This document shows positions 1-64,000 of a DNA stretch of 64,000 nucleotides, in pieces. Source of the DNA: Escherichia phage cardinal. Numbering within the stretch: position 1 is the first letter of the stretch; each line of letters starts with the position of its first letter. Below the pieces are notes generated by a model. That model saw only the letters and a list, made by a program, of their open reading frames with translations. It ran no database searches and had not been told where the DNA came from. Location of the stretch: the sequence record PQ567651.1; one strand, 5' to 3'. The translations under genes were made by a program, and so were the position numbers.

Positions 1-276
1 AGCACCTAATGCATTTTTAGACATACGATAAAATTTATTTACTGCTGCACTACGAGACATTTTAAAGAAGCTATCCCACATAGTTACAAGAGCATCAGTA
101 ACTGCTCGACGAATACCTAAAACAATTACACCACGTGCTTCACGATCTGCATAGTGTGCAAAGTTTTTATCATTACGAGGAGTTAAATTAGAGAAAATGA
201 GTTTTGTATTTTGGTTGTACATCTGCTTGTGACCAGGTTTATACCAATCAGTAGCAAAAGGTGCAAAAATATTCAT
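1..276 (-). CDS. NAMPT-family protein (NadV/Namat-like), N-terminal ~92 aa; gene continues past window start
   Basis: Minus-strand translation from ATG at ~276 gives MNIFAPFATDWYKPGHKQMY..., matching the NAMPT N-terminal TD(S/W)YK..H motif; RBS AAGGAGA upstream. Confidence 0.7.
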   Translation of the reverse strand, partial: MNIFAPFATDWYKPGHKQMYNQNTKLIFSNLTPRNDKNFAHYADREARGVIVLGIRRAVTDALVTMWDSFFKMSRSAAVNKFYRMSKNALGA

Positions 277-308
277 AGTTATGTCTCCTTGTTTGTTAGT
301 GTGGGAGT

Positions 309-337
309 ATCTTACTAAGCATACTCCCTATTGTCAA
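309..337 (-). promoter_or_regulatory. sigma70-like promoter (TTGACA-17-TAAGAT) overlapping hairpin gggagtat/atactccc
   Basis: Minus strand reads TTGACAATAGGGAGTATGCTTAGTAAGATACTCCC followed by AAGGAGA and ATG. Confidence 0.5.
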
Positions 338-347
338 CACTTATTAT

Positions 348-1241
348 TTAAAAATTCCACACGTATGGAGATACAATTTGTTGTTGCAAATCTGACTGAT
401 TCTTAACAAGAACACCGGAATCTTCTTGGATGTTATCTTCCCACACATTAAGAGAATGAATGCAGTCAAAGTGCTCACTTAACTCTTTAAGACCTTTAGA
501 AAAGATACCGTGTGTAACATATAACTCAATCTTACCTGCGTTACGAGCACGTAGCACTTTAGCCAATTCAATAAAAGTTCTACCGCCGTCACAGATATCA
601 TCTACGATCATCAGGTTACGCTTATTGAAATCCTGTACAGAAATGTCTGTACGAACAATAGCACCTGTTGCAGTATCTCTAACCTTCTCTGCACAGAACA
701 CATCTAAAGACATTTTCTTAGATAATTTAAATATTTTCTTAAGAGCACCACCATCAGGACTAACAAGAGCAAAATTCTCCATACGTAACTTCCACTTTAA
801 AGTTTCATAAGCAATCTCTTCTTGAGGTATTACACAGAGTCTGTCAAACACCGCTGGAGTAACATCACTATGTGGATCAGCAACGATAACACGTGAGAAA
901 TTTAATGAATTAATTATAGAAGCAAATGCTTTAACTCCGAATGCTTCACCAGGCTCACACACTCTGTCTTGTCGTGCATACGGTACATACAACATGAGCA
1001 AATCAACACAATATGGTTTATGATATAGCATATTGTCCAATGCATTCTTAGTCATAACCAAAGTCATCAAGTCTTTAGCAGATCTTACTTCTAAAGAGAG
1101 TAAGATTCTGTCTGTAGCATGATTGAAACCTGATAGATTCGTGTCTAGTTGAACATGTTGTTCTCCACCAGAGAATGTAAAGACTTTAACGTCTACATCA
1201 GTAACATAACAGTCAACACCATGTAGAATACTAACTTTCAT
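348..1241 (-). CDS. ribose-phosphate pyrophosphokinase (PRPP synthetase)-like protein; possibly Adps-like
   Basis: 297 aa; PRTase motif MIVDDICDGGRTF, SPDGG and THGIFS motifs typical of Prs. Confidence 0.75.
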   Translation of the reverse strand: MKVSILHGVDCYVTDVDVKVFTFSGGEQHVQLDTNLSGFNHATDRILLSLEVRSAKDLMTLVMTKNALDNMLYHKPYCVDLLMLYVPYARQDRVCEPGEAFGVKAFASIINSLNFSRVIVADPHSDVTPAVFDRLCVIPQEEIAYETLKWKLRMENFALVSPDGGALKKIFKLSKKMSLDVFCAEKVRDTATGAIVRTDISVQDFNKRNLMIVDDICDGGRTFIELAKVLRARNAGKIELYVTHGIFSKGLKELSEHFDCIHSLNVWEDNIQEDSGVLVKNQSDLQQQIVSPYVWNF

Positions 1242-1662
1242 TGTTTATCTCCTTAGTTGAGTTAGGACTTTATGTTCTCTACTCTACATACAGATAGATC
1301 TAAAGTCAATAGATATTTATTATTTAATTTATTATTTAATTAATAATAAAATTAATAAAGAATCTATTGTTAGTATAGAGTATGTATGTTAGTATTATAG
1401 ACATAACATAGTGCTATATGTAGACTACTCAGTTGTCTGTTAGATCATGTATCACAAGATTAGATAACACCCCCTCGCTGCGCTCGGCGTTTTTCGGGGG
1501 TTAGGGTAGCATACTTTTTTGCGTTTGTCAACACCTTTTTGGATTATTTTTAAGTACAACCTAAACCTCCTAAAAACGATTGTAACGAGTTTTACTGTGA
1601 GGTAAGGTGATTGCATATCTTAAAGGCTATTAGCTCGTTACAGAGCCGTACAGGAGGGAATA

Positions 1663-2031
1663 ATGAGGGTCACACGCTACGTTAGAAGTGAAACAATAGA
1701 TGGAAGCATAATGTATGCTTTCTACGATGATAAAACTTTTTGTTCTGCGTTCTATGAAGAAGACTTATCTACGGAATGGCAACAAATCATCTTCTTACTT
1801 GACATTTTGAAAAGAAGAGATAACTTTGAAGGTATTGAGTGGACAGTGGGAAGCAAAGTTATCATTCCAGGCTTAAGCAAACATGAGTTGCTTGACTTAG
1901 ATTGCAAACTTTGTAATTATCAATTCTCAAAACGTTTACCATTAGAAAGACAGTTAGGAGTTGAGATTCATGTTGACTTGGGCGATGGAGTATCCTATAC
2001 TCTCAACAAGCATAGTGCTGACGTTAATTAG
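1663..2031 (+). CDS. hypothetical protein
   Basis: track ORF, RBS AGGAGGG upstream; no recognisable motif. Confidence 0.55.
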   Translation: MRVTRYVRSETIDGSIMYAFYDDKTFCSAFYEEDLSTEWQQIIFLLDILKRRDNFEGIEWTVGSKVIIPGLSKHELLDLDCKLCNYQFSKRLPLERQLGVEIHVDLGDGVSYTLNKHSADVN

Positions 2032-2097
2032 TGGGATCACAAAGTGCGTCACGAGCATTTGCGATTGTTTAACACATTTTAAACAAAGGAAAAATAA

Positions 2098-2295
2098 ATG
2101 AATCAAACTATACAAACAAGCTATAGAGTAATTCTTGGTGAGTTCCATGTTGTTAAGTCAACATTGAATTATGAAGAAGCTAAAGAGAATTTCTTGCTTT
2201 GGGTTGAAGCATTCTCTGAAGTTGAAAAGGTAAGTTACAATTGTGTAACTTTGACTGCTGATCACGTACCTGTTTTGGAGTTTATTAAAAAATGA
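2098..2295 (+). CDS. hypothetical protein
   Basis: track ORF colinear with neighbours. Confidence 0.5.
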   Translation: MNQTIQTSYRVILGEFHVVKSTLNYEEAKENFLLWVEAFSEVEKVSYNCVTLTADHVPVLEFIKK

Positions 2296-2531
2296 AAAAA
2301 GAAATTTTAACTGATGTAACATATTCTTGTATTAGCAAAGGTGGTTTATATCGTGTAGTTGGCTTTCCTAAACCAGCGGGTGTATCTAAAGTATTTGATC
2401 CTGTTGTGATCTACGAAGATGTAAGGACTGGTCAACAGTATTGGCGATTCCAGCAAGATTTCTTACACCGTATGGAGGTTGTTGATGGCGAAAACACCGA
2501 AGAAGCGATCCGTAACAAAGCACGCATCTAA
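2292..2531 (+). CDS. hypothetical protein
   Basis: track ORF, start overlaps previous stop (ATGA). Confidence 0.5.
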   Translation: MKKEILTDVTYSCISKGGLYRVVGFPKPAGVSKVFDPVVIYEDVRTGQQYWRFQQDFLHRMEVVDGENTEEAIRNKARI

Positions 2532-2820
2532 AGATGGGGCGGCAAAGGCCGCTCCTAAGAAACAAAAATTTGACACAGAGGCTTTTGTCTTTGATACTCC
2601 AATAGAAAAGATAGAAGAAGCTCTTGCTAAATTTGAAGAACGTGAAGCAGATCCTATGGCAGATCCTTTCACAGAAGATGAATTGTATTGGTTTGGCTGG
2701 TGGGTTTTGAATCTACCAGAAGCTAAAAAACGAGGAATGAAATCAGTTCCTATTTGTGCAAAAGAGTCGGCTGTGTTAGGTTTATACGAGAAGCCTAAAA
2801 GAAGGAGCAAAAAGAAATGA
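2485..2820 (+). CDS. hypothetical lysine-rich protein
   Basis: ATG at 2485 preceded by GGAGG; track ORF 2479 uses TTG; basic N- and C-termini. Confidence 0.5.
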   Translation: MAKTPKKRSVTKHASKDGAAKAAPKKQKFDTEAFVFDTPIEKIEEALAKFEEREADPMADPFTEDELYWFGWWVLNLPEAKKRGMKSVPICAKESAVLGLYEKPKRRSKKK

Positions 2821-3095
2821 GAAAAACCTACCTGAAGTGTTTGTCTGTTGTGCAAAATGAATGGTATTCAGGTTTGCTGACAGCAGGTAAGAAATATGAA
2901 GTGCTCAATAAACCAGGGGCAAGGTTTTCATTAATTAAGAACGATGAAGGCACTGAAATGCTTATTTCAGTTGCAGATTCTGTGTATGGTACTTTTGAGT
3001 TTGTCTATGAACATGCACCAATTATTCTTGAATACAGCGGTACAAACAAACCTTACACAGCTTTAGATGTGATCAACAACAAAAGGAATAAATAA
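2817..3095 (+). CDS. hypothetical protein
   Basis: track ORF, colinear. Confidence 0.5.
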   Translation: MRKTYLKCLSVVQNEWYSGLLTAGKKYEVLNKPGARFSLIKNDEGTEMLISVADSVYGTFEFVYEHAPIILEYSGTNKPYTALDVINNKRNK

Positions 3096-3286
3096 TGTTC
3101 CTTATTTATTCAGGTAAAGCCAAATACATGCAAGGTGTAAAGCGTGTAGAAGTAGTAGATACTGTAACTATAGGAAAATCCTTTATTCTTTATCTGTTTT
3201 ATGTCAATGGAGAAAGATTTGCTGTTTCTAAGCAATTGGTAGATAAAGGTAAAACTTGGAAAGAAGAGAAACAGGAAGGGGGTTGA
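3095..3286 (+). CDS. hypothetical protein
   Basis: track ORF, colinear. Confidence 0.45.
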   Translation: MFLIYSGKAKYMQGVKRVEVVDTVTIGKSFILYLFYVNGERFAVSKQLVDKGKTWKEEKQEGG

Positions 3287-3288
3287 TA

Positions 3289-3630
3289 GTGGCTAAAATT
3301 CTTTGGTTAGACGATTTAAGAGATCCTAAAGATTATGGTTATGAGGATGCCATTTGGTTAAAATCTTTTGAGGATTGGTTATCTTTTGTTTCAGATGAAG
3401 ATAATTTCAATAATATCTCAGAGATACACTTCGATAATGATCTTGGAGAAGATCAAGAAGGATATCATGCGTTCTTAGACGTAGAATGTATGTTGTACGC
3501 GGGTGAATGGGATGCTCTTAAAACTATCTATGTTCATACATCAAATCCTTCTGCTGCTGGTAAATATATGTTAGCTAAGGAAAATTTTATTTCATCCTAT
3601 GGTATTGAAATTAAACGTGTTAACTATTAA
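3289..3630 (+). CDS. hypothetical protein
   Basis: GTG start after GGAAGGGGG RBS; track ORF starts at upstream TTG 3256. Confidence 0.5.
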   Translation: MAKILWLDDLRDPKDYGYEDAIWLKSFEDWLSFVSDEDNFNNISEIHFDNDLGEDQEGYHAFLDVECMLYAGEWDALKTIYVHTSNPSAAGKYMLAKENFISSYGIEIKRVNY

Positions 3631-3788
3631 GTAGGTATTATGCATTACTCAGTTTGGTCAGAGCAAGAAGAGGATGAAGGGCATTTTATCTATAAAGAGG
3701 AAGAAAACTGTAGCGATACGAGTAATGATCTTTTACTTCCTGATTACAGTTTTTTCGCTGATAGATTAAAAGAGTATGGGGAAAATTG

Positions 3789-4148
3789 ATGTGCGCTACT
3801 AATCAACATGATATTTGTTACCAACCTCTTACTTGGATTGGTGAGGATCACTATGCTCAACGTGTTATAGTCTGCGCTGCGAATAAGTATATTCTCAATA
3901 ATGGCGAAGAGTTAATTATTCCTTGTGTTAGGCATGCAAATCCTGTACTATCTGCACAACTTAATGTTTTAAAAGATGCAGGATTGATTGATAAACTGTT
4001 TTGCTTACCTGATAATCAAGGGTTTATTGATCAGTATTATAACTGGTGGAGTCGCAAAGATGCTTATATCATTGCAGATAACGCCAAACAAATTAACTAC
4101 GAAAGAAATGGTCACAACAGTGAACTATTCAGCGAGGGATTATACTAA
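3789..4148 (+). CDS. hypothetical protein
   Basis: track ORF; ATG at 3789. Confidence 0.5.
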   Translation: MCATNQHDICYQPLTWIGEDHYAQRVIVCAANKYILNNGEELIIPCVRHANPVLSAQLNVLKDAGLIDKLFCLPDNQGFIDQYYNWWSRKDAYIIADNAKQINYERNGHNSELFSEGLY

Positions 4149-4699
4149 TGTTTATTACAAGTGATTTGCATTTTATGCACAAACGTATCCGAGAGTTTGC
4201 TCCTGAATATCGCCCGTGGGAAGATATGGAGCATATGACAGAAGCACTGATCGAAGCATGGAATAAATGTGCCACAACACCAGGAGTAAAGATGTACCAT
4301 CTTGGGGACTTCTGTTTCGGGACTGAAGAAGATACCCGTAAGATTGCTTCCCGTCTCCAAGGGGATATTACTTACTGTGTTGGGAACCATGATTATAGTA
4401 AACACAGAAAAGTGCTTGCAGAGTATGGAGAAGTTGTGTATTATGACGAAGTGAAATATCAGAAGCTGTTCTTCGTCTTAAGCCATTACCCTATGGCTGC
4501 CTGGAATAAACAAGGGCATGGATCAATCATGCTACACGGACACTCTCACGGATCATTCCCTGATCATTTGTATGGGAAAATGTTGGATGTTGGTTGGGAT
4601 GCACACGGGAAAATCTTGCATTTTGACGAAATCATCTCTATTATGGATAAGCGTGATATTGTTGTTGTAGACCATCATAAGATAATCAAAGGAGATTAA
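4148..4699 (+). CDS. calcineurin-type metallophosphoesterase
   Basis: MPP motifs SDLHF, GDFCFG, GNHD, HGHSHG in order. Confidence 0.7.
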   Translation: MFITSDLHFMHKRIREFAPEYRPWEDMEHMTEALIEAWNKCATTPGVKMYHLGDFCFGTEEDTRKIASRLQGDITYCVGNHDYSKHRKVLAEYGEVVYYDEVKYQKLFFVLSHYPMAAWNKQGHGSIMLHGHSHGSFPDHLYGKMLDVGWDAHGKILHFDEIISIMDKRDIVVVDHHKIIKGD

Positions 4700-4700
4700 G

Positions 4701-5633
4701 GTGGCTAAGTTCAATTGTGATGACCTGATTGCAAAAGGTTTAGTGCATAAAAAAGAAGTTAAATCTGGAGAGTATGCTGGTCTTGCTGTGCTTAAATACA
4801 AAAACAATGTATTCTGGGATAATTTGTGGAACGTTGACAAACGACTTTTAGATTGTCGTGGGTTGGTTGTTGACTCAGAAGATAATGTTGTTATTTGGCC
4901 TTTTACTAAAATCTTTAATCGTTTTGAAAATGGTACAGATCTTCCAGCAGACGAAATTGTAGATGCTGTCCGTAAAGTAAACGGTTTTATGGCATCTGTA
5001 GGTGTGTACAAAGGGAAACTTGTTGTATCAACAACAGGGAGCCTAGAATCAGATTTCGCAATTATGGCAAAGAACCGTATTGTTTCCGAGTGTGACGACA
5101 TAGAGTATTTCATTAAGTGGACAGAGAGTGCAAAAGCAACTTTTCTTTTTGAAATCTGTGATCCTTCTGATCCACATATTGTCGAAGAAGAACCAGGCGC
5201 ATACTTAATTGGAGCAAGAATTCAAAATCTTGATGGAACAAGTTTCATGTTACCTGAAGGTGTTCTTGATGGGATTGCATCTATTACAAAGTTTAAACGT
5301 CCTGAAGTTTATCCGATGATTAAATTTTCAGATGTTGTTGAAATGTCTAAACATTGTAAACACGAAGGGTTTGTTGTTCGTGAAACAAACTATCCGTTTA
5401 ACTTACTCTTAAAGATTAAGTCACCATACTATCTTGCTAAGAAGTTCCTTATGCGTGGTGGCAATAAGAAGTGGGATATGATTTGGGACAACCCAAACAA
5501 TGCTAAACAAATTGTTGACGAAGAATATTATACTTTGTTAGAATGGCTTCGAAATAACTTTACGAAGGTTCAATGGGCTGCTCTAGATCCACAAGAGCGA
5601 CGTAAAGAAATAGAAAACTTCTTTGGAGGCTAA
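4701..5633 (+). CDS. RNA ligase, T4 Rnl1-like
   Basis: GTG start after AGGAGA; DCRGLVVD...FTKIFNRFENG and KVNG (motif I KxNG) and KIKSPYY resemble recalled T4 Rnl1 segments. Confidence 0.6.
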   Translation: MAKFNCDDLIAKGLVHKKEVKSGEYAGLAVLKYKNNVFWDNLWNVDKRLLDCRGLVVDSEDNVVIWPFTKIFNRFENGTDLPADEIVDAVRKVNGFMASVGVYKGKLVVSTTGSLESDFAIMAKNRIVSECDDIEYFIKWTESAKATFLFEICDPSDPHIVEEEPGAYLIGARIQNLDGTSFMLPEGVLDGIASITKFKRPEVYPMIKFSDVVEMSKHCKHEGFVVRETNYPFNLLLKIKSPYYLAKKFLMRGGNKKWDMIWDNPNNAKQIVDEEYYTLLEWLRNNFTKVQWAALDPQERRKEIENFFGG

Positions 5634-6038
5634 ATGAAACAACTTATCATTTTACGTGGTGTTTCAGGCGCAGGTAAATCTACAGTAGCAGAAATTATTT
5701 CTGAAGGTTATTGGCCTATCTGTGAGGCAGATCAATATCATTACACAGAAAACGGTGTTTACGATTGGAAGCCAGAAAATGTAGGTAAAGCACACTCATG
5801 GTGTCAGAGTATTGTTCGTGATGCTATGGCATCTAATATTAAAAAGATTATTGTCTCTAACACTTCAACCACAGAGAAAGAACTTAAACCTTATTTTACT
5901 ATTGCTGAAGAGTTTGGTTATCAAGTTATCTCTTTAGTTGTTGAAAATAGGCACGGTAACGACTCAATTCATGAGGTTCCACAACATATTCGTGATCAGC
6001 AAGAGAAACGTCTTCGCAGTTCACTTAAGCTACAATAA
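5634..6038 (+). CDS. polynucleotide kinase-like P-loop kinase (T4 Pnk kinase domain-like, no HAD phosphatase domain)
   Basis: N-terminus MKQLIILRGVSGAGKSTVA (Walker A) closely resembles T4 Pnk MKKIILTIGCPGSGKSTWA. Confidence 0.6.
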   Translation: MKQLIILRGVSGAGKSTVAEIISEGYWPICEADQYHYTENGVYDWKPENVGKAHSWCQSIVRDAMASNIKKIIVSNTSTTEKELKPYFTIAEEFGYQVISLVVENRHGNDSIHEVPQHIRDQQEKRLRSSLKLQ

Positions 6039-6047
6039 GGAGAGTGT

Positions 6048-6368
6048 ATGGAAATTTATTCTGGTGAAGGTAAGTATTTTACAGTAGTCGATAATGGTGA
6101 AATTATTATTTATCGCTACGGAAGTGAGTGGAGGAACGAGACAGGAGACGGCTATATCTTATCTTTGCTCAGTTTGATTAATGATCTTACGGAAGAACTT
6201 GAAGAAACAAAACGTTCGTATGATGATCAAGTAGATTCATTAGAAAACATTATTTCAGATCTAAACGAAGAAGTTTCTTGTTTGAATGAACAAGTTTCAG
6301 AATTAACACTGGAATGTGAAGATTTAGGTGATGTTATTGCAGATTTAAATGAACGTCTTAAGGATTAA
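6048..6368 (+). CDS. hypothetical acidic coiled-coil protein
   Basis: track ORF; heptad-like acidic C-terminus. Confidence 0.5.
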   Translation: MEIYSGEGKYFTVVDNGEIIIYRYGSEWRNETGDGYILSLLSLINDLTEELEETKRSYDDQVDSLENIISDLNEEVSCLNEQVSELTLECEDLGDVIADLNERLKD

Positions 6369-6371
6369 TAT

Positions 6372-6596
6372 ATGAGTACAGCTATCTATGTTAAAGGTGT
6401 AAGCGAAGATCAACAAATGTTATTCTCATTTGGTGAGAATACTGAAATGGAAGATATGTTTAATGATATCCTTGATGCCCTTTCTTCGGAAGGGTTCACA
6501 ATGATTACATACTTTATGGCAACATCTTCTGAATACGTTGATACAGATCTTGAAGACTTAATGGAAGAAATTCAAACTCTTGTGTATAATTGGTAA
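6372..6596 (+). CDS. hypothetical acidic protein
   Basis: track ORF, colinear. Confidence 0.5.
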   Translation: MSTAIYVKGVSEDQQMLFSFGENTEMEDMFNDILDALSSEGFTMITYFMATSSEYVDTDLEDLMEEIQTLVYNW

Positions 6597-6604
6597 GGGT
6601 AACT

Positions 6605-6793
6605 ATGACATTTATTGAAGAACTAACGAGAATTGCAAACGCACCTAACAGTAGCGAAGATCCTTACTTTATGGTGGATGATTACACTGGTGGTAATATT
6701 GATGATGCCTATGAACTAGGCAGACTACACGGTGAAATTGAAATGGCTAAATGGGTTCTTTCGCAACTGGAGGTTAAAGATGAAACAAACTAA
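6605..6793 (+). CDS. hypothetical protein
   Basis: ATG at 6605 within track ORF 6590..6793. Confidence 0.45.
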   Translation: MTFIEELTRIANAPNSSEDPYFMVDDYTGGNIDDAYELGRLHGEIEMAKWVLSQLEVKDETN

Positions 6794-7895
6794 TCCTACA
6801 TTATACGGCAAAACTTCTACAGGTAAAATTAAACAATGGTCAGTCTATACCGAAGGTAGTGTTGTAACTGTTGCTCATGGTCAATTAGGTGGAAAGATTA
6901 CTAGCAAATCTTATACAGCAGAACCTAAAAATATTGGTCGCTCAAATGAAACAACAGCAGAAGAACAAGCTGAAATAGAAGCTCTTGCCAAATGGACAAA
7001 GCAACTTAAGAGTGGGTATTATAAAACAAAAGAGGAAGCTGAAAATCATGTTCCTTCCACACCCATGAAATGTCAGGATTATAAAGATTATGCTGATCGT
7101 GTTTTGTTCCCAGGTTATGCACAATATAAATTGAATGGTCTACGTTCAATGATTAACATGCAAGGTGAATGTTTATCTAAAGCTGGGGAGGTATATAAAC
7201 TTCCACCTCACTGGGAAGAAATTCCAACCTTCATTAAAGAAGTAGTTGGTCATCCTCTTGACGGTGAAGTTTTTGCTGGTTTGGGTGTCCTTAGCCTTCA
7301 ACAAATTAATAGTGCGTGGAAAAAGCATAATGCTAACACACCACTTCTTAAATACTATGTATATGATGTTCCTGTGGCATCTGTACCATTTGAGAAGAGG
7401 GTTCAAGTTTTGGCTGCGCTAAAAGAAGTTGTTGAAGATAAAGGTTTAGATGAACTTATTTGTGTAGTACATACAGAGTACATTGAAAACCAAGAACAGT
7501 TTGATGCTTTCTATGCAAAAGCTCTACGTGAGAAAGCGGAAGGTGTGGTGTATCGTAACGCACAAGGTGTTTACGAGTTTGATAAACGTTCTTATGATGT
7601 TATTAAACGTAAACCACGACAGACGCTTGAAGTTAAAGTGGTAAGTGCAAAGCGTGATAAAAATGGTGACGGGGTATTGACAGGCGAGATGGAAAATGGT
7701 AAAGTAGTCGAATTCCTGATGCGTAAGGATTCAGATGAAACCATTAACTATCGTAAAGCAGAAAATGCCGAAATGTTAATTGGTAAATTTGTTGAGATTG
7801 AGTATGAAGAGTTTTCCGATGGTGGAATACCTACGAAACCAACAGGTGTCCGTTTACGTAAGATGATTCCAGGTACTTGGGAACCAGCAGAGTAA
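6780..7895 (+). CDS. ATP-dependent ligase-like nucleotidyltransferase (DNA or RNA ligase)
   Basis: ATG after GGAGG; candidate motif I YKLNGLR (KxNGxR); track ORF starts upstream at 6732. Confidence 0.5.
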   Translation: MKQTNPTLYGKTSTGKIKQWSVYTEGSVVTVAHGQLGGKITSKSYTAEPKNIGRSNETTAEEQAEIEALAKWTKQLKSGYYKTKEEAENHVPSTPMKCQDYKDYADRVLFPGYAQYKLNGLRSMINMQGECLSKAGEVYKLPPHWEEIPTFIKEVVGHPLDGEVFAGLGVLSLQQINSAWKKHNANTPLLKYYVYDVPVASVPFEKRVQVLAALKEVVEDKGLDELICVVHTEYIENQEQFDAFYAKALREKAEGVVYRNAQGVYEFDKRSYDVIKRKPRQTLEVKVVSAKRDKNGDGVLTGEMENGKVVEFLMRKDSDETINYRKAENAEMLIGKFVEIEYEEFSDGGIPTKPTGVRLRKMIPGTWEPAE

Positions 7896-7903
7896 GAGAT
7901 AAT

Positions 7904-8083
7904 ATGGTATTAGTAACAGTTCTTATGATGTTAATTGCTATTGCAATTATAATGTTAGCCTCGTTTCCAGTGGACAAATGGTACTGCAATTTTTGTAGAT
8001 TTGTTGTTTTCCTCTGTGCTGGGGTGTATATGGGCGAATCGGTAGTTCGCATTAGTGTTTTGTTAGAACAATATTTTAAATAA
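7904..8083 (+). CDS. hypothetical small membrane protein
   Basis: hydrophobic stretch VLVTVLMMLIAIAIIMLA; weak RBS. Confidence 0.35.
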   Translation: MVLVTVLMMLIAIAIIMLASFPVDKWYCNFCRFVVFLCAGVYMGESVVRISVLLEQYFK

Positions 8084-8092
8084 GGAGAAACA

Positions 8093-8815
8093 ATGATCGA
8101 GAATTTTTTCAAACAAGTAAAAGTGGACAATAGCTTCTTTATCAAAGCTGCCGATCAAATTGTTGCTTGGAATGCTAAGGCACGTGGTGGAGTAACCCCA
8201 GAATTTACTCAAGAGATGTTTGAAGCTCAACTTTCTTTTGTACGAGAAGAACTTAAAGAGTTTCAAGCAGCAGCACAGGAAAATGATCACGTTGAATTAC
8301 TTGATGCAGCAGCAGATATTTTTGTGGTAGCCTCCTACCTGGCATTTATGTTCTTTGGTAAAGAAGGTGTTGATAAAGCTCTGGAAATGCCGACAGGAGA
8401 TGTTCTGGCAGAAAACATTTACGATGTTATCATTGAATTTGATAAAATGGTAGAAAATGACTTGCAATTTGCCTTAATGTCTCTTACACTTACACGTATG
8501 GCACGAGATACTTTGGTGCGTTCTGTCTATAACGAGAAGAAGGTTATGCGTGAAGTGTTGAATAGCAATGAGTCCAAGTATCCTACCAAGAAGCAACTCC
8601 TGGCTATTTGGGAAACTAAGGATATTATTGAAGCTCTTGAAAAAGAGTGCGATGCTATCGAGATGCGAAGCAAAGATCGTGCAGAAGGTTCTTATACTGG
8701 GGTACATGCTGTATATAACGAAGTTCAAAAGGTGTACGTATTCTTTGATGACAAAGGTAAAATTATGAAACCATCTACCTTTGTTAAACCTAATATCGCA
8801 GCAATCATTGCTTAA
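8093..8815 (+). CDS. hypothetical protein, possibly MazG-like NTP pyrophosphohydrolase
   Basis: EELKEF...ELLDAAADIFVVASYLA resembles the MazG-type all-alpha NTP-PPase motif; weak. Confidence 0.4.
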   Translation: MIENFFKQVKVDNSFFIKAADQIVAWNAKARGGVTPEFTQEMFEAQLSFVREELKEFQAAAQENDHVELLDAAADIFVVASYLAFMFFGKEGVDKALEMPTGDVLAENIYDVIIEFDKMVENDLQFALMSLTLTRMARDTLVRSVYNEKKVMREVLNSNESKYPTKKQLLAIWETKDIIEALEKECDAIEMRSKDRAEGSYTGVHAVYNEVQKVYVFFDDKGKIMKPSTFVKPNIAAIIA

Positions 8816-8822
8816 GAAATAA

Positions 8823-8845
8823 AGCCCCTTCGGGGGCTTATTGGA
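8823..8845 (+). terminator. hairpin agcccc-ttcg-ggggct after gene end
   Basis: GC stem with UUCG loop right after stop; weak T-tract. Confidence 0.4.
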
Positions 8846-8851
8846 GGTATT

Positions 8852-9130
8852 ATGTTAACAGCAGAAGATATCTTTAAACACGGTTTGCGTCAGGTAATCA
8901 AATCCTTGAAGAATGCAGGTATTGAAGATATCACACAGGAAATTGTTGGTTTAGAAAAAGAAGGTAAGAGAACAGAGTTTAAGTTTTACACAGAAGAACA
9001 GTGGCTGAGTAATCCGCAAAACAAAGCTAATGAAGCTGTTAGTCTGTTTGGTAAATCTTATAAAGGATTTAAATATCCTGATCATATTGTCGAATATGAT
9101 GGTGTAAAATATTTTGTAGTTATTATTTGA
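8852..9130 (+). CDS. hypothetical protein
   Basis: track ORF, RBS GGAGG. Confidence 0.5.
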   Translation: MLTAEDIFKHGLRQVIKSLKNAGIEDITQEIVGLEKEGKRTEFKFYTEEQWLSNPQNKANEAVSLFGKSYKGFKYPDHIVEYDGVKYFVVII

Positions 9131-9140
9131 GGAGAAAACT

Positions 9141-10025
9141 ATGTTTGCTAAAAATTTCAAATCTTGCGTAACCCTGATTTCTGGTGATGGTCTGTCTATT
9201 TCCGCACTGAACACAGTAACAGACAAACCGCTGGATTTTGTTGTGGCACAGGGTCAACAAGCACATACCATTGGTCTTGTTCGTTTTGAAGATGATGGTT
9301 CCTATGTAAAAGTGTTCTCTGGTTTAGAGGTTATTAAAGTAGGGCAATCTGTTAAGAAAGTTAACAAGAAAAAAGTTAAACGCATTCTTAATGAAAAACT
9401 CCAAGAGATGGAACAAGAGTTTATTGCTGCAAATCCTACTAAAGAATTCTTCTTGGACAAAGAAAGTAAAAAAGCAATTGAGGCTGATATCGTGTTTTCT
9501 CTGCTCCCAGAAACAGAGGCAGATGATTTCTATAACTATGTTGTTGTAGACACTGAAAACAGTATTACCTACGTTCTTAATGGTTCTAAGAAAATTAGTG
9601 AAGATATTGCTGTATTTCTTCGTGAGGTGTTGGGTACTTTCCCAGTCCTGCCGTTTAGTGTACACGAAGAAGCCATTATTAAAGGTTTTGATACCATCTT
9701 AGAAGAACATGAGGCTGAACGACTGACCCTGGGTAATTATATTAAACTTGAAGATTCGGAAGGTGTGGTTGTATGGAGTAAAGAGTCCCTTTATGAATCT
9801 CGTGCAGTAGAACTTATGGAAGATGGTAAGCACGTCGTTGCCATTGGTCTGGAATATGACGGCTTCGTTAACTTTATTGTTGATAAAGAATTTAAGTTGA
9901 GTGGTATTAAATTCCCTAAATACTTTAATGATGAAGAAGGATCTTTTGAAGCATCTGTCCTTCTGTGCTTTAATGAAATCCGTGGTATTATGCAAGACCT
10001 TATCAAGTCAACTATTCAAAAATAA
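9141..10025 (+). CDS. RdgC-like recombination-associated protein
   Basis: FSLLPETE and LGTFPVLPF segments resemble RdgC conserved regions. Confidence 0.5.
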   Translation: MFAKNFKSCVTLISGDGLSISALNTVTDKPLDFVVAQGQQAHTIGLVRFEDDGSYVKVFSGLEVIKVGQSVKKVNKKKVKRILNEKLQEMEQEFIAANPTKEFFLDKESKKAIEADIVFSLLPETEADDFYNYVVVDTENSITYVLNGSKKISEDIAVFLREVLGTFPVLPFSVHEEAIIKGFDTILEEHEAERLTLGNYIKLEDSEGVVVWSKESLYESRAVELMEDGKHVVAIGLEYDGFVNFIVDKEFKLSGIKFPKYFNDEEGSFEASVLLCFNEIRGIMQDLIKSTIQK

Positions 10026-10099
10026 TACTTGACTTACTAATTTAATATGTGTTAATATGCCTACCTACTCAGTTAGGTGGGCTTTTAAGGAGACACACC

Positions 10100-10312
10100 A
10101 TGAAAAAACTTCTTGTCGGTTTACTTTTAGTAATCAGTTCTTATTCTTATGCTGGTCAAATAACTTTAATTAATTCTGGAGAACAAGTTTCTGGAAGTAC
10201 AAAATACTGTTTTTACTCTAACGGTATGTACGACAAGGTTATAGAGGTTTCTGCAAGTCGTCAGTGTCCCTACACACGAACATTCTCAACAGAGAGTTCA
10301 GATGATGAATAG
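10100..10312 (+). CDS. small secreted protein with signal peptide
   Basis: ATG after AAGGAGA; MKKLLVGLLLVISSYSYA signal-peptide-like N-terminus. Confidence 0.5.
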   Translation: MKKLLVGLLLVISSYSYAGQITLINSGEQVSGSTKYCFYSNGMYDKVIEVSASRQCPYTRTFSTESSDDE

Positions 10313-10404
10313 GAGGTAATATTAGCGGTTACATTTTAATCCAACCGGAAGACCTGCACAAATATGTTGACGAGAACACAATTCTTGCAATAGACTACGA
10401 TCAA

Positions 10405-11439
10405 GTGGCGTTCCAAGCGGCTTCAGCTTTAGAACAAAGAAAAATCCACGCTGTACACAAGGCTTCCGGTAATGTAAAAGAGTTTGAAACAAGAACAGAT
10501 TTTTGGGGTAAATCTTCAAAAAATATTGGAGGATGGTTAGGAGCACTTAACGCGCAACGCGAAGCTGCTGGTAAGAAGTTGTTCTCCAAGGAAGATTTTG
10601 AAATAAAAGATGTTCAAATAGTCCCAGAGAATATTTCTTTTACGTTTCAAGCTGCAAAGACAAAAATAACCCAGATGGTGGATCACCTAAAACTTCAAAA
10701 GTATTGCGGTGTCATCGGGGTAGGAAAAACCTTCCGGCATTCTTTCAAAATGCCAAAAGAATATAAATCAGAACGATCAGATTTAAGACCAATCCAATTA
10801 TCAGATACTAAAGATTATCTAGTTGAAAAACATAACGGTGACGTTGTTACTGGTATTGAGGCAGATGATGCTTTAGAAATCTATGGATATGCAGGGTATA
10901 AAGCCTACAAGGAAACTGGTAAGTTTTCTCATATTGTAGCATCTATCGACAAAGATAGCTTACACACACCAAGTTTACTCTTTAACTTTTATAAAGAGGA
11001 TGGTGTTTATAAAAATCCTTGTGTTATTCTGATTGATGAATCTATCGGTGATATCTGGATCGTAGAAAAAGGTAAGAAAAAAGAAGTTAAGGGTTGGGGT
11101 AGTTACTGGTTAGCTTATCAAATGCTAATGGGCGATAAGACAGATAGTATTCGACCTTACCAAGATTTCGATGTTAAGTTTGGAGATATTACTTGCTTTA
11201 ATCTTATTTCCAAATGTAAAACACAGGCTGAACTTTTTCAGACAGTTAAAGATCAGTATTATGAATGGTTCCCAGATGGCGTTAAATTTACTTCTTGGGA
11301 TGGTGAAGAAGTAGAAATGACAACTGATGAATGGATAGAGACAATTTTTCAGTTGGTATATATGAAACGTTGGGCGAATGATGAAACAACTTTTGAAAGT
11401 ATGCTACAAGCATATATTTCAGAGCAGGAGGAACATTGA
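10405..11439 (+). CDS. RNase H / 5'-3' flap exonuclease (T4 rnh-like); true start probably upstream near 10321
   Basis: GIEADDALEIYG and LMGDKTDSIRP (H3TH-like) motifs; in-frame upstream extension encodes ILAIDYDQVAF resembling T4 RNase H ICLIDFSQIAL. Confidence 0.65.
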   Translation: MAFQAASALEQRKIHAVHKASGNVKEFETRTDFWGKSSKNIGGWLGALNAQREAAGKKLFSKEDFEIKDVQIVPENISFTFQAAKTKITQMVDHLKLQKYCGVIGVGKTFRHSFKMPKEYKSERSDLRPIQLSDTKDYLVEKHNGDVVTGIEADDALEIYGYAGYKAYKETGKFSHIVASIDKDSLHTPSLLFNFYKEDGVYKNPCVILIDESIGDIWIVEKGKKKEVKGWGSYWLAYQMLMGDKTDSIRPYQDFDVKFGDITCFNLISKCKTQAELFQTVKDQYYEWFPDGVKFTSWDGEEVEMTTDEWIETIFQLVYMKRWANDETTFESMLQAYISEQEEH

Positions 11440-12398
11440 GTAAATTAACAGACGAACAGAAAGCCTTGATTGTATCTATGAAAGCACAAGGTTATTCTTC
11501 GCGTAAGATTGCACAAGAGGTGTTGGGAAGTTCTACTAAGAAGAGCACAGTAAATGATTACTTAGCTCGTGTAAATTCACCACATCGCGGTGCTCCGCAA
11601 GATAAAGGTGGGCCAGTAATTAAAATTATTGACGTAGAGACAGCACCGGAGATTGTGTATAGCTTCTCACGTTTCAAAGCCTTTATTGCACCTGAACAAG
11701 TTATTCGTCGAGGTTACTTGCTTTCCTATTCCTCTGCTGATTTAGAAACAGGGGAAGTAGAAGGTAAGAACCTTAGCAATTACCCTTTGTTTGACATAGA
11801 TCATACAGATGATTGGGAATTATGTCAAGATCTCTGGCACTTGCTTGATGATGCAGATATTGTGATCGCGCACAATGGTATTAAGTTTGATAAGGCTTAT
11901 ATTAACCAACGTTTTGCTTTTCACGGTATGGAGCCACCATCACATTACGTTGTAATTGATACACTCAAGGCAGCTAAGAAGCAGTTTGCACTACCTTCTA
12001 ATGCGATTAAAGAAATGTGTTTGTATTTTGATACAGAAAACTTTAAACTTGATAATGAAGGTTTTCCTTTGTGGAAAGCATGTTGTGAAGGAGATAGACA
12101 TGCCTTCTTCCGTATGCAAACATACAACGATGGTGATGTTGTTTCTCTTCGAGATCTTTACATCAAACTTCGTGCATGGATTCCACAACATCCTAACGTA
12201 TCTGCATTCTATGACGATGAAAAACTTCGTTGTCCTCGTTGCGGTAAAGAGCACCTTGAAGTTGTTCCTGGTAAGGTTTACACAACAGCGGTTAGTACAT
12301 TCCAAGTGCTAAGATGCACATCATGTAATAGCCTGTCTCGTGGACGTGTTAATTTGCGTAGCAAAGAGAAGCGTGTAAACACTGTTATTGGAATTTAA
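11436..12398 (+). CDS. DEDD-family 3'-5' exonuclease with N-terminal HTH and C-terminal Cys pairs
   Basis: TTG start after AGGAGG; IIDVETAPE (Exo I), IAHNGIKFD (Exo II), C-terminal CPRCG...CTSCN. Confidence 0.5.
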   Translation: MSKLTDEQKALIVSMKAQGYSSRKIAQEVLGSSTKKSTVNDYLARVNSPHRGAPQDKGGPVIKIIDVETAPEIVYSFSRFKAFIAPEQVIRRGYLLSYSSADLETGEVEGKNLSNYPLFDIDHTDDWELCQDLWHLLDDADIVIAHNGIKFDKAYINQRFAFHGMEPPSHYVVIDTLKAAKKQFALPSNAIKEMCLYFDTENFKLDNEGFPLWKACCEGDRHAFFRMQTYNDGDVVSLRDLYIKLRAWIPQHPNVSAFYDDEKLRCPRCGKEHLEVVPGKVYTTAVSTFQVLRCTSCNSLSRGRVNLRSKEKRVNTVIGI

Positions 12399-12403
12399 TA
12401 AAA

Positions 12404-12428
12404 AAGGGGCGAAAGCCCCTTTATTTTT
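12404..12428 (+). terminator. rho-independent terminator ggggc-gaaa-gcccc + T-tract
   Basis: aaaaaggggcgaaagcccctttattttt immediately after stop. Confidence 0.7.
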
Positions 12429-12437
12429 GGAGGATTT

Positions 12438-12839
12438 ATGACTACAGCACTGGATATTCAAATTGATGGTGATCACTACAAACGTATGCGTATGCAACCT
12501 TTGGAACTTGCATATCTAATTGGTGCAACTCCTTGTTTCACTAAGTTAGCTAAGTATGCTTGTCGAAACAAAGGTGATCGTGTGATCAACCTAAACAAAG
12601 CGATTCACGTTATTCATATTGAAAAAGAATTAAGTGATAAGTATTACAATATGTTGTATGAAGCCTACCCTAACTTAAAAAATCCTGTAAAAATTGAGTT
12701 AGCTAATCAGCTAATTGATTTATACACAGACGATGATCTTGTTCGTAAGGCTTTAAAAGCAATGTACAAAGGTAAGTATATTGAAGCAGCAGATGCTATT
12801 GAAACATTGAAGGAGAGTGTAGATGGCTTCTCACGGTAA
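12438..12839 (+). CDS. hypothetical protein
   Basis: track ORF, RBS GGAGG. Confidence 0.5.
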   Translation: MTTALDIQIDGDHYKRMRMQPLELAYLIGATPCFTKLAKYACRNKGDRVINLNKAIHVIHIEKELSDKYYNMLYEAYPNLKNPVKIELANQLIDLYTDDDLVRKALKAMYKGKYIEAADAIETLKESVDGFSR

Positions 12840-13017
12840 ACAATACGGAGAGGGTGAAGTATATAAAATATACAATAAACGTGGAGATAAACTCCTATAT
12901 ACAATCACAATCCCAGAAAACATGTGTAAAGCTGGTTTAGACCGTATGCTTTTCTTTAAATATAACATTCCACCAGGAGATTATGTAGCTAAAAAGGTGA
13001 GCACTATTGGAAAATAA
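12823..13017 (+). CDS. hypothetical protein
   Basis: track ORF, overlaps neighbours by a few codons. Confidence 0.45.
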   Translation: MASHGKQYGEGEVYKIYNKRGDKLLYTITIPENMCKAGLDRMLFFKYNIPPGDYVAKKVSTIGK

Positions 13018-13582
13018 AGAACCTAAAGTTATTTGGGGAGATGGAACACCTTGGAAAACTCAAGCAGCCTTTTATACATATTTAAGGGGTTGCTTAAGGA
13101 AAGCATGGGTGAGACACCCGAATAAAATAAAAAAGATCCAATCTGTACGATTTAAAGCGGATAGGTTGGATAAAGATGGAAATATAGTTTTAGATAAGAA
13201 AACAGGCAAACCGAAACAGGTTTGGAATTGTAAATGTGAATTGTGTGGACATACAGGAGGTATGAAAGACTTTCAAGTAGACCATATTAATGCAGCAGGT
13301 ACATTAACCTGTTATGAAGATATCCCAAGTTTTGTTTTACGCCTATTGTATGTAACAGAAGACGACCTGCGTGTAGTTTGTAAGCAGTGTAACGCTATCC
13401 TGGCTTATGCTGACAAGCACGATATGACATTCAGGGAAGCAAAAGCGGAGAAAGAAGCGATAGCTTTATGCCAATCTAAAAAGGATAAAAATTGGCTAAC
13501 GAAGCGCGGAATTTCACCAGAAAGTACAGTAAGTAAGCGAAGAAAACAAATAGTAAAAATTCTTCTTGACGAAGAGAAATAA
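13007..13582 (+). CDS. HNH endonuclease (homing-endonuclease-like)
   Basis: CKCELCG...DFQVDHINA...CKQCNA arrangement typical of HNH nucleases; TTG start. Confidence 0.5.
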   Translation: MENKEPKVIWGDGTPWKTQAAFYTYLRGCLRKAWVRHPNKIKKIQSVRFKADRLDKDGNIVLDKKTGKPKQVWNCKCELCGHTGGMKDFQVDHINAAGTLTCYEDIPSFVLRLLYVTEDDLRVVCKQCNAILAYADKHDMTFREAKAEKEAIALCQSKKDKNWLTKRGISPESTVSKRRKQIVKILLDEEK

Positions 13583-13627
13583 TAAAGTATTATCGCTCCC
13601 ACAAATGGGAGCGTTAGAGGAGAAAAT

Positions 13628-14191
13628 ATGGCTAAACTTTATTTCCGATATAGTCCGATGAACAGTGGTAAAAGCACACATTTGCTACAAACAGCTTGGA
13701 ACTATAAAGAAAGAAATATGAAAGTTCTTCTTTTAACTTCAGCTTTAGATACCAGATCTGGTTGTGCTATTGCTTCTAGGATAGGTATTAAAGAGGAAGC
13801 AAAACCAGTTAAAACAAAAGAAGATATGCTGGAAATTTATACACAACTTAAAGAAAATCCAGTAGATGCAGTATTTGTGGACGAATCACAATTCCTAACT
13901 AAAGATATGGTTGACATTCTTGGAGATGTGGTAGATAATTACGATATTCCTGTATTCTGTTATGGGCTTAAAACAGATTTTGCTACAGAATTGTTTGAAG
14001 GTTCTGAACGGTTATTAGCCATAGCAGATTCAATTACAGAATTGAAAAGCATTTGTAAATGTGGAAGAAAAGCTATTTTCAATGCTAGACTTATCGACTC
14101 TAAAGAACAGATTGTTATTGGAGGAGAAGACATTTACGAAACAATGTGTAGAAAATGTTATAACAGGAGAAATAATGCGTCTAGTATGTGA
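13628..14191 (+). CDS. tdk: thymidine kinase
   Basis: N-terminal YFRYSPMNSGKSTHLLQ P-loop and C-terminal CKCG...CRKCY zinc motif. Confidence 0.85.
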   Translation: MAKLYFRYSPMNSGKSTHLLQTAWNYKERNMKVLLLTSALDTRSGCAIASRIGIKEEAKPVKTKEDMLEIYTQLKENPVDAVFVDESQFLTKDMVDILGDVVDNYDIPVFCYGLKTDFATELFEGSERLLAIADSITELKSICKCGRKAIFNARLIDSKEQIVIGGEDIYETMCRKCYNRRNNASSM

Positions 14192-14765
14192 TTGGGATTT
14201 AGTAATAGCTCCTGCCGATGTAGAATGGTTGAGTTGGTTAAATGCGGTAAGTAGATCTAATATCAAATTTGATAAGACACATAAGACTGTGCATTATGAT
14301 ATTACGAAATATTTTCCTGATTTTAAAAAGCAATTTGGTGTAGATCCTTACTCTTTTTGGGATAACCAACATCTATATGATACTATGGGAGTAGTACCTA
14401 ATAGTACAGATGTTGTTCATCGTATAATTGCAAATGGAGCTAATATATCTATAGCAAGCCACACTAAAGGTGGACACCTTAGTTCTAAATATAGACACGT
14501 AACACGATCTTTAGATAAAGTGGACTTTAGTAGAACATCTGGTAATGGCTTTTTTGCAACAAAAGAAAAATACTTATTACCTTGCGACGTAACTATTGAC
14601 GATAGGGCTGAAAATCTTGTCCTATTTCCAGATGAAACGTTGAAAATATATTTCAACACTATTTACGAAGATCCATACTTGGAAGAGTTAAAGAAACTTC
14701 CTAATGTAATTATCACTGGTTTAGATAATCAGTGGGAAGAAATTGAAAGTATTTTACTACCTTAA
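14175..14765 (+). CDS. HAD-family 5'(3')-deoxyribonucleotidase-like protein
   Basis: ATG after GGAGAAATA; N-terminal VCDWDLVIA (DxD HAD motif I); track ORF starts upstream inside tdk. Confidence 0.5.
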   Translation: MRLVCDWDLVIAPADVEWLSWLNAVSRSNIKFDKTHKTVHYDITKYFPDFKKQFGVDPYSFWDNQHLYDTMGVVPNSTDVVHRIIANGANISIASHTKGGHLSSKYRHVTRSLDKVDFSRTSGNGFFATKEKYLLPCDVTIDDRAENLVLFPDETLKIYFNTIYEDPYLEELKKLPNVIITGLDNQWEEIESILLP

Positions 14766-14774
14766 GGAGAAATA

Positions 14775-15746
14775 ATGACAAACTCTATTTCAGCAAAAAT
14801 TATTGCACACTCTCAAACATCTGAAGGTAAGGATATTGTTACCTTTGAACTTGAATATCCTCGAATCATTCACTCTGAATTGATGACGCATCGTTTGTTT
14901 TCTCGTAATGCCGCATCAAGTCGAGCTATCCCTGTTAAAACTCTAATTGAAATGGTACGGCAATCTCCAGCACGTCCTTATCGTTTTGGTGCTAACCAAC
15001 CAGGTATGCAAGATAAAGGCACAGATCACGATGCCCTGATTGATGCAGGTTACACTGCAAAAGAATGGTGGGACTTGGCTGCACTAAGTGCTGCACGTTT
15101 TGCAGAAGAGTTTGCCCTTGCTGGTTATCATAAACAGGTTGCAAACCGCCTACTAGAACCATTCCAGCGTATGAAGACTGTAGTAACCACTACAGAGCTA
15201 GAAAACTTCTTGTGGTTGCGCGTAGATGCTGATGCAGATCCTACTATTGAGGCTCTTGCTAAAGAAATTAAAAAACTGTATGAATCTTCTGAACCATATC
15301 TTCTTTTCCCAGGGGAATGGCATACACCTTACGTTAATCGTGATCGAGATCCAGAAACTGGCATGATCCGTTATTTCTTGGGTGAAACCTTCTCCAACGA
15401 GAAAATGTTGACAGAAGAGGAAGCAAAAGCTATTTCAGCTTCTTGTTGCGCTCAGGTAAGTTATCGTAAATTGAATGATACTAAAGATAAAGCATTGGAC
15501 ATCTATTCTCGTTTGCTGTCTGGACAAAAGGTACATGCATCTCCGTTTGAACACCAGGCAACGCCAATGAAAGAAATGGATTTGTCAGGATTAAAACAAC
15601 AGAAAGGTGGTATTAATATTCCTCCGTTCCCTACTTCTTGGGAAGAAGGTATTACACACATGGATCGTAAACATCGTTTGTGGAGTGGAAACTTCTGTGG
15701 TTGGATTCAACATCGTCAACTTTTGACTAACCATACAAAATGGTGA
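14775..15746 (+). CDS. thyX: flavin-dependent thymidylate synthase ThyX
   Basis: ThyX signature ELMTHRLFSRNAASSRAIP (RHR...S...R). Confidence 0.85.
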   Translation: MTNSISAKIIAHSQTSEGKDIVTFELEYPRIIHSELMTHRLFSRNAASSRAIPVKTLIEMVRQSPARPYRFGANQPGMQDKGTDHDALIDAGYTAKEWWDLAALSAARFAEEFALAGYHKQVANRLLEPFQRMKTVVTTTELENFLWLRVDADADPTIEALAKEIKKLYESSEPYLLFPGEWHTPYVNRDRDPETGMIRYFLGETFSNEKMLTEEEAKAISASCCAQVSYRKLNDTKDKALDIYSRLLSGQKVHASPFEHQATPMKEMDLSGLKQQKGGINIPPFPTSWEEGITHMDRKHRLWSGNFCGWIQHRQLLTNHTKW

Positions 15747-15763
15747 TCAACTTAAAATTATAG

Positions 15764-15792
15764 TTGACTTTTAATTGAGATTCGTGTAGTAT
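15764..15792 (+). promoter_or_regulatory. sigma70-like promoter TTGACT-17-TAGTAT
   Basis: consensus-like -35/-10 with 17-nt spacer in intergenic gap, followed by hairpin ggagagc/gctctcc and RBS. Confidence 0.5.
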
Positions 15793-15843
15793 AGGCTAAC
15801 GTTAGGAGAGCTATGCTCTCCTTAAAAGAGAGAAGGAGAATTT

Positions 15844-16254
15844 ATGTCACTAATTAATACAACCATTTGGGCGACCGTAAGTATGTCTACCATTAAGGCT
15901 ACACCGATCTGGAAAGAAATGGCTAAAAAACACGGAGGAAAAATTCCTCACGAGTATCATAACACTACATTGCGAGCAGCATTAGTAATGCTTGGTATGT
16001 CTACCGATGGACATTATACAGTAGAACGTGGTGTTAATATTCGTAGTAACAACAATCGACGTGTGGTGTTTGCAAATACTACATTGTATACTTTCCCAGT
16101 TCGACAAGACTATAAATATAAGCGAATCTATCAAGGTGTAGATATTTTGCACTTTGGAGAAGAAGATTTTACAGGTTGGGGTAGCTCTCATATCAAAATG
16201 GAAGACTTCGGAAATGAACATGATCCATCACGAGATGATGATTCTGAATTCTAA
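15844..16254 (+). CDS. hypothetical protein
   Basis: track ORF, RBS AAGGAGA. Confidence 0.55.
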   Translation: MSLINTTIWATVSMSTIKATPIWKEMAKKHGGKIPHEYHNTTLRAALVMLGMSTDGHYTVERGVNIRSNNNRRVVFANTTLYTFPVRQDYKYKRIYQGVDILHFGEEDFTGWGSSHIKMEDFGNEHDPSRDDDSEF

Positions 16255-16266
16255 TTGAGAGGCCAA

Positions 16267-16515
16267 ATGACAGAAAGTAATAAATATGAAGGCTGTGAAA
16301 TTGAAGTCTATTTTGATGAAACATTAGGTTGCAATGTAACAGTTATTCTTGATACATCTAAAAGATTATCCCCAAAAAGACAAGAAGCAGACCGCAAAGC
16401 AAAGGCAAAAGGTTTTGAAGGTATAGATCATTTTGAAGGTTTTCTATACGCAAATGGCTTATATAATGAGATGCGTGGCGGTTATGATGTAGATGTTCTA
16501 AACATGCACAATTAA
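16267..16515 (+). CDS. hypothetical protein
   Basis: ATG at 16267 after GAGAGG. Confidence 0.5.
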   Translation: MTESNKYEGCEIEVYFDETLGCNVTVILDTSKRLSPKRQEADRKAKAKGFEGIDHFEGFLYANGLYNEMRGGYDVDVLNMHN

Positions 16516-16526
16516 TAGGAGAGGAA

Positions 16527-18791
16527 GTGACTCAGTATCTAAGCAAATCTATCCGTTATGTAACAAAAACAAACGGCAAGAAAGAAGAATTTAATCCAGA
16601 AAAACTTCGTAAATGGTCAGAGTTTGCTGCTGGTAAATTAAATTGGTCTGAAATTGAACTCGAAGCTGTTAAACGTTGTTACGACGGTGTGCCTACTCGT
16701 GATTTACATAAAGCTATGATAGCAGCATGTATTGATAAGAAAGATCAGGCATATAGTGATATGGCAGGTCGGTTACTTCTTGGTATGATTTATAAACAGG
16801 CTCATGGGGGATATCACAATATCCCCTCCCTCCTGGATTTCTACAATATGTCTGTAAGTAAAGGCTATTGGGGAAAAATGGATTATACAGAAGAAGAAAT
16901 TATTGAGATTGGTAAAATTGTCAATCATGATAAAAACCTAACTTATGGTTATTCCGTACTGCGCCAGATGGTTGATAAGTATCTTGTGAAAGATGCGATC
17001 AATGATGTGGTTTTTGAATCACCACAATTTTTATTCATTGGTGTAGCAATGAAGGTAATGGAAATTCAACCAAAAGATCGCAGAGTAGAAGACATTAAAC
17101 GTCTATATACCTACGTAAGTGATCTTAAGATTAATTTACCATCACCTTATTTAACAACGTTGCGTACTAAGATTAAAGGTAGTGCTTCTTGTTGTCTGTT
17201 TAGAGCAGATGATACAGCAGAATCTTTAGCAATTGCTAACTATCTTGCTCATGAATATACATTGAATAATGCAGGTATTGGTGTTAACCTCCAAACCCGT
17301 GCTACAGGACAAGGTGTTAAGAACAACCGTATCGTTCACGGTGGTCTTTTACCATATCTGAAATGGATGGAAACAAGTGTTGGAGCATCAAAACAAGCAA
17401 GCCGTGGTGGAAGTGCAACAGTAACGTTTACAATATTAGAACCTGATTTTGAAGATCTGGTACGTTTGAAAAACCCAACTACTGTTAGTGAAAAACGAGT
17501 AGATAAACTTGATTACTCTATTGTAGTAAACAATGCTTTCCTGCGCCGTGCAGCAAAAGGTAAAGATTGGATGCTAGTCAGTTATGACGAAGCACCAGAA
17601 CTCTATGAGGCGCTTTATAAAAGCGAGGAAGAGTTTGAAGAAGTATATGAAAAAGTTAGTCGCAAACGAATTAAGAAGAAGTTTGTAAAAGCACGAGATC
17701 TTCTGGCAGAAATTATTACACAAAGAGCAGAGACAGGACGTATTTATATGTTCTTTGCGGATAATGCTAATAAGCATACTCCGTTTAAGGATGTTATTTA
17801 TCAGTCCAACTTGTGCCAAGAAATTTTCTTACCTACGAAAGCATTTCACAGTATGACTGATCTTTTCACAGGTGAGAATACAGAAGACCAAGAATTGGCA
17901 TTATGCTTCCTGTCTTCTATTGTAGCTGGTCGTGTTACACCAGAAGAATATGAAGATGTTGCATATTATACCGTTCTAACTATTGATAATGTTATTGAAA
18001 CAATGCAGTATCCGTTTAAACATAACGAAATCACTGCTAAAGCACGTAGGTCTATCGGTGTAGGTATTACAAACCTGGCACATTATCTGGCAAGTAATTT
18101 TGTTACTTATTCAGATCCTTACGGCAAAAAACTAATTCACGAATTAGCAGAAAGACATTATTACTGGTTAGCAAGAGCTTCTCTTCGTTTGGCAAAAGAG
18201 AAAGGTAATGCAGAATGGATGCATAAAACCAAGTGGCCTGAAGGATGGTTGCCTATTGATACCTACGCTAAAGCTGTAGACGATATTGGCAATTTTAAAC
18301 TTAAAATGGATTGGGAAGGTTTACGACAAGATATCATTGCACAAGGTGGTATCCGAAATAGCGTATTAGCAGCTATTGCTCCAAATGAGTCCAGTAGTCT
18401 TGTAAGTAATACGACTAACTCTGTGTATCCTGTACGTGATACTATAGTTTATAAACAAAGCCAAAAGGGTAATGTTCTGTTTATTGTGCCAGACTACGAT
18501 AAACTAAAAGATATTTACCAATCGGCTTGGGATACACCAGATAAAGATATGGCTGAAGCATATGGACTGTTGACTAAATTCTTAGATCAAGGTGCATCAT
18601 GTGATAAGTGGATTGACTATTCTAAGATGGAAGGTGGTCGTTTATCCATTAAATCAGAAATGCAATATATTCTTCAGTTTGCAAAACTTGGTGGTAAATC
18701 TTTGTACTACCTAAATAGCAGAACAAAATCGGCATCCTCACTCGCTCAAGAAGATTCTGAAGACGAGGGGTGTAGCGCCTGTAAAATGTAA
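16527..18791 (+). CDS. nrdA: ribonucleoside-diphosphate reductase large subunit
   Basis: 754 aa; N-terminal ATP-cone-like region, C-terminal Cys pair CSACKM, overall class Ia NrdA organisation. Confidence 0.85.
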   Translation: MTQYLSKSIRYVTKTNGKKEEFNPEKLRKWSEFAAGKLNWSEIELEAVKRCYDGVPTRDLHKAMIAACIDKKDQAYSDMAGRLLLGMIYKQAHGGYHNIPSLLDFYNMSVSKGYWGKMDYTEEEIIEIGKIVNHDKNLTYGYSVLRQMVDKYLVKDAINDVVFESPQFLFIGVAMKVMEIQPKDRRVEDIKRLYTYVSDLKINLPSPYLTTLRTKIKGSASCCLFRADDTAESLAIANYLAHEYTLNNAGIGVNLQTRATGQGVKNNRIVHGGLLPYLKWMETSVGASKQASRGGSATVTFTILEPDFEDLVRLKNPTTVSEKRVDKLDYSIVVNNAFLRRAAKGKDWMLVSYDEAPELYEALYKSEEEFEEVYEKVSRKRIKKKFVKARDLLAEIITQRAETGRIYMFFADNANKHTPFKDVIYQSNLCQEIFLPTKAFHSMTDLFTGENTEDQELALCFLSSIVAGRVTPEEYEDVAYYTVLTIDNVIETMQYPFKHNEITAKARRSIGVGITNLAHYLASNFVTYSDPYGKKLIHELAERHYYWLARASLRLAKEKGNAEWMHKTKWPEGWLPIDTYAKAVDDIGNFKLKMDWEGLRQDIIAQGGIRNSVLAAIAPNESSSLVSNTTNSVYPVRDTIVYKQSQKGNVLFIVPDYDKLKDIYQSAWDTPDKDMAEAYGLLTKFLDQGASCDKWIDYSKMEGGRLSIKSEMQYILQFAKLGGKSLYYLNSRTKSASSLAQEDSEDEGCSACKM

Positions 18792-18798
18792 TGAAACT

Positions 18799-18822
18799 AG
18801 GGGGCTTTGTCCCCCTTTCTTA
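18799..18822 (+). terminator. hairpin aggggg-ctttgt-ccccct + T-rich tail
   Basis: located right after nrdA stop. Confidence 0.5.
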
Positions 18823-18831
18823 AGGAGGAAT

Positions 18832-19167
18832 ATGCCTACATTAGTTGTATTACCTGGAGCAACACCACAAAGACATTGGGGAAATTATACACTGGTAGAT
18901 AGTAAAGATTTTACATTCGATTGGTGTTGCCATTATATTGCAGGTTTTCAATTTTCCAGTGTTGAAATATGGGCTTCCAATGATCCAGAAGCTACCTGGT
19001 ATGCTTTAACCAGGGCAAGATATGATGGAGAGGTTACTGTACTACTCACAAAGAGTGTATGGAACGCATTAGAGAAGGCTTACATAGAGAATGGTATGGA
19101 GAGAAAACACATTGATACAATAAAAGCAATGTGTGATATTGTGGAGGATTTAAATGGCAGCGATTAA
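18832..19167 (+). CDS. hypothetical protein
   Basis: track ORF between nrdA and nrdB. Confidence 0.5.
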   Translation: MPTLVVLPGATPQRHWGNYTLVDSKDFTFDWCCHYIAGFQFSSVEIWASNDPEATWYALTRARYDGEVTVLLTKSVWNALEKAYIENGMERKHIDTIKAMCDIVEDLNGSD

Positions 19168-20239
19168 TTTATACAACGACACTTACAAAGAAGGTTTCTA
19201 CCCTGTATTTTTGGGAGAACAGTTAGGTATTTTTGATTCTATTAACGTAACATACCCAGAAATGCATCGTCTGTACAAACTACAAAAACAGCAAGATTGG
19301 GATGAAAACGAAGTAAACTTAGATCAGACACGAAAAGATTTCGTAGCTTGTTCTAAAAGCAACTATGATGTTATGATCAAAAACCTATCCTTCCAATGGG
19401 AAAATGATTCACTTGCTAAATCAATCATCACTTTGTTTGCACCATTTTTAAGCAACAACGAAGCATGTGCAATGATGATGAAGCAATCAGAAATGGAAGT
19501 TTTACACGCTTTGACATATTCTGAAATTATTCGTCAGTGTATCCCTAATCCAAATGAAGTTATCGATCAGATTATGGAGAACGAAAGAATCTTCCAGAGG
19601 ATGGGTATAGTTGAAGAGATAATGAGTGATCTGGCAGAGGCAGGGCATAAATATGCTCTAGGTCTGATTGAGAAGGATGATAACCTTCGTCTACTGATTC
19701 TGAAAGGAATGATTGCACTTATCGGTCTGGAAGGCATTCAATTCATATCATCTTTTGCTGCAACATTTGCCTTAGCAGAGCAGCAATTGTTTGTAGGTGC
19801 AGCTAAACTCATTCAAAAAATTATGTTGGATGAACTATTGCACGTTAAAATGGATTATGCTATTATTGATGCACTGCTGAAAGATCCTGTTTGGAGAAAA
19901 GTATACGAAGACAATATCGACGTTCTGACAGAAATTCTTGACACGGTAGTTGGACAAGAGGAAGATTGGTGTGACTATCTGTTTAGTGAAGGAAGGGTTA
20001 TCGTTGGTGGTAACGCAGAGTTGTTCAAACTTTGGGTTTACTTCAATGCCGCGCCTATCTATCGCAGACTGAAAATGAAACACAAATTCCGTGCACCGAA
20101 GAAAAGTCCACTGCCTTGGATGGATGTTTGGTTAAATCCAGATCAAATTCAAGCAGCAGCACAGGAGATCCAAATTACAGCTTACAAACTGAATTCAGCA
20201 AATAAAGATGTAAGTGATGACGAGGAGTTAGACTTCTAA
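19154..20239 (+). CDS. nrdB: ribonucleoside-diphosphate reductase small subunit
   Basis: 361 aa; position after nrdA and iron-ligand-like E/H-containing helices; C-terminal acidic tail DDEELDF. Confidence 0.8.
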   Translation: MAAINLYNDTYKEGFYPVFLGEQLGIFDSINVTYPEMHRLYKLQKQQDWDENEVNLDQTRKDFVACSKSNYDVMIKNLSFQWENDSLAKSIITLFAPFLSNNEACAMMMKQSEMEVLHALTYSEIIRQCIPNPNEVIDQIMENERIFQRMGIVEEIMSDLAEAGHKYALGLIEKDDNLRLLILKGMIALIGLEGIQFISSFAATFALAEQQLFVGAAKLIQKIMLDELLHVKMDYAIIDALLKDPVWRKVYEDNIDVLTEILDTVVGQEEDWCDYLFSEGRVIVGGNAELFKLWVYFNAAPIYRRLKMKHKFRAPKKSPLPWMDVWLNPDQIQAAAQEIQITAYKLNSANKDVSDDEELDF

Positions 20240-20457
20240 TGAAACTACTTTGTGTTGGATTAATTTCTGACTTCAAAGACGTTTTCGAAAAGGGAGCCTC
20301 TTATGAGGCTTCCGAATTACAGAATGGTTTCTGTGATGTTTACGGCAAACGTTTAAAAAAGAATGGTGATCATTGGCTAGGAGTTATGTCTTGCGGTCAT
20401 ATTATAGTTAATGGTGTAGCCAAGTTTGAAATTATCAAAGGAGAAAAAGATGATTGA
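20239..20457 (+). CDS. hypothetical protein
   Basis: track ORF. Confidence 0.45.
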   Translation: MKLLCVGLISDFKDVFEKGASYEASELQNGFCDVYGKRLKKNGDHWLGVMSCGHIIVNGVAKFEIIKGEKDD

Positions 20458-20632
20458 TTTTGTTGATGTAGATATTAATTCTGACTTAACAGAAGATGAA
20501 GGTGGTGCTTTTGTGTGTTCAGATGGAGAGAAATGTTTTACTCTGATGGTAGAAACTTATGATGGTATCACAGAAATTCTGTTAACAGAGAATGAGTTAA
20601 AACAGATGTTAGAAAAGATTGAGGAGCTTTAA
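20450..20632 (+). CDS. hypothetical protein
   Basis: ATG after GGAGAAAAAG within track ORF 20426..20632. Confidence 0.45.
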   Translation: MIDFVDVDINSDLTEDEGGAFVCSDGEKCFTLMVETYDGITEILLTENELKQMLEKIEEL

Positions 20633-20634
20633 TA

Positions 20635-20781
20635 ATGGACGATGTAAGTATTTGTCCTATCTGCGGCGGCACTGGGAATTTTATTGTTAGTATGGAACAA
20701 TTTATTCCTTGTTGGAATTGTAACGGTTTAGGTTTCGTTCATACGGAAGAAAAAGAAGAGGAGGAAGATAATGGGAACTAA
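20635..20781 (+). CDS. small Cys-pair (zinc-ribbon-like) protein
   Basis: 48 aa, CPICGG...CWNCNG; RBS GAGGAG; below track size cutoff. Confidence 0.35.
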   Translation: MDDVSICPICGGTGNFIVSMEQFIPCWNCNGLGFVHTEEKEEEEDNGN

Positions 20782-21097
20782 TATTGAATGGCGTATGTTA
20801 CAGGGTGCGCCTTTTAATAAATGGGAAGAGGCTGTAGGAGAAGATCCTAGAATTGAAGAAGAATTTGATGGAGATTTTAACTGGTTCTTACAAGAAGGTC
20901 TTGATTTAAGTCGTATCTCTCCTTTCTATGACGCTGATGAATCTTACTGCATATATGGCATTTATTTAGAAGGTGGCGAAGGAAGTATAGCTGTAGATCT
21001 TGAGCAACTAAATAAGAATGCAAAAGAAGCCTATGCACAACTTCTTGAAAAATATAACATTGAAACGGAAACTATTATTTCTCAACACGTTTGGTAA
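20771..21097 (+). CDS. hypothetical protein
   Basis: track ORF. Confidence 0.5.
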   Translation: MGTNIEWRMLQGAPFNKWEEAVGEDPRIEEEFDGDFNWFLQEGLDLSRISPFYDADESYCIYGIYLEGGEGSIAVDLEQLNKNAKEAYAQLLEKYNIETETIISQHVW

Positions 21098-21110
21098 GGA
21101 GGATAGTAGA

Positions 21111-21308
21111 ATGATGCTAGATCAACTGATCAATGCTCCTCGCGTAACAGTAAGTCCAAAAACATTTGCATCACTTTTAGAAGATGCTAGAGAGGTTTAT
21201 AACTTTACTGAAGAAGAGATTCCTGTTCCTGTTGAAAAAGGTTCCAGATGGTTGTTTTATGAAGGTATTATTTTTACTGAAGGGAATAATTGGAAGGAGA
21301 CTAAATGA
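21111..21308 (+). CDS. hypothetical protein
   Basis: ATG after AAGGAGG within track ORF 21018..21308. Confidence 0.45.
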   Translation: MMLDQLINAPRVTVSPKTFASLLEDAREVYNFTEEEIPVPVEKGSRWLFYEGIIFTEGNNWKETK

Positions 21309-22213
21309 AATACTTAGTAACAGGTGGTTTAGGCTTTATTGGAAGTGCGGTAGTTCGTTTCCTGGCTAAAAACACTAAGAATGATATTTACGTTATAGAT
21401 AAATGGAGTTACGCTTCAGACCCTAGAAATTTATCAGAAACACCTAATGTAAAGTTTTGTCGTGTTGACTTGACAAATGCTCAGTTAACTGCTAAGATTG
21501 TGGCAGATGTTAATCCAGATTATATAATGCATCTTGCAGCAGAAAGTCACGTAGATAACTCAATAGCATCACCGAGTGTTTTTATAAATTCAAATATTGT
21601 TGGAACATTTAATCTTCTAGAAGCTGTTCGTTTAATGGGAGATAAATCAAATCTTAAAATGTTTCATCATATTTCAACAGACTATGTTTTTGATGGGCAT
21701 GTTGCTGGCACAGAAGATAGTAAAACAAACCCCTTGAACACCTACGGTTACAGTAAACAATTAGGTGAAACTTTAGTACAAACAGTTTGTCCTACAGCAC
21801 TTATTATCAGAACAGCTTCTGTTTATAGTGAATTTGGACATAACTTTTTGAAAACTATGTTGGAACGCTACAACGGTGGTCAAAAAGAATTTAATGTAGT
21901 ATGTGATCATTTATCATGTCCTACTTATGCACCTGATCTTGCAGAAACAATTTTTAAACTTGTAAAAGATGGTGTAAATAGTAAAATTGTACACTATGCA
22001 GGTGCAGATTATATTTCTTGGTATGATTTTGCACGAAAGATATTTCTTGTTATAGATTTATCTGTTACAGTTAATCCTGTATCTGCTTCAACCTATAATT
22101 CCAAAGCAGTCAGACCAGCAACATCTTATTTAAGAACAGATCCTACTTTAAATCCGCGAAGTGTTGATAGCGGTATTGTAAGAGCTTTAACTATACTTTT
22201 AAACAAGGAGTGA
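21305..22213 (+). CDS. NAD(P)-dependent epimerase/reductase, RmlD (dTDP-4-dehydrorhamnose reductase)-like
   Basis: Rossmann VTGGLGFIGS and STDYVFDG motif characteristic of RmlD-type reductases. Confidence 0.5.
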   Translation: MKYLVTGGLGFIGSAVVRFLAKNTKNDIYVIDKWSYASDPRNLSETPNVKFCRVDLTNAQLTAKIVADVNPDYIMHLAAESHVDNSIASPSVFINSNIVGTFNLLEAVRLMGDKSNLKMFHHISTDYVFDGHVAGTEDSKTNPLNTYGYSKQLGETLVQTVCPTALIIRTASVYSEFGHNFLKTMLERYNGGQKEFNVVCDHLSCPTYAPDLAETIFKLVKDGVNSKIVHYAGADYISWYDFARKIFLVIDLSVTVNPVSASTYNSKAVRPATSYLRTDPTLNPRSVDSGIVRALTILLNKE

Positions 22214-22476
22214 AAATGAATTTTATTATCTACGGTAAACCAAATTGTCCTTTCTGCACTAACGCTAAGATTCTACTAGAACAGCGTGAACAGGATTTTA
22301 AATACCTTACCTTAGATGAAGACTATTCTTTAGATCAGATTCAGAATCTGGTTTTAGAGAAAACAGGTGTTCTACCACGCACATTTCCTCAGATTTTTGT
22401 GGAAGATGGTGAACAGCTAACCCACGTAGGAGGTTTTTCTGAACTACGTGAATTCATGGCTCAGATTGCGGAGTAA
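22210..22476 (+). CDS. glutaredoxin / NrdH-like redoxin
   Basis: 88 aa with CPFC active site and thioredoxin-fold length. Confidence 0.75.
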   Translation: MKMNFIIYGKPNCPFCTNAKILLEQREQDFKYLTLDEDYSLDQIQNLVLEKTGVLPRTFPQIFVEDGEQLTHVGGFSELREFMAQIAE

Positions 22477-22480
22477 CAAT

Positions 22481-22624
22481 ATGAAAGGTAAACAGAAACG
22501 TAAAATCTTTTCTCGTGCTTTGGCAACAGAGCTTAAGTCCCAAACTAAAAAGACGAAGCCTAAACGTGAAATGTCTCCTGAACACCTACTGTTTCAAGAG
22601 TTAGATCATGGGGAGGGCGACTGA
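22481..22624 (+). CDS. small basic protein
   Basis: 47 aa ORF with RBS GGAG; below track cutoff. Confidence 0.3.
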   Translation: MKGKQKRKIFSRALATELKSQTKKTKPKREMSPEHLLFQELDHGEGD

Positions 22625-22636
22625 TATAAGGAAAAC

Positions 22637-23137
22637 ATGGCTAAAGTAGTTGATGTGTTTGATATGTTACGTTTTGATGAAGGACTAAAGCTAACTGTGT
22701 ATCCTGATACCGAAGGGTATTGGACAGTTGGTATTGGACACCTTCTGACAAAACTCAAAGATAAAGCAGAAGCTATACGTATTCTTGATAACTTAGTAGG
22801 TAGAAAAACCAATGGGGTTATTACTGAAGCGGAAGCTAGAAGAATCTTTGAGAGTGACGTAAAGAAAGCGATACAACAAATCCATTCAAGTGCCATATTA
22901 TCTCCTATTTACGATAAAGTAAGTCCTAATCGTAAAATGGCTATTATTAATATGGTATTTCAAATGGGATTGAAAGGTGCAGAATCTTTCAAAAATAGCT
23001 TGACTTTAGTGAGTAATTCATATTATACTCAAGCCTCTATAAATTTACGTAAAAGTAAATGGTATCGCCAAACACCTAATCGCGCAGAGCGTGTAATTCA
23101 GGTACTTAAAACTGGAACATTAGACGCTTATAACTAA
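22637..23137 (+). CDS. T4-type lysozyme (GH24 endolysin)
   Basis: MLRFDEGLKLTVYPDTEGYWTVGIGHLLTK and WYRQTPNRAERVI closely match T4 lysozyme. Confidence 0.85.
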   Translation: MAKVVDVFDMLRFDEGLKLTVYPDTEGYWTVGIGHLLTKLKDKAEAIRILDNLVGRKTNGVITEAEARRIFESDVKKAIQQIHSSAILSPIYDKVSPNRKMAIINMVFQMGLKGAESFKNSLTLVSNSYYTQASINLRKSKWYRQTPNRAERVIQVLKTGTLDAYN

Positions 23138-23140
23138 ACA

Positions 23141-23162
23141 AAGGGGCGAAAGCCCCTTTTAT
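23141..23162 (+). terminator. rho-independent terminator ggggc-gaaa-gcccc + TTTT
   Basis: same hairpin sequence as at 12404 and 34425. Confidence 0.7.
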
Positions 23163-23175
23163 AAGGAGTGCAAAC

Positions 23176-23928
23176 ATGGGAAATAAAACCGCAAAGGCTC
23201 GTCGTCAATCAGCAGCCAATGATGACAAACGTGCCAGTCGTTATGCGGCTAAAGCAGTAGGAAATGATGATTACCGTCTTGATGAATTTACCCCTGTTGG
23301 GAATCAAGAAGCTATTGTAAGAAGCATGGTTTGGAATGATTTAACCATTGTTAATGCCCCAGCAGGAACAGGAAAAACGACAACAGCACTATGGAAAGCA
23401 TTGCAAATGCTTAAAGCTGGTGATTTCAGAAAGTTGATTTTCCTTAAAAACCCGACAGAAGTAGGTGATGATCAAATTGGTTTCTTATCTGGAGATAAGA
23501 CTGATAAACTAGCAGCACATTACGAATCAACTAAAAGAATTTTCCAACAGTTTATGACTGCAAATAAATTGGAAAACGATATTGCAAGTGGCAAAATTGA
23601 ACTTAATATTCCAAACTATGCACTAGGTGCTACGTGGGATAACAGCATTATTCTTATTGATGAAGTTCAACTTATGTCACCAAATACAGTAAAACTTCTC
23701 CTTGAGCGAGCAGGTCTTAATACACGTATTGTCATTATGGGTGATGTTAATCAAACATATGCAATTAAACGAAGAGCTAATGGGTTAGGTGATTTGTTAG
23801 ATCGTGTTGTTCCTATTAACGAAGAAGGAGAAAGGGAAGCTATTGTAGATTTTATTGGTTATGTTGAAATGACAACTGCTGATAACCAACGTTCCCGTTT
23901 GTCTCAGTTCATCACGGAAGTATATTAA
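23176..23928 (+). CDS. phoH: PhoH-like ATPase
   Basis: Walker A NAPAGTGKTTTAL and PhoH-like overall organisation. Confidence 0.8.
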   Translation: MGNKTAKARRQSAANDDKRASRYAAKAVGNDDYRLDEFTPVGNQEAIVRSMVWNDLTIVNAPAGTGKTTTALWKALQMLKAGDFRKLIFLKNPTEVGDDQIGFLSGDKTDKLAAHYESTKRIFQQFMTANKLENDIASGKIELNIPNYALGATWDNSIILIDEVQLMSPNTVKLLLERAGLNTRIVIMGDVNQTYAIKRRANGLGDLLDRVVPINEEGEREAIVDFIGYVEMTTADNQRSRLSQFITEVY

Positions 23929-23964
23929 TAATTACAAGGCAAGGATGCCTGTTATGGAGGTTAA

Positions 23965-24456
23965 ATGACGCTAATTGAGATTGATCGCAATGGTATTGAT
24001 GAATGCTATCAAGCTGGCTTAGTTAAGCCGAATGAGTTTAGACAGATTTATATTGACAAGATTGAAAAAGAAATATCTCTTCGTTTAGAGAACATGACAA
24101 CTTTGCAAAAAGTTCAGATGTTTTTTAGTTGGTTGAAAGGAGAGGATTGGCTAACTAAATATTACCAGGAATTATCTGATAGTCAAGAAGGCTTGTTTGA
24201 GTGTATAATAAATGTAGCTGGGTCTAATTCAGAGTTACTCCTGATTGATGAAGAAGATTCTAAACTTCTTTTTCTTAGCAGTATTTTTCACAAGAAATCT
24301 ATGTTAGTAAGAAATTGCAGTGATTTACTAAATCATCCACTAACAAGAACTAATAAAATTCTTGTGGATAAAGAAACACTAAGAGCTATTGATTACCTCC
24401 GTAAATATGTAAGCGGTGGTAAAGCAGTCCTTAAAACACTACAGGAGGAAGTATAA
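23965..24456 (+). CDS. hypothetical protein
   Basis: track ORF. Confidence 0.5.
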   Translation: MTLIEIDRNGIDECYQAGLVKPNEFRQIYIDKIEKEISLRLENMTTLQKVQMFFSWLKGEDWLTKYYQELSDSQEGLFECIINVAGSNSELLLIDEEDSKLLFLSSIFHKKSMLVRNCSDLLNHPLTRTNKILVDKETLRAIDYLRKYVSGGKAVLKTLQEEV

Positions 24457-25109
24457 TGACAACAATTATTGCAACACGTAACAAAATTTTGTCTGACGGT
24501 AAGGTAACAGTAGGTAGTCGTGTAGACACTTTAAACTTCAAGAAAGTGCGTAAAATTGGGGACTACCTTGTTGGTGGTGCAGGACGTCTGTCTTCTATCC
24601 TGACTTTCTTTTCTTGGTTTGAACAAAACTTACAATGCCAGGCAGCACAAGAGACAATCCCAGGTTTGGTGATCCAGTCAGATCCCGATAAAGAAGATGA
24701 AGAGTTTGTGGCATTGGTTGTTCATCCAGATGGTAAAATTTATATGCACGAGGGTAATAATCCAACGCGAGCATATCCTTTAACTGAAGATTATTATGCT
24801 GTTGGTAGTGGGGCAGATTTTGCTTTAGCAGCTTTAGATGCAGGGGCAACTCCAGAAGAAGCGATGGAAGTTGCAAAACTGCGAGATGCTTTTTCCGGCG
24901 GTGAAACTTTTATCGAAGAGATCGAAGAACAACTGGAGTTAACAGCGGAAGATATTCTGAACTTCAGCAAGGAGCAACTAATTAGTATGCTGTTGACTGG
25001 TGATCCTGATAGCGATGAAGCTGAAAGTATTTTAGCAGAAATGAAAGAATCACAAGAAAAAGTATTGACAGTCTCTGAAAAACTTGATAAAGTGTCCTCT
25101 GATAATTAA
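24456..25109 (+). CDS. HslV-like Ntn-hydrolase peptidase with acidic C-terminal extension
   Basis: MTTIIATR (Thr right after Met) and YAVGSGADFALAA resemble HslV TTIV.. and AIGSGG motifs. Confidence 0.5.
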   Translation: MTTIIATRNKILSDGKVTVGSRVDTLNFKKVRKIGDYLVGGAGRLSSILTFFSWFEQNLQCQAAQETIPGLVIQSDPDKEDEEFVALVVHPDGKIYMHEGNNPTRAYPLTEDYYAVGSGADFALAALDAGATPEEAMEVAKLRDAFSGGETFIEEIEEQLELTAEDILNFSKEQLISMLLTGDPDSDEAESILAEMKESQEKVLTVSEKLDKVSSDN

Positions 25110-25117
25110 TCTAGTAT

Positions 25118-25140
25118 AAACCCCCTCAAGGGGGTTATTA
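25118..25140 (+). terminator. hairpin accccct-caa-gggggt
   Basis: GC hairpin after stop; weak T-tract. Confidence 0.4.
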
Positions 25141-25149
25141 GGAGGAGAT

Positions 25150-25578
25150 ATGTTACCAGTACCTGTAACCTTTGTAGAAAAAGCCTACTACTCTTTAGAA
25201 CAAAACTGTAAAAGAGCTAAAAATTTTATTGAAAGTTTAGCAGAACAGCGTTACACTGTATCTAAAAAGGGATGGTTCAGAACTTCACAATATTCAGTCA
25301 ACCCTTTCGGAGAAGTTCGTGTGTTGTACGGCAACACAGAAAATATCTTAGAAAGAATGTTAGAACTAGATAGGATCTCCTCCTGTGATTATCAACTGTT
25401 GAAATTTTACGATTTGTCAGAAAACTTTAAAAACTTTCTTGACGATTTATGTAAACGAAAAACAGAAGAAGATACAATACCAGTATCTATGGAAGAATTA
25501 ACGTTCTTAAGAGATATTATGGTTTTTGAAGAAGACCCTGAAATCACAAAAGAGGAGATTTTAAGTAGTGGCAAATAA
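25150..25578 (+). CDS. hypothetical protein
   Basis: track ORF, RBS AGGAGGAG. Confidence 0.5.
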   Translation: MLPVPVTFVEKAYYSLEQNCKRAKNFIESLAEQRYTVSKKGWFRTSQYSVNPFGEVRVLYGNTENILERMLELDRISSCDYQLLKFYDLSENFKNFLDDLCKRKTEEDTIPVSMEELTFLRDIMVFEEDPEITKEEILSSGK

Positions 25579-26077
25579 GTATGATCGTCCACCAACTGAT
25601 TACTATCCTACTCCACAAAAATGTATAAATGCATTATTTAGTGTAATAGATTTTAATAACCTTAAAGAAGAAGGTTTTATTTTTGCAGAACCGTGTAAAG
25701 GCGCTGCTGCTGCAATTTATCAACATTTTCCAGAAGGATCAGAATATTGTGAGTTAGAAGAAGGGAAAGATTATTTTAACCACGAATGGCATACTAAGCC
25801 GGATATTATAATCACAAATCCCCCATTCAAACTTGCACTTGAGTTCTTGCAAAAGAGCTTAAAAGAAGCAGACGTTTGCATATACTTGTTGCGTCTTGGG
25901 TTCCTAGAGTCTATTAAACGAAGGGAATTCCATAAACAGAATCCACCAACAAATTTGATTGTTCTTTCTGAACGACCATCTTTTGTTGCAGGTGGTACTG
26001 ATAAGACAGCATATGCTTGGTACGTCTACGACCCAAAAAACAGGCTGGGTTTAACTCAACCTTTCTATTTTGTTTAA
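25568..26077 (+). CDS. small DNA N6-adenine methyltransferase-like protein (NPPF motif)
   Basis: EPCKGAAA (SAM-binding-like) and IITNPPF (motif IV). Confidence 0.45.
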   Translation: MANKYDRPPTDYYPTPQKCINALFSVIDFNNLKEEGFIFAEPCKGAAAAIYQHFPEGSEYCELEEGKDYFNHEWHTKPDIIITNPPFKLALEFLQKSLKEADVCIYLLRLGFLESIKRREFHKQNPPTNLIVLSERPSFVAGGTDKTAYAWYVYDPKNRLGLTQPFYFV

Positions 26078-26090
26078 GAGGAGCATTTTT

Positions 26091-26321
26091 ATGACCGAGA
26101 AATTTATTGTTACTATGGAACTCACCTTTGATGAAGAAGATTTTGATCTTCATGTATCAACTAAAGCAGATAACATTCACACAACACAGAGTGTTGCAAT
26201 CGCTATGTTCTTTAAACAAGCTATTGCAAAACAAGCTGAAGTATGTGCTGGTTTAGCTGTAGAGTATGCAGAAGTTGTCAAGGTTCTTGAAAGTGCTCGT
26301 AACGGCGATTGGGATGAATAG
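26091..26321 (+). CDS. hypothetical acidic protein; ends at TAG followed by in-frame open extension
   Basis: ATG after GGAGCA; TAG stop at 26319..26321. Confidence 0.5.
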   Translation: MTEKFIVTMELTFDEEDFDLHVSTKADNIHTTQSVAIAMFFKQAIAKQAEVCAGLAVEYAEVVKVLESARNGDWDE

Positions 26322-26528
26322 TGGCATACAATTACTATCTGGTATATTTTTAACGAAACTAAGAAAAAAGACACAGGAACTAATGTTTATGCGGAATCCG
26401 AAGAACACGCAAAAGCTATTGGTTCAGTGCTTCTTTCTAGAATAGCAGGTGAAGAAATTCCTGTAGAGGCTATCTTTGCAGAAGTTGACCCTAGTATTCA
26501 AGAGGATGGTATTACCACTACTTAACTG

Positions 26529-26557
26529 TTGACTTTAACATTAAGGTAGTGCATACT
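26529..26557 (+). promoter_or_regulatory. sigma70-like promoter TTGACT-17-CATACT upstream of recombinase gene
   Basis: -35/-10-like hexamers followed by AGGAGGG RBS. Confidence 0.4.
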
Positions 26558-26582
26558 TCCTGTAACAGAACAGGAGGGTATT

Positions 26583-27245
26583 ATGAAGTTTGTACTATAT
26601 CATCGACTTTCTAAGAAGAAACAACAAGGCAACCAGTATGGTATAGAATCACAGGAAGCAGATATTCAACGCTTCCTGGATTCACAAGAAAATTATACTA
26701 TTGTAGGTAGCTTTGCAGAGTTTTATTCGGGTAAAGGCGATTGGAAGCAACGTAGAGAGCTTGTAAAAGCTGTTAATCTTTGCAAAGAAACAGGTGCTAC
26801 ACTTGTTGTTGCTAAGGTTGACCGTCTTGGACGTAACACAGCTTCTGTTGCAACCTTGTTAGAGATGATCAATGTACGAATAGCAACTATGCCCTCCGCT
26901 GAAAATATGATAATAAATATTTTAGCAGTTCTGGCAGAAGAAGAGGCTCGTGCAATATCTGATCGTGTTAAGAAGAGCCTTAAGGTAGCAAAAGCGAAGG
27001 GAACGCTTCTTGGTGCAGCAAACCCTAAATACAAAAGAACAGATTATAAGAAAACGGAAGAAGCAAAACGCTCAAGAGAGTTTGCGCTTTCTTTAAAAGA
27101 TTCTTTAGTTGCATACAGAGCTTGTAAAACGCCATATATGACGATTGCAAAGCATCTGAATGAATCAGGAAAGAGAACTATTCGTGGGAGTTTGTTCGAT
27201 GCCAAAGCGGTACAACGTCTTTGTGCAAAATTGAATATTAAATAA
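26583..27245 (+). CDS. serine recombinase (resolvase/invertase family)
   Basis: YHRLS (catalytic Ser context), VAKVDRLGRN, EEEARAISDRVKKSL motifs. Confidence 0.75.
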   Translation: MKFVLYHRLSKKKQQGNQYGIESQEADIQRFLDSQENYTIVGSFAEFYSGKGDWKQRRELVKAVNLCKETGATLVVAKVDRLGRNTASVATLLEMINVRIATMPSAENMIINILAVLAEEEARAISDRVKKSLKVAKAKGTLLGAANPKYKRTDYKKTEEAKRSREFALSLKDSLVAYRACKTPYMTIAKHLNESGKRTIRGSLFDAKAVQRLCAKLNIK

Positions 27246-27254
27246 GGAGGAAAC

Positions 27255-27458
27255 ATGGCAGTTCAATCTTTTGAGGAGACTGTTAAAAAACAATTCCTAT
27301 CGAAGCGAGCGATGGTTGAATTTTTGCATTTTCTCGAAGTAGATAGGGTACTTATTGAGACTACACCAGATGGTAACTGGCAAGTCTCGTATATTGCCAC
27401 CAGGCATATCGTAGACAGTACGAAAGAAGAAAGTTCGGAAGTTACGGTTGCTAGTTAA
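27255..27458 (+). CDS. hypothetical protein
   Basis: track ORF, RBS AAGGAGG. Confidence 0.5.
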   Translation: MAVQSFEETVKKQFLSKRAMVEFLHFLEVDRVLIETTPDGNWQVSYIATRHIVDSTKEESSEVTVAS

Positions 27459-27469
27459 AGGAGTTAAGT

Positions 27470-28042
27470 ATGCGTTTAGCTTTTAACGGGAAGATAAGCA
27501 CAGCAAACATATTATCAGCCATAGGATTATTAGGTAAAAAATTCACACCTTTCAGTTTACCTGTTTGTGTAGATTTTGATCATGTATTTGATATTAATAA
27601 TCCTTCACGTTGTATCGCCAGAAGTAATATTGATAACCCAAGTGAAAATCTGTTTTATATTACTAAACCATCCCAGGCAATTTTGAATCAATGGGAAGCA
27701 GGTCTGATTAAACCAGGTAAATATTTTGCATTACTACCTTGTAAATCATTGGCTATAGAGGACAGTCTAAACTATGCAAACAATCTTGTTGTTACAGCAT
27801 TCATTGTCTCAGAAAAAGAAGAAACTGCGGCACTTGCAAACACTGTTAAATCTTTGTATGATGCTTTGGGTGTTACTTACACTACCTTCGTTTGTGAAGA
27901 TATTCCACATTGCGTTGAATTCGTGGTGAATGGTGTAACTGTATGTCGTGTAGAAACAACTCAAGACGAAGACGTTTTTATTACTGTAGCCGATGTAATA
28001 TCTGAACCTGTGTTTAGTTATGCAGTTTCATTAACACATTAA
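27470..28042 (+). CDS. hypothetical protein
   Basis: track ORF. Confidence 0.5.
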   Translation: MRLAFNGKISTANILSAIGLLGKKFTPFSLPVCVDFDHVFDINNPSRCIARSNIDNPSENLFYITKPSQAILNQWEAGLIKPGKYFALLPCKSLAIEDSLNYANNLVVTAFIVSEKEETAALANTVKSLYDALGVTYTTFVCEDIPHCVEFVVNGVTVCRVETTQDEDVFITVADVISEPVFSYAVSLTH

Positions 28043-28052
28043 GGAGAAGGGG

Positions 28053-28379
28053 ATGAAAATAACGACAGAACAGGCTTTAATAGACAAAGGAAGGGAAATC
28101 TTAGAAAGTCATTTGGAGGATATTCAAAGGACTCCAGGGTATCTCGGCTGGCGTATACAAGAAGCCGTCGATTTTCTACCCCGTAAAAATAAAGAGATTG
28201 AAGTAAGATCTCTATTCCTCCTTGTTAAAGTAGATGGTGACGCTATATACAAAGATGTAGCGTCTCACATTGAACAAATAGAAGAAAAAGCCTACAAAGA
28301 ATTTGCAGATCTTGTTGTAGAACATAATATAGAAGGTAAAGTTAATATCTTTATACTTATGGATTTTGAGGAGAGTTGA
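28053..28379 (+). CDS. hypothetical protein
   Basis: track ORF, RBS AAGGAGAAGGGG. Confidence 0.5.
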   Translation: MKITTEQALIDKGREILESHLEDIQRTPGYLGWRIQEAVDFLPRKNKEIEVRSLFLLVKVDGDAIYKDVASHIEQIEEKAYKEFADLVVEHNIEGKVNIFILMDFEES

Positions 28380-29121
28380 TGCTAGTATATCAAGAAATTA
28401 GTGTAAAAGATGATCAAGACCTGTTTATTATTGGTGATTTACATGGTTGCTTTGATTGTACCAGAAAGGTGTTAATACTTTAGGTATCCGAGATCAAGAT
28501 GTTGTTGTATCTTTAGGAGATCTTACAGATCGCGGCAAGCAGAATTTTCGTTGTGTTGTTGAATTCACCAGAAAGCTAAATCGTTATGGTATTCGTGGAA
28601 ACCATGAAGATATGATGATTAAAGGGTTGCTAGAAGGTGATAGACGATATTACGAATGTTGGTTTCAGAACGGAGGCCATACAGTTCTAGACGAGTGTGG
28701 AGAAGAGGGTGCAACTGCTCTTGCTTCGATGCTAGAAGATTTACCTGTTGTACTTGTTGTCAATTATCGTAATATGAAACTAGGCTTTATTCACGGTGGG
28801 TATCCTTCAGTTTTGGAACATTTGCCAATAACAGAAGTTTTGCCATTTTGTTTGAATATGAATAAAGAGCAAGTTTCTCGATTCACAGAATCTTTAATGT
28901 GGGATCGTGATATGATAGATTGCGCACTTGAAGGGATTCTTCTTCCTAGAGTTTCAGGAGTAGATTATGTATTTCACGGGCATTCTTATGTTCCTAAACC
29001 TGTGATTAGCAGTAATAGGGTATATATGGACACAGGATCTTGCTTCAATGGTAATTTAACCTTTGCATATTTTGATGATTCAAATACGTTACAATTTTAT
29101 TCTACTTTAGAGGAGGACTAA
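28379..29121 (+). pseudogene. lambda-type Ser/Thr protein phosphatase (PPP family) interrupted by apparent 1-nt frameshift near 28465..28483
   Basis: GDLHGC in frame of ATG 28379, then GDLTDRG, GNHE, HGG, GH in the track frame 28456..29121. Confidence 0.6.
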
Positions 29122-29441
29122 TGTATAAAATCACAATTAAAGAAACAGTAGGAGAACTTACGAAAGAAACTACTATTGAGACGGAAGATGTTGAGTTAGT
29201 CAAAGAGCTTTTATTTCCAAAACCAGAAATAAAAGATAATGATGAACAGTTGGATGAAGATAATGAGACAGCAAGGGATAAATGGAAGAAACAACTAGCG
29301 GAGATTTGGAAAAAGCCTGAAGTAACTCCTCCATTTGATCCTCGTAGACCTTATAATCCTTGGGAAATTGGAAGCCCTTGGTTTACGTACCCTATTACTC
29401 CAATTGTTAATCCAATTGTTACTCCCAATATTACTTGTTAA
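29121..29441 (+). CDS. hypothetical protein
   Basis: track ORF. Confidence 0.5.
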   Translation: MYKITIKETVGELTKETTIETEDVELVKELLFPKPEIKDNDEQLDEDNETARDKWKKQLAEIWKKPEVTPPFDPRRPYNPWEIGSPWFTYPITPIVNPIVTPNITC

Positions 29442-29451
29442 GGAGAAAACC

Positions 29452-30030
29452 ATGAGCGATTTATTCTACACAGGTGTTGGTAGCAGAGATATTACAGACG
29501 AAGAATGGGATACTATGGTATCTGTTGCAAAATGGCTATCTACATGGTTCATTTTGCGATCTGGTAAAGCAGAAGGTGCAGATTCCGCATTTGAATGCGG
29601 GGTATATGATAGTGGGAACAATACAAAGAAAGAAATATACATCCCTTGGCTCTCGTTTAAAGGTAATGAAATAGAGGGAGAGGTTATTGTTCTTGACAGA
29701 CCAGATAGTGTAAACTATGCTCTAACCTTGCAATATGCAAAAGAATTGCATCCAGCTTGGGACAGATTATCTCAAGGTGCTAAAAAATTACATCAAAGAA
29801 ATATCCACCAAGTTCTTGGAAGAGACCTTGAGAATCCAAAACCATCTTGTTTTCTTTTAGCTTGTGCAAATACAGATAAAAATGGAGATCCTTTAGGTGG
29901 TACAAGAACAGCTTGGATGTTGGCTAAAAAGTTTAATGTCCCTTGTTTTAATATTCGAGGTAAAAGTAAAAAACAAATTTTCGAATTTATTAAGCCTATT
30001 TTAGAGGAGAATGGTCTTGTCCAGAAATAA
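29452..30030 (+). CDS. SLOG/DprA-like Rossmann-fold protein
   Basis: ATG after AAGGAGA; YTGVGSRDIT and SGKAEGADSAFECG resemble DprA/YpsA-type motifs. Confidence 0.4.
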   Translation: MSDLFYTGVGSRDITDEEWDTMVSVAKWLSTWFILRSGKAEGADSAFECGVYDSGNNTKKEIYIPWLSFKGNEIEGEVIVLDRPDSVNYALTLQYAKELHPAWDRLSQGAKKLHQRNIHQVLGRDLENPKPSCFLLACANTDKNGDPLGGTRTAWMLAKKFNVPCFNIRGKSKKQIFEFIKPILEENGLVQK

Positions 30031-30535
30031 TATAAGCGTCATTAAAGATAGTTTTATTGATGTAACAAACGATATTGTACCTACAATACAATATATAGTT
30101 GAGGCACAAGGTTTAAACTTTATACGTGATAAAGTTAAGATTGTTTTTCATAACACTCCAGGTTTTGTAACAGTAGGTTCAACAAAAACGCCGTGCTCTA
30201 CAGATCTGATTACTTTAGACAAAAACTTAACACAAGAAGAAGTAGAAATTCTTAACCTCTATTGGCTAGGTTTTAAAAGATATGAGGATACAGCTTTATC
30301 CCGAATGTCAACTATTTTAGCTAACATTCTGGTTCGGAAAATTTCTAAACTATGGGATGAAGAAAACCCAGATGAAATAGTTTTACACTTTGCTAAACCG
30401 GAAGACGGGGCATATGATATAGACACATCTGAAATGGCTTATGGGTTTATTATTTCTGGTAATGTATTACAGATGGAATCTTTATTGTATGTTGAGACAG
30501 TAAAACACAATAACAATTACGAGGAGGTTGTATGA
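30011..30535 (+). CDS. hypothetical protein
   Basis: track ORF. Confidence 0.5.
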   Translation: MVLSRNNISVIKDSFIDVTNDIVPTIQYIVEAQGLNFIRDKVKIVFHNTPGFVTVGSTKTPCSTDLITLDKNLTQEEVEILNLYWLGFKRYEDTALSRMSTILANILVRKISKLWDEENPDEIVLHFAKPEDGAYDIDTSEMAYGFIISGNVLQMESLLYVETVKHNNNYEEVV

Positions 30536-30789
30536 AAGGTTTAGAGTTTAACTTTGTAGATGCGTGGGAAGGATGGGATGAACTAGGAGTAGGGGATTTA
30601 TGTTTTTATGATGTTACCTTGAAGGAAGAATACAAACATCTAGCTCCTAGTGAAGATTGCGATGTGATTCTAACTATCCTATTAAGTCAGTCTATAGTGC
30701 AATTTGATTTTCTAAAAGGTAGTGAGTGTATTGAAAGTAAAGCATTCCGTTTAGAAGTTTCTCTTGGTGAAGAAGTTCCTGTAGAATAA
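30532..30789 (+). CDS. hypothetical protein
   Basis: track ORF. Confidence 0.5.
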   Translation: MKGLEFNFVDAWEGWDELGVGDLCFYDVTLKEEYKHLAPSEDCDVILTILLSQSIVQFDFLKGSECIESKAFRLEVSLGEEVPVE

Positions 30790-30792
30790 TAT

Positions 30793-30817
30793 AAACCCGC
30801 TTCGGCGGGTTTTTTGT
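30793..30817 (+). terminator. rho-independent terminator cccgc-ttcg-gcggg + TTTTTT
   Basis: strong hairpin and T-tract after stop. Confidence 0.75.
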
Positions 30818-30845
30818 TGACAACACCAGTTTTTTCGAATAAACT
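30817..30845 (+). promoter_or_regulatory. sigma70-like promoter TTGACA-17-TAAACT
   Basis: directly after terminator, upstream of 30872 gene. Confidence 0.45.
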
Positions 30846-30871
30846 ACAGAAAAACAGAAGAGGAGTTTAGC

Positions 30872-31282
30872 ATGTATTATAGTGATTATTTTGTAAACCC
30901 AACAAAAGAACAACTTCAATCAGCAGTGGATAAGATGCAGATTGTAGTTAAAGAATGTGAAAAAATAAGAAAACAACTACAAGAAGAGACTGTTGTTGTT
31001 AATAAATGGTTTGGTCTTAGGAAGAAAGTTGTTAGTAAACACAATATCATCCTTGAAAAAGCAAAAACGACAGGAACTAGTTACGCCTTACAAGCCTTGT
31101 TACTAAATTACATTGATATAGAACAACATTCTCTTCTGCACTGTTGGCTTAACAGTCCTGGTATTGAGGATCTCTTGTTCTGGTTATCGTGTGAATCTGT
31201 ACTTTTAAATGAGAATGAGGCTTACCGTTTAAACTTCTGCCTCAAGGCAGAATTACCAGCTAGTGTTAAGGAGAAGAAGTAA
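30872..31282 (+). CDS. hypothetical protein
   Basis: track ORF, RBS GAGGAG. Confidence 0.5.
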   Translation: MYYSDYFVNPTKEQLQSAVDKMQIVVKECEKIRKQLQEETVVVNKWFGLRKKVVSKHNIILEKAKTTGTSYALQALLLNYIDIEQHSLLHCWLNSPGIEDLLFWLSCESVLLNENEAYRLNFCLKAELPASVKEKK

Positions 31283-31284
31283 TA

Positions 31285-32274
31285 ATGAAAGTTTTAAGTC
31301 TTTTTGATGGTATGTCAGGAGGAATGCTTGCGCTAAAAAGTGCAGGTATTGAAGTAGATACATATTATGCTTCAGAATTAGACAAATTCGCCATAGCTGA
31401 AAGCCAAGCAAATTTTCCAGATATTATTCAGTTAGGTGATGTTACAAAATGGAGAGAATGGGATATCCCGTGGGGAGAAATTGATCTTTTGTTAGGTGGT
31501 AGTCCGTGTCAAGGCTTCTCTTCTTCTGGTAAGGGTTTGAACTTTCAAGATCCGCGATCTAAGCTATTCTTCGAATATGTTGAGATTCTTGAACATATTA
31601 AAAAGTTTAACCCTAATGTTAAGTTCATGCTTGAAAACGTTAAGATGAAAGTGGAGTGGGAAAACGTGATCACAAGTTACTTAGGTGTTGATCCCGTATT
31701 CATTAACTCCGCAGATTTCACGGCACAGAATAGACAACGTTTATACTGGTGCAACTGGGAAATAAAGCCTTGGGATATTACCAATGCAGTGCTGCAAGAT
31801 ATCATTGAAGATGATAGTATTGTAGACAGAGATAAGGCTTATTGCATAGATGCAAATTATGCCAAAGGTGGTAATATAGAACAGTATTTTGAAAAGAGTC
31901 GCAGACAACTGGTTTTTTATCCGGCAGCAATATATGGGCGTAGAATTAATGAAAATGGCAAACGTAGTACATCTAAAACTGATCGTTTGGTACATTGTTT
32001 GGAAGTTCAGGACAGTGAAAAAACTCGTTGCCTCACGACTGTGCCTAAAGACGTACTATTAGCTTACATTCCACCTGGAAGATATCTAGATGCCTTTGAA
32101 AAATTAAGTGAAGGCGTACATTATAGAAAGTTAACGGTTAAAGAGTGTTGCCGCTTGCAAGGTGTGCCAGATGACTACTTTAAAGTGAGTAGTAACACAC
32201 AAGCATATAAGATGTTAGGTAACGGTTGGACTATACCTGTCATTGCACATATTCTTAAATGTATGGAGGAATAG
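31285..32274 (+). CDS. DNA (cytosine-5)-methyltransferase
   Basis: SLFDGMSGG (motif I), GGSPCQGFS (PCQ motif IV), ENV, CCRLQGVPDDY, GNGWTIPVI. Confidence 0.8.
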   Translation: MKVLSLFDGMSGGMLALKSAGIEVDTYYASELDKFAIAESQANFPDIIQLGDVTKWREWDIPWGEIDLLLGGSPCQGFSSSGKGLNFQDPRSKLFFEYVEILEHIKKFNPNVKFMLENVKMKVEWENVITSYLGVDPVFINSADFTAQNRQRLYWCNWEIKPWDITNAVLQDIIEDDSIVDRDKAYCIDANYAKGGNIEQYFEKSRRQLVFYPAAIYGRRINENGKRSTSKTDRLVHCLEVQDSEKTRCLTTVPKDVLLAYIPPGRYLDAFEKLSEGVHYRKLTVKECCRLQGVPDDYFKVSSNTQAYKMLGNGWTIPVIAHILKCMEE

Positions 32275-32397
32275 TGGAAACATTGTGGAAAGGCTGGAAG
32301 ACTGCTCTGATAGCTTTTATAATTCCATTAACTTTTCTTGGTTGGTGTTTTTGGGAATTTATCTTTTGGTTAATTTCCCATATACATTGGGGGTAAT

Positions 32398-33006
32398 ATG
32401 ACTCAAAAAGTTGCATATCAAGTAGATCGTGAAGATGGTGAAGGTAGTGTTGTAGTTTTTGATACACATGGTCTTGCAGCAAGACGCAAAGGCGCTTGTC
32501 TACTGGACATTGGTGGTGAAGATGAATACTGCACTGTACGTAGAGTAAAAGAATTTGATCAATATGCTGAAAAAGGTTTTGTACCCGTGAAAGCACTATT
32601 AGAAGCTGGATGGTGGATACCTAGTGCACATGATTATGATATTTTGGAAGATACAGATGAATTCAACAGTGAAGATTTTGTTTTTTCTCTGGATGAAAAA
32701 TGCGTTTGGAAAAACTGGGATGAAATGGAACGCCATGCTTATTTTATAAACGAAGCATTAGATCGTAAAACTTGGTTTGAAAATACAGTTAAAGCAGCGT
32801 ATCCTCAATTTACTTTTATACAGTTTTGGGGTGGCCCACATCATATTACTCATACAGCATATTTCGAGTTCCCAGGTTCACGTTATAAAGGTACTGTTTA
32901 TTGGGATTGGGACGAGGACAAAGAACCTTCTGCTCAAGACTTCCGTTGCTATGTTTGTCAAGGTGATCAAGAAGCCCTTGACAAGTACCTTAAAAGTCTG
33001 GTATAA
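32398..33006 (+). CDS. hypothetical protein
   Basis: track ORF. Confidence 0.5.
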   Translation: MTQKVAYQVDREDGEGSVVVFDTHGLAARRKGACLLDIGGEDEYCTVRRVKEFDQYAEKGFVPVKALLEAGWWIPSAHDYDILEDTDEFNSEDFVFSLDEKCVWKNWDEMERHAYFINEALDRKTWFENTVKAAYPQFTFIQFWGGPHHITHTAYFEFPGSRYKGTVYWDWDEDKEPSAQDFRCYVCQGDQEALDKYLKSLV

Positions 33007-33023
33007 TCCGTAAAACTTAACCA

Positions 33024-33050
33024 AAGCCCCCCAAGCAGGGGCTTTATTTG
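33024..33050 (+). terminator. hairpin agcccc-ccaagca-ggggct + T-rich tail
   Basis: after stop of 32398..33006. Confidence 0.55.
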
Positions 33051-33062
33051 TCTGGAGGATAT

Positions 33063-33617
33063 ATGGGTTTTGATGATATGTTATTATATGAGGAGGCTTG
33101 TGTGAAAGAAGCTATGGCTTTACCAGTTTTATCTATTGATATTACAACAGTAGACACTTTTTCAGATTGTGAAACGTGTGGATCGTATTCAAGTATTGTA
33201 CATGTGGTCTGTGGGGATTTAGGCACTTACGAAGATGGAGATTATGCAAGTTGTTTAGGTGATAATCAAGATGGTGAAGTGGCAAATGTTGCAAACTGGA
33301 TTGCTTCTAAGTTAAAAGAAAGAAATCGTCCGTTCCCTAATCTTCTTACACCAGAAGCTATGCTTAAAGCTGAACAAGAGATGTATGATTATGGTTATAA
33401 AGTAGATTATGACTATAATGATCCTAATTATAAAAAATTGAGTGACAAGTATTGGGAACTAGCTAACGCTTATGATAAATACTACTCTACAGAAAACATT
33501 GTTAAATTGTTTTTAGATTTTGGAGTAGAAATTAATTGGGATTTCGAAGAGGAAGAGCGTTACGACGCATCTTCTTGGGATGATGATTACGAAGAGGATA
33601 TTGAATGCGAAGAGTAA
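33063..33617 (+). CDS. hypothetical acidic protein
   Basis: ATG after GGAGG within track ORF 33048..33617. Confidence 0.5.
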   Translation: MGFDDMLLYEEACVKEAMALPVLSIDITTVDTFSDCETCGSYSSIVHVVCGDLGTYEDGDYASCLGDNQDGEVANVANWIASKLKERNRPFPNLLTPEAMLKAEQEMYDYGYKVDYDYNDPNYKKLSDKYWELANAYDKYYSTENIVKLFLDFGVEINWDFEEEERYDASSWDDDYEEDIECEE

Positions 33618-34417
33618 TTTTTGTTAGTGGCGCAGGACTATCTGTGGATAGCGGTATCCCAGCTTTTAGAACAGATACTTCTTCAGGGGAGGCGTTATGG
33701 TCTTCTTATGATCTTTCTGAGGTTTGTGACATTTTCAACTTCCGTGACGGTTATCAGCAAGAACAAGGTGTTCTTGATGCTATGGGTGGTTTAGATGCGG
33801 AAGGATATAACCTCTACCGTAAAACTCACGACTTTTACAATAAACGTCGCGTGGAATTAGAGAAAGTTGACCCGAATCCAGCACATCTTCAGATTGGAGA
33901 ATGGTTCAAAAAATATGGCCCAGAACGAATTATTAACATTACTACTAACGTGGATGACCTCCTTGAACGAGCAGGAGTAGATAGGGAAGAAGTGCTACAT
34001 GTGCACGGTTTTCTTCCTGAAATTACTTTTCAAAGAAAAGCCGGACAACCTACAATTGTAAAAGATGTTGGTTATCAAGCCATAGATGTAGATGACTACC
34101 ATTATGTAAAACCTAATGTAATTTTCTTTGGGGAAGCTGCTCCACTTTACACGGATATGTATTATATTTTTGATACACTGACGGCTCAAGATTTGGTTGT
34201 AGTAGTAGGATGTTCAAACCAAGTTATCAATTTTAATTGGGAATTATTCCCTGCACTTAATATGGGTACAAAAATGATCGTTGTTAACCCAGGAATTAAT
34301 TACGAAGAAACTCTTCTTTACGAAGATAGAGGAGTCTTTGTTTATCGAGAAAAGGCCGCAGATGCTTTTAGCAATCCTGCTTTCATAAAAATGATAGAAG
34401 ATCATTTGACTAAATAA
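33605..34417 (+). CDS. Sir2-family (sirtuin-like) NAD-dependent protein
   Basis: VSGAGLSVDSGIPAFR, TTNVDDL, HG, PNVIFFGE, VVGCS match sirtuin motifs. Confidence 0.7.
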   Translation: MRRVIFVSGAGLSVDSGIPAFRTDTSSGEALWSSYDLSEVCDIFNFRDGYQQEQGVLDAMGGLDAEGYNLYRKTHDFYNKRRVELEKVDPNPAHLQIGEWFKKYGPERIINITTNVDDLLERAGVDREEVLHVHGFLPEITFQRKAGQPTIVKDVGYQAIDVDDYHYVKPNVIFFGEAAPLYTDMYYIFDTLTAQDLVVVVGCSNQVINFNWELFPALNMGTKMIVVNPGINYEETLLYEDRGVFVYREKAADAFSNPAFIKMIEDHLTK

Positions 34418-34424
34418 CTTAACC

Positions 34425-34448
34425 AAGGGGCGAAAGCCCCTTTTCTTA
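34425..34448 (+). terminator. rho-independent terminator ggggc-gaaa-gcccc + TTTT
   Basis: third copy of the same terminator hairpin. Confidence 0.7.
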
Positions 34449-34460
34449 TAGGAGAATATT

Positions 34461-34718
34461 ATGACCACAGAACAAATCGTTAAAGACCATTTTATGATGC
34501 ACTACGTTTATTACTTCAATAATAATCAACAGAAAGGTGAGGGATTTTGTTATCTATCCGCACAACAAGGTTTTGGTATCCGTCAAGCAGATATTAACGG
34601 AGCAGTGGCTGGAATTACAAAAGGCTTGGTTGCAAACCTTAAAGACAATGTTGTTGTTGTCCCAACGTGCATCTCTTACCTCTCAACCTGCCCTGAAGAA
34701 GATTTTATGCATTCCTAA
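34461..34718 (+). CDS. hypothetical protein
   Basis: track ORF, last gene of plus block. Confidence 0.5.
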   Translation: MTTEQIVKDHFMMHYVYYFNNNQQKGEGFCYLSAQQGFGIRQADINGAVAGITKGLVANLKDNVVVVPTCISYLSTCPEEDFMHS

Positions 34719-34783
34719 AACCTCCTGTAACGAATTCTAACGCACTTTTTATTTTAGTAATACGTTTCCCTATCCAATGCAAA

Positions 34784-34820
34784 CAAAAGCCCCTAGAATC
34801 GCTTCTAGGGGCTTTATTTT
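34784..34820. terminator. bidirectional terminator at convergence of plus and minus blocks
   Basis: aaaagcccctagaatcgcttctaggggctttatttt: 9-bp stem flanked by A-tract and T-tract. Confidence 0.65.
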
Positions 34821-34893
34821 AGTCTTCTGTAAAATATCCTATGACAACAATGATAAAGATGATTAACACTACGATACTCTCTAGTAAAGTCAT

Positions 34894-35115
34894 CTATAAA
34901 TCTCGTTCATATAGTTCAATTATCAATTCATCCTCTGCTGTTATCGTACCAATTTGCCAAGTGTGAAGATAAACCTCTGTGTAAGAGTGTATCTTACTAT
35001 CTAACAAGCACAACCACGTATTGTTGCTTACCTTTTCTTGAATATGAACCTTAACCACGAAAGGGTGAGGGTTATCTACTAAGAAACCAATACTACCTTC
35101 TACAACTACAGACAT
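34894..35115 (-). CDS. hypothetical protein
   Basis: track ORF. Confidence 0.5.
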   Translation of the reverse strand: MSVVVEGSIGFLVDNPHPFVVKVHIQEKVSNNTWLCLLDSKIHSYTEVYLHTWQIGTITAEDELIIELYERDL

Positions 35116-35176
35116 AATACCTCCTATTATTTATGCTAAGAAAATACTTATAACAAATAAAGAACACACATACAAG

Positions 35177-35198
35177 AAAACCCGCCGAAGCGGGTTTA
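35177..35198 (-). terminator. hairpin cccgc-cgaag-gcggg flanked by A/T tracts
   Basis: identical core to hairpins at 30795 (reverse orientation) and 60976. Confidence 0.5.
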
Positions 35199-35202
35199 TG
35201 TG

Positions 35203-35526
35203 TTATACAATGTGTTTTGTTTTAACGTGCGAAGATTTAAAAATCTTATTATGTAATGAAATACGATTATCACGGAACACATAATAGTTAACAACATCTG
35301 GTTTATCAACACAGAGTGTAGCCACAACTTTCATAGGTATAGATACATTCTCACGAAGAGTAACACTACCTTTCAAACGTTCAGATGAAATGTGAATCAA
35401 ACCTTCTTTTTCATCAATGATAACTTCTTTAACATTTTTGAAATTATAACAAGAGTTGTCAACATAAGATACCCTTGCTTTTGTTTGCTTCTGTTTAGGA
35501 CGAGAACCAGTGTTTATTTTTTGCAT
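35203..35526 (-). CDS. hypothetical protein
   Basis: track ORF. Confidence 0.5.
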   Translation of the reverse strand: MQKINTGSRPKQKQTKARVSYVDNSCYNFKNVKEVIIDEKEGLIHISSERLKGSVTLRENVSIPMKVVATLCVDKPDVVNYYVFRDNRISLHNKIFKSSHVKTKHIV

Positions 35527-35534
35527 AGTTTTCC

Positions 35535-35822
35535 TTATTTGCTTTCACGAGCAAAATAATAATTTTCATATTCATTACGTGTAACGATTTCTGGATGATC
35601 AGGTTCACCGTAACTAAGTTTAATTTCAGGATACACTTTGGTGTTGAATAGACACGTAACACCTCTCATATAATATCCTGTAGGACTTAAAACAACATCA
35701 TCTTCACTTACACTTGAGAATTTTATTTCACCATTAGTATCTTTGACGACAATAAGAGCATGTTCAGGCCAATCAAGATTCTCTTCTTTCAGTTTTTCAT
35801 AAACTTCTTGCACTAGTTCCAT
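35535..35822 (-). CDS. hypothetical protein
   Basis: track ORF. Confidence 0.5.
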   Translation of the reverse strand: MELVQEVYEKLKEENLDWPEHALIVVKDTNGEIKFSSVSEDDVVLSPTGYYMRGVTCLFNTKVYPEIKLSYGEPDHPEIVTRNEYENYYFARESK

Positions 35823-35829
35823 ATTGCCT

Positions 35830-36005
35830 CCTCAGATTACAAATTTTTCTTCTTCTGGTTTCTCGTAGTTGGGAGAATAAACGTGGGATGGATTAAAACC
35901 TTTAAAGCTACCCCGCCCTTTTCGTGGACAATTGAATGTTTTAGCTTTGTGATCACCAAAAGATTTACCACAATGTACACATTTATAATTGGTATCTTTG
36001 AACAT
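35830..36005 (-). CDS. small Cys-rich protein (CxxC...C)
   Basis: 57 aa MFKDTNYKCVHCGKSFGDHK... with RBS GGAGAG; preferred over overlapping track ORF 35837..36034. Confidence 0.35.
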
Positions 36006-36160
36006 TTTACTCTCCTTTGAAAGATAGGCTGCACAGCAGTACAGCCTTTTAAAAATTAGTGTTTAAATTTTTCGATTACTTCGTCAACTTTAGCGATGAT
36101 AACATCTTGGTACTTGTGACCAAAATAACCAACAACAACACCAACAATAAACGTCATCAT

Positions 36161-36760
36161 TTACTTCTCCTTTTTAACTATAATTGCTTCTTCATTCAGG
36201 GTAAACAGCAAGGAAGATGTATCACCAACACACCTTGCACCTGGAATGAGTTCTAAAATCTTAGAGGATATAGCAATAGTATCTTCATCCAGTACATATT
36301 CTCCAGGTAACAATCTTAATGTTATTGGAAAATCTACGGATGCCAAACCAGAGAACATCCCATCATTAAGAAGAACAACTTCTAAACCGTTGCCTTCTTG
36401 TTGTGCATTATGCACTTTTTCAGGTAAGAAGTCAATACATTGATTTAAAATTTCCACATTTAATTCTACGCCAGTCCGAGCTTTATAAACTCTAGCCAAA
36501 TCTATGATCCGAGGATCAATACTGGCGTAAGGAGATTCTAGGTGTTTTGGGTCAATAGGAGCAACGCGCAATTTACCATCGAGAGATATCCACGTTACAA
36601 TCCACATTTCACCAACCCCAGGTTGATCTCGCTCAGTAAGGAATTCTACTAATGCTCCAGGGTTAGGCATTATGTAATCTTGTGTGATCAACATGTTCTT
36701 TACTCGCAAAAGCATTCCTGGCTTTAGTAAGCCCCTCTCACCACTCCAATATTCTTTCAT
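36161..36760 (-). CDS. hypothetical protein
   Basis: track ORF, start moved to ATG with AGGAG RBS. Confidence 0.5.
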   Translation of the reverse strand: MKEYWSGERGLLKPGMLLRVKNMLITQDYIMPNPGALVEFLTERDQPGVGEMWIVTWISLDGKLRVAPIDPKHLESPYASIDPRIIDLARVYKARTGVELNVEILNQCIDFLPEKVHNAQQEGNGLEVVLLNDGMFSGLASVDFPITLRLLPGEYVLDEDTIAISSKILELIPGARCVGDTSSLLFTLNEEAIIVKKEK

Positions 36761-36773
36761 TTTTACTCCTGAT

Positions 36774-37046
36774 TTAATGTCGTAGTTCACTAAACTTACA
36801 AACAAAGTGAACGTTAAGAAAAGTTAGTTTTCGATCTGGTGTAAACTCTGTTACTGTTTTATACACCTGTGCAATACCGAACCTGTTGATAGCAGGTACT
36901 GACAATTGGCTTATACATTTCATAGCTGACAGTTTTGCCTCTTCTTCAGATGCAAAATAAGTAAAGATACCTTCTTCGTCAACTATAATTTCTTGTGTAA
37001 CACAATCTACAAAACAAAAGAAAACATTAGGTAATTTTTCCGACAT
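36774..37046 (-). CDS. hypothetical protein
   Basis: track ORF. Confidence 0.5.
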   Translation of the reverse strand: MSEKLPNVFFCFVDCVTQEIIVDEEGIFTYFASEEEAKLSAMKCISQLSVPAINRFGIAQVYKTVTEFTPDRKLTFLNVHFVCKFSELRH

Positions 37047-37047
37047 A

Positions 37048-37260
37048 TTAGTTGTTCCTGTACTTAGAGAACAAAGTATTGACTAACCAGTCAGCAAACA
37101 GTAATCCAAGTGTACCAATACCGTAACCGATAAGCATAATGTAAGGCACTGCCTTATTTTCATTACCTGTCATTACTTCAGGAAAAATCAAAAACACAAT
37201 ACCGTTACCAACGATAATCCAGAACATAAGAAACACAAACATACGAAGCAACATTGTCAT
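37048..37260 (-). CDS. hypothetical membrane protein
   Basis: two hydrophobic segments. Confidence 0.5.
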   Translation of the reverse strand: MTMLLRMFVFLMFWIIVGNGIVFLIFPEVMTGNENKAVPYIMLIGYGIGTLGLLFADWLVNTLFSKYRNN

Positions 37261-37261
37261 A

Positions 37262-37444
37262 TTATTCTTCCTCCTTCACTTCTTCAACTTTACGAAGCAT
37301 ACGTTTATCAAATGTAGCTTTCTGTAGTTGTTCATTAACATCAAACCACACCACTTCGCAAGTATCGTAGGTAGATACCATTACAGTCATTAACATTTCT
37401 TCACTGGCAAGACGTACAATATCACCTGTTTTAATATTTACCAT
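37262..37444 (-). CDS. hypothetical protein
   Basis: track ORF. Confidence 0.45.
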   Translation of the reverse strand: MVNIKTGDIVRLASEEMLMTVMVSTYDTCEVVWFDVNEQLQKATFDKRMLRKVEEVKEEE

Positions 37445-37848
37445 AACTCCTCCAGAAGTTTACCAAGTTTAGTTTTAAATTCATTATCCCACGCTATACG
37501 AACTATGTCAAGATCACCTTGTGCATTACGTTTTGTATCTAAGTAGTAACCACCATGCTCATAGCGGTGTTTTATATGCTCGATCAGACGTTCTTTACCA
37601 CTCTTAGATAAATAATCATCAAATTCCCCATTGAAAAGGTCTAAGATTGTTTGTCTATTATCTCCTAATTGAGTGATTCTAAAGCTAATCAAACATCCCT
37701 GTAAACCTATATCTGTTTGTTTAAGAGAAAACTCATGACCAAAGCCGCCTGTAACTATAACAAGCGGTTTTCCTGTGATAGAGCTTTTAATAACATCTTG
37801 CTTAGGTTCTGCCAAAGATGTTAGAAACTCTTTTAACCATTTGAACAT
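37438..37848 (-). CDS. hypothetical protein
   Basis: track ORF. Confidence 0.5.
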   Translation of the reverse strand: MFKWLKEFLTSLAEPKQDVIKSSITGKPLVIVTGGFGHEFSLKQTDIGLQGCLISFRITQLGDNRQTILDLFNGEFDDYLSKSGKERLIEHIKHRYEHGGYYLDTKRNAQGDLDIVRIAWDNEFKTKLGKLLEELW

Positions 37849-38008
37849 AAACTCTCCTGTGTGGCGTGGCTTTGCCTAAGCGCCGAAGGCGCGGATCAAA
37901 TATAAGCTGAATTTATTACGCCCAGGTAGCCAGGGCGCATAAATATCAGAAATTTACCATCGAATAACTATTCGAGTAAAATTTTCATCGTAATGAGATG
38001 TTTCTGTA

Positions 38009-38203
38009 TCAATAAAAGTTGAAAAAACCTTCAGCATCCAAGCTAACTTTTGCGAAAGTTGGATAAAGCGTGTATATAGCAACTTCTCTGTCTCCATCTT
38101 TAGCTGCTCTCTCAATATACGCGTAGATATTTTGTAAACTCTCCTTTGCTTTGTTAAGTTCTGCGTTTTCTGCCAGTTCTCTCATTTTATCTGCTACAGT
38201 CAT
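38009..38203 (-). CDS. hypothetical protein
   Basis: track ORF. Confidence 0.45.
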   Translation of the reverse strand: MTVADKMRELAENAELNKAKESLQNIYAYIERAAKDGDREVAIYTLYPTFAKVSLDAEGFFNFY

Positions 38204-38472
38204 TTGTCAGTATCCTTTTCAATAAATCCTGTGGTTTTACAAGGCACACATTCATACATCTGTCCAACATCTGCAACTACCCAACCCATTCCATTGCAAT
38301 AAGGACAGATTGTTTTGTTCTCTTTAGCATACACAGCCAGAAGTCTTTCTTCTAGCTTGTTGTAATCAGCAAGAAGAACATAGTCTCCTTCTGGATCTGG
38401 TACAATATCACATTGACCAGCAGCACCTTGGCTGTACACCTCTAAATCATATCGTGTAACCATTATTCCCAC
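38200..38472 (-). CDS. hypothetical protein with two Cys pairs
   Basis: CPYCNG...CVPCK. Confidence 0.5.
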   Translation of the reverse strand: MGIMVTRYDLEVYSQGAAGQCDIVPDPEGDYVLLADYNKLEERLLAVYAKENKTICPYCNGMGWVVADVGQMYECVPCKTTGFIEKDTDK

Positions 38473-38681
38473 TCCGCAATCAGTTTTGGATTTTCTGCAC
38501 GAGAATAGAATGTTGTAATGTCACCGTAAGTGTACTCTTGTTCCGACAGTTTTACAAGAGAGATCATTTCACGATCTGGAGTACCAGGAATCCAATCAAA
38601 TACGGCAACGCCACGTGGTGTTACATAGAAACCAGATGTATTACCCGTAAACTTATCTTTTCCTTTATATAATTTGTACAC
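38463..38681 (-). CDS. hypothetical protein
   Basis: track ORF. Confidence 0.5.
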   Translation of the reverse strand: MYKLYKGKDKFTGNTSGFYVTPRGVAVFDWIPGTPDREMISLVKLSEQEYTYGDITTFYSRAENPKLIAEWE

Positions 38682-38888
38682 TTTCTACTCCTCATAGATA
38701 GAATCTATTAAAAACCTGCTATCAATCGGTATAAACAGTTTTACTTTTCGTAAAAAACATGCTACCCTAATCTTATATACCGAGCGATAGCGAGGTAGAG
38801 AATATTCCATGTTATACATGGAAAGAGTATATGTAATGTTACTAACTCTATAACTAACTATATACTCTTTATACCTTACTTACTACTC

Positions 38889-39152
38889 TTATTGAAGTTC
38901 AAAGATATCCCCATCTCCATCATATCCATACTCTAACTCTCCTGTATCATATAATACAATAAAGTCTGTATCATCTTCAATAAAAGATTTAGCATAATCT
39001 ACTAACTCTTCATTATCTTCATACCCTTCCAGGTACTCAATACGACCATTGATACATTTAGCTGCAACAACTCCTGGGCCATTGCTTGGAGTCCACTCAC
39101 TGTATACTCGCATACCTAATTCTTTAATCATTGTTTGTCTCCTCATAATCAA
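38889..39152 (-). CDS. hypothetical protein
   Basis: track ORF. Confidence 0.5.
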   Translation of the reverse strand: MIMRRQTMIKELGMRVYSEWTPSNGPGVVAAKCINGRIEYLEGYEDNEELVDYAKSFIEDDTDFIVLYDTGELEYGYDGDGDIFELQ

Positions 39153-39348
39153 TGTAGTTGTAACACTTATTCTTTAAGAAATCTTCTGCTTGTTTCTTGT
39201 GTTTTAGAATGATGCACTTCTCTTTATTCTGTTCTACATCATTATGTAGATTGTATAAGTTAGATGCACCATACAGAATACCAATTAACAAAAGCAAAAA
39301 GATTGCTGTTGATAACAAAAATTGTTGCAACTTGTTTACAGACTTCAT
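39124..39348 (-). CDS. small membrane-anchored protein (paralog of 44134..44343)
   Basis: N-terminal TM helix; C-terminal KCIILKHKKQAEDFLKNKCYNYIDYEE. Confidence 0.5.
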   Translation of the reverse strand: MKSVNKLQQFLLSTAIFLLLLIGILYGASNLYNLHNDVEQNKEKCIILKHKKQAEDFLKNKCYNYIDYEETNND

Positions 39349-39402
39349 AAACCCTCCTTATCGTTAGTACACATTGATACTAACAAGAAGTTAAGATCGT
39401 GT

Positions 39403-39575
39403 CAACATCTTTGTGTTAATTTTATCCACTGTTCACATTCTTCTTTTGTGTCGTACTCTACAGGCTTTCCTGTATCATTTCCACAACCATCTCCGAACGT
39501 AGCCCACCAGGAGAATAGAAAACAAGTTTCTCTTACTCTCCACTTATTGGCATAAGGTACAACATAATAACTCAT
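39403..39575 (-). CDS. small hypothetical protein
   Basis: 57 aa ORF below track cutoff; fills gap on coding strand. Confidence 0.3.
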
Positions 39576-39823
39576 AAGATTGTGATCCTTAGTTCATTTT
39601 CTAAGGTATGTCTCACACATTCTTTGAAATTGTTATCAATATAAACAACACGTACTCCATGAGGTGTTTCTTTACATTCAAACACATTATATACAGTGTC
39701 AGATAAGACATGTTGTACGTTTACTTGTCCAATACCATCTTTAACCACAACCATCACTTTCAGTAAACTTGTATGGTTTTTAACTTCATCTTCTACGTAT
39801 GCTACAACATCTTTGATATTCAT
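39572..39823 (-). CDS. hypothetical protein
   Basis: track ORF. Confidence 0.5.
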   Translation of the reverse strand: MNIKDVVAYVEDEVKNHTSLLKVMVVVKDGIGQVNVQHVLSDTVYNVFECKETPHGVRVVYIDNNFKECVRHTLENELRITIL

Positions 39824-40119
39824 TGTTTCTCCTGTTTAAGTACGATATAAGATTGACGAGATTTCCATCGTCCTATCTTAACAAGGCAAATAATGCCTCT
39901 CTTTAACAGATATTTCATATCTTCGTCATAAGCTGTTTGCAATTGCCACTTACTGTTAACAGGAAGAGAACCATGTACCCTTAAATGAGCTAACAGATAC
40001 TTTCTTCGCTCCTTCCCATAAGGCAGATATTGCCATTCTTTCTTTGATACAGGTTCATGTACTTTACGATGCCAGTAAGTAAGGTGTCTTCTTTTATGTA
40101 AACCCCTATTCCTTACCAT
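39820..40119 (-). CDS. hypothetical basic protein
   Basis: track ORF. Confidence 0.5.
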   Translation of the reverse strand: MVRNRGLHKRRHLTYWHRKVHEPVSKKEWQYLPYGKERRKYLLAHLRVHGSLPVNSKWQLQTAYDEDMKYLLKRGIICLVKIGRWKSRQSYIVLKQEKQ

Positions 40120-40358
40120 TATACCTCTACCTCCGTTACCCCAGGATCTCTAGTCCAGGTGTAGTAGAGCATACCATCTTCTTTCAGTGCAATGCGATCA
40201 CTTTCGTCTCGAAGATATAGGTCACATACTACGCGCAGTTGCGGATCTGATCCGAGTAGTTCTGAAACAATAAGGTCATCACCGCTCATACGAGCAACAA
40301 TCACTGCATATTGACCAGTATCTGCATCAAAAATTGGTTGTCCGATGTTTAATTGCAT
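40119..40358 (-). CDS. hypothetical protein
   Basis: track ORF. Confidence 0.5.
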   Translation of the reverse strand: MQLNIGQPIFDADTGQYAVIVARMSGDDLIVSELLGSDPQLRVVCDLYLRDESDRIALKEDGMLYYTWTRDPGVTEVEV

Positions 40359-40543
40359 TGTGTTGTCTCCTTATTCAGTACGTTGTTTTGTGCTGCGCAC
40401 CAGCACTCATAAAAACCTTGGGTTAATGGCATAGTGTAGTTTCCAGAAGGATCTCTTTCGAGATCCCCATCTGCATAACAACCACTACCTAAGAACCATT
40501 TTTCAAAATCGGATAAATCATCCCAATCTACACTATTTTTCAT
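40349..40543 (-). CDS. hypothetical protein
   Basis: internal ATG of track ORF 40349..40630, avoids overlap. Confidence 0.4.
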   Translation of the reverse strand: MKNSVDWDDLSDFEKWFLGSGCYADGDLERDPSGNYTMPLTQGFYECWCAAQNNVLNKETTQCN

Positions 40544-40544
40544 A

Positions 40545-41003
40545 TTATACTGTCTTATATCCGACAATAGCAACCTGATTCGTAGGCTTCCAACGACCAA
40601 TAATCTCACCAGAAATCTCTGTGCTACCATTTATGTATTGGTAATGGGTATCATCATGATTAACCCATGCCATAACGTCAAGAGTAGGGGTTTTGACGTG
40701 TACCAGTAGTGTAGCCCATTCTGGGGCTTCTTTAATATCCACAGAATCTTGCCAATCTTCTTCGATGTGCCAAGTAGGTTCGCCATCAACATCTGTAACG
40801 AAGAAACGAGCTTTCATACGTTTAAAGAACATTGGTGTATACCCATGATCGCACTCTGGGATAAAATCATCCATCGTTTCGTCATAGGTGAAATATTGTC
40901 CATCTTTATAATGAAAAGATGCACAAAACAGTTCATTACGAGCAGGAACATGCCATACAGCTACAAAACTACGACCATGTGGATAATGTTTAACCTCTTT
41001 CAT
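40545..41003 (-). CDS. hypothetical protein
   Basis: track ORF. Confidence 0.5.
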   Translation of the reverse strand: MKEVKHYPHGRSFVAVWHVPARNELFCASFHYKDGQYFTYDETMDDFIPECDHGYTPMFFKRMKARFFVTDVDGEPTWHIEEDWQDSVDIKEAPEWATLLVHVKTPTLDVMAWVNHDDTHYQYINGSTEISGEIIGRWKPTNQVAIVGYKTV

Positions 41004-41018
41004 AGTTTTCTCCTTATT

Positions 41019-41363
41019 TTATTCAAAAGAATCAATTCGATTTTGTTCTATGTCAATTGCAGCTTCTAAGATAAGTTTTAATGCTTCAAATTGCAAGTCT
41101 TCCTCTAAAGAGAAGACATATAAAACAACGGATTCCAAGTAAGACAGCACTCCAAGACTAAGCGTTGCAATCTCTACTCCTGCATCGGAGAAACCTGTTT
41201 GCAAAACTTCTTTGAAGAAACGTTGTTTATCAACAATAGCAGATAAGATAAGCGTTTTACGCTCGTCTGCTGATCGTACTGTGCAGTATATGTTGCTAAA
41301 AGAATCTAGCCACATTTTGATCATACCTTGTCGGTACATAAGGATTTCAATATCAGCCAACAT
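41019..41363 (-). CDS. hypothetical protein
   Basis: ATG with GGAGAG RBS within track ORF 41019..41462. Confidence 0.45.
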   Translation of the reverse strand: MLADIEILMYRQGMIKMWLDSFSNIYCTVRSADERKTLILSAIVDKQRFFKEVLQTGFSDAGVEIATLSLGVLSYLESVVLYVFSLEEDLQFEALKLILEAAIDIEQNRIDSFE

Positions 41364-41364
41364 A

Positions 41365-41532
41365 TTATCTCTCCTCTGGAGAAAGATTTGCATTAATTTG
41401 ATAGTAAAAATCAAAATCCTTGTGTTGATCGCACCATTCTTGAGCTTCTTTAAATGACGCAAATTGCATAGTGAATGTTGCCATCCACGTGTTCATACTT
41501 TTATTGAACTTGTCGATAAAAAATGTTTGCAT
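41365..41532 (-). CDS. hypothetical protein
   Basis: ATG with GGGAGG RBS within track ORF. Confidence 0.45.
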   Translation of the reverse strand: MQTFFIDKFNKSMNTWMATFTMQFASFKEAQEWCDQHKDFDFYYQINANLSPEER

Positions 41533-41750
41533 TATTCCTCCCATTTTATCCAAAGGCAGTATTCTGGAACATAAACCTCCTTCCCTTTGTTATTTACAAA
41601 GGTGTACTCCACAAATTCTGCTTTATATGTTTTGTTATATTCCTGTGCTGCTGGCACAGGACATTTTGTAATGCGCGTTTCAGTCCAACGGCGGTGTATA
41701 ACCGCCTTGTTCTTTGGATCAAACGGATGTATAAAGTGTGTTTTACTCAT
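41532..41750 (-). CDS. hypothetical protein
   Basis: track ORF, internal ATG. Confidence 0.45.
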   Translation of the reverse strand: MSKTHFIHPFDPKNKAVIHRRWTETRITKCPVPAAQEYNKTYKAEFVEYTFVNNKGKEVYVPEYCLWIKWEE

Positions 41751-42147
41751 GCGCCATTTCCACAAGATTTTTAATCATAGTTTCTCGACAGAGATTCCAC
41801 ATGTCCGAAGCAACCATAGCAGCATATTCATCGGGGTTGGATTCTGGTAAAATCTCTTTAACTGCTTCTGGTGTCGGGTTGCACATAGCAGGTAGTGCTT
41901 TAAGTGCATCTTCAATAGAGAGCTTTTTACCTTCACTGTAAATAACTTCGTAAGCATAGTCATTTACATCTTCTGGAATATCTTGATCCAGGTAACGCAC
42001 AGTAGAGTTATGCATTTTGTTCATAGCTTCACTAACACCAGCGCCACAAAGCTGTGCAACTTCTTTAGAGATACAGTCACAAATAACAACTTCGTAAGGC
42101 TTTCCACCATAATACTGCGCATTATATTTGATTTTAACAGACCACAT
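41743..42147 (-). CDS. hypothetical protein
   Basis: track ORF. Confidence 0.5.
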   Translation of the reverse strand: MWSVKIKYNAQYYGGKPYEVVICDCISKEVAQLCGAGVSEAMNKMHNSTVRYLDQDIPEDVNDYAYEVIYSEGKKLSIEDALKALPAMCNPTPEAVKEILPESNPDEYAAMVASDMWNLCRETMIKNLVEMAHE

Positions 42148-42157
42148 ATTACTCTCC

Positions 42158-42844
42158 TTATTTAACGTGTTTTAGCAATTCAATGTTGGCAGAATAGTTT
42201 TCACCACAATTAGTAACGCTCAACAGTGACCATTTACAAGAGAATACACCTTTTAGATGATCTGGAACACACATCAGCGGAACATAAACTGTTTCTGAAT
42301 CTTGTGTTTGCTCTGTTTTGTTAACATTGCAACAAAATGGCAATACATCATCATGAATCATTTTACATTCACTCAAATTATCTAACATATGTGAAACTTG
42401 TTCTGAAGTTTCAAACATTTGTGCTTCACAAGCCAGCGCACCAACCACTTGATAAGCCTCTCCACACAAATCTTCTAGTTCTAAAATACGTTCAGACATA
42501 GCTTCGATGATTGCTGATCGTGCTTTCACCTTAGTTTCTGCTTCTTTAATTTTCTTCTCAAGTTCTGTAATGTACTTCAGTAGTGCACTAACAACATCTG
42601 GAGTATTTTCTTGATCATCTTGGGAAATTTTTACCAAAGAAGAAGCTGCTTTGCAGCGCACTTTAGGCTCTACGTAGCCAAAAGTCATATTTTCCGAAGA
42701 AGATTGTTGTGAAAACCAGTGTTTGTTCGAAGAAAACACAGGTTCATCTTCAAACCAGAACACATCTCCAGTGATATCACGAGCCATGAAATTTGCATTG
42801 TCTGGAACTTCGTAACGATGCCCTTCAAACATAATCTCTTTCAT
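42158..42844 (-). CDS. hypothetical protein
   Basis: track ORF. Confidence 0.5.
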   Translation of the reverse strand: MKEIMFEGHRYEVPDNANFMARDITGDVFWFEDEPVFSSNKHWFSQQSSSENMTFGYVEPKVRCKAASSLVKISQDDQENTPDVVSALLKYITELEKKIKEAETKVKARSAIIEAMSERILELEDLCGEAYQVVGALACEAQMFETSEQVSHMLDNLSECKMIHDDVLPFCCNVNKTEQTQDSETVYVPLMCVPDHLKGVFSCKWSLLSVTNCGENYSANIELLKHVK

Positions 42845-43254
42845 TACACATCCTCCATTTGGAACATCTTCTTGTGGTTAGAATAGATCTGTTTGAAAAT
42901 CTTGTCAAGGCGTTCATATGATTCTTTATGCTCTTGTTTCCATCCATGATTTCGGATTTTATCTGCCAGGTCATAAGCCTCGCATAAAACTTTGGCAAAG
43001 TTGGTATTATCTATAGCACAAGCCTCAAAACCTTGAACTAAACCCTCTACATCATACCACGTATAGTCAGAGTCACTAGGAGTCTTTCCTGCATCGGCTA
43101 AACGTTGCCTCACCCATTCGATACGTTTTTCATTTAAATGGCACTTACCTTCTCTACACTCTTGTTCTAATTCTTCTTTAGATTCGTTGAATGGGTGAAG
43201 GACAGGAAGTTCTGCTTTTTGCAATTGCTCCAGGTATTCACCTACAATGCGCAT
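42844..43254 (-). CDS. hypothetical protein
   Basis: track ORF. Confidence 0.5.
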   Translation of the reverse strand: MRIVGEYLEQLQKAELPVLHPFNESKEELEQECREGKCHLNEKRIEWVRQRLADAGKTPSDSDYTWYDVEGLVQGFEACAIDNTNFAKVLCEAYDLADKIRNHGWKQEHKESYERLDKIFKQIYSNHKKMFQMEDV

Positions 43255-43258
43255 AGCT

Positions 43259-43426
43259 TCACTGTGTACACTTTCTGCCTGTGTGCCAATAACGGAAGAT
43301 ACTTTCTGTTAAACAGATGTTTTTACTAAACATCGCATTGTCTTTAACATTCGATCTATTAACCCAGTCTAAGTAATATACATAAAACTGCAATAATTCA
43401 TAACTGCTTGGTATAACTTTACTCAT
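43259..43426 (-). CDS. small hypothetical protein
   Basis: 55 aa ORF with AAGGAGA RBS, below track cutoff. Confidence 0.35.
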   Translation of the reverse strand: MSKVIPSSYELLQFYVYYLDWVNRSNVKDNAMFSKNICLTESIFRYWHTGRKCTQ

Positions 43427-43435
43427 AACCTCTCC

Positions 43436-43603
43436 TTAATTGTGCAAAATGTTATCGATCAGTATGACTAATAGTACGAGGATAGAAGGGAGTAGGAATA
43501 GAAATCTTAACATTATGTGATGCGTGTGAGAAGCGGCTTTAGCGCCAGCCGCCAATAAGCCTACTAATCCTACAATAAAGAGCAGTTGTTCAGGGACACC
43601 CAT
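43436..43603 (-). CDS. small hydrophobic membrane protein
   Basis: 55 aa ORF, start overlaps upstream stop (TAATATG). Confidence 0.3.
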   Translation of the reverse strand: MGVPEQLLFIVGLVGLLAAGAKAASHTHHIMLRFLFLLPSILVLLVILIDNILHN

Positions 43604-43607
43604 ATTA

Positions 43608-43829
43608 TGGAACACTTGGATACTCCGTAAGTTCGGCTAATAGTTGGATATGTGGACACGTGAATTGTTGTCCTGGATAGCGTGAGCTAATATCATCCAG
43701 TAAAGCAATCACAGCATTGTGCAATGCTTCGTAATCTTCATAATACACCATCTCTCCATTAGGATCTTCAACAATATCACAGTGGCAAGCGTGAGCAGTA
43801 CACGCATCCCATTCCAGACGTTTTACCAT
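43608..43829 (-). CDS. hypothetical protein
   Basis: track ORF. Confidence 0.5.
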
Positions 43830-43875
43830 AAACCCTCCTATTTATATATCAAGAAACACAAAAGAATAACATCTA

Positions 43876-44124
43876 TCACCAAACCGTTACTACTCCGGTA
43901 CGTAGCGTCTCTTCATGTCCCCAAATATCCGCTTCAATTGTAATTACAACCCACTCCGTGCTCCACTGAATACCAGTGATCTCTGTGAGATGTGCAGCTT
44001 CACGTTGTAGTGAGGCTGTGTCTGTAAGAGACGCACGTAAAGCATCCAATTCTTGTTCAATTTTGGTACGTTCTTCTTCGGTAATCGGTGTACCAACACG
44101 ATCAAAGGTAAAAATATCTAACAT
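43876..44124 (-). CDS. hypothetical protein
   Basis: track ORF. Confidence 0.5.
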   Translation of the reverse strand: MLDIFTFDRVGTPITEEERTKIEQELDALRASLTDTASLQREAAHLTEITGIQWSTEWVVITIEADIWGHEETLRTGVVTVW

Positions 44125-44133
44125 ACTTCCCTC

Positions 44134-44343
44134 CTAATTATAATTCACATAGCGCCCACAATCCTGTTCAAGAAATTTTTCAGCATCCCTTTGGTGCTTT
44201 AACACGATGCACTGTTCTTTTTTAGCTTCACTTTCACGAGCTTCTCTTGCCATATACTCACCTAAACGAATGATACTAGAGAATAACACGTATGCAAGAA
44301 TAAGACAAACAGTGATTGCACAGAAAGTTTTAAACTTAACCAT
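44134..44343 (-). CDS. small membrane-anchored protein (paralog of 39124..39348)
   Basis: ATG after GGAGG; TM helix; EQCIVLKHQRDAEKFLEQDCGRYVNY. Confidence 0.5.
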   Translation of the reverse strand: MVKFKTFCAITVCLILAYVLFSSIIRLGEYMAREARESEAKKEQCIVLKHQRDAEKFLEQDCGRYVNYN

Positions 44344-44686
44344 TGTATTCCTCCATATCACGAATACGATCAATCACCCATTGTACACGTTCTTTATTAA
44401 GGTGTGCAATGCCTAGTTCTGTTTCCGTAAAGTAGTGCGAGAAATCCGTATTAAACGGATGTAAATGGTTCAAACCCGCTTTCTTAAATTGTTCCTTCAT
44501 TTCCTCTCGTACAGAGGATTGGAGCTTTGATACATTCTCAACATCTTTTATCCAAGCAATATTGTACAAGAAGTCTACAAGACACGTGCAAAGACCATAA
44601 TGCTTTTTGCTAAAGTTTGTATCTTCTTGTTCTAACCACCACTCATAAAATTGTAGCAAATAGGAGCTGCTTTTCATGTTACACAC
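44336..44686 (-). CDS. hypothetical protein
   Basis: track ORF. Confidence 0.5.
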   Translation of the reverse strand: MCNMKSSSYLLQFYEWWLEQEDTNFSKKHYGLCTCLVDFLYNIAWIKDVENVSKLQSSVREEMKEQFKKAGLNHLHPFNTDFSHYFTETELGIAHLNKERVQWVIDRIRDMEEYNG

Positions 44687-44699
44687 TTTATTATTCTCC

Positions 44700-44999
44700 T
44701 TAATACCAGTCTACGATCACTGAATCTACAAAGCCCTCTTTGGTGTTTAAAGCATACACCTTACTAAGCCCATGCTCTCGTAGTGCTTCCATAGCAAGAT
44801 CAATCAAATCAACTTGTCGTTTCTTTGCTTGTTCATTTTTTGGATAGTCATCCAAACCGAAAACAGACGGTTTAAATGCTTTGGAGTATTTGCCAGTTTT
44901 AGCCTGATCATAACAGTCCTGAATAATTTCCTCAATAGGAAACCATAAACCTTCTCCACTTTGCTTTGCAATACAGCGCAGTTTTTCTGTAATAGTCAT
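44700..44999 (-). CDS. hypothetical protein
   Basis: track ORF. Confidence 0.5.
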   Translation of the reverse strand: MTITEKLRCIAKQSGEGLWFPIEEIIQDCYDQAKTGKYSKAFKPSVFGLDDYPKNEQAKKRQVDLIDLAMEALREHGLSKVYALNTKEGFVDSVIVDWY

Positions 45000-45208
45000 T
45001 CTTCCTCTCCTTTCAATTTACACTCAAAGATACCATTCTTAATGTTATCTGTCAAATAAAGGCTATCTTCTATCTCTTCTTTTGTATACACATAAGCCTC
45101 CTTTTCCACGTCTGTCAGACCTTGCATCGGAGCTAGTAGCCACCAGCCCCGCCAGTCAAACATAGGAGACTTATCAGATACACGAAGAATGTATCTGTCA
45201 TTACACAT
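44996..45208 (-). CDS. hypothetical protein
   Basis: track ORF. Confidence 0.45.
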   Translation of the reverse strand: MCNDRYILRVSDKSPMFDWRGWWLLAPMQGLTDVEKEAYVYTKEEIEDSLYLTDNIKNGIFECKLKGEEE

Positions 45209-45211
45209 ATA

Positions 45212-45664
45212 TTATACGATGTTCACACTAATATCTGCAACACCAACAAGAGAATAGACTTCAACTACACTTTGTGTACGATCCAGCTTGTAACGTTTCG
45301 CCTCTTTTTCAACTTCCTCACGGGAGATGGTTTCCATGATCGGAACTCCATCCACTACAAGCAGGTATTTCTCTTCGTGTTTACTTTTTGGTGCTTCCTC
45401 TAAGACTTCTACAAAATACTCAAACTCACTTTTTGCAAGCAACGTGTAACACTGAAGAAAGTCTCCTTCATTTTGAGCGATAATTTCTTGTTCTCCTGCT
45501 AAGGATTGCAAAGCAGTGACACCATACCAATCATCCACATCTAATACACGAAAATAAGAATCACCTAAAAAAGAAGCAATCCTGCTATTGCACTCAGACA
45601 CGTTAGCAAACTTACGGATATAAGATGGGTTTTTAAAACGATACACTTTACCAATTTCAAACAT
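45212..45664 (-). CDS. hypothetical protein
   Basis: track ORF. Confidence 0.5.
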   Translation of the reverse strand: MFEIGKVYRFKNPSYIRKFANVSECNSRIASFLGDSYFRVLDVDDWYGVTALQSLAGEQEIIAQNEGDFLQCYTLLAKSEFEYFVEVLEEAPKSKHEEKYLLVVDGVPIMETISREEVEKEAKRYKLDRTQSVVEVYSLVGVADISVNIV

Positions 45665-45674
45665 TACACAAATC

Positions 45675-45852
45675 CTTATTGTTCAAGAGTAAAAGGAATG
45701 ATTTCACCATAGCTGTATTGCATGGCATTCACTTCTGCTTCTGCACGTTGTGCTAGTTCTAATGTTGCACAGATTTTGTAAGGTACAGTGCTGCATTGGC
45801 TCCAGCCTGGGGTATTCTTTGTTACTAAGTACACAGTAGTCTCTTTATCCAT
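45675..45852 (-). CDS. small hypothetical protein
   Basis: 59 aa ORF with GAGGAAAAG RBS. Confidence 0.35.
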
Positions 45853-45866
45853 CTTCTTTTCCTCTT

Positions 45867-46082
45867 TTAAACAGTATATTCGTGTGGAAGGAAAACATAG
45901 TCTTCTCCTTCAACAACATCAACTACTTCCCACTTCCAGCCAGGTACTTGGCTCATTGTCTTGAATGACACATAAGCAACTCCGCTGTAAGCGATATCGG
46001 CATCTAACATAAGAGGGAAAGCAACGTGTGTCAATCCCAGATAACCACAATTATTTTCAATACACACCTGAATGCTTTTCAT
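45867..46082 (-). CDS. hypothetical protein
   Basis: internal ATG of track ORF 45867..46127 just after upstream stop. Confidence 0.45.
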   Translation of the reverse strand: MKSIQVCIENNCGYLGLTHVAFPLMLDADIAYSGVAYVSFKTMSQVPGWKWEVVDVVEGEDYVFLPHEYTV

Positions 46083-46083
46083 G

Positions 46084-46542
46084 TTATGCTCCATTAAAGA
46101 CGGGGCGTGTAGCATTACGTTCATCATTCACTGTAATAAGGTTTTTCATAACCATAACACCCTGAATATAGCCTAACCAACGATGGCGTTTGGTTTCAGA
46201 CATACCATTACACCCATCCTGAATTTCATTCAACATCCACAGTAAGTGGGAAGCACCTGTTTCACTGGTATCTGGATCTTCTACAGAACTAAGAATCGTT
46301 TCATAGCGTTCACAAATTTCTGGGTAGAATTCATAATCCTGTTGTACATCTCGCATTTCTCGAATGAAGTGACGAGCAATAGGCTTCCCACGAAAATATT
46401 CATTGATGAAATCAATAACACACATCTCACTGCCTGTCACCACGGAAGGCGTTCCTATGTTAAATTGAACACTCACACCGCATTCTTTTACAAGATTATG
46501 TACACGCTCAGTGTTAGCAAGATACAAAGATACAGTTTTCAT
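46084..46542 (-). CDS. hypothetical protein
   Basis: track ORF, first gene of minus block. Confidence 0.5.
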   Translation of the reverse strand: MKTVSLYLANTERVHNLVKECGVSVQFNIGTPSVVTGSEMCVIDFINEYFRGKPIARHFIREMRDVQQDYEFYPEICERYETILSSVEDPDTSETGASHLLWMLNEIQDGCNGMSETKRHRWLGYIQGVMVMKNLITVNDERNATRPVFNGA

Positions 46543-47000
46543 TTACACCTCTCATTAGTAGTTTGTTATGCGCGATATTGCATATTTTATGGAACACAGT
46601 GTACAGACATTTCTATTCAATGCAAGCATTATTTGCATCTTATAAATTTACGTCTCATGCCACACATCATACAGCGTCTTTTCATCTATTACAAGAACAG
46701 CAACCTAGGAACATCATTAATGGAGGGATTAGTATAGGGATTAGTATAGGATTTCCCTATCAATTATTCTATATATACCTAATATTTTTAACACACCCCT
46801 TTGTACATAATATAGACAAATAAATATCTATGCCACAAAAATTTTCTGGTATACCCGATTTATTTCGACACACCCCCTTTTCATAAGCGTAAAGTCAATA
46901 ATATCAATAACTTGCCGCAAAATACTGCTCGCTTGCGAGAGGTGCTTAACGCGATTTTCAGCGCCCCCCCGATTTCTGCCGACCGTCCCCCTCAAATATC

Positions 47001-47037
47001 AATGAGAATAATTATCATTTGCATTATCATTCAATGA
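47001..47037. promoter_or_regulatory. Fur-box-like AT palindrome cluster
   Basis: aatgagaataattatcatttgcattatcattcaatga. Confidence 0.35.
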
Positions 47038-47198
47038 CTTATAAGACTTTTGATTATTTTCTGAGCAAGAAAGGTACTACTCACAACAAAACAGATAAAT
47101 TCTAAGTAAATCAATGGCTTGGCAAGTCTAAACATCTATATACACCTTGCCAAATGAAATGATCTGGCGTGAAATAGTGCCACCCGTGGAAGATAGCT

Positions 47199-47219
47199 GA
47201 TAATGATTATCATTTGCAT
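47199..47219. promoter_or_regulatory. Fur-box-like palindrome
   Basis: gataatgattatcatttgcat vs Fur box GATAATGATAATCATTATC. Confidence 0.4.
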
Positions 47220-47451
47220 ACTTTCTGTACTATAAAACCGACTAAAAATCAAGATAATTCTGATTTATTGCGCTTTTAAGAGAGTAGGCTCAACAAATAA
47301 CAACAAATGAGGTATGTTATAGGGGCAATAGTATGAAAAATCATCTATTCAGATGTAAATAATTTTGCGCAATAGTGGTAATATTTTTCTTGACAAGAAA
47401 GATTTCTTTGTGTGCACATAGCGCCCCTGGAGGGTGGCGCATTATGATCAT

Positions 47452-47505
47452 CAGTGTCATTATTCATTTCAGTGTCATTATTCATTTCAGTGTCATTATT
47501 CACCA
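47452..47505. repeat. 3 tandem copies of 18-bp unit cagtgtcattattcattt
   Basis: perfect copies 1-2, third diverges at end. Confidence 0.8.
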
Positions 47506-48120
47506 TGTTTATTATTGCATAGCTTATTATATGGAGCTTATATTATAGCCAATGTTCTAAACATTAGCTAATAATAACGCACCGCAACAATGTAAGGGAT
47601 ACAATATACCATGTATATTGTTGCGCTTGCAATTGTTGCAAGCTACATAAGCACAAATAATAACTATCGGTGATGGTTATTATGTGGGGTGTGTAGTTGC
47701 GTTATTATTAGCCGCCTATGTGTCCGGCATAGGCTGCTAATGATACGCTTGCGAATTATATTTCTTGTTATAGTTATTGTATGGAATGATTACTACATGA
47801 AATGGTTACTGTATGAAATGATTATCTAAGTAATAGATAGGAAGGTAAAGATTAGATCATAAATAGATAGGATGTGAATTATTTAGTAATGTTACTAACA
47901 ATTTAATAGTTACTTTGTGCAACAATTCGATAGATTATAATTGTAGTTTTAAGGGTTAGATAGATTATATTTAGCTTAGTAATGATTTATATTAGTTATT
48001 ATTGTTTAATACAATGTTATCAATGAGATAGTAACAGTAAGTTATAAATAAAGGTGAGATAATTAGTTTTAATTTAGTTAGATAACTTATTATTTTATAG
48101 GTTAGATGGTCTTAAGTTAA

Positions 48121-48196
48121 GAATGATTCTCATTATTGCATTATGCAATTTATTGCATAAATAATCAGCTATAAATAAGAATGATTATCATTTAAG
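48121..48196. promoter_or_regulatory. Fur-box-like palindromes
   Basis: gaatgattctcattattgcattatgcaat...aagaatgattatcatttaag. Confidence 0.35.
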
Positions 48197-48406
48197 AGGA
48201 AAGACAAGAAAAAGGCTGTTTTTGCCAGGTAATTACATGAAGAAATTAAAAATAAGCGGTCTAAAACACGTTGTAAGCGCCTTATGATCTTCATGGTATG
48301 GTTGTTCATCTGCTCCTTGATTAGCTCGATACCGCGATCTATTCACTTTTTTCGGTGAACGTTTTTGATAGGTAAAAGCTATCATCTTTATTTAGGTAAA
48401 AAGAAA

Positions 48407-48423
48407 GGGCGCAATAAGCGCCC
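48407..48423 (-). terminator. terminator hairpin gggcgc-aataa-gcgccc at end of minus block
   Basis: minus strand reads hairpin then TTTCTTTTT; same hairpin (opposite orientation) at 52283. Confidence 0.6.
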
Positions 48424-48439
48424 TTGTTTGAAATGTTAT

Positions 48440-48811
48440 TTACTGATAAGCTGGATCGTTTGTTATATCAATCCAATGAGATAAATTAATTTTATTTTTT
48501 GCTTTCATTTTCTCGATCAAACGTTCGGCTAATGTTTCTGAACGAATATAAACATGCTCGCTAAAATCTTGCCCCGTTTCTTCGTCGATCATTTCTCTAT
48601 ATTCAACCTTGCCGATAAACGCATAAGTTTTACCCGTGTACCAGTTATGTAAATGGATCTCGCATTTATAATCATCGCTATACCCTTCGGTTGTTCTAAC
48701 TTCAACCAAGTCACCTTTAAACACTGATAAGCACCACATAGGATCACGATCTACAGCGCCGTTAAAATCTTTACCGTTTACAGTAGCCGCCAGGTTGATG
48801 ATATTGCTCAT
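48440..48811 (-). CDS. hypothetical protein
   Basis: track ORF. Confidence 0.5.
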   Translation of the reverse strand: MSNIINLAATVNGKDFNGAVDRDPMWCLSVFKGDLVEVRTTEGYSDDYKCEIHLHNWYTGKTYAFIGKVEYREMIDEETGQDFSEHVYIRSETLAERLIEKMKAKNKINLSHWIDITNDPAYQ

Positions 48812-48886
48812 GGTGATTCCTCGTTTACCGTTTAAAATGATTTGCCCTACACGATAACTATAAGTTAACAGAGGCTATAAAGCAAG

Positions 48887-49117
48887 TTATTTTTCAAAAA
48901 ATTTTTCTACTGTGATATTCTTCCCAGTGGGATTAGCTACTTTCAAAATTTTATCATGTACTGGACGCCCAAAAGAATAAGATCCGTATACAGTAAACCA
49001 ATAATCACCGTCAGGCTGTACTATCACCGCTGCATAGGGTACGCCTTTTTCGTTATTGCTGACAGAATAGATCACATTGCCGTTAATAGCTTCAGCGCGT
49101 TTAATTTGTTCGATCAT
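48887..49117 (-). CDS. hypothetical protein
   Basis: track ORF. Confidence 0.5.
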   Translation of the reverse strand: MIEQIKRAEAINGNVIYSVSNNEKGVPYAAVIVQPDGDYWFTVYGSYSFGRPVHDKILKVANPTGKNITVEKFFEK

Positions 49118-49136
49118 GATATGATTCCTATATTGA

Positions 49137-49196
49137 GCGGGAAACCACTTCCCGCCTTACGTGATACATCTTAGTATAAGGGCGATCCGGTGTCAA
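49137..49196 (-). promoter_or_regulatory. promoter + stem-loop cassette (PeSL-like)
   Basis: minus: TTGACA-17-TAAGAT-GTATCAC..GGCGGGAAGTGGTTTCCCGC. Confidence 0.55.
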
Positions 49197-49324
49197 TAGG
49201 TAGAATTGTAAAGATTTGATAGTTTATTTCTTTGATGTTTTGTTATTTGATAGGTGGAAGCTATCAATATATAATAAGATCGTCCGGTGATTATCTTCCC
49301 CTGCTCCCAGGTGCCGCCCGTTCA

Positions 49325-49365
49325 ATAAGCATAACAAAAAACAGGACAAAAACAAGCCCTGTTTT
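49325..49365 (-). terminator. rho-independent terminator after 49373..49576
   Basis: minus: ACAGG-loop-CCTGT followed by TTTTTTGTT. Confidence 0.5.
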
Positions 49366-49372
49366 GTAAAGA

Positions 49373-49576
49373 TTAGATGATCTGCATATCCTCCACGATA
49401 ATTTCTAATTTCCAAACAAGATGATCTAAGCTCCCTGATAAAAATGATTCCGATACATAACCGCCATCTGACACCGTAGCAAGGATCTCGCCATTTGCTT
49501 GCTCTTTGATTTGAACATCCAGGCGGTTAGCCTTTGCTTTATTCAGGACGGCGATCAGGCGGTTAGCTGTAGTCAT
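49373..49576 (-). CDS. hypothetical protein
   Basis: track ORF. Confidence 0.5.
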   Translation of the reverse strand: MTTANRLIAVLNKAKANRLDVQIKEQANGEILATVSDGGYVSESFLSGSLDHLVWKLEIIVEDMQII

Positions 49577-49598
49577 GGTGTTTTCCTTCCAGTTGTGA

Positions 49599-49654
49599 GC
49601 GGCACTATTGCCGCCCTACGAAATACATTCTACCCGATTTATAATTGTTGTCAA
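49599..49654 (-). promoter_or_regulatory. promoter + stem-loop cassette (PeSL-like)
   Basis: minus: TTGACA-16-TAGAAT...GGCGGCAATAGTGCCGC. Confidence 0.5.
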
Positions 49655-49655
49655 A

Positions 49656-49925
49656 CTATTTTTTCAAGCTCGACCAGTCAAAACACGGGGCGATCTCGTT
49701 AAAACTTGTACCATGTAAAGCACATAATTTTTTAGCAATAGCCGCCGTAACCTGGCGTTGTACGCGCGGATCTGCTACTGATTGGAGAAAATAGGCGGTT
49801 TTATATGTGATCATGCTTTCGCCTGTTTCCTTGTTAACGTGGTGCACGGTTTTAGCCTTATCATCTTTTACCAGGGTGTAACCGGATTCGATGGCCTTGA
49901 TTGCAACGTCCAAAGATATTTTCAT
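49656..49925 (-). CDS. hypothetical protein
   Basis: track ORF. Confidence 0.5.
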   Translation of the reverse strand: MKISLDVAIKAIESGYTLVKDDKAKTVHHVNKETGESMITYKTAYFLQSVADPRVQRQVTAAIAKKLCALHGTSFNEIAPCFDWSSLKK

Positions 49926-49945
49926 GATTTACCTCTTTATTGACG

Positions 49946-49965
49946 GCGGGGAATACTCCCCCGCC
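49946..49965 (-). promoter_or_regulatory. leader stem-loop ggcgggg/ccccgcc
   Basis: GC hairpin of cassette family upstream of 49656..49925; no clear -35. Confidence 0.4.
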
Positions 49966-49972
49966 TTATTAA

Positions 49973-50143
49973 TTACTCTTCATCGTCGCCGTTATAGTAT
50001 TCAATGCCGTTTTCATCGGTTACAGTAATGTTAACGCCACCGATAGCAACACGATCACGGGCAAACGTCATGGCTTCATTTAAATCTTCAGACCAAAAAA
50101 TATTGTGACCTTTGCGCGATACATAAAACATAGTTGGGATCAT
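49973..50143 (-). CDS. small hypothetical protein
   Basis: 57 aa ORF filling gap between cassettes. Confidence 0.35.
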   Translation of the reverse strand: MIPTMFYVSRKGHNIFWSEDLNEAMTFARDRVAIGGVNITVTDENGIEYYNGDDEE

Positions 50144-50165
50144 GATTTGTTTCTCTTCTGTTGTG

Positions 50166-50226
50166 AGCGGGAAACCATTTCCCGCCCTATGTGATAAACT
50201 TTACTACGTTGTTTGCCTAGTGTCAA
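50166..50226 (-). promoter_or_regulatory. promoter + stem-loop cassette (PeSL-like)
   Basis: plus: gcgggaaaccatttcccgccctatgtgata...tgtcaa. Confidence 0.5.
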
Positions 50227-50227
50227 A

Positions 50228-50512
50228 TTATTTTTTAATGTTTTGCCCTACAAAATTGATCACTTCCTTAAGCTGTTTCTCAGTCATGATCGTGCCTGGT
50301 AATTCTTCTTTGATTTCTTCCGGTAGATAGATATTACCGCGCCAGGTTAATAAACAACCGTTTTGATCTTCGCAGATAGAATAAGAGAAGATCCACTCAT
50401 TATCATTCTCAAGCTCCCAAAAGCACAAAAAATCTTCTTTCCCTAAATTTTCAACGGTTAAACATAATCCGCGACGTGCTGCATAGTTGGAAAGTGCTTT
50501 TGTGATCTTCAT
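50228..50512 (-). CDS. hypothetical protein
   Basis: track ORF. Confidence 0.5.
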   Translation of the reverse strand: MKITKALSNYAARRGLCLTVENLGKEDFLCFWELENDNEWIFSYSICEDQNGCLLTWRGNIYLPEEIKEELPGTIMTEKQLKEVINFVGQNIKK

Positions 50513-50531
50513 AGCTTATCTCTTCTGTTAA

Positions 50532-50594
50532 GGCGGGGAAACCATTTCCCCGCTCTATGAGATACAATATACTATCTGTTAGGTGTGCTGTCAA
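50532..50594 (-). promoter_or_regulatory. promoter + stem-loop cassette (PeSL-like)
   Basis: plus: ggcggggaaaccatttccccgc...tgtcaa. Confidence 0.5.
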
Positions 50595-50918
50595 TCAATA
50601 ATCTTTAAGATTTTCTACATTTACAAAAGTGCGTTTATTTTCTAAGTTTTCGCCGTACCATTGCCCCATGTTGATTTCTGCGGTGCGCAACCAGGACATG
50701 CCGCGCTCTATCTTTTTACTTGCAATCTCGATCCGGCTTTTGCATAGTGCTTTCGCTTGCAATGTAAAAACACTATTGCCCTGTAATGCTTCCAGGTCAT
50801 CATGTGCAAGGCGATACTCTTTAAAGCCTGATTCTATCATTTCAATAGCATCAAGTAAACGCGCGCGATGATAGAAAAAATCAGAGTTATCCAAATAAAC
50901 ACCGATCACAGATTTCAT
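50595..50918 (-). CDS. hypothetical protein
   Basis: track ORF, internal ATG start. Confidence 0.45.
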   Translation of the reverse strand: MKSVIGVYLDNSDFFYHRARLLDAIEMIESGFKEYRLAHDDLEALQGNSVFTLQAKALCKSRIEIASKKIERGMSWLRTAEINMGQWYGENLENKRTFVNVENLKDY

Positions 50919-51247
50919 AATTTTACCCTTTTGTTTGCGGCCTTTGCCGTTTTCAAGATATAGTTTAAAGCATAACAAAAAATTGTCAAGCCTTTAAAGC
51001 GTACAACTATAAAACCTATTAAAACACAATGTATAACAACATGGCTATAGTAGCAATACAACATAAAGCCATGCTTGTTTTCCTTCCTTCCTCGTATGCT
51101 GGATTTATTACGCTATATTGTACGGGAATAATTTTCATGCTGTTTCCTTAATGTCTTAAAACGTGGTTTACAATAGAAACAAGCATACAGAAGAAAAAAG
51201 ATCCTGTCAATAAGATACCGAAAAATAAATGTAAATAGGGCATGGTT

Positions 51248-51550
51248 TTACTCCTTAAAAAAATCATTGACAATTAAACTGATAACGCCCAGCACCAGAT
51301 CACCAGGTAGTGCCGCGCTTTCGTTGTTGCTTGTTTGCACTTCCTCACTAGTACCAGCACGATAGATTGCATGGTAAGCAATAGTATAATAACCTTTCGT
51401 TATTTCTTTAAGATTAATGATTAGCACGTTATTTGTTTCATCTTGAAACAATTTAGCGGTGATAGTATTGTTTTCTTTTACACTATCGACTTTTATTGAT
51501 GGATCATTTACACCAGAAAAAAGAAAAAACGTTTTAGCTATGCCGTTCAT
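51248..51550 (-). CDS. hypothetical protein
   Basis: track ORF. Confidence 0.5.
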   Translation of the reverse strand: MNGIAKTFFLFSGVNDPSIKVDSVKENNTITAKLFQDETNNVLIINLKEITKGYYTIAYHAIYRAGTSEEVQTSNNESAALPGDLVLGVISLIVNDFFKE

Positions 51551-51597
51551 GTAGTTCTCCTTTGTTGTGTGTATCTTATAACGTGCTTTCTATGTTG

Positions 51598-51999
51598 TCA
51601 ATCTTTTATCTCGGTGCATTTTGCCAGGGTATACGTTGCAAGTGCTGACACTAGTTTTTCATTGCTACGATCTGCGGCTGTACTGTGTACTTTTTGAATA
51701 CTTTTTAACCACGGCGTAAAATTTTGAGTAGTCAGCACACTGGTAATAATTTCACATGGCACATCTTCATTTAAGCCGTTAACAATAGATTTATCTATTT
51801 TTGCCGTTAGTTGTGTAACAGCACCATAAGCGATCATGTGTGAATCCTCCATGATTTCATCGGGGATCGCATTATTAATAAGCATGACGTTTTCCATTGC
51901 ATCAACGGCGCTTAATTCTGCTACTGTGGAGGATATCGCCGCGCTAGATGTTCCAACCATGCCAAAAGAGATTAAACCAGCGATCAATAATTTTTTCAT
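51598..51999 (-). CDS. secreted protein with signal peptide
   Basis: MKKLLIAGLISFGMVGTSSAA signal-peptide-like. Confidence 0.5.
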   Translation of the reverse strand: MKKLLIAGLISFGMVGTSSAAISSTVAELSAVDAMENVMLINNAIPDEIMEDSHMIAYGAVTQLTAKIDKSIVNGLNEDVPCEIITSVLTTQNFTPWLKSIQKVHSTAADRSNEKLVSALATYTLAKCTEIKD

Positions 52000-52007
52000 T
52001 TCTTGCC

Positions 52008-52190
52008 TCATATATGTTTTATTGAGATTATATTGTCACTATATACAACGTTTTTCAACGTGTCAATAAAAATCTTATTGCCTTCAATCCCCAGGATCAC
52101 GCCGCTAGTTATGAAGCCATATTGATCACGATATCGGGCGCATAACCTTTGCCCCTGGGCTAGTGCCTTGCTTATTTCGTCTAATTTCAT
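52008..52190 (-). CDS. hypothetical protein
   Basis: track ORF. Confidence 0.45.
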   Translation of the reverse strand: MKLDEISKALAQGQRLCARYRDQYGFITSGVILGIEGNKIFIDTLKNVVYSDNIISIKHI

Positions 52191-52282
52191 TTTTAAAGCT
52201 CCTGTAAAGCCGTCTAACGTTGATTTATAGGCTTATCCTGGCGTTACCATTGCCTATGGGTAACAAGCCTCTATATAAGCTA

Positions 52283-52310
52283 AAAGGGCGCTTATTGCGC
52301 CCTTTTTTGT
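52283..52310. terminator. bidirectional terminator hairpin gggcgc-ttatt-gcgccc
   Basis: aaaagggcgcttattgcgcccttttttg. Confidence 0.55.
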
Positions 52311-52447
52311 TATTCGTTCCAGTATCTTTTTGTGCTGCGATCTCTTTTTGTTTTGTTCCGCTTGTCGCCTTTTTTGGTGATCTCTTCGTTCCAATTTTTA
52401 CGCGCCTTGCTGCGGTTGAATTTTTCGATCTGCTGTGATGCGTTCAT
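52310..52447 (-). CDS. small basic protein
   Basis: 45 aa ORF with AAGAGGAAG RBS. Confidence 0.3.
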   Translation of the reverse strand: MNASQQIEKFNRSKARKNWNEEITKKGDKRNKTKRDRSTKRYWNE

Positions 52448-52462
52448 GTTTCTTCCTCTTAA

Positions 52463-52822
52463 TTACGCCACGTTATGCTGTTTTGCCAGGATTACGATCA
52501 TGCTTGCAATATATAACCAATAATTTTCCCGCTCACGGGTAACGGTTGTTTCTTTGCTTGTTTCTTTTATGTACTTCCATTCAATTAACAAGTGATCGAT
52601 CTCGTTATAATCAAAAGCAATATTGATTTCTGACGGTAAACCTTGTAACCAGGAGGCTATCGCCTTGATCATGTTGTGATTGTAACGTTTTTGATTATCG
52701 GGATACCAGTATTCAGATGTAAAACGGCGCATCAGTTCGGTGATCTTTTCTTTTTCTGTTGTAGTACCCTCAAAAGAAATAGCCGACACAATGTAAGTTT
52801 TAATTGCTTTTACTGATTTCAT
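52463..52822 (-). CDS. hypothetical protein
   Basis: track ORF. Confidence 0.5.
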   Translation of the reverse strand: MKSVKAIKTYIVSAISFEGTTTEKEKITELMRRFTSEYWYPDNQKRYNHNMIKAIASWLQGLPSEINIAFDYNEIDHLLIEWKYIKETSKETTVTRERENYWLYIASMIVILAKQHNVA

Positions 52823-52842
52823 AATCTTATCTCTTTATTGTT

Positions 52843-52901
52843 GGCGGGAAACCATTCCCCGCCGTTGTTGTTACTTTACTTATAAATGATGCTACTGTCA
52901 A
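52843..52901 (-). promoter_or_regulatory. promoter + stem-loop cassette (PeSL-like)
   Basis: plus: ggcgggaaaccattccccgcc...tgtcaa. Confidence 0.5.
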
Positions 52902-52908
52902 ACGGATA

Positions 52909-53079
52909 TTATTTGTTTTTTAACGTTAATGTTCCCAGCTTATCAGCGTGACGCAGACCAGGAAAGATCCATTTTCCTGATTCATCTTTTACCGGGGCTT
53001 TAAGCGTAGCGCCCAGGTTGGCGGCATTAACTTTACGTGCAACGTTGCGAGCGGCTTCACGGGTAGCGAAAGTGATCAT
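52909..53079 (-). CDS. small hypothetical protein
   Basis: 56 aa ORF with GAAGAGGAAA RBS. Confidence 0.35.
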   Translation of the reverse strand: MITFATREAARNVARKVNAANLGATLKAPVKDESGKWIFPGLRHADKLGTLTLKNK

Positions 53080-53103
53080 GATGTTTTCCTCTTCTCTTTG
53101 TTA

Positions 53104-53188
53104 GGCGGTGGGCTATTCCACCGCCTTGATGAATACAGTTTACTTTATTTTTGCAGTATTGCAAGCGGTTTTATGAAATAAATGTCAA
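53104..53188 (-). promoter_or_regulatory. stem-loop + TTGACA element (cassette variant)
   Basis: plus: ggcggtgggctattccaccgcc...tgtcaa. Confidence 0.4.
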
Positions 53189-53386
53189 AGTAAAATCATA
53201 ATCTTTTGACAGTTTATATTGCACCTTGTTACCGTATATGTCACCTTTACGTAAAGATCCGCGAATACCTATTACATCCTTTACATCTTTAAGATTTTTC
53301 ACGCCTGTAATGTCTTTATTGAAATGATCGTGATCAGAAAATAAAACCTGCTTTGCATTTTTTAACAGTGTGCGGATATTAGCCAT
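53171..53386 (-). CDS. hypothetical protein
   Basis: track ORF. Confidence 0.5.
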   Translation of the reverse strand: MANIRTLLKNAKQVLFSDHDHFNKDITGVKNLKDVKDVIGIRGSLRKGDIYGNKVQYKLSKDYDFTLTFIS

Positions 53387-53407
53387 TTGATAATCTCTCT
53401 TACTAGG

Positions 53408-53464
53408 GGCGGCACTATTGCCGCCCTATGCATTACATTTTACTGATTTTAGTTATCTTGTCAA
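53408..53464 (-). promoter_or_regulatory. promoter + stem-loop cassette (PeSL-like)
   Basis: plus: ggcggcactattgccgcc...tgtcaa. Confidence 0.5.
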
Positions 53465-53472
53465 TATTATTT

Positions 53473-53700
53473 TTAGTTTAATTGATCCAGGCACAACAAG
53501 CGATCAACATTCAGATCGGTTAGGCTAATCGTTGGCACCTGGTAGGATTCGATGTACTCAACGCTCGACCATTGCCCGAAGTTAGCGACCGCCCAGCTAT
53601 TCAAGGAAGAGTGAAGATCATCCCCTTTCTTCTCGGTGATAACTGCTACTACCTGGGAGCTTCCAACCGTACCGGATACGCGAACAATAACGATAGCCAT
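53473..53700 (-). CDS. hypothetical protein
   Basis: track ORF. Confidence 0.5.
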   Translation of the reverse strand: MAIVIVRVSGTVGSSQVVAVITEKKGDDLHSSLNSWAVANFGQWSSVEYIESYQVPTISLTDLNVDRLLCLDQLN

Positions 53701-53722
53701 AATGATAACCTTTCTTTGATTT

Positions 53723-53782
53723 GGCGGGAAACCATTTCCCGCCCTATGTGATATATCTTACACTAATTTAAAACGTTGTCAA
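53723..53782 (-). promoter_or_regulatory. promoter + stem-loop cassette (PeSL-like)
   Basis: plus: ggcgggaaaccatttcccgccctatgtgatatatctta...tgtcaa. Confidence 0.55.
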
Positions 53783-53877
53783 ATTATTTTCTATTTCTTC
53801 CGTAATAGCCCAATTTATGATCTAAGCTAAAACGTTTTGTGAGATAGGTCGAACGATGTTTCATTTTTATGTCTCCT

Positions 53878-54117
53878 TTACATTCCAACCATAGCGGCAC
53901 GGATCGCGGTTTTACTGAACTTGAATCCGTCTGGCGTTTTATCTTGATCCATACTTTCAAGAAATAACATCATATCCCGCGCTGCGTCATTCTTATTGGT
54001 GTTAGCTGCGATAAATTCACGCGCAAGATTATAAAAACCTTCATCGTTGTTGATCCAAAGGCTTACATTCCAATGAGTTTTGTTTTTGTGACCTAAGAAC
54101 ATTTTAGATTTAGCCAT
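53878..54117 (-). CDS. hypothetical protein
   Basis: track ORF. Confidence 0.5.
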   Translation of the reverse strand: MAKSKMFLGHKNKTHWNVSLWINNDEGFYNLAREFIAANTNKNDAARDMMLFLESMDQDKTPDGFKFSKTAIRAAMVGM

Positions 54118-54141
54118 GATGTTAATCTCTTTTTCAGTGAG

Positions 54142-54199
54142 GCGGGAACTATTCCCGCTCTCGATATAAGTATTATATGCTTTTTATTCGTGCTGTCAA
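54142..54199 (-). promoter_or_regulatory. promoter + stem-loop cassette (PeSL-like)
   Basis: plus: gcgggaactattcccgc...tgtcaa. Confidence 0.5.
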
Positions 54200-54205
54200 T
54201 GCTTT

Positions 54206-54571
54206 TTATAAATCTTTTTTACGTTTAACATCGCTTGCATGACTGTATACAGCGATCCCATTATCACGGCAAAAACGGGAAAGATACGCGCCGCGTGAAA
54301 ACTCTTTGCCCTCCAGGTTGATAACCTTGCTAAACTCTTCCAGGGCGACGGTATCAAAATGATCCCCATAACCATATTGAAACGGAACGTTAACGACTTC
54401 AATCAGTTTACCGCCGATCTCAACGTCAACCATCAAAGAGAAATAAGTATTACCATAAGACTTTTGAAACCAGCGACGGGCGCTAATATGTACCGCTTCA
54501 ATGCTGGATAGTTCAATTTTAGCAGTGTTAGCCAGGGTAGCATAAGCAGAAACATTGATATTTTTAGCCAT
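54206..54571 (-). CDS. hypothetical protein
   Basis: track ORF; preferred over overlapping 54196..54402. Confidence 0.5.
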   Translation of the reverse strand: MAKNINVSAYATLANTAKIELSSIEAVHISARRWFQKSYGNTYFSLMVDVEIGGKLIEVVNVPFQYGYGDHFDTVALEEFSKVINLEGKEFSRGAYLSRFCRDNGIAVYSHASDVKRKKDL

Positions 54572-54666
54572 AGTCTTTAATCTCTTTTGATTAGTTAGGA
54601 GTATTCCCGATAAAAGTTATTATGCTTGTACTATCGTTCGTTGTCAATAGCACAAGACTAAAACTT

Positions 54667-54848
54667 TTAACGATAATCATCATAGGCTTTATTGACCTGG
54701 CGAATATAGCATTCAAAAGCTAGATCAATAGATTTATATTCACGGATATAATCACCATAGGAAACCACATACATTTCTATAGCTTCCTCATATGCCAGGA
54801 TGATAGAATCTAAACCTACGATCTCAGTCTTTGCAATAATAGCCATGC
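54667..54848 (-). CDS. small hypothetical protein
   Basis: 59 aa ORF with TAAGGAA RBS. Confidence 0.35.
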
Positions 54849-54932
54849 TTTTATTCCTTAGTAATGTTTCAATCTATATAAGCATTATAGCTTACTGATT
54901 TCAGGTGTCAAGTGATTTTTTATTTCACCTTA

Positions 54933-54989
54933 TGGGGCGTTGCCCCGCTTTATGTGGTACATATTACGGGGCTTGTTCGCATATGTCAA
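54933..54989 (-). promoter_or_regulatory. stem-loop + TTGACA element (cassette variant)
   Basis: plus: ggggcgttgccccgc...tgtcaa. Confidence 0.4.
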
Positions 54990-54992
54990 GCC

Positions 54993-55547
54993 TTACACAA
55001 GACAATTTTCATAATTTTTTAGGGCTTGTCTTTTTTCCTCTTCCGTCGGCATGTATGGCTGGATCTCTTCCTCTTCCAGGGTAGGCATGATTTCTTCCTC
55101 TTCCTCCTGGTCGTCCTGGTCTTCCTCTTGCGCTACTGCAACAAGTTTATTGATCTTCTCCTGGGCTTTAATCAATTTTGCATCTAGCACCATTTTAGCG
55201 GTGTTGTATACCGTCCATGCCATGCGTTTTTCTTCGTATGCTTTATCTAGTGCGGCTAATTTAGCGGGATACTCTTCCAACACCTTAAAAGCCGGATCAA
55301 TGCTGTATAAGGGATTATTTTTAGCGTCATCGCTTGGATCTGCGGCGCTTGCAATGTCAGCGTTGCCATTCGCCAGCCATCCAGGGCGAACGGATCGCGC
55401 CTTTGTGTTGCCGTTGCTCTTTGCCGCTCGATTTCCTATCTGCTCCCCGCTATACCCTACCATGTGATCGATCATGTCATCTGGTATTATGCGCGGATCA
55501 TTAGCGTCATGCTTTACCCAGGACTGGATCACATATTCACGCCCCAT
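54993..55547 (-). CDS. hypothetical protein with acidic C-terminus
   Basis: track ORF. Confidence 0.5.
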   Translation of the reverse strand: MGREYVIQSWVKHDANDPRIIPDDMIDHMVGYSGEQIGNRAAKSNGNTKARSVRPGWLANGNADIASAADPSDDAKNNPLYSIDPAFKVLEEYPAKLAALDKAYEEKRMAWTVYNTAKMVLDAKLIKAQEKINKLVAVAQEEDQDDQEEEEEIMPTLEEEEIQPYMPTEEEKRQALKNYENCLV

Positions 55548-55809
55548 GTTCGTTCGCCTCTTCTGTTAGTAGTTTACATACCTTAAACATGCTTGCCGCG
55601 TCTTTTGACGGTAGCCAGCCTATGCGATACACTCCAGGATCTGGATTCGTTATATCTGTTAATTGAGCGTTACGATGATTAAAAATAGTGTAACCGCCGC
55701 CAGCACGGGGATAAACATTATCTTTAAACCTGATAGCGTATCTCGCCAGGTTGAACGTTGTAGCATGTTCAAAAGCGATCACATTATCAAAAACTTTTAG
55801 AAAAAACAA
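55537..55809 (-). CDS. hypothetical protein
   Basis: track ORF. Confidence 0.5.
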   Translation of the reverse strand: MFFLKVFDNVIAFEHATTFNLARYAIRFKDNVYPRAGGGYTIFNHRNAQLTDITNPDPGVYRIGWLPSKDAASMFKVCKLLTEEANEHGA

Positions 55810-55810
55810 G

Positions 55811-55957
55811 ATTATCCTCCCCAGCGTTTAAAGCCCGTTGCACGGTTATTTTTTAACTCTCGTTTTAGTCTCTTGCAACGGTTTACAAGTGCAAACCGTG
55901 CCGGAGTGGTAACAGTAGCGCCGTTTTTGGTGTGAATACTCATTACATATTGTTTCA
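55811..55957 (-). CDS. small basic protein
   Basis: 48 aa ORF with AGGA RBS. Confidence 0.3.
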
Positions 55958-55976
55958 TAAAGTTTTATCCTATGTA

Positions 55977-56030
55977 AGCGGGAACTATTCCCGCTTTAAG
56001 ATAGCTTATCAGGTTTTAGTGCAATGTCAA
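55977..56030 (-). promoter_or_regulatory. promoter + stem-loop cassette (PeSL-like)
   Basis: plus: gcgggaactattcccgctttaagatagc...tgtcaa. Confidence 0.5.
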
Positions 56031-56036
56031 CCGTTT

Positions 56037-56399
56037 TTATTCGTAAATTTTACCGCTTTCTACCCATACCATAACGCGGCGCATATTATCCCATGCATCT
56101 TGTCGCAGATTTAAGGCATGCAATTCTTCGGTTGTGCTCATACCTGGTACGGGCTTGCTATATGTTACAAAGAGATCGCCAGCATATTCATAAGCCAGGG
56201 TAAGATCACATTGAATCATCTTTTTAAGCATAGCATTAAGCATCATATTAGCGGCATGTTGATCACGTTTTAGCGGTAGCGTTGCGATCTGTGAGCGATA
56301 GCTTTCGATCCGTGCATCCACTGCATCACGTGGAAGATTTTTCACGTCGTCGCGGAAAGATACCAGGTTTAACATGATAGTATTGATTTGCTTGCTCAT
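56037..56399 (-). CDS. hypothetical protein
   Basis: track ORF. Confidence 0.5.
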   Translation of the reverse strand: MSKQINTIMLNLVSFRDDVKNLPRDAVDARIESYRSQIATLPLKRDQHAANMMLNAMLKKMIQCDLTLAYEYAGDLFVTYSKPVPGMSTTEELHALNLRQDAWDNMRRVMVWVESGKIYE

Positions 56400-56424
56400 T
56401 GTGTTACCCTTTCTTTGATGGCCT

Positions 56425-56484
56425 GGCGGGAAACCATTTCCCGCCCTATGTGATACATCTTATCAGATTAAAAAACGTTGTCAA
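56425..56484 (-). promoter_or_regulatory. promoter + stem-loop cassette (PeSL-like), best consensus copy
   Basis: minus: TTGACA-16-TAAGAT-GTATCACATAG-GGCGGGAAATGGTTTCCCGCC, about 25 nt before ATG. Confidence 0.6.
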
Positions 56485-56503
56485 GAATATTTTTTAGATA
56501 ATT

Positions 56504-56785
56504 TTAACTATATGATCCACATTGTTCGCAGTAGTGATCATCGTCGCCATCAGCTACCTGGCTGATAAAGTGATCTACTTTTGCTTTTAGGTTATTATAA
56601 TTGTTTTCTACTTCCTTTAATCGCTCCTGATAGTAGCCCAGGGCTTTAATATACGCCGCCTCTTCTGTTTTTTCACGCATGGCTAAATTCATGCCGCGCG
56701 TATCATCATACAGCCAAAAGCCATCGGTACATTCACTCATTGAAAGGGTAGGGCTTAACTCTTTATGATTAATTACCTTGCTCAT
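56504..56785 (-). CDS. hypothetical protein
   Basis: track ORF, internal ATG start; C-terminal CEQCG. Confidence 0.45.
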   Translation of the reverse strand: MSKVINHKELSPTLSMSECTDGFWLYDDTRGMNLAMREKTEEAAYIKALGYYQERLKEVENNYNNLKAKVDHFISQVADGDDDHYCEQCGSYS

Positions 56786-56796
56786 AGTGTGCGCCT

Positions 56797-56901
56797 TATA
56801 GAATGATTGAAACAACAATTGCTACAGTGATCCACACTGGAACGGCTAACAAAATAGCGTTAATCGTTCCAACCGTCAAGCTGTTTTCTTTCTTGATCAT
56901 C
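56797..56901 (-). CDS. small membrane peptide
   Basis: 34 aa hydrophobic ORF with AAAAGG RBS. Confidence 0.3.
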
Positions 56902-57169
56902 GTTATCAACCTTTTATAAGTAATGTTATTGTGACGGTGGATTGTGGAGATCCTCACCTTTGCCCGTCCTGCATTGCGCCCTCCTTTTGTTTATTGTCGT
57001 TGTGCCTCGCCCCCCTCGACAAGATGAATAATACGCTACCAGGTGAGGAACGTCAACCCCTTTTTTAATCTTTTTTTCATTTCTTTTTTTTGCTTGCTAT
57101 CTATAAAGGAAAGGGCTATTATCTTTCTACCACGCCAACCAGGGCGCACATCAAAGAAAGGGCGATACC

Positions 57170-57436
57170 ATGACAAATACTACTTTACACCTCATGCACT
57201 CATTAGGCTGGCAAGGCGGCACGGTGCACCAGGTAGCAAGCGCAACGGGCTTAAAGGTTGAAACCGTTCTCAACCTGGGCGATCATAAGGTGGAAGAAAT
57301 AGATCATTTTGATACGTTCGCAAATGGTTATCTATGGGCTTGCAGTGGCGGCGGGGAAAGCAAGATCCCACCAGGGGCGCGGGGTGATATATATTTTTGG
57401 TTAGGTGTCCTATCCTGGCAAGAAAACAAAAAATAA
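57170..57436 (+). CDS. hypothetical protein
   Basis: track ORF. Confidence 0.5.
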   Translation: MTNTTLHLMHSLGWQGGTVHQVASATGLKVETVLNLGDHKVEEIDHFDTFANGYLWACSGGGESKIPPGARGDIYFWLGVLSWQENKK

Positions 57437-57438
57437 TA

Positions 57439-57467
57439 TTGACAAGCCCAGGGATCGGGCTTATACT
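57439..57467 (+). promoter_or_regulatory. sigma70-like promoter TTGACA-17-TATACT with palindromic spacer
   Basis: TTGACAagcccagggatcgggctTATACT. Confidence 0.5.
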
Positions 57468-57586
57468 GTTTTACATACAGAAGAGGAAGCGCCACCCCCA
57501 CGGCGTAAAGGCGGGGCTAACATACCAGGGCACTACTGGTTGGAAGGTTGATCGCTGGTACAACGTATTTACAAAGGAGGTTAGCA

Positions 57587-58180
57587 ATGAAAAAAGTTTT
57601 TGGAGTAGGCATTAACGATAGTGCAAAGCCGATCAAAGGTTGTCGATTCTATGCAACATGGCGCAACATGTTACAACGTTGTTATAGTGAATCATATCAG
57701 GACAAAAGGCCATCTTATAAAGGTTGTAGTGTTTGTGATGAATGGTTGACGTTTAGCACTTTTCGTGCTTGGATGGAACAGCAGGATCACCAGGGAAAAC
57801 AATTAGATAAAGATATAATAACACCGGGTAATAAACTCTATTGTCCTGATCGTTGCGTATTTGTAACGCAAGAAATGAATAGTTTGTTAACAGTTACAAA
57901 GAGTAACAAAGGGGATCATCCTTTGGGTGTTTCATTTTTGAATCATAAACCATTGCCGCGCCCTTATTTAGCAACAATACGTTATAATAACGTAGTGGAA
58001 AGATTAGGGTACTATGTAGATCCTTTATCCGCTCATTTGGCCTGGAATAGGCGCAAACGTGAAATAATCATAGAGATTATTAGTAATGAAACGGATTCAA
58101 GGATCGCCGCTGGCTTGGCTTTACGTGTTGACGCTCTCGATCTGGCTTATGAAAATAAAGCGGAAATAACTTGCTTATGA
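57587..58180 (+). CDS. putative homing-endonuclease-like DNA-binding protein
   Basis: ATG after AAGGAGG; N-terminal FYATWRNMLQRCYSESY...GCSVCDEW motif and AP2-like GVSF...RLGYY segment. Confidence 0.4.
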   Translation: MKKVFGVGINDSAKPIKGCRFYATWRNMLQRCYSESYQDKRPSYKGCSVCDEWLTFSTFRAWMEQQDHQGKQLDKDIITPGNKLYCPDRCVFVTQEMNSLLTVTKSNKGDHPLGVSFLNHKPLPRPYLATIRYNNVVERLGYYVDPLSAHLAWNRRKREIIIEIISNETDSRIAAGLALRVDALDLAYENKAEITCL

Positions 58181-58183
58181 CGC

Positions 58184-58212
58184 TTGACAAGCGCCCGACA
58201 AGGGCGCATAAT
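58184..58212 (+). promoter_or_regulatory. TTGACA + palindrome + CATAAT element at start of non-coding region
   Basis: cTTGACAagcgcccgacaagggcgCATAATc. Confidence 0.4.
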
Positions 58213-58436
58213 CTCTTACATAGACAGGAACGCCTACCAATGGCGCTAAACTTGGTGATGATAGCCGCAGGGCATCGACAGCTATAATCGCCGGTAGCTC
58301 GTCTAAAATAAATTTGTAAAGAAATGTAAAGATAAAAATAATCGCTTGCTTTTGTTGTTGGTTATGCTATTCTTATTGTATGGCGAGGGGACACGGGAGC
58401 GCGAGACAAACACCGCCCCTGCGCGTTATTTTCTAA

Positions 58437-58546
58437 ATGAGAAAATTCTCATTTGCTAATGATTCTCATTCTCTTACTGAGAATGATTATCACTTACATA
58501 ATTAAATGATAATGATTCTCATTTACAAATGAGAATGATTATCATA
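58437..58546. promoter_or_regulatory. cluster of Fur-box-like palindromes
   Basis: repeated aatgattctcatt / gagaatgattatcat units. Confidence 0.4.
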
Positions 58547-58569
58547 CGCATACCTATAAAAACACGAAA

Positions 58570-58766
58570 TTGAACTTTTCATTTTTGATTTTTCTACGGA
58601 AAAAGGCAAAAAAACTTTAAATAAACTGGGGAATTTTTAAAAAATTGAAGTTTTCATTTTCAAAATCTGGATAGAAATACGTACAAAAACTTTAAATAAT
58701 TTTGACCAAACTTGAACTTTTCATTTTCAAAATTTGTACCCAAAAATCTGTAAAAACTTTAAATAA
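58570..58766. repeat. 3 direct repeats of ~55-bp unit TTGAACttttcattttcaaaat...aaaaactttaaataa
   Basis: three similar units at about 70-bp period. Confidence 0.7.
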
Positions 58767-59082
58767 TTTTGTACTTTTTATAAAAATGATTTTACTGTTC
58801 TGTTATAAGTAGTAGTTAAGAGATAGTATGCCTTTTAAAGATCAGATACCATAGTCAAACAAACAAATTAAATACTTTATTAACAGAGTACAGAATAATA
58901 TTTACTCTGGATATATTATTCAGAGGGTGGATTTCCGTACATGAAACCCACACCCCTTTTTATAAAAATAAAAATTTTCAAAATATCAGTAAATATCAGA
59001 TTGTGCTTTTAGATAAACAGCAAGGTCTGTATGCCATTTTCCTAAAAGATTTTGTCCTTTCCAACAGTCCTTATTTTCCACA

Positions 59083-59538
59083 TCACGATCCCACATTCCC
59101 ATTTTTGATACCATAAATAGAATCATAAGGGCTTGCCTCTACGAACTCCTTATCTGCGTAAGCGATAAGTTTATTTTTGAGATCTTCATTTTGTGTGTAT
59201 TTAAGATACAAACCACGTTTGACAATCTTCTCCCGTAAAGAAGTCCAGGTATCTTCATCATAATCTTTAACTAATCTGCCTAGACGTTTATAATATGCTT
59301 GTTCTTTTTCTCCTGTATATCTTAGATCTCCGGTTAAAATAGAAGATGCAATATTGTAATCATAAAACAAACATGCTTTTCTCCACATCATATATTGTTC
59401 CACACAAGTAAATTCGACAGAACTTGTGATAGAATTATTATACTTGGGAGCTAAAGGTTCAATAAAAGATGATAGATACCAGTTGCTAAATTCATCTTTT
59501 GCCGAGAAAAAGAACACATACTTGTCAGTAATCCGCAT
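59083..59538 (-). CDS. NADAR (YbiA-like, DUF1768) domain protein; C-terminus apparently frameshifted
   Basis: FTCVEQYMMWRKACLF, RLGRLVKDYDEDTW, EFVEASPYDSIYGI match NADAR; conserved C-terminal WKGQNLLG lies in +1 frame. Confidence 0.6.
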   Translation of the reverse strand: MRITDKYVFFFSAKDEFSNWYLSSFIEPLAPKYNNSITSSVEFTCVEQYMMWRKACLFYDYNIASSILTGDLRYTGEKEQAYYKRLGRLVKDYDEDTWTSLREKIVKRGLYLKYTQNEDLKNKLIAYADKEFVEASPYDSIYGIKNGNVGS

Positions 59539-60936
59539 TTACACCTCCTTATTGTATACTAATTTGCCACCATATTGTGTAACAATTTTTTGAAGATTTT
59601 CCAAATCAGAAACACTTACTGTTTCTGTATGACCATCTTTCAACTCTCTTGCCGTTAAAATACCAGTTTTTAATTTTTTCTTTATAGCTCTTTCAGCAGC
59701 CTTACATTGTTTCACTGTGCTAAAATCATATAAACAAATACGCTCCATAGGAAACATATTACAGCTATTTTGACGTTTTAATCGACTATCACTATTTTTA
59801 GCTATACCAAACTTAAGAGCAACTATAATATTATCATCCTTAACAATATTAATATATAACTGCTGCTGACTATGACCAGCACACATAGGACAACCTCGAC
59901 CGTGGCTTAATAAGGCATTAGCCCTCCCTGTCTGTTCCCCATGCACAAGACAAAGATATTTAAACTTACCGTGACTTCTAGACGGTTTACCGATCCAACC
60001 TACCCAGACATACCCTTTCCCTTCTACTTCCTTTTTTACCCTGTAGGTAATCTGATTTTCTGTATAGTGATAACTAGTTGCACAGCGGCAAGGGATACTT
60101 CCTTGTTTTAGGGGCCACCCTTTAGAGTAAAATTTACCATCGCAAACACCTGCTTGAACATATTCATCATGGGAGCAAACAGGACACTCAACCATCCATA
60201 CTGCATCACGCTTGTTACGTTTCCCTGTATTGGTGAAGATAGTGCCTTCCTTAAATTTCCCTGTAGAAAAGAAATCTGCAATATGTTGATCGTCGGACAT
60301 TGTTAGTGCCTTCCTTGTATTCTCATACCTACATAAAGGACAACCATAACCACGTTTAAAATTGTTAATACTTGTAGTATCCCATTTATAACCACAGTGA
60401 CACAACAAATCAAGTTTTGTTTTATGTCCTTTCCATTTTCCAACGTACCCTAACACCTGATACCCCTTCTTCTGTGCTATCTCTTCCAAGATCGGTAATT
60501 CTGTTTCCCATGCTAACGGTTTATTACTTGCACATGCCGGACAACCACGTCCATTCCTAAAATCAATAATGTTTGTGGTGTTCCACTCTCCATGTTTAGG
60601 GCAAATTATGCGAATTTTTGTTCGCACACCTCGCCACTCCTCGGCAAGACCTATAAAAGTAAACCCTCTTTCTTTAGCAATATCAACAAGGGAGATACAT
60701 TCCTTTTCTTCTGTTACTTTTCTATGACCATTGCAATCGGAGCAACATTTACCGCCTTTAGTTTTAAATACATTGATTATGGTACTTTCCCACTCTCCAT
60801 GATCAGAGCAAGATAGCTTAAGCCTAGTCCTGCTACCTTTCCATTCACCAACATAACCCAAGATTTGAATATTGTGATTTTTAGCAAGGGGTATTAATTC
60901 TTCTTTATATTGTTCCCATGATTTTAGTGCTACCAT
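59539..60936 (-). CDS. protein with five N-terminal Cys-rich (zinc-ribbon-like) repeats and C-terminal T5orf172/GIY-YIG-like domain
   Basis: repeats of LGYVGEWKG..TKL.L.C..HGEW.TT.IN.F..G.GCP.C; C-terminal LYINIV...FGIAKNSDSRLKRQ. Confidence 0.5.
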   Translation of the reverse strand: MVALKSWEQYKEELIPLAKNHNIQILGYVGEWKGSRTRLKLSCSDHGEWESTIINVFKTKGGKCCSDCNGHRKVTEEKECISLVDIAKERGFTFIGLAEEWRGVRTKIRIICPKHGEWNTTNIIDFRNGRGCPACASNKPLAWETELPILEEIAQKKGYQVLGYVGKWKGHKTKLDLLCHCGYKWDTTSINNFKRGYGCPLCRYENTRKALTMSDDQHIADFFSTGKFKEGTIFTNTGKRNKRDAVWMVECPVCSHDEYVQAGVCDGKFYSKGWPLKQGSIPCRCATSYHYTENQITYRVKKEVEGKGYVWVGWIGKPSRSHGKFKYLCLVHGEQTGRANALLSHGRGCPMCAGHSQQQLYINIVKDDNIIVALKFGIAKNSDSRLKRQNSCNMFPMERICLYDFSTVKQCKAAERAIKKKLKTGILTARELKDGHTETVSVSDLENLQKIVTQYGGKLVYNKEV

Positions 60937-60973
60937 CTACTACTCCTTTTATTAAATCTGGCATCAATACAAG

Positions 60974-61000
60974 AAAACCCGCCGAAGCGGGTTTTTATTT
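60974..61000. terminator. terminator hairpin cccgc-cgaag-gcggg with A/T flanks
   Basis: caagaaaacccgccgaagcgggtttttattt; identical core at 35177. Confidence 0.6.
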
Positions 61001-61010
61001 GCTGGCTTAC

Positions 61011-62045
61011 TTAAAACACACTTGCCAAAGTTGCACCATTGGTGATAGTTGGTTCCAGAACAATACGGAAAGAATCTTCTGGATCATCACTAAACACAAC
61101 GATTTTACCGCCTGTAATAAGGTCTGCTTTCATTTTTGTCGCATTCAATGGAATTCGAGCATCTCCTTCATCATCAAAAACCACGTAAGAGCTATTAGCA
61201 AGGGCTTCTTTAGAGTCTGCATCACTTGGAGATGACAAGTACACGTCTAGTGTGCACGAACCACCTAAAAAGATTGCAGGTGTGAAGTTATGCCAACTAG
61301 ATACCCAGCTAACTTTCTGAAGTTTTCCATTAATAACAACGCTGCTGATATCCCATTTATTACCACCACCTAAAGAAACACCCATCATAGAGATGCATTC
61401 TTTAAAGGATAAATCAGGGTAGAAATTAAGTTCTTCTACTATACCTTGGATCACATCAAAGGACAACTCTAAACTTACATCCCAAAGTCTTTGGAAATTA
61501 TCAAAGTGTGCTTTGTTATCCAGGTTTTTATCTAAATAGTCAATCATAGTTTCTAGTGAGATTTTATCATAATTAAAATTATAAAACACACGACTAGGAC
61601 GATTTAAAAAGAATTCAGAGATAAAACCACTGTTTTTAGTCAGAATAAACAGTTTATTACCACTGCCAGTACCATCTAACAAAGTGAGAAGTGCTTCTTG
61701 ATCTTGTTTCTTCTCATACACTTTATCAAACTCGTCAAAAATAATCACTGCTTTGTCGGTGATCTTGCTAATAAGTTCAATGAAATTAGCATCGCTGTAG
61801 GCTTGAGTAACCATAATAGTTGGAATACCTTCTTCTACAAGGTCACGACTAATGAGTTTGGCTAACATAGTTTTACCACTGCCCTTAGTTCCTGTCAGGA
61901 GCAAACCTGTATTTTTACCTTGTGCACTCCGGCGATGGAATGTACGAATAACGTGATTTGCTCGTTTTTCTGTTTCACCATACAGAACATCCGGTACACC
62001 TGTTAGATTACCACGGCTTAAAAAAATAATTGCCAAGGGGATCAC
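61011..62045 (-). CDS. AAA+/P-loop ATPase; N-terminus may extend to ATG near 62140 through a frameshift at an A7/T7 run
   Basis: Walker A GTKGSGKTML, Walker B VIIFDEFD; GTG start lacks RBS while upstream ATG has AAGGGG RBS in +1 frame. Confidence 0.6.
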   Translation of the reverse strand: MIPLAIIFLSRGNLTGVPDVLYGETEKRANHVIRTFHRRSAQGKNTGLLLTGTKGSGKTMLAKLISRDLVEEGIPTIMVTQAYSDANFIELISKITDKAVIIFDEFDKVYEKKQDQEALLTLLDGTGSGNKLFILTKNSGFISEFFLNRPSRVFYNFNYDKISLETMIDYLDKNLDNKAHFDNFQRLWDVSLELSFDVIQGIVEELNFYPDLSFKECISMMGVSLGGGNKWDISSVVINGKLQKVSWVSSWHNFTPAIFLGGSCTLDVYLSSPSDADSKEALANSSYVVFDDEGDARIPLNATKMKADLITGGKIVVFSDDPEDSFRIVLEPTITNGATLASVF

Positions 62046-62151
62046 GACTAACAGTATAGAATCCAGGTGGAAGATAGTTAGATTCCACGCCCATATCTTT
62101 ATTTACACTTACAATATCACCATAAATCGTGTATTTCATTTTAAACCCCTT

Positions 62152-62589
62152 TTATTTTTGTTGAGATGAACGAATTAAATCAGCAGCAAATTCAATCAGA
62201 TACACTTTTGGTGCAATAATGATTTTTAGCCAATCAAAATTCGAAAAGAAAATAACAAATCCTAAAAAGAAAAAGAAAGCACAGACAACAAGACCAACAA
62301 TAGGTAAAGCAGATACTTCACCATAGCGATCTCGTGACCACAGGCATTCTTTATCTTTAATTGCTTTTACGAGGTTCCGTACAGCAATAAAAGTAATAAA
62401 CATAAAGCAAATACTAAAAAGTTGCCATAAACCTGCGGATACTGCTTTCCACAATAACAATTGATGGATTACTTCTGGAATTTGTTGTTTTCCAAACTCC
62501 ACAACATCACTCATTGTTTGAATAGTGACGTTAACCATGTTCAGAAGTACATCCGTTGCTTTATCTGCGATTGCGTTTGTTTTACTCAT
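62152..62589 (-). CDS. hypothetical membrane protein
   Basis: two or three hydrophobic helices. Confidence 0.5.
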   Translation of the reverse strand: MSKTNAIADKATDVLLNMVNVTIQTMSDVVEFGKQQIPEVIHQLLLWKAVSAGLWQLFSICFMFITFIAVRNLVKAIKDKECLWSRDRYGEVSALPIVGLVVCAFFFFLGFVIFFSNFDWLKIIIAPKVYLIEFAADLIRSSQQK

Positions 62590-62603
62590 TCTTTATTCCT
62601 CAC

Positions 62604-62778
62604 TTACCTTTTAAGGAAACCAATCATAATGAAGAACCACATCCAGGCAGGAGAGATAATAAAGCCAAAGAAACCGCAAATAACCGCTTTCTTAATCTCT
62701 TCCAGACAACCCACCAGGAAAAGACCGAGTGAGACTACAATCCAGATAGCCATAAATACTGTAACAAAGAAACTCATA
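62604..62778 (-). CDS. small membrane protein
   Basis: 58 aa hydrophobic ORF with GGGAGAAAGG RBS. Confidence 0.35.
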
Positions 62779-62797
62779 CCTTTCTCCCGTCTGTATT

Positions 62798-63049
62798 TTA
62801 AAATTCAACCACCACTTTATCGAGGTGCTCTGCTTCAACTTGATCTAATGTTAACACCTCAACTAAACCCTTGTCAATACCTAATTTAATAACATCAACA
62901 TATTGTCCAAACAGATCCTGAATAGATATCTTGTGTTCGACAACAACCACTACTTCATTCCCTTTTGTGAATTCTCTCCATACACGTCCACATTTGAAAA
63001 TAAAGTCTGCTTCATCTGCTGTTATCATTTTAGGTTTGATACTTAACAT
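62798..63049 (-). CDS. hypothetical protein
   Basis: track ORF. Confidence 0.5.
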   Translation of the reverse strand: MLSIKPKMITADEADFIFKCGRVWREFTKGNEVVVVVEHKISIQDLFGQYVDVIKLGIDKGLVEVLTLDQVEAEHLDKVVVEF

Positions 63050-63600
63050 TATAAAACTCCGTATTCCGGCTCAAAATCATATTTTTCACAAATCATGTCC
63101 CAGCGTTCGTTGCCGAAGCTGCGACCACAAATTGCATCGTAAGCATAATGCTCTGCTAACCATTTTACAACAGTGTCTACATCGTTATCAAGTGGTAATC
63201 TGAATTCTTTGCCATATCGCATACGAAGAACAAATTCATCCCCTTCTTCAAACAAGTGCATATGGCTTTTTGCATAAGAAGCCAAGTTGAAAAAAGATAC
63301 CTCTTCCCAGCATTCTTTTTCCACTGCAATCCCGTGATCAACAACTAAAGCACCGATAACGCGATACATAATAGGGCTAAACAGTGCGCTTGAGCTAGGC
63401 TGCTCTTCAACTACAGACCAACCTGTTCCCTGCCAAATTTCATTTTTGAACCATTGTTGCATGTCATTCCCTTTTTCATCTACAAGGGATCGGTTACGCA
63501 TTTCAAACCATTCTCCTTCGCAAAAGTATTTATGTTTAACACGTTTGCCTTTTAACATTGCTTCTTTGGCTTCTATCCAAGTCAGATCGGTGTTTTGCAT
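63049..63600 (-). CDS. DUF2829-like (Tad2-fold-like) N-terminal domain fused to unknown C-terminal domain
   Basis: ATG after GGAGATAAACGA; TWIEAKEAMLKGKRVKH...EIWQGTGWSVVEE resembles DUF2829 consensus. Confidence 0.4.
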   Translation of the reverse strand: MQNTDLTWIEAKEAMLKGKRVKHKYFCEGEWFEMRNRSLVDEKGNDMQQWFKNEIWQGTGWSVVEEQPSSSALFSPIMYRVIGALVVDHGIAVEKECWEEVSFFNLASYAKSHMHLFEEGDEFVLRMRYGKEFRLPLDNDVDTVVKWLAEHYAYDAICGRSFGNERWDMICEKYDFEPEYGVL

Positions 63601-63719
63601 TCGTTTATCTCCTCTCATTTGTGTATGCATTAAGATTAGCACAATAAAACAGTATGTCAATACTTGATCTGAAATTAATTTCTGGTATTCTGTGTGTATC
63701 GTAACAAAAGAGGTTAGAT

Positions 63720-64000
63720 ATGAACATCACACTAGCAACTAAGAATATTACAGAAACTTTTGATGGTTTTGGCATTATTATTGCTGTTCATGGGCATAAC
63801 GAAAAATGGTTAGCCTCTTTTGAAGAGGACAAAGAACGCAATGTACGTTTGAATGCACCAATCAAAGTTTTACACCAGGTAGGTGAGAATAAGAAACAAT
63901 GGAGATCATACAAAGAGTGGAACATTACGAACGAGTTAATACACAAACTTGACAAAGTGATAAACATGTTCGACAATGCACCAAGCAGTGCAAAACGTGT
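63720..64000 (+). CDS. hypothetical protein, 5' part; continues past window end
   Basis: ATG after AAGAGG, open to window end; absent from track because no stop in window. Confidence 0.4.
   Translation, partial: MNITLATKNITETFDGFGIIIAVHGHNEKWLASFEEDKERNVRLNAPIKVLHQVGENKKQWRSYKEWNITNELIHKLDKVINMFDNAPSSAKR

What the first reader, a model, noticed from the sequence alone, without database searches (positions are those of the whole stretch)
58986..59538. NADAR (YbiA-like) gene with an apparent +1 frameshift near its 3' end
The track ORF stops at 59083 after ...SPYDSIYGIKNGNVGS, but the conserved NADAR C-terminus (...WKGQNLLGKWHTDLAVYLK) is encoded in the +1 frame down to a stop near 58986. The shift maps to an A5 run in atcaaaaatggg; removing one A fuses the two parts. 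NADAR proteins reverse ADP-ribosylation, including DarT-type DNA ADP-ribosylation, so this is a candidate anti-defence gene.
Basis: seen in the sequence. Interest (0 to 1): 0.5.

Follow-up and report, generated by a model that had tools for sequence, protein, structure and literature searches.

The report
Frameshifted phage anti-DarT NADAR gene
This is a phage copy of an already characterised enzyme gene (AdfN, a NADAR) that removes a defensive ADP-ribose mark from DNA; in this one automatically assembled genome it is split by a single extra A that no close relative carries, so it is an ordinary private mutation or assembly error, not a new mechanism.

Summary
On the minus strand, a 151-aa NADAR ORF (59538..59083) is followed in the +1 frame by the rest of the domain (to 58986). 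Deleting one A from the A5 run (59106..59102) gives a 183-aa protein that fits Pfam NADAR end to end. All 55 close relatives (Justusliebigvirus, phi92/VEcB-like E. coli phages) have A4 and an intact 552-nt gene. The repaired protein is 99% identical to bas60_0111, published as AdfN^Bas60, which neutralises DarT1 and restores plaquing on DarTG1 hosts (PMC11825919). That paper also describes a natural precedent: RB69 adfN has a 1-nt insertion, loses its C-terminal helix and leaves RB69 DarTG1-sensitive. Here the known ADP-ribose-contacting residues stay in ORF1. The lost tail holds the invariant WxGxNLLG motif and the terminal helix. The exact truncated protein is on record on only one contig, an unpolished Logan assembly of SRR33749226. 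That contig has five more private frameshifts in conserved genes, but normal substitution patterns and no excess of long-homopolymer changes. Whether the extra A is real (about 0.5) or a consensus error (about 0.42) cannot be settled without the reads. There is no sign of programmed frameshifting. Known gene, low novelty.

The parts
58986..59538 (-). Whole adfN-type NADAR gene as it would read without the extra base (553 nt here, 552 nt in all relatives)
   Evidence: The repaired product is 183 aa, fits Pfam NADAR positions 9-154 of 163, and is 180/182 identical to bas60_0111.
59083..59538 (-). ORF1: 151-aa N-terminal NADAR fragment. Residues 1-145 are authentic, followed by 6 out-of-frame residues (NGNVGS) and a TGA stop.
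   Evidence: It holds E47, K54, K84, R88, Y93, W98, R102, E134 and D139, the equivalents of the ADP-ribose-contacting residues of PnNADAR (alignment, residue list).
58986..59126 (-). ORF2 in the +1 frame: from codon 9 on it encodes authentic residues 146-183 (MGMWDRD...WKGQNLLGKWHTDLAVYLKAQSDIY)
   Evidence: NADAR profile 137-154. It contains the invariant residues W159, G161, N163, L164, L165 and G166 and the C-terminal helix 164-182 of the AlphaFold model.
59102..59106 (-). A5 run (T5 on the + strand): site of the private one-base insertion. Relatives have A4.
   Evidence: 55 of 55 close relatives are one base shorter. In IMG/VR the A4 allele is on 3 contigs and the A5 allele on none.
59544..59550 (-). 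Shine-Dalgarno AAGGAGG, 5 nt upstream of the ORF1 ATG, inside the 3' end of the upstream gene
   Evidence: Read directly from the sequence.
59539..60936 (-). Context only: the upstream gene abutting adfN (its TAA stop is immediately followed by the adfN ATG). It encodes a 465-aa protein with five CapR-homology repeats and a T5orf172 domain.
   Evidence: The same gene order (ATPase, CapR/T5orf172 gene, NADAR) is found in all relatives fetched.

Best explanation
The locus is the orthologue of AdfN^Bas60, an orphan NADAR-family DNA ADP-ribosylglycohydrolase. Phi92-like (Justusliebigvirus) phages use it to strip the ADP-ribose that the host DarT1 toxin puts on guanine in phage DNA, which defeats the DarTG1 defence system. 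In this genome the gene carries a private, non-programmed one-base insertion (A4 to A5) at codon 145/146. As written, translation leaves the NADAR frame, adds six wrong residues and stops. The 151-aa product keeps every known ADP-ribose-contacting residue but lacks the invariant W-x-G-x-N-L-L-G motif and the C-terminal helix. It should therefore be a weak or dead enzyme, as shown for the naturally frameshifted RB69 allele. I marginally favour the extra A being really present in the sequenced DNA, as a recent replication-slippage loss-of-function allele and one of six such hits in accessory genes. A consensus error is almost as likely. Shown here: gene identity, the site, that the insertion is private, and what is lost. 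Taken from the literature: the biochemical function, and that the C-terminal helix is needed for full activity. Inferred: loss of function here, and that the base is real.
For: Identity and function: Pfam NADAR E 2.5e-36. The AlphaFold model of the 98%-identical P0001 has pLDDT 97 and matches 8BAU (TM 0.77) and 2B3W. The repaired protein is 180/182 identical to bas60_0111, with the same gene neighbourhood. AdfN^Bas60 neutralises DarT1 and rescues three phages on DarTG1 but not on DarTG2 (PMC11825919).
Private and non-programmed: 55 of 55 relatives have A4 and an intact gene. The exact truncated protein is on one contig only.
What is lost: 6 of the 20 invariant columns and helix 164-182. The RB69 precedent and the truncated T4 AdfN show reduced activity.
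For the base being real: the window's private homopolymer-length changes (8) are no more numerous than those of curated genomes (5 and 9), and none of 60 runs of 6 nt or more changed. Private substitutions look normally selected, with N/S 0.37 against 0.38 and 0.29 and no nonsense changes. The six CDS frameshifts all miss the 1-25 kb replication and nucleotide-metabolism block, which holds 45% of coding bases (P about 0.03). One of them is loss of a GT unit and one is G to AA, neither a classic homopolymer miscall. Logan contigs are a k-mer consensus of the run.
Against: The source is a single unpolished automatic assembly of one run on an unknown platform, and no independent sample shows the allele. 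The window has six uncompensated private frameshifts in conserved CDSs, against one in muut. At the three loci checked widely, none of the listed relatives shows the window's length change: 55 at the NADAR gene, and 40 listed of 55 at each of the phosphatase and ATPase sites. So this genome is an outlier, and it is also the only uncurated one. The anomaly is specific to indels, as expected for some sequencing chemistries. The same A4-to-A5 change occurs in an unrelated, plainly error-ridden metagenome contig, so this run can be mis-called. The P of about 0.03 came from a post hoc partition. Loss of function of the 151-aa form is inferred, not tested.
Confidence: 0.5

Rival explanations
1. The extra A is not in the phage DNA. 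It is a consensus error of an unpolished de Bruijn-graph assembly of one sequencing run. The real phage has A4 and a normal, functional 183-aa AdfN.
For: The allele is seen on one Logan contig only, and Logan contigs get no read-level polishing and discard base qualities. Six private uncompensated frameshifts sit in conserved genes, four of them 183-375 aa long and intact in the relatives. Substitutions are normal, so only indels are odd. An unrelated, error-ridden contig carries the same A4-to-A5 change plus two more +1 insertions in this gene.
Against: There is no platform-type signature: 0 of 60 runs of 6 nt or more changed, all changes are in runs of 2-5 nt, and the total private indel load is no higher than in curated genomes. 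The changes include loss of a GT unit and a G-to-AA change. The frameshifts avoid the essential-gene block (P about 0.03). A 72-kb k-mer-consensus contig implies good coverage, at which short-run miscalls should not become the consensus path (inference).
Confidence: 0.42
2. Recoding: the A5 run is a slippery site. A +1 shift of tRNA-Lys on A_AAA_A, or RNA polymerase dropping one A, regenerates the full-length enzyme. That shift would give exactly the ancestral ...IKMGMW... sequence, so the gene is expressed despite the frame break.
For: Reading the sequence directly, AAA in the 0 frame and AAA in the +1 frame both pair with tRNA-Lys, and the +1 product is identical to the ancestral protein. 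Some low spontaneous leakiness at such runs is plausible (general knowledge, not tested).
Against: The site is not conserved: 55 of 55 relatives, 3 IMG/VR contigs and more distant homologues all encode one continuous ORF. No stimulators are present: the 0-frame A-site codon is an ordinary AAU, there is no in-frame stop at the shift site, and there is no Shine-Dalgarno-like element in the 15 nt upstream. A5 is shorter than the runs of about 8-9 A or T known to support efficient transcriptional slippage (general knowledge). Five other genes in the same contig are broken at unrelated sequences.
Confidence: 0.04
3. Split enzyme: ORF2 is translated on its own from its ATG at 59126, which has a weak GAGG 9 nt upstream, and the two fragments reassemble into an active NADAR.
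For: ORF2 has an ATG and a weak SD-like GAGG. Together the two ORFs cover the whole domain.
Against: The same ATG and GAGG are present in relatives with an intact gene, so nothing has evolved for this. The break lies inside a conserved loop. ORF2 would carry 8 wrong N-terminal residues and ORF1 6 wrong C-terminal ones. None of the 532 homologues found is organised as two genes.
Confidence: 0.02

Closest known systems
AdfN^Bas60 (anti-DarT factor NADAR of BASEL phages Bas60, Bas61 and Bas62; PMC11825919)
   Same: The same gene. It is 96-97.8% identical in DNA, 180/182 in protein after repair, in the same genomic position after the ATPase and CapR/T5orf172 genes, and in the same phage genus. The published activity is neutralising DarT1 and rescuing phages on DarTG1, specific for guanine ADP-ribosylation.
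   Different: The window's copy has one extra A (A5 instead of A4), which splits it into 151-aa and 46-aa ORFs. No activity data exist for this allele.
RB69 adfN (gene 30.3), a natural frameshift allele (PMC11825919)
   Same: A phage NADAR anti-DarTG1 gene inactivated by a single-nucleotide insertion near the 3' end. The catalytic residues are kept and the C-terminal helix is lost. RB69 is DarTG1-sensitive, and the equivalent T4 truncation has reduced activity.
   Different: It belongs to a different NADAR clade: T4-type AdfN has His where this protein has Glu134, and AdfN^T4, unlike AdfN^Bas60, could not neutralise DarT1 without phage infection. RB69 loses 15 residues. Here 38 residues are lost, including the family's most conserved motif. 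The RB69 allele is confirmed in an isolate, whereas this one rests on one automatic assembly.
Phytophthora nicotianae NADAR (PDB 8BAU) and DarG1-type NADAR antitoxins (PMC11543638)
   Same: The same fold (Foldseek E 2e-9, TM 0.77) and the same ADP-ribose-binding residues: E43, K50, K75, R79, W89, R93, E125 and D130 correspond to E47, K54, K84, R88, W98, R102, E134 and D139.
   Different: About 28% identity. It is not next to a DarT toxin, so it is an orphan, and it lacks the N-terminal extension of DarT1-associated NADARs. Y142 replaces W133.
E. coli YbiA (PDB 2B3W), an N-glycosidase of riboflavin intermediates
   Same: The same NADAR superfamily and fold, with Glu at the position used to define the YbiA subfamily (E134).
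   Different: 21% identity. The published phylogeny groups AdfN^Bas60 with non-YbiA bacterial NADARs. The annotations 'YbiA-like N-glycosidase' and 'GTP cyclohydrolase II' on relatives are transferred names, not tested functions.

Membership tests
NADAR superfamily (Pfam PF08719) | Significant match to the family profile above the curated threshold | tested here: met
   ORF1 scores 104.5 bits and the fused product 125.8 bits, against a cut-off of 35.1.
NADAR superfamily (Pfam PF08719) | NADAR/YbiA fold | tested here: met
   the model of the 98%-identical intact orthologue P0001 (pLDDT 97.2) matches 8BAU (TM 0.77) and 2B3W (TM 0.68-0.74). No other PDB fold scores better than E about 2.5.
NADAR superfamily (Pfam PF08719) | Conserved ADP-ribose-binding and catalytic residues (Glu, Lys seven residues later, and the Glu/Asp/His at the PnNADAR E125 position) | tested here: met
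   E47, K54 and E134 are invariant in the 40-sequence alignment and align to PnNADAR E43, K50 and E125 (SEQRES offset +2; their roles are described).
NADAR superfamily (Pfam PF08719) | Complete domain, including the C-terminal W-x-G-x-N-L-L-G motif and terminal helix, encoded in one reading frame | tested here: not met
   the motif is present but in the +1 frame. ORF1 ends at profile position 132 of 163. The window holds a disrupted member, not an intact one.
AdfN (orphan phage anti-DarTG1 NADAR), AdfN^Bas60 type | Orthology to the characterised Bas60, Bas61 and Bas62 protein | tested here: met
   180/182 after repair; locus tags bas61_0107 and bas60_0111, same neighbours.
AdfN (orphan phage anti-DarTG1 NADAR), AdfN^Bas60 type | Orphan: no cognate DarT toxin gene adjacent | tested here: met
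   The upstream neighbour is a CapR/T5orf172 protein. Beyond it lies an AAA ATPase, and downstream there are only short ORFs.
AdfN (orphan phage anti-DarTG1 NADAR), AdfN^Bas60 type | Removes guanine-linked ADP-ribose from DNA, neutralises DarT1 and restores plaquing on DarTG1 hosts | not testable with these tools
   Reported for AdfN^Bas60 in PMC11825919. Not known for the 151-aa form.
DarG1 antitoxin (DarT1-NADAR toxin-antitoxin operon) | Encoded in an operon with DarT1 | tested here: not met
   No DarT-like neighbour. The PADLOC match is to a candidate-system model, PDC-M42C, not to a DarTG model.
Programmed +1 frameshift or transcriptional slippage (recoding site) | Shift site and two-frame arrangement conserved among relatives | tested here: not met
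   0 of 55 relatives, 0 of 3 IMG/VR contigs and 0 of 40 aligned homologues.
Programmed +1 frameshift or transcriptional slippage (recoding site) | Stimulatory context: a stop or rare codon in the A site, an upstream SD-like element, or an A/T run of about 8 or more | tested here: not met
   Direct reading of 59130..59090: AUC AAA AAU GGG, with no stop, no SD-like element, and a run of only 5.

The most novel reading that the evidence does not exclude
The extra A is real and the short A-run works as a reversible slippage switch. The population toggles adfN (and other accessory genes hit in the same genome) off and on. Alternatively, low-level +1 slippage on A_AAA_A regenerates the exact wild-type enzyme. 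Either way this would be a second natural 3'-frameshifted AdfN allele after RB69, in an independently acquired NADAR clade, predicting DarTG1 sensitivity and hinting at a cost of carrying AdfN.
Probability: 0.05. Interest if true: 0.4.

Novelty: already known. Interest (0 to 1): 0.15.

Why it matters
Practically, anyone annotating this contig should call the locus adfN (NADAR, anti-DarTG1) with a frame break, not two hypothetical proteins. They should also treat the contig's six frameshifted genes with caution. If the allele is real, this phage is predicted to be sensitive to DarTG1, unlike Bas60, Bas61 and Bas62. It would then be a second natural example of a phage losing its NADAR counter-defence through a 3' single-base insertion. 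That would be useful for host-range prediction but would not be a new principle. If it is an artefact, it shows that unpolished run-level assemblies can carry indel errors without the usual long-homopolymer signature.

Tried and rejected
1. 'A short C-terminus is normal for this family': rejected. All 40 aligned homologues (39-98% identity) have the C-terminal motif, and 13 of the 15 listed members of the 108-member cluster are 183 aa.

2. Programmed frameshift: rejected as the main reading, because the site is not conserved and has no stimulators.

3. 'The assembly is generally homopolymer-error-prone': not supported. Private homopolymer changes number 8, against 5 and 9 in curated genomes, with none in runs of 6 nt or more.

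4. 'General relaxed selection or a noisy consensus': not supported. N/S is 0.37 against 0.38 and 0.29, with no nonsense changes.

5. Independent confirmation of A5: the only other A5 contig, CYGL01000295.1, is from a different lineage and is full of single-base indels, three of them in this gene. It is a positive control for error, not a confirmation.

6. P0012, a 103-aa N-terminal fragment, sits near the end of a 3-kb contig with 2.4x coverage and is uninformative.

P0001 was used for the structure instead.

8. The promoter and terminator scan around the gene found nothing above shuffled expectation.

9. A literature search for the run accession found nothing.

10. Two script calls returned no answer and were rerun.

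Full report
**Observation.** The minus strand of 58986-59538 holds a 151-aa ORF (59538..59083, ending ...YGIKNGNVGS*). A 46-aa ORF follows in the +1 frame (59126..58986) and contains ...MGMWDRDVENKDCWKGQNLLGKWHTDLAVYLKAQSDIY*. The two frames overlap around ATCAAAAATGGG (59109..59098), and removing one A of the A5 run (59106..59102) gives a continuous 552-nt, 183-aa ORF. Pfam NADAR (PF08719) matches ORF1 at profile positions 9-132 of 163 and ORF2 at 137-154. It matches the fused product at 9-154 in a single stretch, scoring 125.8 bits against 104.5 for ORF1 alone.

**Source and relatives.** The window belongs to a Justusliebigvirus (phi92/VEcB-like, Stephanstirmvirinae) E. coli myovirus. It is about 97.8% identical to phages arall and muut over 61 kb, and its own record is not in the phage collection. 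All 54 full-length close relatives span 552 nt against the window's 553, and a 55th, split across its record start, is also one base short. Six relatives aligned base by base read ATC AAA ATG GGN ATG TGG, with A4 and an intact 183-aa protein. Downstream of the run, their mutual differences are third-codon-position changes in the fused frame, so the tail is under coding constraint. IMG/VR holds the A4 allele on 3 contigs and the A5 allele on none. The exact 151-aa protein is on record on a single contig, SRR33749226_0 (71,993 bp), a Logan automatic assembly that is evidently the window's source.

**What the gene is.** The fused protein is 180/182 identical to bas60_0111 of phage PaulScherrer (Bas60), and the gene is also present in EmilieFrey (Bas61). 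PMC11825919 (Nat Commun 2025) names the NADAR of Bas60, Bas61 and Bas62 AdfN^Bas60. It shows that the protein neutralises DarT1 toxicity in E. coli and restores plaquing of RB69, T5 and Bas25 on DarTG1 hosts, with no effect on DarTG2. An AlphaFold model of the 98%-identical cluster representative P0001 (pLDDT 97.2) matches P. nicotianae NADAR bound to ADP-ribose (8BAU, TM 0.77) and E. coli YbiA (2B3W), and nothing else. The intact gene is therefore a known orphan DNA ADP-ribosylglycohydrolase used as a counter-defence. Annotations such as 'YbiA-like N-glycosidase' and 'GTP cyclohydrolase II' on relatives are transferred names.

**What the frameshift removes.** I aligned the fused protein to 8BAU (the SEQRES numbering is offset by +2 from the paper, consistently for all residues checked). 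The ADP-ribose contacts listed in PMC11543638 map as follows:

| PnNADAR | E43 | K50 | K75 | R79 | Y84 | D86 | W89 | R93 | E125 | D130 | W133 |
|---|---|---|---|---|---|---|---|---|---|---|---|
| Window protein | E47 | K54 | K84 | R88 | Y93 | E95 | W98 | R102 | E134 | D139 | Y142 |

All of these lie upstream of residue 146 and are retained in ORF1. Residues 146-183 are lost. They hold six of the 20 invariant columns of a 40-sequence alignment spanning 39-98% identity (W159, G161, N163, L164, L165, G166) and the C-terminal helix 164-182. A natural precedent exists. RB69 adfN has a T insertion at nt 411 that truncates 15 residues (the terminal helix), RB69 is DarTG1-sensitive, and T4 AdfN truncated at the same point has reduced activity. 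The loss here is larger, so the 151-aa product is most likely a hypomorph or null. This is an inference.

**Error or real mutation?** A three-way census against arall and muut, using arall's CDS table, found 16 clean private indels in the window. Six are uncompensated frameshifts inside conserved CDSs:

| Window position | Change | Gene affected |
|---|---|---|
| 26351 | T4 to T5 | 67-aa protein |
| 28458 | T3 to T2 | NinI-like phosphatase (247 aa) |
| 38027 | A5 to A6 | 82-aa protein |
| 43268 | loss of one GT unit | 194-aa protein |
| 59106 | A4 to A5 (T4 to T5 on the + strand) | adfN |
| 62026 | AAAAAG to A7 | FtsH-like ATPase (375 aa) |

Muut has one such hit, in a 56-aa ORF. The phosphatase deletion and the ATPase insertion are absent from all 40 relatives listed in each search.

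- **For an artefact.** The source is a single unpolished k = 31 de Bruijn consensus of one run, with base qualities discarded. It is an outlier among 55 curated genomes. The anomaly is specific to indels. The same A4-to-A5 change occurs in an unrelated contig, CYGL01000295.1, which has at least 10 single-base indels in 7.4 kb, three of them in this gene.
- **For a real allele.** The window's private homopolymer changes (8) are no more numerous than muut's (5) or arall's (9). All are in runs of 3-5 nt, and none of 60 runs of 6 nt or more changed. Private substitutions are normally constrained: 245 synonymous, 91 nonsynonymous and 0 nonsense, N/S 0.37 against 0.38 and 0.29. The six frameshifts all avoid the 1-25 kb replication and nucleotide-metabolism block, which holds 45% of aligned coding bases (P about 0.03, from a post hoc partition). 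Two of the events are not simple homopolymer miscalls.

I put a real allele at about 0.5 and an artefact at about 0.42. Only the reads can decide.

**Recoding.** A +1 slip of tRNA-Lys on A_AAA_A would recreate exactly the ancestral IKMGMW sequence. However, the site is absent from every relative, the A-site codon is an ordinary AAU, there is no upstream SD-like element, and the run is too short for efficient transcriptional slippage. Probability about 0.04. A two-piece enzyme, with ORF2 translated from its own ATG behind a weak GAGG, has no supporting evidence. Probability about 0.02.

**Verdict.** The gene is already characterised in sister phages. The frame break is a private single-base event of unresolved origin, with a published natural parallel. 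Novelty: already known. Interest: low.

Noticed in passing
window 26351; 28458; 38027; 43268; 62026: Five further private, uncompensated frameshifts in CDSs that are intact in arall and muut. They are T4 to T5 in a 67-aa gene (26321-26525), T3 to T2 in the NinI-like Ser/Thr phosphatase (28379-29121), A5 to A6 in an 82-aa gene (37954-38203), loss of one GT unit in a 194-aa gene (42844-43426), and AAAAAG to A7 near the 5' end of the FtsH-like AAA ATPase (61011-62139). The phosphatase and ATPase changes are absent from all 40 relatives listed in each search.
   Followed up: yes
window 59539-60936 (-): The gene abutting adfN encodes a 465-aa protein with five CapR-homology repeats and a C-terminal T5orf172 domain. 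Its length varies among relatives (about 325-397 aa in most, 467 aa in Bas60), apparently through repeat number, and its internal region aligns poorly to arall and muut. Relatives annotate it 'endonuclease'. It has no PADLOC hit.
   Followed up: partly
window 1-276 (-), 348-1241 (-), 33605-34417 (+): NAD-related genes in the same genome: a Prs-like phosphoribosyl-pyrophosphokinase-family gene (Pfam Pribosyltran and Pribosyl_synth) lies next to the 3' end of a gene that relatives annotate as nicotinamide/nicotinate phosphoribosyltransferase. From memory, this pairing resembles the NARP1 (Adps + Namat) NAD+-reconstitution counter-defence. There is also a Sir2-family gene (E 4e-20). So this phage group seems to carry several NAD/ADP-ribose-centred counter-defence functions besides AdfN.
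   Followed up: partly
L017 (CYGL01000295.1) 9582, 9694, 9714: A metagenome contig of a different Justusliebigvirus lineage carries three +1 insertions within the adfN gene, one of them the same A4-to-A5 change, and at least 10 single-base indels in 7.4 kb. This is almost certainly sequencing error, and it shows that this A-run is prone to over-calling in error-prone data.
   Followed up: yes
protein cluster of P0001 (members P0127 and P0012): A 74-aa C-terminal fragment of the same protein (P0127, starting at ...YLKYTQNEDL) is on record on 6 contigs of up to 148.5 kb. This suggests another lineage or assembly set in which adfN is disrupted further upstream. P0012, a 103-aa N-terminal fragment, comes from a contig with 2.4x coverage.
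   Followed up: partly
phage collection hits MG065639, MG065645, MG065656, MG065689: Four to five records named 'Campylobacter phage' with host C. jejuni are about 96-97% identical to these E. coli Justusliebigvirus genomes across the locus. They carry no annotation and look like mislabelled or contaminant genomes.
   Followed up: no
window 58920-58965 and 46500-58500: An imperfect GC-rich inverted repeat (GGGGTGTGGGTTTC...GGAAATCCACCC) lies just downstream of the adfN stop. It carries another private 1-nt insertion (58949, C2 to C3) and is not followed by a T-run. The 46.5-58.5 kb stretch is gene-poor, repeat-bearing and aligns only patchily to relatives. No tRNA genes were found anywhere in the window.
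   Followed up: partly
repaired AdfN protein: The repaired protein's only PADLOC match is to PDC-M42C (E 2e-34), a model from a candidate defence system, and not to a DarTG model. NADAR domains thus also occur in uncharacterised candidate defence systems.
   Followed up: no

What the first reader, a model, noticed from the sequence alone, without database searches (positions are those of the whole stretch)
59083..63660. Candidate counter-defence operon at the window end
One minus-strand transcription unit appears to hold a DUF2829-like protein, two membrane proteins, an AAA+ ATPase, then after an internal terminator the Zn-ribbon/T5orf172 protein and a NADAR protein. Two members point to ADP-ribose or NAD-derived signal processing, which together with the Sir2 and NAMPT/Prs genes suggests an arsenal aimed at NAD+-based immunity. 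The ATPase, membrane and nuclease-like members have no assigned role and could form a new module.
Basis: inference. Interest (0 to 1): 0.65.

Follow-up and report, generated by a model that had tools for sequence, protein, structure and literature searches.

The report
Mixed accessory gene block, phi92-like phage
This stretch of an E. coli phage genome is a tightly packed block of accessory genes, not a proven single operon: it holds one already-proven anti-immunity enzyme, one selfish homing-nuclease gene, one new-looking fusion protein with the fold of a known immune-signal sponge, and an ATPase whose relatives in other phages often sit next to NAD-related genes.

Summary
The genes are there as described. 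The window is a Justusliebigvirus (phi92-like coliphage), 95.7% identical to BASEL phage Bas60.

On the minus strand, in order:
- a sigma-70-like promoter;
- a 183-aa protein (phi92 gp217);
- two small membrane proteins;
- a classic AAA+ ATPase;
- a strong intrinsic terminator;
- a CapR-repeat/T5orf172 protein;
- a NADAR protein.

ATPase and NADAR each carry a +1 homopolymer frameshift that is absent from relatives.

Gene by gene:
- **NADAR:** its Bas60 orthologue (3 of 183 residues different) was already shown to counter DarTG1.
- **T5orf172 protein:** it fits the published homing-endonuclease class, so it is probably selfish rather than a module member.
- **ATPase:** outside this phage subfamily it travels without the other genes. 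However, in 29 of 84 loci it lies near NAMPT, NMNAT-Nudix, Macro, Prs, NADAR or Tad2-like genes. This is a lead, not proof.

Verdict: the counter-defence theme is partly supported; a single functional module is not.

The parts
63633..63660 (-). Sigma-70-like promoter: TTGACA (63660-63655), 16-nt spacer, extended -10 TGcTAATCT (63641-63633). It diverges from a + strand gene that starts near 63720.
   Evidence: Read from the sequence. The consensus scan missed it because the -10 matches only 3 of 6 positions. Function is inferred.
63049..63600 (-). phi92 gp217 homologue, 183 aa, a two-domain fusion. The N-domain (residues 1-66, nt 63403-63600) has the Tad2/DUF2829 fold. The C-domain (residues 73-183, nt 63052-63384) has a type III secretion chaperone/YbjN-like fold.
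62798..63049 (-). phi92 gp218 homologue, 83 aa, unknown function. Its start overlaps the gp217 stop.
   Evidence: phrog_4868, E 6e-34. Conserved at 55-74% in L006 and L086.
62604..62777 (-). 57-aa membrane protein with two hydrophobic segments.
   Evidence: phrog_22950. Hydropathy segments 1-29 and 31-55.
62152..62589 (-). 145-aa membrane protein with two hydrophobic regions (about 49-77 and 89-126).
   Evidence: phrog_3054, E 1.5e-44. Hydropathy. A 38%-identical homologue lies upstream of the ATPase in L086.
61011..62139 (-). Classic-clade AAA+ ATPase (phi92 gp221), 375 aa in relatives. Here it is interrupted by a +1 T in a T run near 62020.
   Evidence: PF00004, E 1.5e-9; phrog_2376, E 7e-108. 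Invariant Walker A, Walker B, sensor 1 and SRH arginines. Best PDB matches are the p97/Cdc48 D2 domain. Frameshift shown.
60974..60995 (-). Intrinsic terminator between the ATPase and the endonuclease gene.
   Evidence: Annotated as a terminator on both strands in phage Paula.
59539..60936 (-). T5orf172-family homing endonuclease, 465 aa: five CapR zinc-finger repeats plus a C-terminal T5orf172 (GIY-YIG-like) domain.
   Evidence: PF21817 at 167 bits in 5 stretches and PF10544 at 26.3 bits. phrog_681 'endonuclease'. Phage Paula has one repeat fewer, 390 aa. The class is described in PMC10448857.
58986..59538 (-). NADAR gene (orthologue of NADAR-Bas60, bas60_0111). In this sequence a +1 A near 59102 stops the frame at 59083.
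   Evidence: PF08719, E 2.5e-36 after repair. 3 of 183 residues differ from Bas60. Anti-DarTG1 activity of NADAR-Bas60 is reported in PMC11257639.

Best explanation
This is a compact block of accessory, probably early, genes in a phi92-like phage. It is made of parts with separate histories rather than one dedicated machine.

**Unit A (63660 to 60974).** It appears to be driven by a host-type promoter and ends at a strong terminator. It encodes:
- gp217, a Tad2-fold domain fused to a peptide-binding, chaperone-like domain;
- an 83-aa protein;
- two small membrane proteins;
- a hexamer-type AAA+ ATPase.

**Unit B (60936 to 58986).** No promoter of its own was seen by eye in the 74-nt gap, so expression would need read-through. 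It encodes:
- a CapR/T5orf172 homing endonuclease, a selfish gene;
- a NADAR DNA ADP-ribosylglycohydrolase that removes DarT1-made ADP-ribose from guanine and so defeats DarTG1.

**Inferred, not shown:**
- gp217 sequesters an NAD-derived or other nucleotide immune signal, as Tad2 proteins do.
- The ATPase acts in the same NAD+/ADP-ribose conflict, for example by remodelling a protein target.
- The endonuclease helps spread the neighbouring NADAR gene by gene conversion in mixed infections.

The two frameshifts are most likely homopolymer assembly errors.
For: - Identity and gene order.
- Tight spacing (overlaps or 12-20 nt) within each unit, and a 74-nt gap holding the terminator between them.
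- NADAR function shown for the Bas60 orthologue.
- Homing-endonuclease architecture, and repeat-number variation between close relatives, as published for this class.
- Tad2 fold of the gp217 N-domain. 5 of 32 family members weakly hit PF11195 (best E 0.0028).
- Helix, five-strand meander, helix layout of the C-domain, matching type III secretion chaperones and YbjN proteins.
- Core of C-domain protein, gp218, membrane protein and ATPase kept in relatives whose ATPase is 67-75% identical, while the endonuclease and NADAR vary.
- ATPase relatives near NAD+/ADP-ribose genes (NAMPT, NMNAT-Nudix, Macro, Prs, NADAR, Tad2-like domain) in 29 of 84 loci, spread over 6 of 27 ATPase lineages. Macro and NAMPT were the two commonest same-strand neighbour families in an unbiased clustering.
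- The ATPase paralogue in Bas60 lies in a cluster with HAD, PRTase_3, Macro and TerC.
- About six CDS-disrupting indels in 55 kb against Bas60, four of them homopolymer +/-1. All 55 close relatives have an intact ATPase.
Against: - There are no transcript data. The promoter was called by eye and the scan tool did not find it.
- The N-domain gives no Pfam Tad2 hit and no significant profile match to solved Tad2 chains. It has about 65 residues against 89 in SPO1 Tad2, so it appears to lack the C-terminal helix that carries T78 and D79 of the Tad2 pocket. That last point is inference from secondary structure.
- Bas60 is restricted by a cGAMP CBASS.
- In four annotated or called loci from other lineages (CBB, TsarBomba, EfV12-phi1, LAh_6) and in Aeromonas phage BUCT695, the ATPase has no NAD-related neighbour.
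- The NAMPT-adjacent loci may be one lineage with inherited synteny.
- No background rate for such neighbours was measured.
Confidence: 0.6

Rival explanations
1. One reading: one co-transcribed counter-defence operon whose ATPase, membrane and nuclease members form a new module that cooperates against NAD+-based immunity.
For: All genes are co-oriented and tightly packed. Two members have ADP-ribose/NAD-linked folds. The same order (C-domain protein, gp218, ATPase, endonuclease, NADAR) is kept in a Phapecoctavirus-like contig, L006.
Against: A strong terminator splits the block. The endonuclease belongs to a selfish class. L086 keeps unit A without the endonuclease or NADAR. There is no co-occurrence outside the subfamily. 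NADAR-Bas60 works alone when expressed ectopically.
Confidence: 0.12
2. Unit A has nothing to do with immunity. It could be a host-takeover, membrane-remodelling, superinfection-exclusion or protein-quality-control set, and the Tad2-like fold would be a generic small binding or oligomerisation domain.
For: There are no PADLOC, NCBIfam or Pfam functional hits for gp217, gp218 or the membrane proteins. The ATPase family is broad among large myoviruses and often has unrelated neighbours. The similarity to Tad2 is in fold only.
Confidence: 0.3
3. The two frameshifts are real, so this isolate has lost functional ATPase and NADAR genes, for example after propagation on a host without DarTG1.
For: Both are in coding sequence, while most other indels against Bas60 are intergenic. 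A 15-residue C-terminal truncation already inactivates AdfN in RB69, so a truncated NADAR would be dead.
Against: Both are +1 changes in homopolymer runs. Four other genes in the window carry similar disruptions. The repaired ATPase is 100% identical to that of relatives.
Confidence: 0.25

Closest known systems
NADAR-Bas60, an orphan phage NADAR that counters DarTG1 (LeRoux lab, PMC11257639); related to T4 AdfN
   Same: Orthologue with 180 of 183 residues identical after repair. It has the same position next to the endonuclease gene and a NADAR Pfam domain. E46 and K53 have the 7-residue spacing of AdfN E36/K43 (read by eye).
   Different: It is frameshifted at codon ~146 in this sequence. It is not of the AdfN clade, and the authors place it with non-DarT, non-YbiA bacterial NADARs.
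Tad2 / DUF2829 sponge proteins (SPO1 Tad2, ModTad2, AcrIIA7/HgmTad2)
   Different: About 65 residues instead of 85-105. No Pfam or profile match for this protein. It appears to lack the helix carrying T78/D79. It is fused to a 110-residue chaperone-like domain, an architecture not mentioned in the passages of the Tad2 papers consulted here. Tetramer formation and ligand binding are untested.
T5orf172 homing endonucleases with CapR zinc-finger repeats (ICP1 gp165/gp174; PLE CapR)
   Same: Repeated CapR domains at the N-terminus, a T5orf172 domain at the C-terminus, repeat-number variation between close relatives, and location at a boundary of lower identity.
   Different: Five repeats. Cleavage site and homing are unknown. 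It is kept at the same site in two genera, so it may be old or domesticated.
Classic-clade AAA+ unfoldases (p97/Cdc48 D2, FtsH AAA module)
   Same: Walker A GxxGSGKT, Walker B DEFD, sensor 1 T-x-N, and an SRH-like NRPxR with two invariant arginines.
   Different: A single AAA module with its own ~60-residue N-domain and ~130-residue C-terminal region. It has no M41 protease domain and no membrane anchor, so the database label 'FtsH-like protease / Zn metalloprotease' is not supported. The pore-loop motif is not conserved in this member.
TY-chaperones (type III secretion chaperones and YbjN), including TY-Chap families linked to ADP-ribosylglycohydrolase systems (PMC9503650)
   Different: There is no sequence-level link. 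The family has its own motif (KSH...RY...GRxFGNxxW). The TY-Chap families were described in bacterial systems, not as phage proteins fused to a Tad2-like domain.

Membership tests
NADAR (PF08719), anti-DarTG1 orphan antitoxin type | NADAR domain above Pfam's gathering score | tested here: met
   104.5 bits as found and 125.8 bits after repair, against a cut-off of 35.1. TIGR02464 scores 109.8 against 73.7.
NADAR (PF08719), anti-DarTG1 orphan antitoxin type | Intact reading frame including the C-terminal helix (its loss inactivates AdfN in RB69) | tested here: not met
   A +1 A near 59102 ends the frame at residue 151 of 183. This is probably a sequence error, but that is unverified.
NADAR (PF08719), anti-DarTG1 orphan antitoxin type | Catalytic Glu and Lys (AdfN E36, K43) | tested here: inconclusive
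   E46 and K53 in 'VEQYMMWRK' have the same spacing. This was read by eye and not aligned to a structure.
NADAR (PF08719), anti-DarTG1 orphan antitoxin type | Reverses DarT1 guanine ADP-ribosylation and rescues phage from DarTG1 | not testable with these tools
   Shown for the Bas60 orthologue, which differs at 3 of 183 residues (PMC11257639).
Tad2 / DUF2829 (PF11195) | Match to the Pfam Tad2-like model | tested here: not met
   No hit for the window protein even at E <= 10. 5 of 32 N-domain relatives hit weakly, best E 0.0028. A profile search against solved Tad2 chains gives E 0.78.
Tad2 / DUF2829 (PF11195) | Tad2 fold: N-terminal helix plus antiparallel sheet | tested here: met
Tad2 / DUF2829 (PF11195) | Complete ligand pocket (SPO1 W25, N26, W73, T78, D79) | tested here: inconclusive
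   Aromatic positions F26 and W61 are conserved in the family. The domain ends about 4 residues after the last strand, so an equivalent of helix alpha-3 seems absent. No residue-level structural alignment was available.
Tad2 / DUF2829 (PF11195) | Homotetramer that sequesters gcADPR or another immune nucleotide | not testable with these tools
   No multimer modelling or binding assay was available.
T5orf172 homing endonuclease | T5orf172 nuclease domain at one terminus | tested here: met
   PF10544 at 26.3 bits against a cut-off of 20, residues 367-453.
T5orf172 homing endonuclease | CapR, DUF723 or DUF4397 zinc-finger DNA-binding repeats | tested here: met
   PF21817 at 167 bits in 5 stretches. 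Paired cysteines (CSDC, CPAC, CPLC, CPVC, CPMC) are visible in the translation.
T5orf172 homing endonuclease | Sporadic or variable presence, and faster divergence than flanking genes | tested here: met
   79-84% protein identity against 97-100% for the flanks. One repeat fewer in Paula. 45% identity in L006. No T5orf172/CapR gene follows the ATPase in L086, which carries a CapR-hit ORF elsewhere on the opposite strand.
T5orf172 homing endonuclease | Site-specific cleavage and homing | not testable with these tools
   Needs co-infection crosses or cleavage assays.
Classic AAA+ ATPase | Walker A, Walker B, sensor 1 and SRH arginines | tested here: met
   Invariant G83, G86, S87, G88, K89, T90; D135, E136; T167, N169; R180, R183 in 28 homologues. 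p97 D2 at E 1e-12.
FtsH-like protease (label used in Bas60 and Paula records) | M41 zinc-protease domain and membrane anchor | tested here: not met
   Only AAA-type P-loop families appear among the best 25 of 37 Pfam hits listed. There are no hydrophobic segments.
Single operon | One promoter, no internal terminator, one transcript | tested here: not met
   A strong terminator lies at 60974-60995.
Conserved multi-gene module | Members co-occur across unrelated phages | tested here: not met
   Of 80 IMG/VR loci with an ATPase relative, only the two phi92-like ones carry the other genes. L086 keeps unit A only.

The most novel reading that the evidence does not exclude
Two things may be new. First, the AAA+ ATPase family (two paralogues per phi92-like genome) may be an unrecognised partner of phage NAD+/ADP-ribose counter-defence gene sets: NAMPT with NMNAT-Nudix, Macro, NADAR, Prs, and PRTase_3/HAD/TerC. 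Second, gp217 may be a new Tad2-fold sponge fused to a chaperone-like domain that works with this ATPase and the membrane proteins.
Probability: 0.2. Interest if true: 0.7.

Novelty: new variant of a known kind. Interest (0 to 1): 0.45.

Why it matters
- The NADAR and endonuclease parts add nothing new.
- If the short Tad2-fold domain of gp217 binds an immune signal, it would extend the Tad2 family to a minimal ~65-residue form and to a fusion architecture. It would also give coliphages of a therapy-relevant genus a second counter-defence gene.
- If the link between the ATPase and NAD/ADP-ribose genes survives a phylogeny-corrected test, an energy-using component would join what are so far described as enzyme-only or sponge-only counter-measures.
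- Bas60 is a tractable BASEL phage, so both ideas can be tested directly.

Tried and rejected
- Single-sequence AlphaFold of gp217 gave pLDDT 47 and was unusable.
- The word-indexed homologue search for gp217 found only its own cluster. The exhaustive HMMER search was needed.
- MAFFT placed the C-domain homologues on the N-domain in two alignments. A smaller set fixed this.
- phmmer and profile searches of gp217 against PDB sequences gave only chance-level hits.
- PADLOC and NCBIfam gave nothing for gp217, gp218 or the membrane proteins, and only generic P-loop hits for the ATPase.
- Rfam found no RNA family in 56000-64000.
- The idea that the frameshifts single out this block was rejected, because four other genes in the window are disrupted in the same way.
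- The 'FtsH-like protease' label was rejected.
- No NAMPT was found in the window ORFs scanned with Pfam or in the Bas60 annotation of the region examined.
- A literature search for an ATPase linked to NARP2 was uninformative.

Full report
**What the window is.** Region 59000-63800 matches 84 phage records. The best is Escherichia phage PaulScherrer (BASEL Bas60, genus Justusliebigvirus, subfamily Stephanstirmvirinae) at 95.7% identity over its full length. The genes are homologues of phi92 gp217 to gp223/224.

**Checking the observation.**
- On the minus strand the mechanical ORFs and family scans give, in order:
  - a 183-aa protein at 63049-63600;
  - an 83-aa protein at 62798-63049;
  - a 57-aa protein and a 145-aa protein, each with two hydrophobic segments;
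  - an AAA ATPase;
  - a terminator;
  - a 465-aa protein with five CapR repeats and a T5orf172 domain;
  - a NADAR protein.
- The TTG at 63660 that begins the mechanical ORF is the first base of a TTGACA hexamer. This hexamer is followed, after 16 nt, by TGcTAATCT. The ATG at 63600 has a GAGG ribosome-binding site and matches the annotated start in relatives. I read this promoter by eye; the scan tool did not report it.
- Genes within each half overlap or lie 12-20 nt apart.
- The 74-nt gap between the ATPase and the next gene holds a 9-bp GC stem with a UUCG loop and a U-rich tail (-16 kcal/mol, z -2.25). Phage Paula annotates it as a terminator on both strands.

**Two frameshifts.**
- Against both PaulScherrer and Paula, the window has one extra T in a T run near 62020 and one extra A in an A run near 59102.
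- Removing them restores a 375-aa ATPase that is 100% identical to Bas60's, and a 183-aa NADAR that differs at three residues.
- All 55 near-identical phage records have the full-length ATPase.
- Across about 55 kb aligned to Bas60 I found 23 isolated non-triplet indels. About six fall inside annotated genes (window 26351, 28458, 38027, 43268, 59102, 62020), and four of those are homopolymer changes (with the annotation).
- The frameshifts are therefore not special to this block. They are most simply assembly errors, but this is unverified.
- If real, the NADAR would probably be dead, because a 15-residue C-terminal truncation inactivates AdfN in RB69.

**NADAR.**
- The LeRoux laboratory identified NADAR-Bas60 in Bas60-62. 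Ectopic expression raised plating of three DarTG1-sensitive phages by several logs. It neutralised DarT1 without phage, and it did not counter DarTG2 (PMC11257639).
- This member is therefore already known.
- Its target is NAD+-dependent DNA ADP-ribosylation, not NAD+ depletion or a diffusible signal.

**The zinc-ribbon/T5orf172 protein.**
- Barth and colleagues describe T5orf172 homing endonucleases whose DNA-binding ends are repeated CapR, DUF723 or DUF4397 zinc fingers. These recombine between repeats and sit at boundaries of genetic exchange (PMC10448857).
- The window protein fits this class: PF21817 at 167 bits in five stretches, and PF10544 at 26.3 bits against a cut-off of 20.
- Paula's copy lacks one repeat (390 aa).
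- Protein identity to close relatives is 79-84%, while every neighbour is 97-100%.
- It is best read as a selfish gene. Homing itself was not tested.

**gp217.**
- No Pfam, NCBIfam, PADLOC or PDB-sequence match was found.
- An exhaustive HMMER search of 1.84 billion representatives found 45 relatives. They split cleanly into standalone proteins of about 60-65 aa matching residues 1-68, and proteins of about 110 aa matching residues 73-183. gp217 is therefore a fusion.
- With a 20-row alignment, AlphaFold gave pLDDT 89.3 and a disordered linker at residues 67-71.
- BFVD returned a 63-aa 'DUF2829 domain-containing protein' (E 4.5e-4) and 'Thoeris anti-defense 2-like' proteins.
- Five of 32 N-domain relatives weakly hit PF11195.
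- The secondary structure (helix 8-16, then four strands with a short helix before the last) agrees with the published Tad2 topology.
- However, the domain is about 24 residues shorter than SPO1 Tad2. It seems to lack the helix that carries T78 and D79 of the gcADPR pocket. Membership of the fold is supported; function as a sponge is inference.
- Tad2 proteins are now known to bind gcADPR, His-ADPR, N7-cADPR and cyclic pyrimidines, so the ligand cannot be guessed.
- Bas60 is restricted by an E. albertii cGAMP CBASS, which argues against cGAMP.
- In a close relative (L005) and in a Phapecoctavirus-like contig (L006), the C-domain is a separate 112-aa gene and the Tad2-like part is not fused to it. 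The fusion therefore looks specific to the phi92 lineage.

**The ATPase.**
- Walker A, Walker B, sensor 1 and two SRH arginines are invariant in 28 homologues.
- The best solved relatives are p97/Cdc48 D2 modules.
- There is no protease domain and no membrane segment, so the 'FtsH-like protease' label is unsupported.
- The family is broad: 360 phage records, including jumbo phages, Herelleviridae and Aeromonas phages, and more than 329 IMG/VR loci.

**Is it a module?**
- In 80 IMG/VR loci fetched with the ATPase as bait, gp217, gp218, the 145-aa membrane protein, the endonuclease and NADAR were found only in the two phi92-like loci.
- A metagenomic relative whose ATPase is 75% identical (L086) keeps this order: C-domain protein (38% identical), an 80-aa protein, gp218 (55%), membrane protein (38%), ATPase. 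What follows the ATPase there is not an endonuclease or a NADAR.
- Unit A is thus a conserved core within this phage group, and unit B is a variable addition.
- None of this shows functional coupling, because synteny within one subfamily is inherited.

**An unplanned lead.**
- I clustered the same-strand ORFs within 3 kb of the ATPase in 82 loci. The two commonest neighbour families were a Macro-containing cluster (14 loci) and a 465-aa protein (13 loci).
- Pfam identifies the 465-aa protein as NAMPT. A third family is an NMNAT-Nudix fusion.
- With iterated profiles, 16 of 84 loci have NAMPT within 8 kb, 10 of them ending 77-238 bp upstream of the ATPase. 13 have NMNAT-Nudix and 17 have Macro. 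In all, 29 loci carry at least one NAD/ADP-ribose gene.
- Grouping the ATPases by single linkage at 60% identity gives 27 groups, and 6 of these contain such loci.
- Salmonella phage pSal-SNUABM-01 has Prs and a nicotinate/nicotinamide phosphoribosyltransferase 3-4 kb downstream of its ATPase.
- Bas60's second ATPase paralogue (bas60_0075, about 15 kb beyond the window end) heads a run of HAD, PRTase_3 and Macro genes, with TerC nearby.
- Against this, four annotated phages (CBB, TsarBomba, EfV12-phi1, LAh_6) and Aeromonas phage BUCT695 show no such neighbours.
- The NAMPT-adjacent loci may share ancestry, and I measured no background rate.
- The passages I searched in the Iyer et al. survey (no 'AAA+' hit at all) and in the NARP3 paper do not mention this ATPase.

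**Verdict.**
- The counter-defence theme is right for NADAR (already known) and plausible for gp217.
- The nuclease is a selfish element.
- A single cooperating module is not supported.
- The new pieces are the Tad2-fold/chaperone fusion and the ATPase neighbourhood pattern. Both are worth testing in Bas60.

Noticed in passing
window 58430-58790: The 800-bp non-coding stretch downstream of NADAR holds nested palindromes that resemble Fur boxes (58445-58545, 3 mismatches to GATAATGATAATCATTATC). It also holds three direct repeats of about 70-79 nt (58567-58787). The window has four Fur-box-like matches in all, against 0.03 expected. It could be a regulatory region or an origin.
   Followed up: partly
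window 47199-47217: A further Fur-box-like palindrome, with 2 mismatches to the 19-bp consensus.
   Followed up: no
window 57548-58180 (+): A 210-aa ORF on the opposite strand with no Pfam or NCBIfam hit. It is absent from the Bas60 and Paula annotations and sits in a locally GC-richer stretch (0.42). By eye the C-terminal half looks AP2-like, as in some homing endonuclease relatives.
   Followed up: partly
window 26351, 28458, 38027, 43268: Four more indels relative to Bas60 fall inside annotated genes: a small hypothetical gene, a putative phosphatase, a putative transcription factor and bas60_0156. This suggests homopolymer errors in this assembly.
   Followed up: partly
MZ501100.1 59888-63670 (L093 7889-11671), about 15 kb beyond the window end: A second paralogue of the ATPase (386 aa; L008 and L009, the paralogue loci, match the window ATPase at 47% identity) heads a run of two small genes, then HAD hydrolase, PRTase_3 (ComF-like) and a Macro-domain protein, with TerC a little further on. 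It resembles a Ter-type nucleoside-metabolite cluster.
   Followed up: partly
L016 6419-10429; L025 5407-7882; also L033, L038, L040, L056, L065, L070, L076: Distant ATPase homologues lie directly downstream of NAMPT, with NMNAT-Nudix (the NARP2 pair) and a ~170-aa Macro protein close by.
   Followed up: partly
L005 5478-7091: This near-identical relative has a standalone C-domain gene preceded by an unrelated 83-aa gene. A degraded copy of the Tad2-like N-domain lies on the opposite strand next to the divergent promoter, so the head of the block has been rearranged in this lineage.
   Followed up: partly
window about 18831-19166 (+): By coordinate mapping to bas60_0220, this should be the homologue of Ksap2, the Bas60 protein sensed by the KpAvs2 NLR-like defence protein (PMC11564622). 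It was not translated or checked.
   Followed up: no
window 348-1241 (-) and 33605-34417 (+): A Prs-like phosphoribosyl-pyrophosphate synthetase ORF and a Sir2 ORF are confirmed by Pfam.
   Followed up: partly
L088 5001-5195: A standalone 64-aa homologue of the gp217 N-domain sits among small genes of unknown function in a ~54-kb phage that encodes an RNA polymerase (PF00940). An ArdA anti-restriction gene lies 4.6 kb downstream.
   Followed up: no

What the first reader, a model, noticed from the sequence alone, without database searches (positions are those of the whole stretch)
59539..60936. Unusual architecture: five Cys-rich zinc-ribbon-like repeats fused to a T5orf172/GIY-YIG-like domain
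The N-terminal 340 aa are built from five repeats of about 65 aa, each ending in a GCPxC motif; the C-terminus resembles the T5orf172 (GIY-YIG-related) domain. I do not recognise this combination. It could be a sequence-specific nuclease (homing endonuclease or anti-plasmid) or a DNA-binding regulator.
Basis: inference. Interest (0 to 1): 0.6.

Follow-up and report, generated by a model that had tools for sequence, protein, structure and literature searches.

The report
Phage zinc-finger-array T5orf172 endonuclease gene
This is an ordinary member of an already described class of phage selfish-nuclease genes: a string of five CapR-type zinc-finger DNA-binding modules tethered to a T5orf172 (GIY-YIG-like) cutting domain. 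The same gene sits at the same place in dozens of sequenced E. coli phages.

Summary
The ORF is real, but it lies on the minus strand (60936..59539, 465 aa). Pfam finds five CapR homology domains (PF21817, E=8.6e-50) and a C-terminal T5orf172 domain (PF10544). PHROG 681 "endonuclease" matches over the full length (E=1e-95).

The window is a Justusliebigvirus-type E. coli myophage. Orthologues sit between the same ATPase and NADAR genes in about 55 Justusliebigvirus records, annotated "endonuclease" in several. More diverged versions follow the ATPase in Phapecoctavirus.

I see the same here: relatives lack exactly one, two or three modules. A 207-nt deletion is bounded by a degenerate direct repeat. 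The gene is a local divergence hotspot (81-93% nt identity against 97-100% in the flanks; dN/dS 0.46 against 0.13).

Verdict: already known, low interest.

The parts
59539..60936 (-). Complete gene for a 465-aa CapR x5 + T5orf172 putative endonuclease (stop codon 59539-59541).
   Evidence: ORF list and translation. Pfam CapR E=8.6e-50 and T5orf172 E=1.1e-5. PHROG 681 'endonuclease' E=1.2e-95 over aa 1-463.
60724..60921 (-). Module R1 (aa 6-71). Canonical CapR-type zinc module, with knuckles C43xxH46 and C65xxC68.
   Evidence: Repeat HMM hit E=1.6e-33 (the HMM was built from these repeats). Cys map. The AF2 model shows a helix followed by three strands, but with low confidence here (pLDDT 36-65 at its C-terminal end).
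60526..60720 (-). Module R2 (aa 73-137). Canonical, with knuckles C112xxH115 and C132xxC135.
   Evidence: Repeat HMM E=2.8e-35. Cys map.
60605..60811 (-). A 207-nt (69-codon) segment spanning the R1/R2 junction. Most Justusliebigvirus relatives lack it, so one whole module is polymorphic.
   Evidence: Alignment with ECGD1 shows the gap at columns 242-448. It is bounded by direct repeat D1, 60558-60604 and 60765-60811, with a spacing of 207 nt. Protein homologues lack aa 43-112 exactly.
60322..60516 (-). Module R3 (aa 141-205). Canonical, with knuckles C179xC181 and C199xxC202. This is the best Pfam CapR match.
   Evidence: Pfam best stretch is aa 150-202. Repeat HMM E=1.9e-36. pLDDT is above 90.
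60070..60321 (-). Module R4 (aa 206-289). A diverged CapR module with knuckles C251xxC254 and C283xC285, the CxxC...CxC pattern of PLE CapR. It carries a 12-aa insertion.
   Evidence: hhalign of R4 against R5 gives 94.8% probability, E=5.5e-8. C251 and C285 are invariant; C254 and C283 are conserved in at least 90% of 62 homologues. The motif is described in PMC8096241.
59872..60069 (-). Module R5 (aa 290-355). Canonical, with knuckles C329xxH332 and C349xxC352. It is present in all homologues.
   Evidence: Repeat HMM E=1.4e-33. C329, C349 and C352 are invariant.
59542..59871 (-). T5orf172 (GIY-YIG superfamily) nuclease domain, aa 356-465. Conserved residues are Y361, K375, G377, R385, E415, D434 and E438.
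60943..60948 (-). Shine-Dalgarno sequence AAGGAG, 6 nt upstream of the ATG.
   Evidence: Read from the alignment (columns 104-119). It is conserved in PaulScherrer and ECGD1.
60974..60995 (-). Terminator-like GC-rich hairpin followed by a T run, lying between the upstream ATPase gene and this gene.
   Evidence: Terminator scan, 9 pairs. It is identical in the relatives. An equivalent terminator is annotated in phage Schickermooser.

Best explanation
The gene encodes a free-standing, site-specific DNA endonuclease of the T5orf172 family of putative homing endonucleases.

Proposed mechanism:
- Five CapR-type modules are strung like beads. Each is a helix plus a small sheet, pinned by one zinc ion held between two Cys/His knuckles. 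Together they bind an extended DNA site.
- The C-terminal T5orf172 domain has a GIY-YIG-like fold, with Y361, K375, R385 and E415 as the probable active-site residues. It cuts nearby DNA.
- In a mixed infection, cutting a related phage genome that lacks the protecting allele would trigger recombinational repair from the nuclease-carrying genome. That would spread the gene and its flanking markers.
- The number and sequence of the zinc modules change quickly by recombination between repeats, which retunes target specificity.

Shown here: the domain content, the predicted fold, conservation of the catalytic-type residues, the repeat-number polymorphism, and fast local divergence.

Inferred: zinc binding, DNA binding, cleavage and homing.
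For: - Domains: CapR x5 and T5orf172; full-length match to PHROG 681 'endonuclease'.
- Active site: Y361 and K375 are invariant, and G377, R385, E415 and E438 are each conserved in 61 of 62 homologues, down to 23% identity. E415 aligns with Odn E180, whose mutation to Ala abolishes cleavage in vitro and in vivo.
- DNA binding: the founding CapR protein binds DNA in EMSA, and this depends on its four cysteines (PMC8096241).
- Typical behaviour of homing endonuclease genes:
  - The gene has its own ribosome-binding site behind a terminator.
  - It is an identity trough, 81-93% nt against 97-100% in the flanks.
  - dN/dS is 0.46, against 0.13 and 0.18 for the two neighbours.
  - Homologues differ by exactly 1, 2 or 3 fewer modules, or by about one extra (82 aa).
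  - The 207-nt deletion is bounded by a direct repeat.
  - The gene is absent at the equivalent site in the more distant Klebsiella phage phi1_175008.
- The published description of this class matches point by point (PMC10448857).
Against: - No biochemical data exist for this protein or its close orthologues.
- The gene is present at the same locus in every Justusliebigvirus and Phapecoctavirus record I opened. So no closely related 'empty' target site was found, and ongoing homing is not demonstrated.
- The ribosome-binding site of the downstream NADAR gene lies inside the 3' end of this gene. That suggests long residence rather than recent insertion.
- The second Tyr of the classical YIG motif is replaced by Lys, and Pfam's GIY-YIG model itself does not hit.
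- The alignments to Odn and I-TevI are weak (hhalign E=3.5e-4 and 0.075).
- Modules R1-R2 are modelled with low confidence.
Confidence: 0.75

Rival explanations
1. It is a domesticated nuclease used by the phage as a weapon rather than a selfish homing element. It would be an Odn-like enzyme that cuts a satellite, plasmid, host site or competing phage, with the zinc-module array retuned in an arms race.
For: - ICP1 Odn is a T5orf172 nuclease co-opted against the PLE satellite.
- Phages of this same clade (Inny, Muut) carry RepA_N-T5orf172 proteins proposed to be anti-satellite nucleases.
- The gene is kept at one locus across two genera.
- The catalytic residues are conserved.
- The DNA-binding modules diverge quickly and vary in copy number.
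Against: - There is no RepA_N or other target-mimicking domain.
- There is no PADLOC match.
- No target is known.
- All the listed features are equally expected of a long-resident homing endonuclease.
Confidence: 0.13
2. It is a DNA-binding regulator that no longer cuts. It would act as a CapR-like repressor, or as an autorepressor in the manner of I-TevI, using the zinc modules to bind phage promoters.
For: - PLE CapR is a repressor derived from exactly this DNA-binding module.
- The authors of that work raise this possibility for the ICP1 homologues.
- The gene is fixed in the clade and embedded in an operon, with the NADAR ribosome-binding site inside its 3' end.
Against: - The nuclease domain is retained, with R385 and E415 conserved in 61 of 62 homologues and dN/dS of 0.38.
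- CapR itself has lost the nuclease domain.
- A pure regulator would not be expected to be the fastest-diverging gene of the region.
Confidence: 0.08
3. It is a decaying, non-functional remnant of a homing endonuclease that reached fixation.
For: - The ECGD1 orthologue carries a 1-nt deletion that splits the ORF.
- dN/dS is raised relative to the neighbours.
- No empty site was seen among close relatives.
Against: - The ORF here is intact at 465 aa.
- All ten zinc ligands and the catalytic-type residues are present.
- dN/dS is still well below 1 in every segment.
- Indels among relatives are whole modules and stay in frame.
Confidence: 0.04

Closest known systems
T5orf172-family putative homing endonucleases with CapR/DUF723/DUF4379 zinc-finger arrays (ICP1 Gp174, Gp165, Gp121, Gp53 and Gp130; Vibrio phage Helene; T5 Orf141-like). 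Described in PMC8096241 and PMC10448857.
   Same: - N-terminal CapR-type zinc modules, repeated in tandem.
- A C-terminal T5orf172 domain.
- In-frame loss or gain of whole modules by recombination between degenerate repeats (228 bp in ICP1 gp174, 207 bp here).
- Free-standing genes in large lytic phages.
- tblastn links this protein to the ICP1 genes at 32-33% identity.
   Different: - The host clade is different (Stephanstirmvirinae coliphages).
- There are five modules, four of which use CxxH/CxC...CxxC rather than the published CxxC...CxC order.
- The gene is fixed at one locus across two genera rather than patchily distributed.
PLE CapR (capsid-operon repressor of the Vibrio cholerae satellite PLE)
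   Same: It shares the zinc-finger DNA-binding module (Pfam PF21817 is named after it). Module R4 has the same CxxC...CxC signature.
   Different: CapR is a 15.5-kDa protein without a nuclease domain. It is encoded by a satellite and acts as a transcriptional repressor.
ICP1 Odn (Gp88), the origin-directed nuclease
   Same: It has a T5orf172 catalytic domain. Its catalytic E180 aligns with E415 here. Like this protein, it couples a modular DNA-binding domain to a nuclease.
   Different: Odn uses a RepA_N DNA-binding domain copied from its satellite target. It has no CapR modules and is 226 aa long.
Classical GIY-YIG homing endonucleases of T4 (I-TevI, SegA-G)
   Same: - A 'beads on a string' design, with a catalytic domain tethered to a modular DNA-binding region that includes a zinc finger.
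- Free-standing genes that drive marker conversion (established knowledge, not tested here).
   Different: - The domain order is reversed: I-TevI is catalytic at the N-terminus, this protein at the C-terminus.
- Lys replaces the second Tyr of the motif.
- The DNA-binding modules are different (NUMOD/helix-turn-helix there, CapR here).
- Pfam GIY-YIG does not hit.

Membership tests
T5orf172-family putative homing endonucleases with CapR-type zinc-finger DNA-binding region (PMC10448857) | T5orf172 (PF10544) or MUG113 domain at one terminus | tested here: met
   PF10544 scores 26.3 bits against a curated cutoff of 20, over aa 367-453. MUG113 also appears weakly.
T5orf172-family putative homing endonucleases with CapR-type zinc-finger DNA-binding region (PMC10448857) | At least one CapR, DUF723 or DUF4379 zinc-finger module at the other terminus | tested here: met
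   CapR PF21817 scores 167 bits in 5 stretches. DUF723 and DUF4379 give sub-threshold overlapping hits.
T5orf172-family putative homing endonucleases with CapR-type zinc-finger DNA-binding region (PMC10448857) | GIY-YIG-superfamily fold with conserved catalytic Arg and Glu | tested here: met
   [not shown]
T5orf172-family putative homing endonucleases with CapR-type zinc-finger DNA-binding region (PMC10448857) | Site-specific DNA cleavage | not testable with these tools
   This needs purified protein and cleavage assays. Within the family it has been shown only for Odn.
T5orf172-family putative homing endonucleases with CapR-type zinc-finger DNA-binding region (PMC10448857) | Mobility: presence/absence polymorphism at a cognate site among related genomes | tested here: inconclusive
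   The gene is present in all Justusliebigvirus and Phapecoctavirus loci I opened. It is absent after the ATPase in Klebsiella phage phi1_175008. The gene is an identity trough.
CapR repressors of PLE satellites | Small stand-alone CapR-domain protein without a nuclease domain, encoded by a satellite | tested here: not met
   This protein is 465 aa, carries a T5orf172 domain and lies in a phage genome.
Odn-like anti-satellite nucleases | RepA_N DNA-binding domain fused to T5orf172 | tested here: not met
   There is no RepA_N hit in Pfam at E<=1.
Classical GIY-YIG homing endonucleases (I-TevI/Seg) | Pfam GIY-YIG (PF01541) match with both motif tyrosines, and an N-terminal catalytic domain | tested here: not met
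   No PF01541 hit. K375 occupies the second-Tyr position. The catalytic domain is C-terminal.
HNH endonucleases (label of phrog_559) | HNH catalytic motif or domain | tested here: not met
   The phrog_559 match covers only the zinc modules, aa 19-137. There is no HNH Pfam hit.
Known anti-phage defence proteins (PADLOC) | Match to a PADLOC model | tested here: not met
   No family at E<=0.01.

The most novel reading that the evidence does not exclude
The array of CapR modules may be a genuinely modular DNA-recognition code tuned by copy number, with each module reading a few base pairs. On this reading, the different alleles kept at this one locus across Stephanstirmvirinae would be weapons that co-circulating phages aim at each other's versions of the locus. 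That would make it a fixed, diversifying inter-phage competition system rather than a simple selfish element. The idea of modular recognition has already been floated in PMC10448857. What would be new is demonstrating a code, or demonstrating allele-against-allele targeting.
Probability: 0.12. Interest if true: 0.5.

Novelty: already known. Interest (0 to 1): 0.12.

Why it matters
It matters little as a discovery. The architecture, its repeat dynamics and its likely role are published, and the gene is present and annotated in many deposited coliphage genomes.

It has modest practical value. This clade offers a natural series of alleles with two to six zinc modules on a constant R4-R5-nuclease core. 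That is convenient material for working out how CapR modules read DNA, and for testing whether T5orf172 enzymes with CapR arrays really home.

Tried and rejected
- **Plus-strand reading.** Reading the coordinates on the plus strand gives only stops. The gene is on the minus strand.
- **NCBIfam.** It gave nothing useful, only a sub-threshold YnfU zinc hit.
- **Sequence search of the PDB.** A search with the family profile found no relative.
- **Paralogues in the window.** tblastn found none, with no hit better than E=0.09.
- **Defence-system membership.** PADLOC gave no match.
- **RNA elements in or around the gene.** Rfam found none over 56300-61100, and there are no tRNAs in the window.
- **Catalytic glutamate.** I first assumed it was E438, in the DGxTET motif. 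Alignment to Odn showed that the tested residue, E180, corresponds to E415 instead. E438 is a second conserved acidic residue of unknown role.
- **Closely related empty site.** I looked for one in order to define a homing target. There was none among the loci opened; only the distant phage phi1_175008 lacks the gene.

Full report
**What is there**

The coordinates 59539-60936 hold one uninterrupted ORF on the minus strand. It starts with ATG at 60936, ends with TAA at 59539-59541 and encodes 465 aa. The plus-strand frame is full of stops. The ATG is preceded by AAGGAG at a 6-nt spacing. Further upstream lies a GC-rich hairpin with a T run (60995-60974) that follows the stop codon of the upstream ATPase gene. 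The stop codon abuts the ATG of the downstream NADAR/YbiA-like gene (TAAATG). That gene's ribosome-binding site lies inside the last codons of this gene.

**Domain content**

Pfam reports the CapR homology domain (PF21817) in five stretches: E=8.6e-50, 167 bits against a curated cutoff of 24.2. It also reports T5orf172 (PF10544) at aa 367-453, at 26.3 bits against a cutoff of 20. The related zinc-finger models DUF723 and DUF4379, and MUG113, give weak overlapping hits. PHROG 681, labelled "endonuclease", matches from aa 1 to 463 at E=1.2e-95. NCBIfam and PADLOC add nothing.

**The repeats**

An HMM built from the clear copies finds aa 6-71, 73-137, 141-205 and 290-355, each at E about 1e-33 to 1e-36. 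Since the HMM was built from these four repeats, those values show only mutual similarity. The independent support is the Pfam match.

The four canonical copies share the pattern helix, phi-phi-G-Y-V-G-x-W-K-G, T-K-phi-x-phi-x-C-x-x-H-G-x-W, then G-x-G-C-P-x-C. So a first knuckle (CxxH, or CxC in R3) is followed 16-18 residues later by CxxC.

The stretch between R3 and R5 (aa 206-289) looks different at first sight. It has CPVC first and PCRC 28 residues later. Profile-profile alignment nonetheless places it on the canonical module at 94.8% probability (E=5.5e-8), with the knuckles in register and a 12-aa insertion. This CxxC...CxC order is the one published for PLE CapR.

So there are five homologous modules and ten knuckles, which implies five zinc sites.

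**Predicted structure**

AlphaFold2 with a 62-sequence alignment gives mean pLDDT 85.9. Confidence is above 90 from about aa 140 to the end and low (36-70) across R1-R2. Each module is modelled as a long helix, then two strands ending at the first knuckle, a third strand, and a short helix at the second knuckle.

- Foldseek with the whole chain was uninformative.
- No solved structure matched the CapR module convincingly.
- A sequence-profile search of the PDB found nothing.

**Catalytic residues**

The 62 homologues go down to 23% identity.

- Y361, K375 and D434 are invariant.
- G377, R385, E415 and E438 are each conserved in 61 of 62.

I fetched ICP1 Odn (Gp88, YP_004251029.1). This is the one T5orf172 protein whose nuclease activity has been shown in vitro and in vivo, and it is abolished by E180A (PMC8263062). 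hhalign of the C-terminal sub-alignment against Odn (E=3.5e-4, 89 columns) aligns K375-x-G377 with Odn K138-x-G140, R385 with R148 and E415 with E180.

A short, weak alignment to the I-TevI catalytic domain puts R385 on R27.

**Genomic setting**

The window is a Justusliebigvirus-type (Stephanstirmvirinae) E. coli myophage. The 3-kb stretch holding NADAR, this gene and the ATPase matches 61 phage records by megablast, 55 of them at 90-99% identity. In those records the gene is annotated "endonuclease" or "hypothetical protein". UniRef calls the phage alia orthologue "CapR homology domain-containing protein".

The same order, ATPase then terminator then endonuclease, is found in Phapecoctavirus (Schickermooser and ZCKP1). 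There the protein is only about 35% identical, although the ATPase DNA is 72-74% identical. A more distant Stephanstirmvirinae member, Klebsiella phage phi1_175008, has no such gene after its ATPase.

By tblastn, 501 phage records hold relatives, often several per genome. These include the ICP1 genes annotated as putative homing endonucleases, and phage T5.

**Evolutionary behaviour**

Homologue lengths fall into classes of about 263, 328, 395, 465 and 562 aa. Pairwise alignment shows that these differ from the window protein as follows:

- deletions of exactly 69 aa (one module);
- deletions of 136-138 aa (two modules);
- deletions of 202 aa (three modules);
- an insertion of 82 aa (about one module).

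All changes fall in the N-terminal array. The R4-R5-T5orf172 core is constant.

At the DNA level, ECGD1 and most relatives lack window 60605-60811. That is 207 nt, it is in frame, and it fuses R1 to R2. The segment is bounded by the degenerate 47-nt direct repeat 60558-60604 / 60765-60811, whose spacing is 207 nt. Recombination between the repeats is the obvious cause.

Against PaulScherrer, nucleotide identity is 97-100% in the flanks but falls to 81-93% inside the gene, and is lowest over R4-R5. dN/dS is 0.46 for the gene, ranging from 0.33 to 0.72 for the modules and 0.38 for the nuclease domain. The ATPase gives 0.13 and NADAR 0.18. So the gene diverges fast but is still under purifying selection. 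ECGD1 additionally has a 1-nt deletion that splits its ORF.

**Comparison with what is known**

Netter et al. (PMC8096241) showed three things. PLE CapR is a zinc-finger DNA-binding repressor. Its closest relatives are the N-terminal regions of ICP1 proteins that carry a C-terminal T5orf172 domain. Those proteins are putative homing endonucleases.

The 2023 paper from the same laboratory (PMC10448857) surveyed 229 T5orf172 genes. It found CapR, DUF723 or DUF4379 zinc fingers in 87% of them. It noted that many carry several such domains as "beads on a string", with six repeats in phage Helene. It documented an in-frame 228-bp repeat deletion in ICP1 gp174. It also discussed E. coli phages Inny and Muut, which are relatives of this window, for their RepA_N-T5orf172 genes.

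Every feature seen here falls inside that description. The protein meets the sequence and fold criteria of the class. It is not a CapR repressor, because it has the nuclease. It is not Odn-like, because it has no RepA_N. It is not a classical GIY-YIG or HNH enzyme by Pfam criteria.

**Mechanism and confidence**

That this is a CapR-array plus T5orf172 protein is near certain. I put its being an active site-specific endonuclease at about 0.75. That rests on conserved catalytic residues, purifying selection and the Odn precedent.

Whether it still homes is open, because no closely related empty site was found and the gene looks fixed in two genera. The alternatives are an anti-satellite or anti-competitor weapon (0.13), a non-cutting regulator (0.08) or a decaying remnant (0.04).

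**Verdict**

The functional guess is reasonable. The claimed novelty of the architecture is not borne out. I rate it already known, interest about 0.12.

Noticed in passing
window 57561-58286 (ORF 57548-58180, + strand): A roughly 726-bp insertion is absent from PaulScherrer, ECGD1 and Schickermooser at the same junction. It carries a 210-aa ORF matching phrog_953 'HNH endonuclease' at E=4e-82, with no Pfam hit. This looks like a second, truly polymorphic free-standing homing-endonuclease-type gene only 1.4 kb from the finding.
   Followed up: partly
window 59083-59538 (- strand), frameshift near 59103-59107: The NADAR/YbiA-like gene (Pfam NADAR E=9e-30) is 151 aa here, against 183 aa in PaulScherrer. 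The window has one extra A in an A-run (AAAAA against AAAA). This shifts the frame, and the missing C-terminus reads on in ORF 58986-59126. It is either a sequencing error or a pseudogene. The protein also matches the PADLOC candidate PDC-M42C at E=4e-27.
   Followed up: partly
window 58190-58985: About 800 bp contain no ORF of 50 aa or more. The stretch holds three degenerate direct repeats of about 70-79 nt (58567-58787) and a near-perfect 19-nt palindrome (58506-58545). There are no Rfam or tRNA hits. It may be a regulatory or origin-like region.
   Followed up: no
window 61011-62045 (- strand): The upstream neighbour is an AAA+ ATPase (Pfam AAA E=1e-9; phrog_2376 E=2e-96). In relatives it is annotated variously as 'FtsH-like protease', 'ATPase or Zn metalloprotease' or 'GTP cyclohydrolase II'. 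No protease domain was detected here.
   Followed up: no
GenBank MG065689.1 and MG065639.1 (hits H87, H89): Records labelled 'Campylobacter phage A110a/A150' (host C. jejuni) carry this E. coli-phage locus at 91-94% nucleotide identity. The records may be mislabelled or contaminated.
   Followed up: no
L002 (Enterobacteria phage ECGD1) 1534-2705: The orthologous endonuclease gene is annotated as two overlapping ORFs. A 1-nt deletion is the cause, in addition to the one-module deletion.
   Followed up: partly
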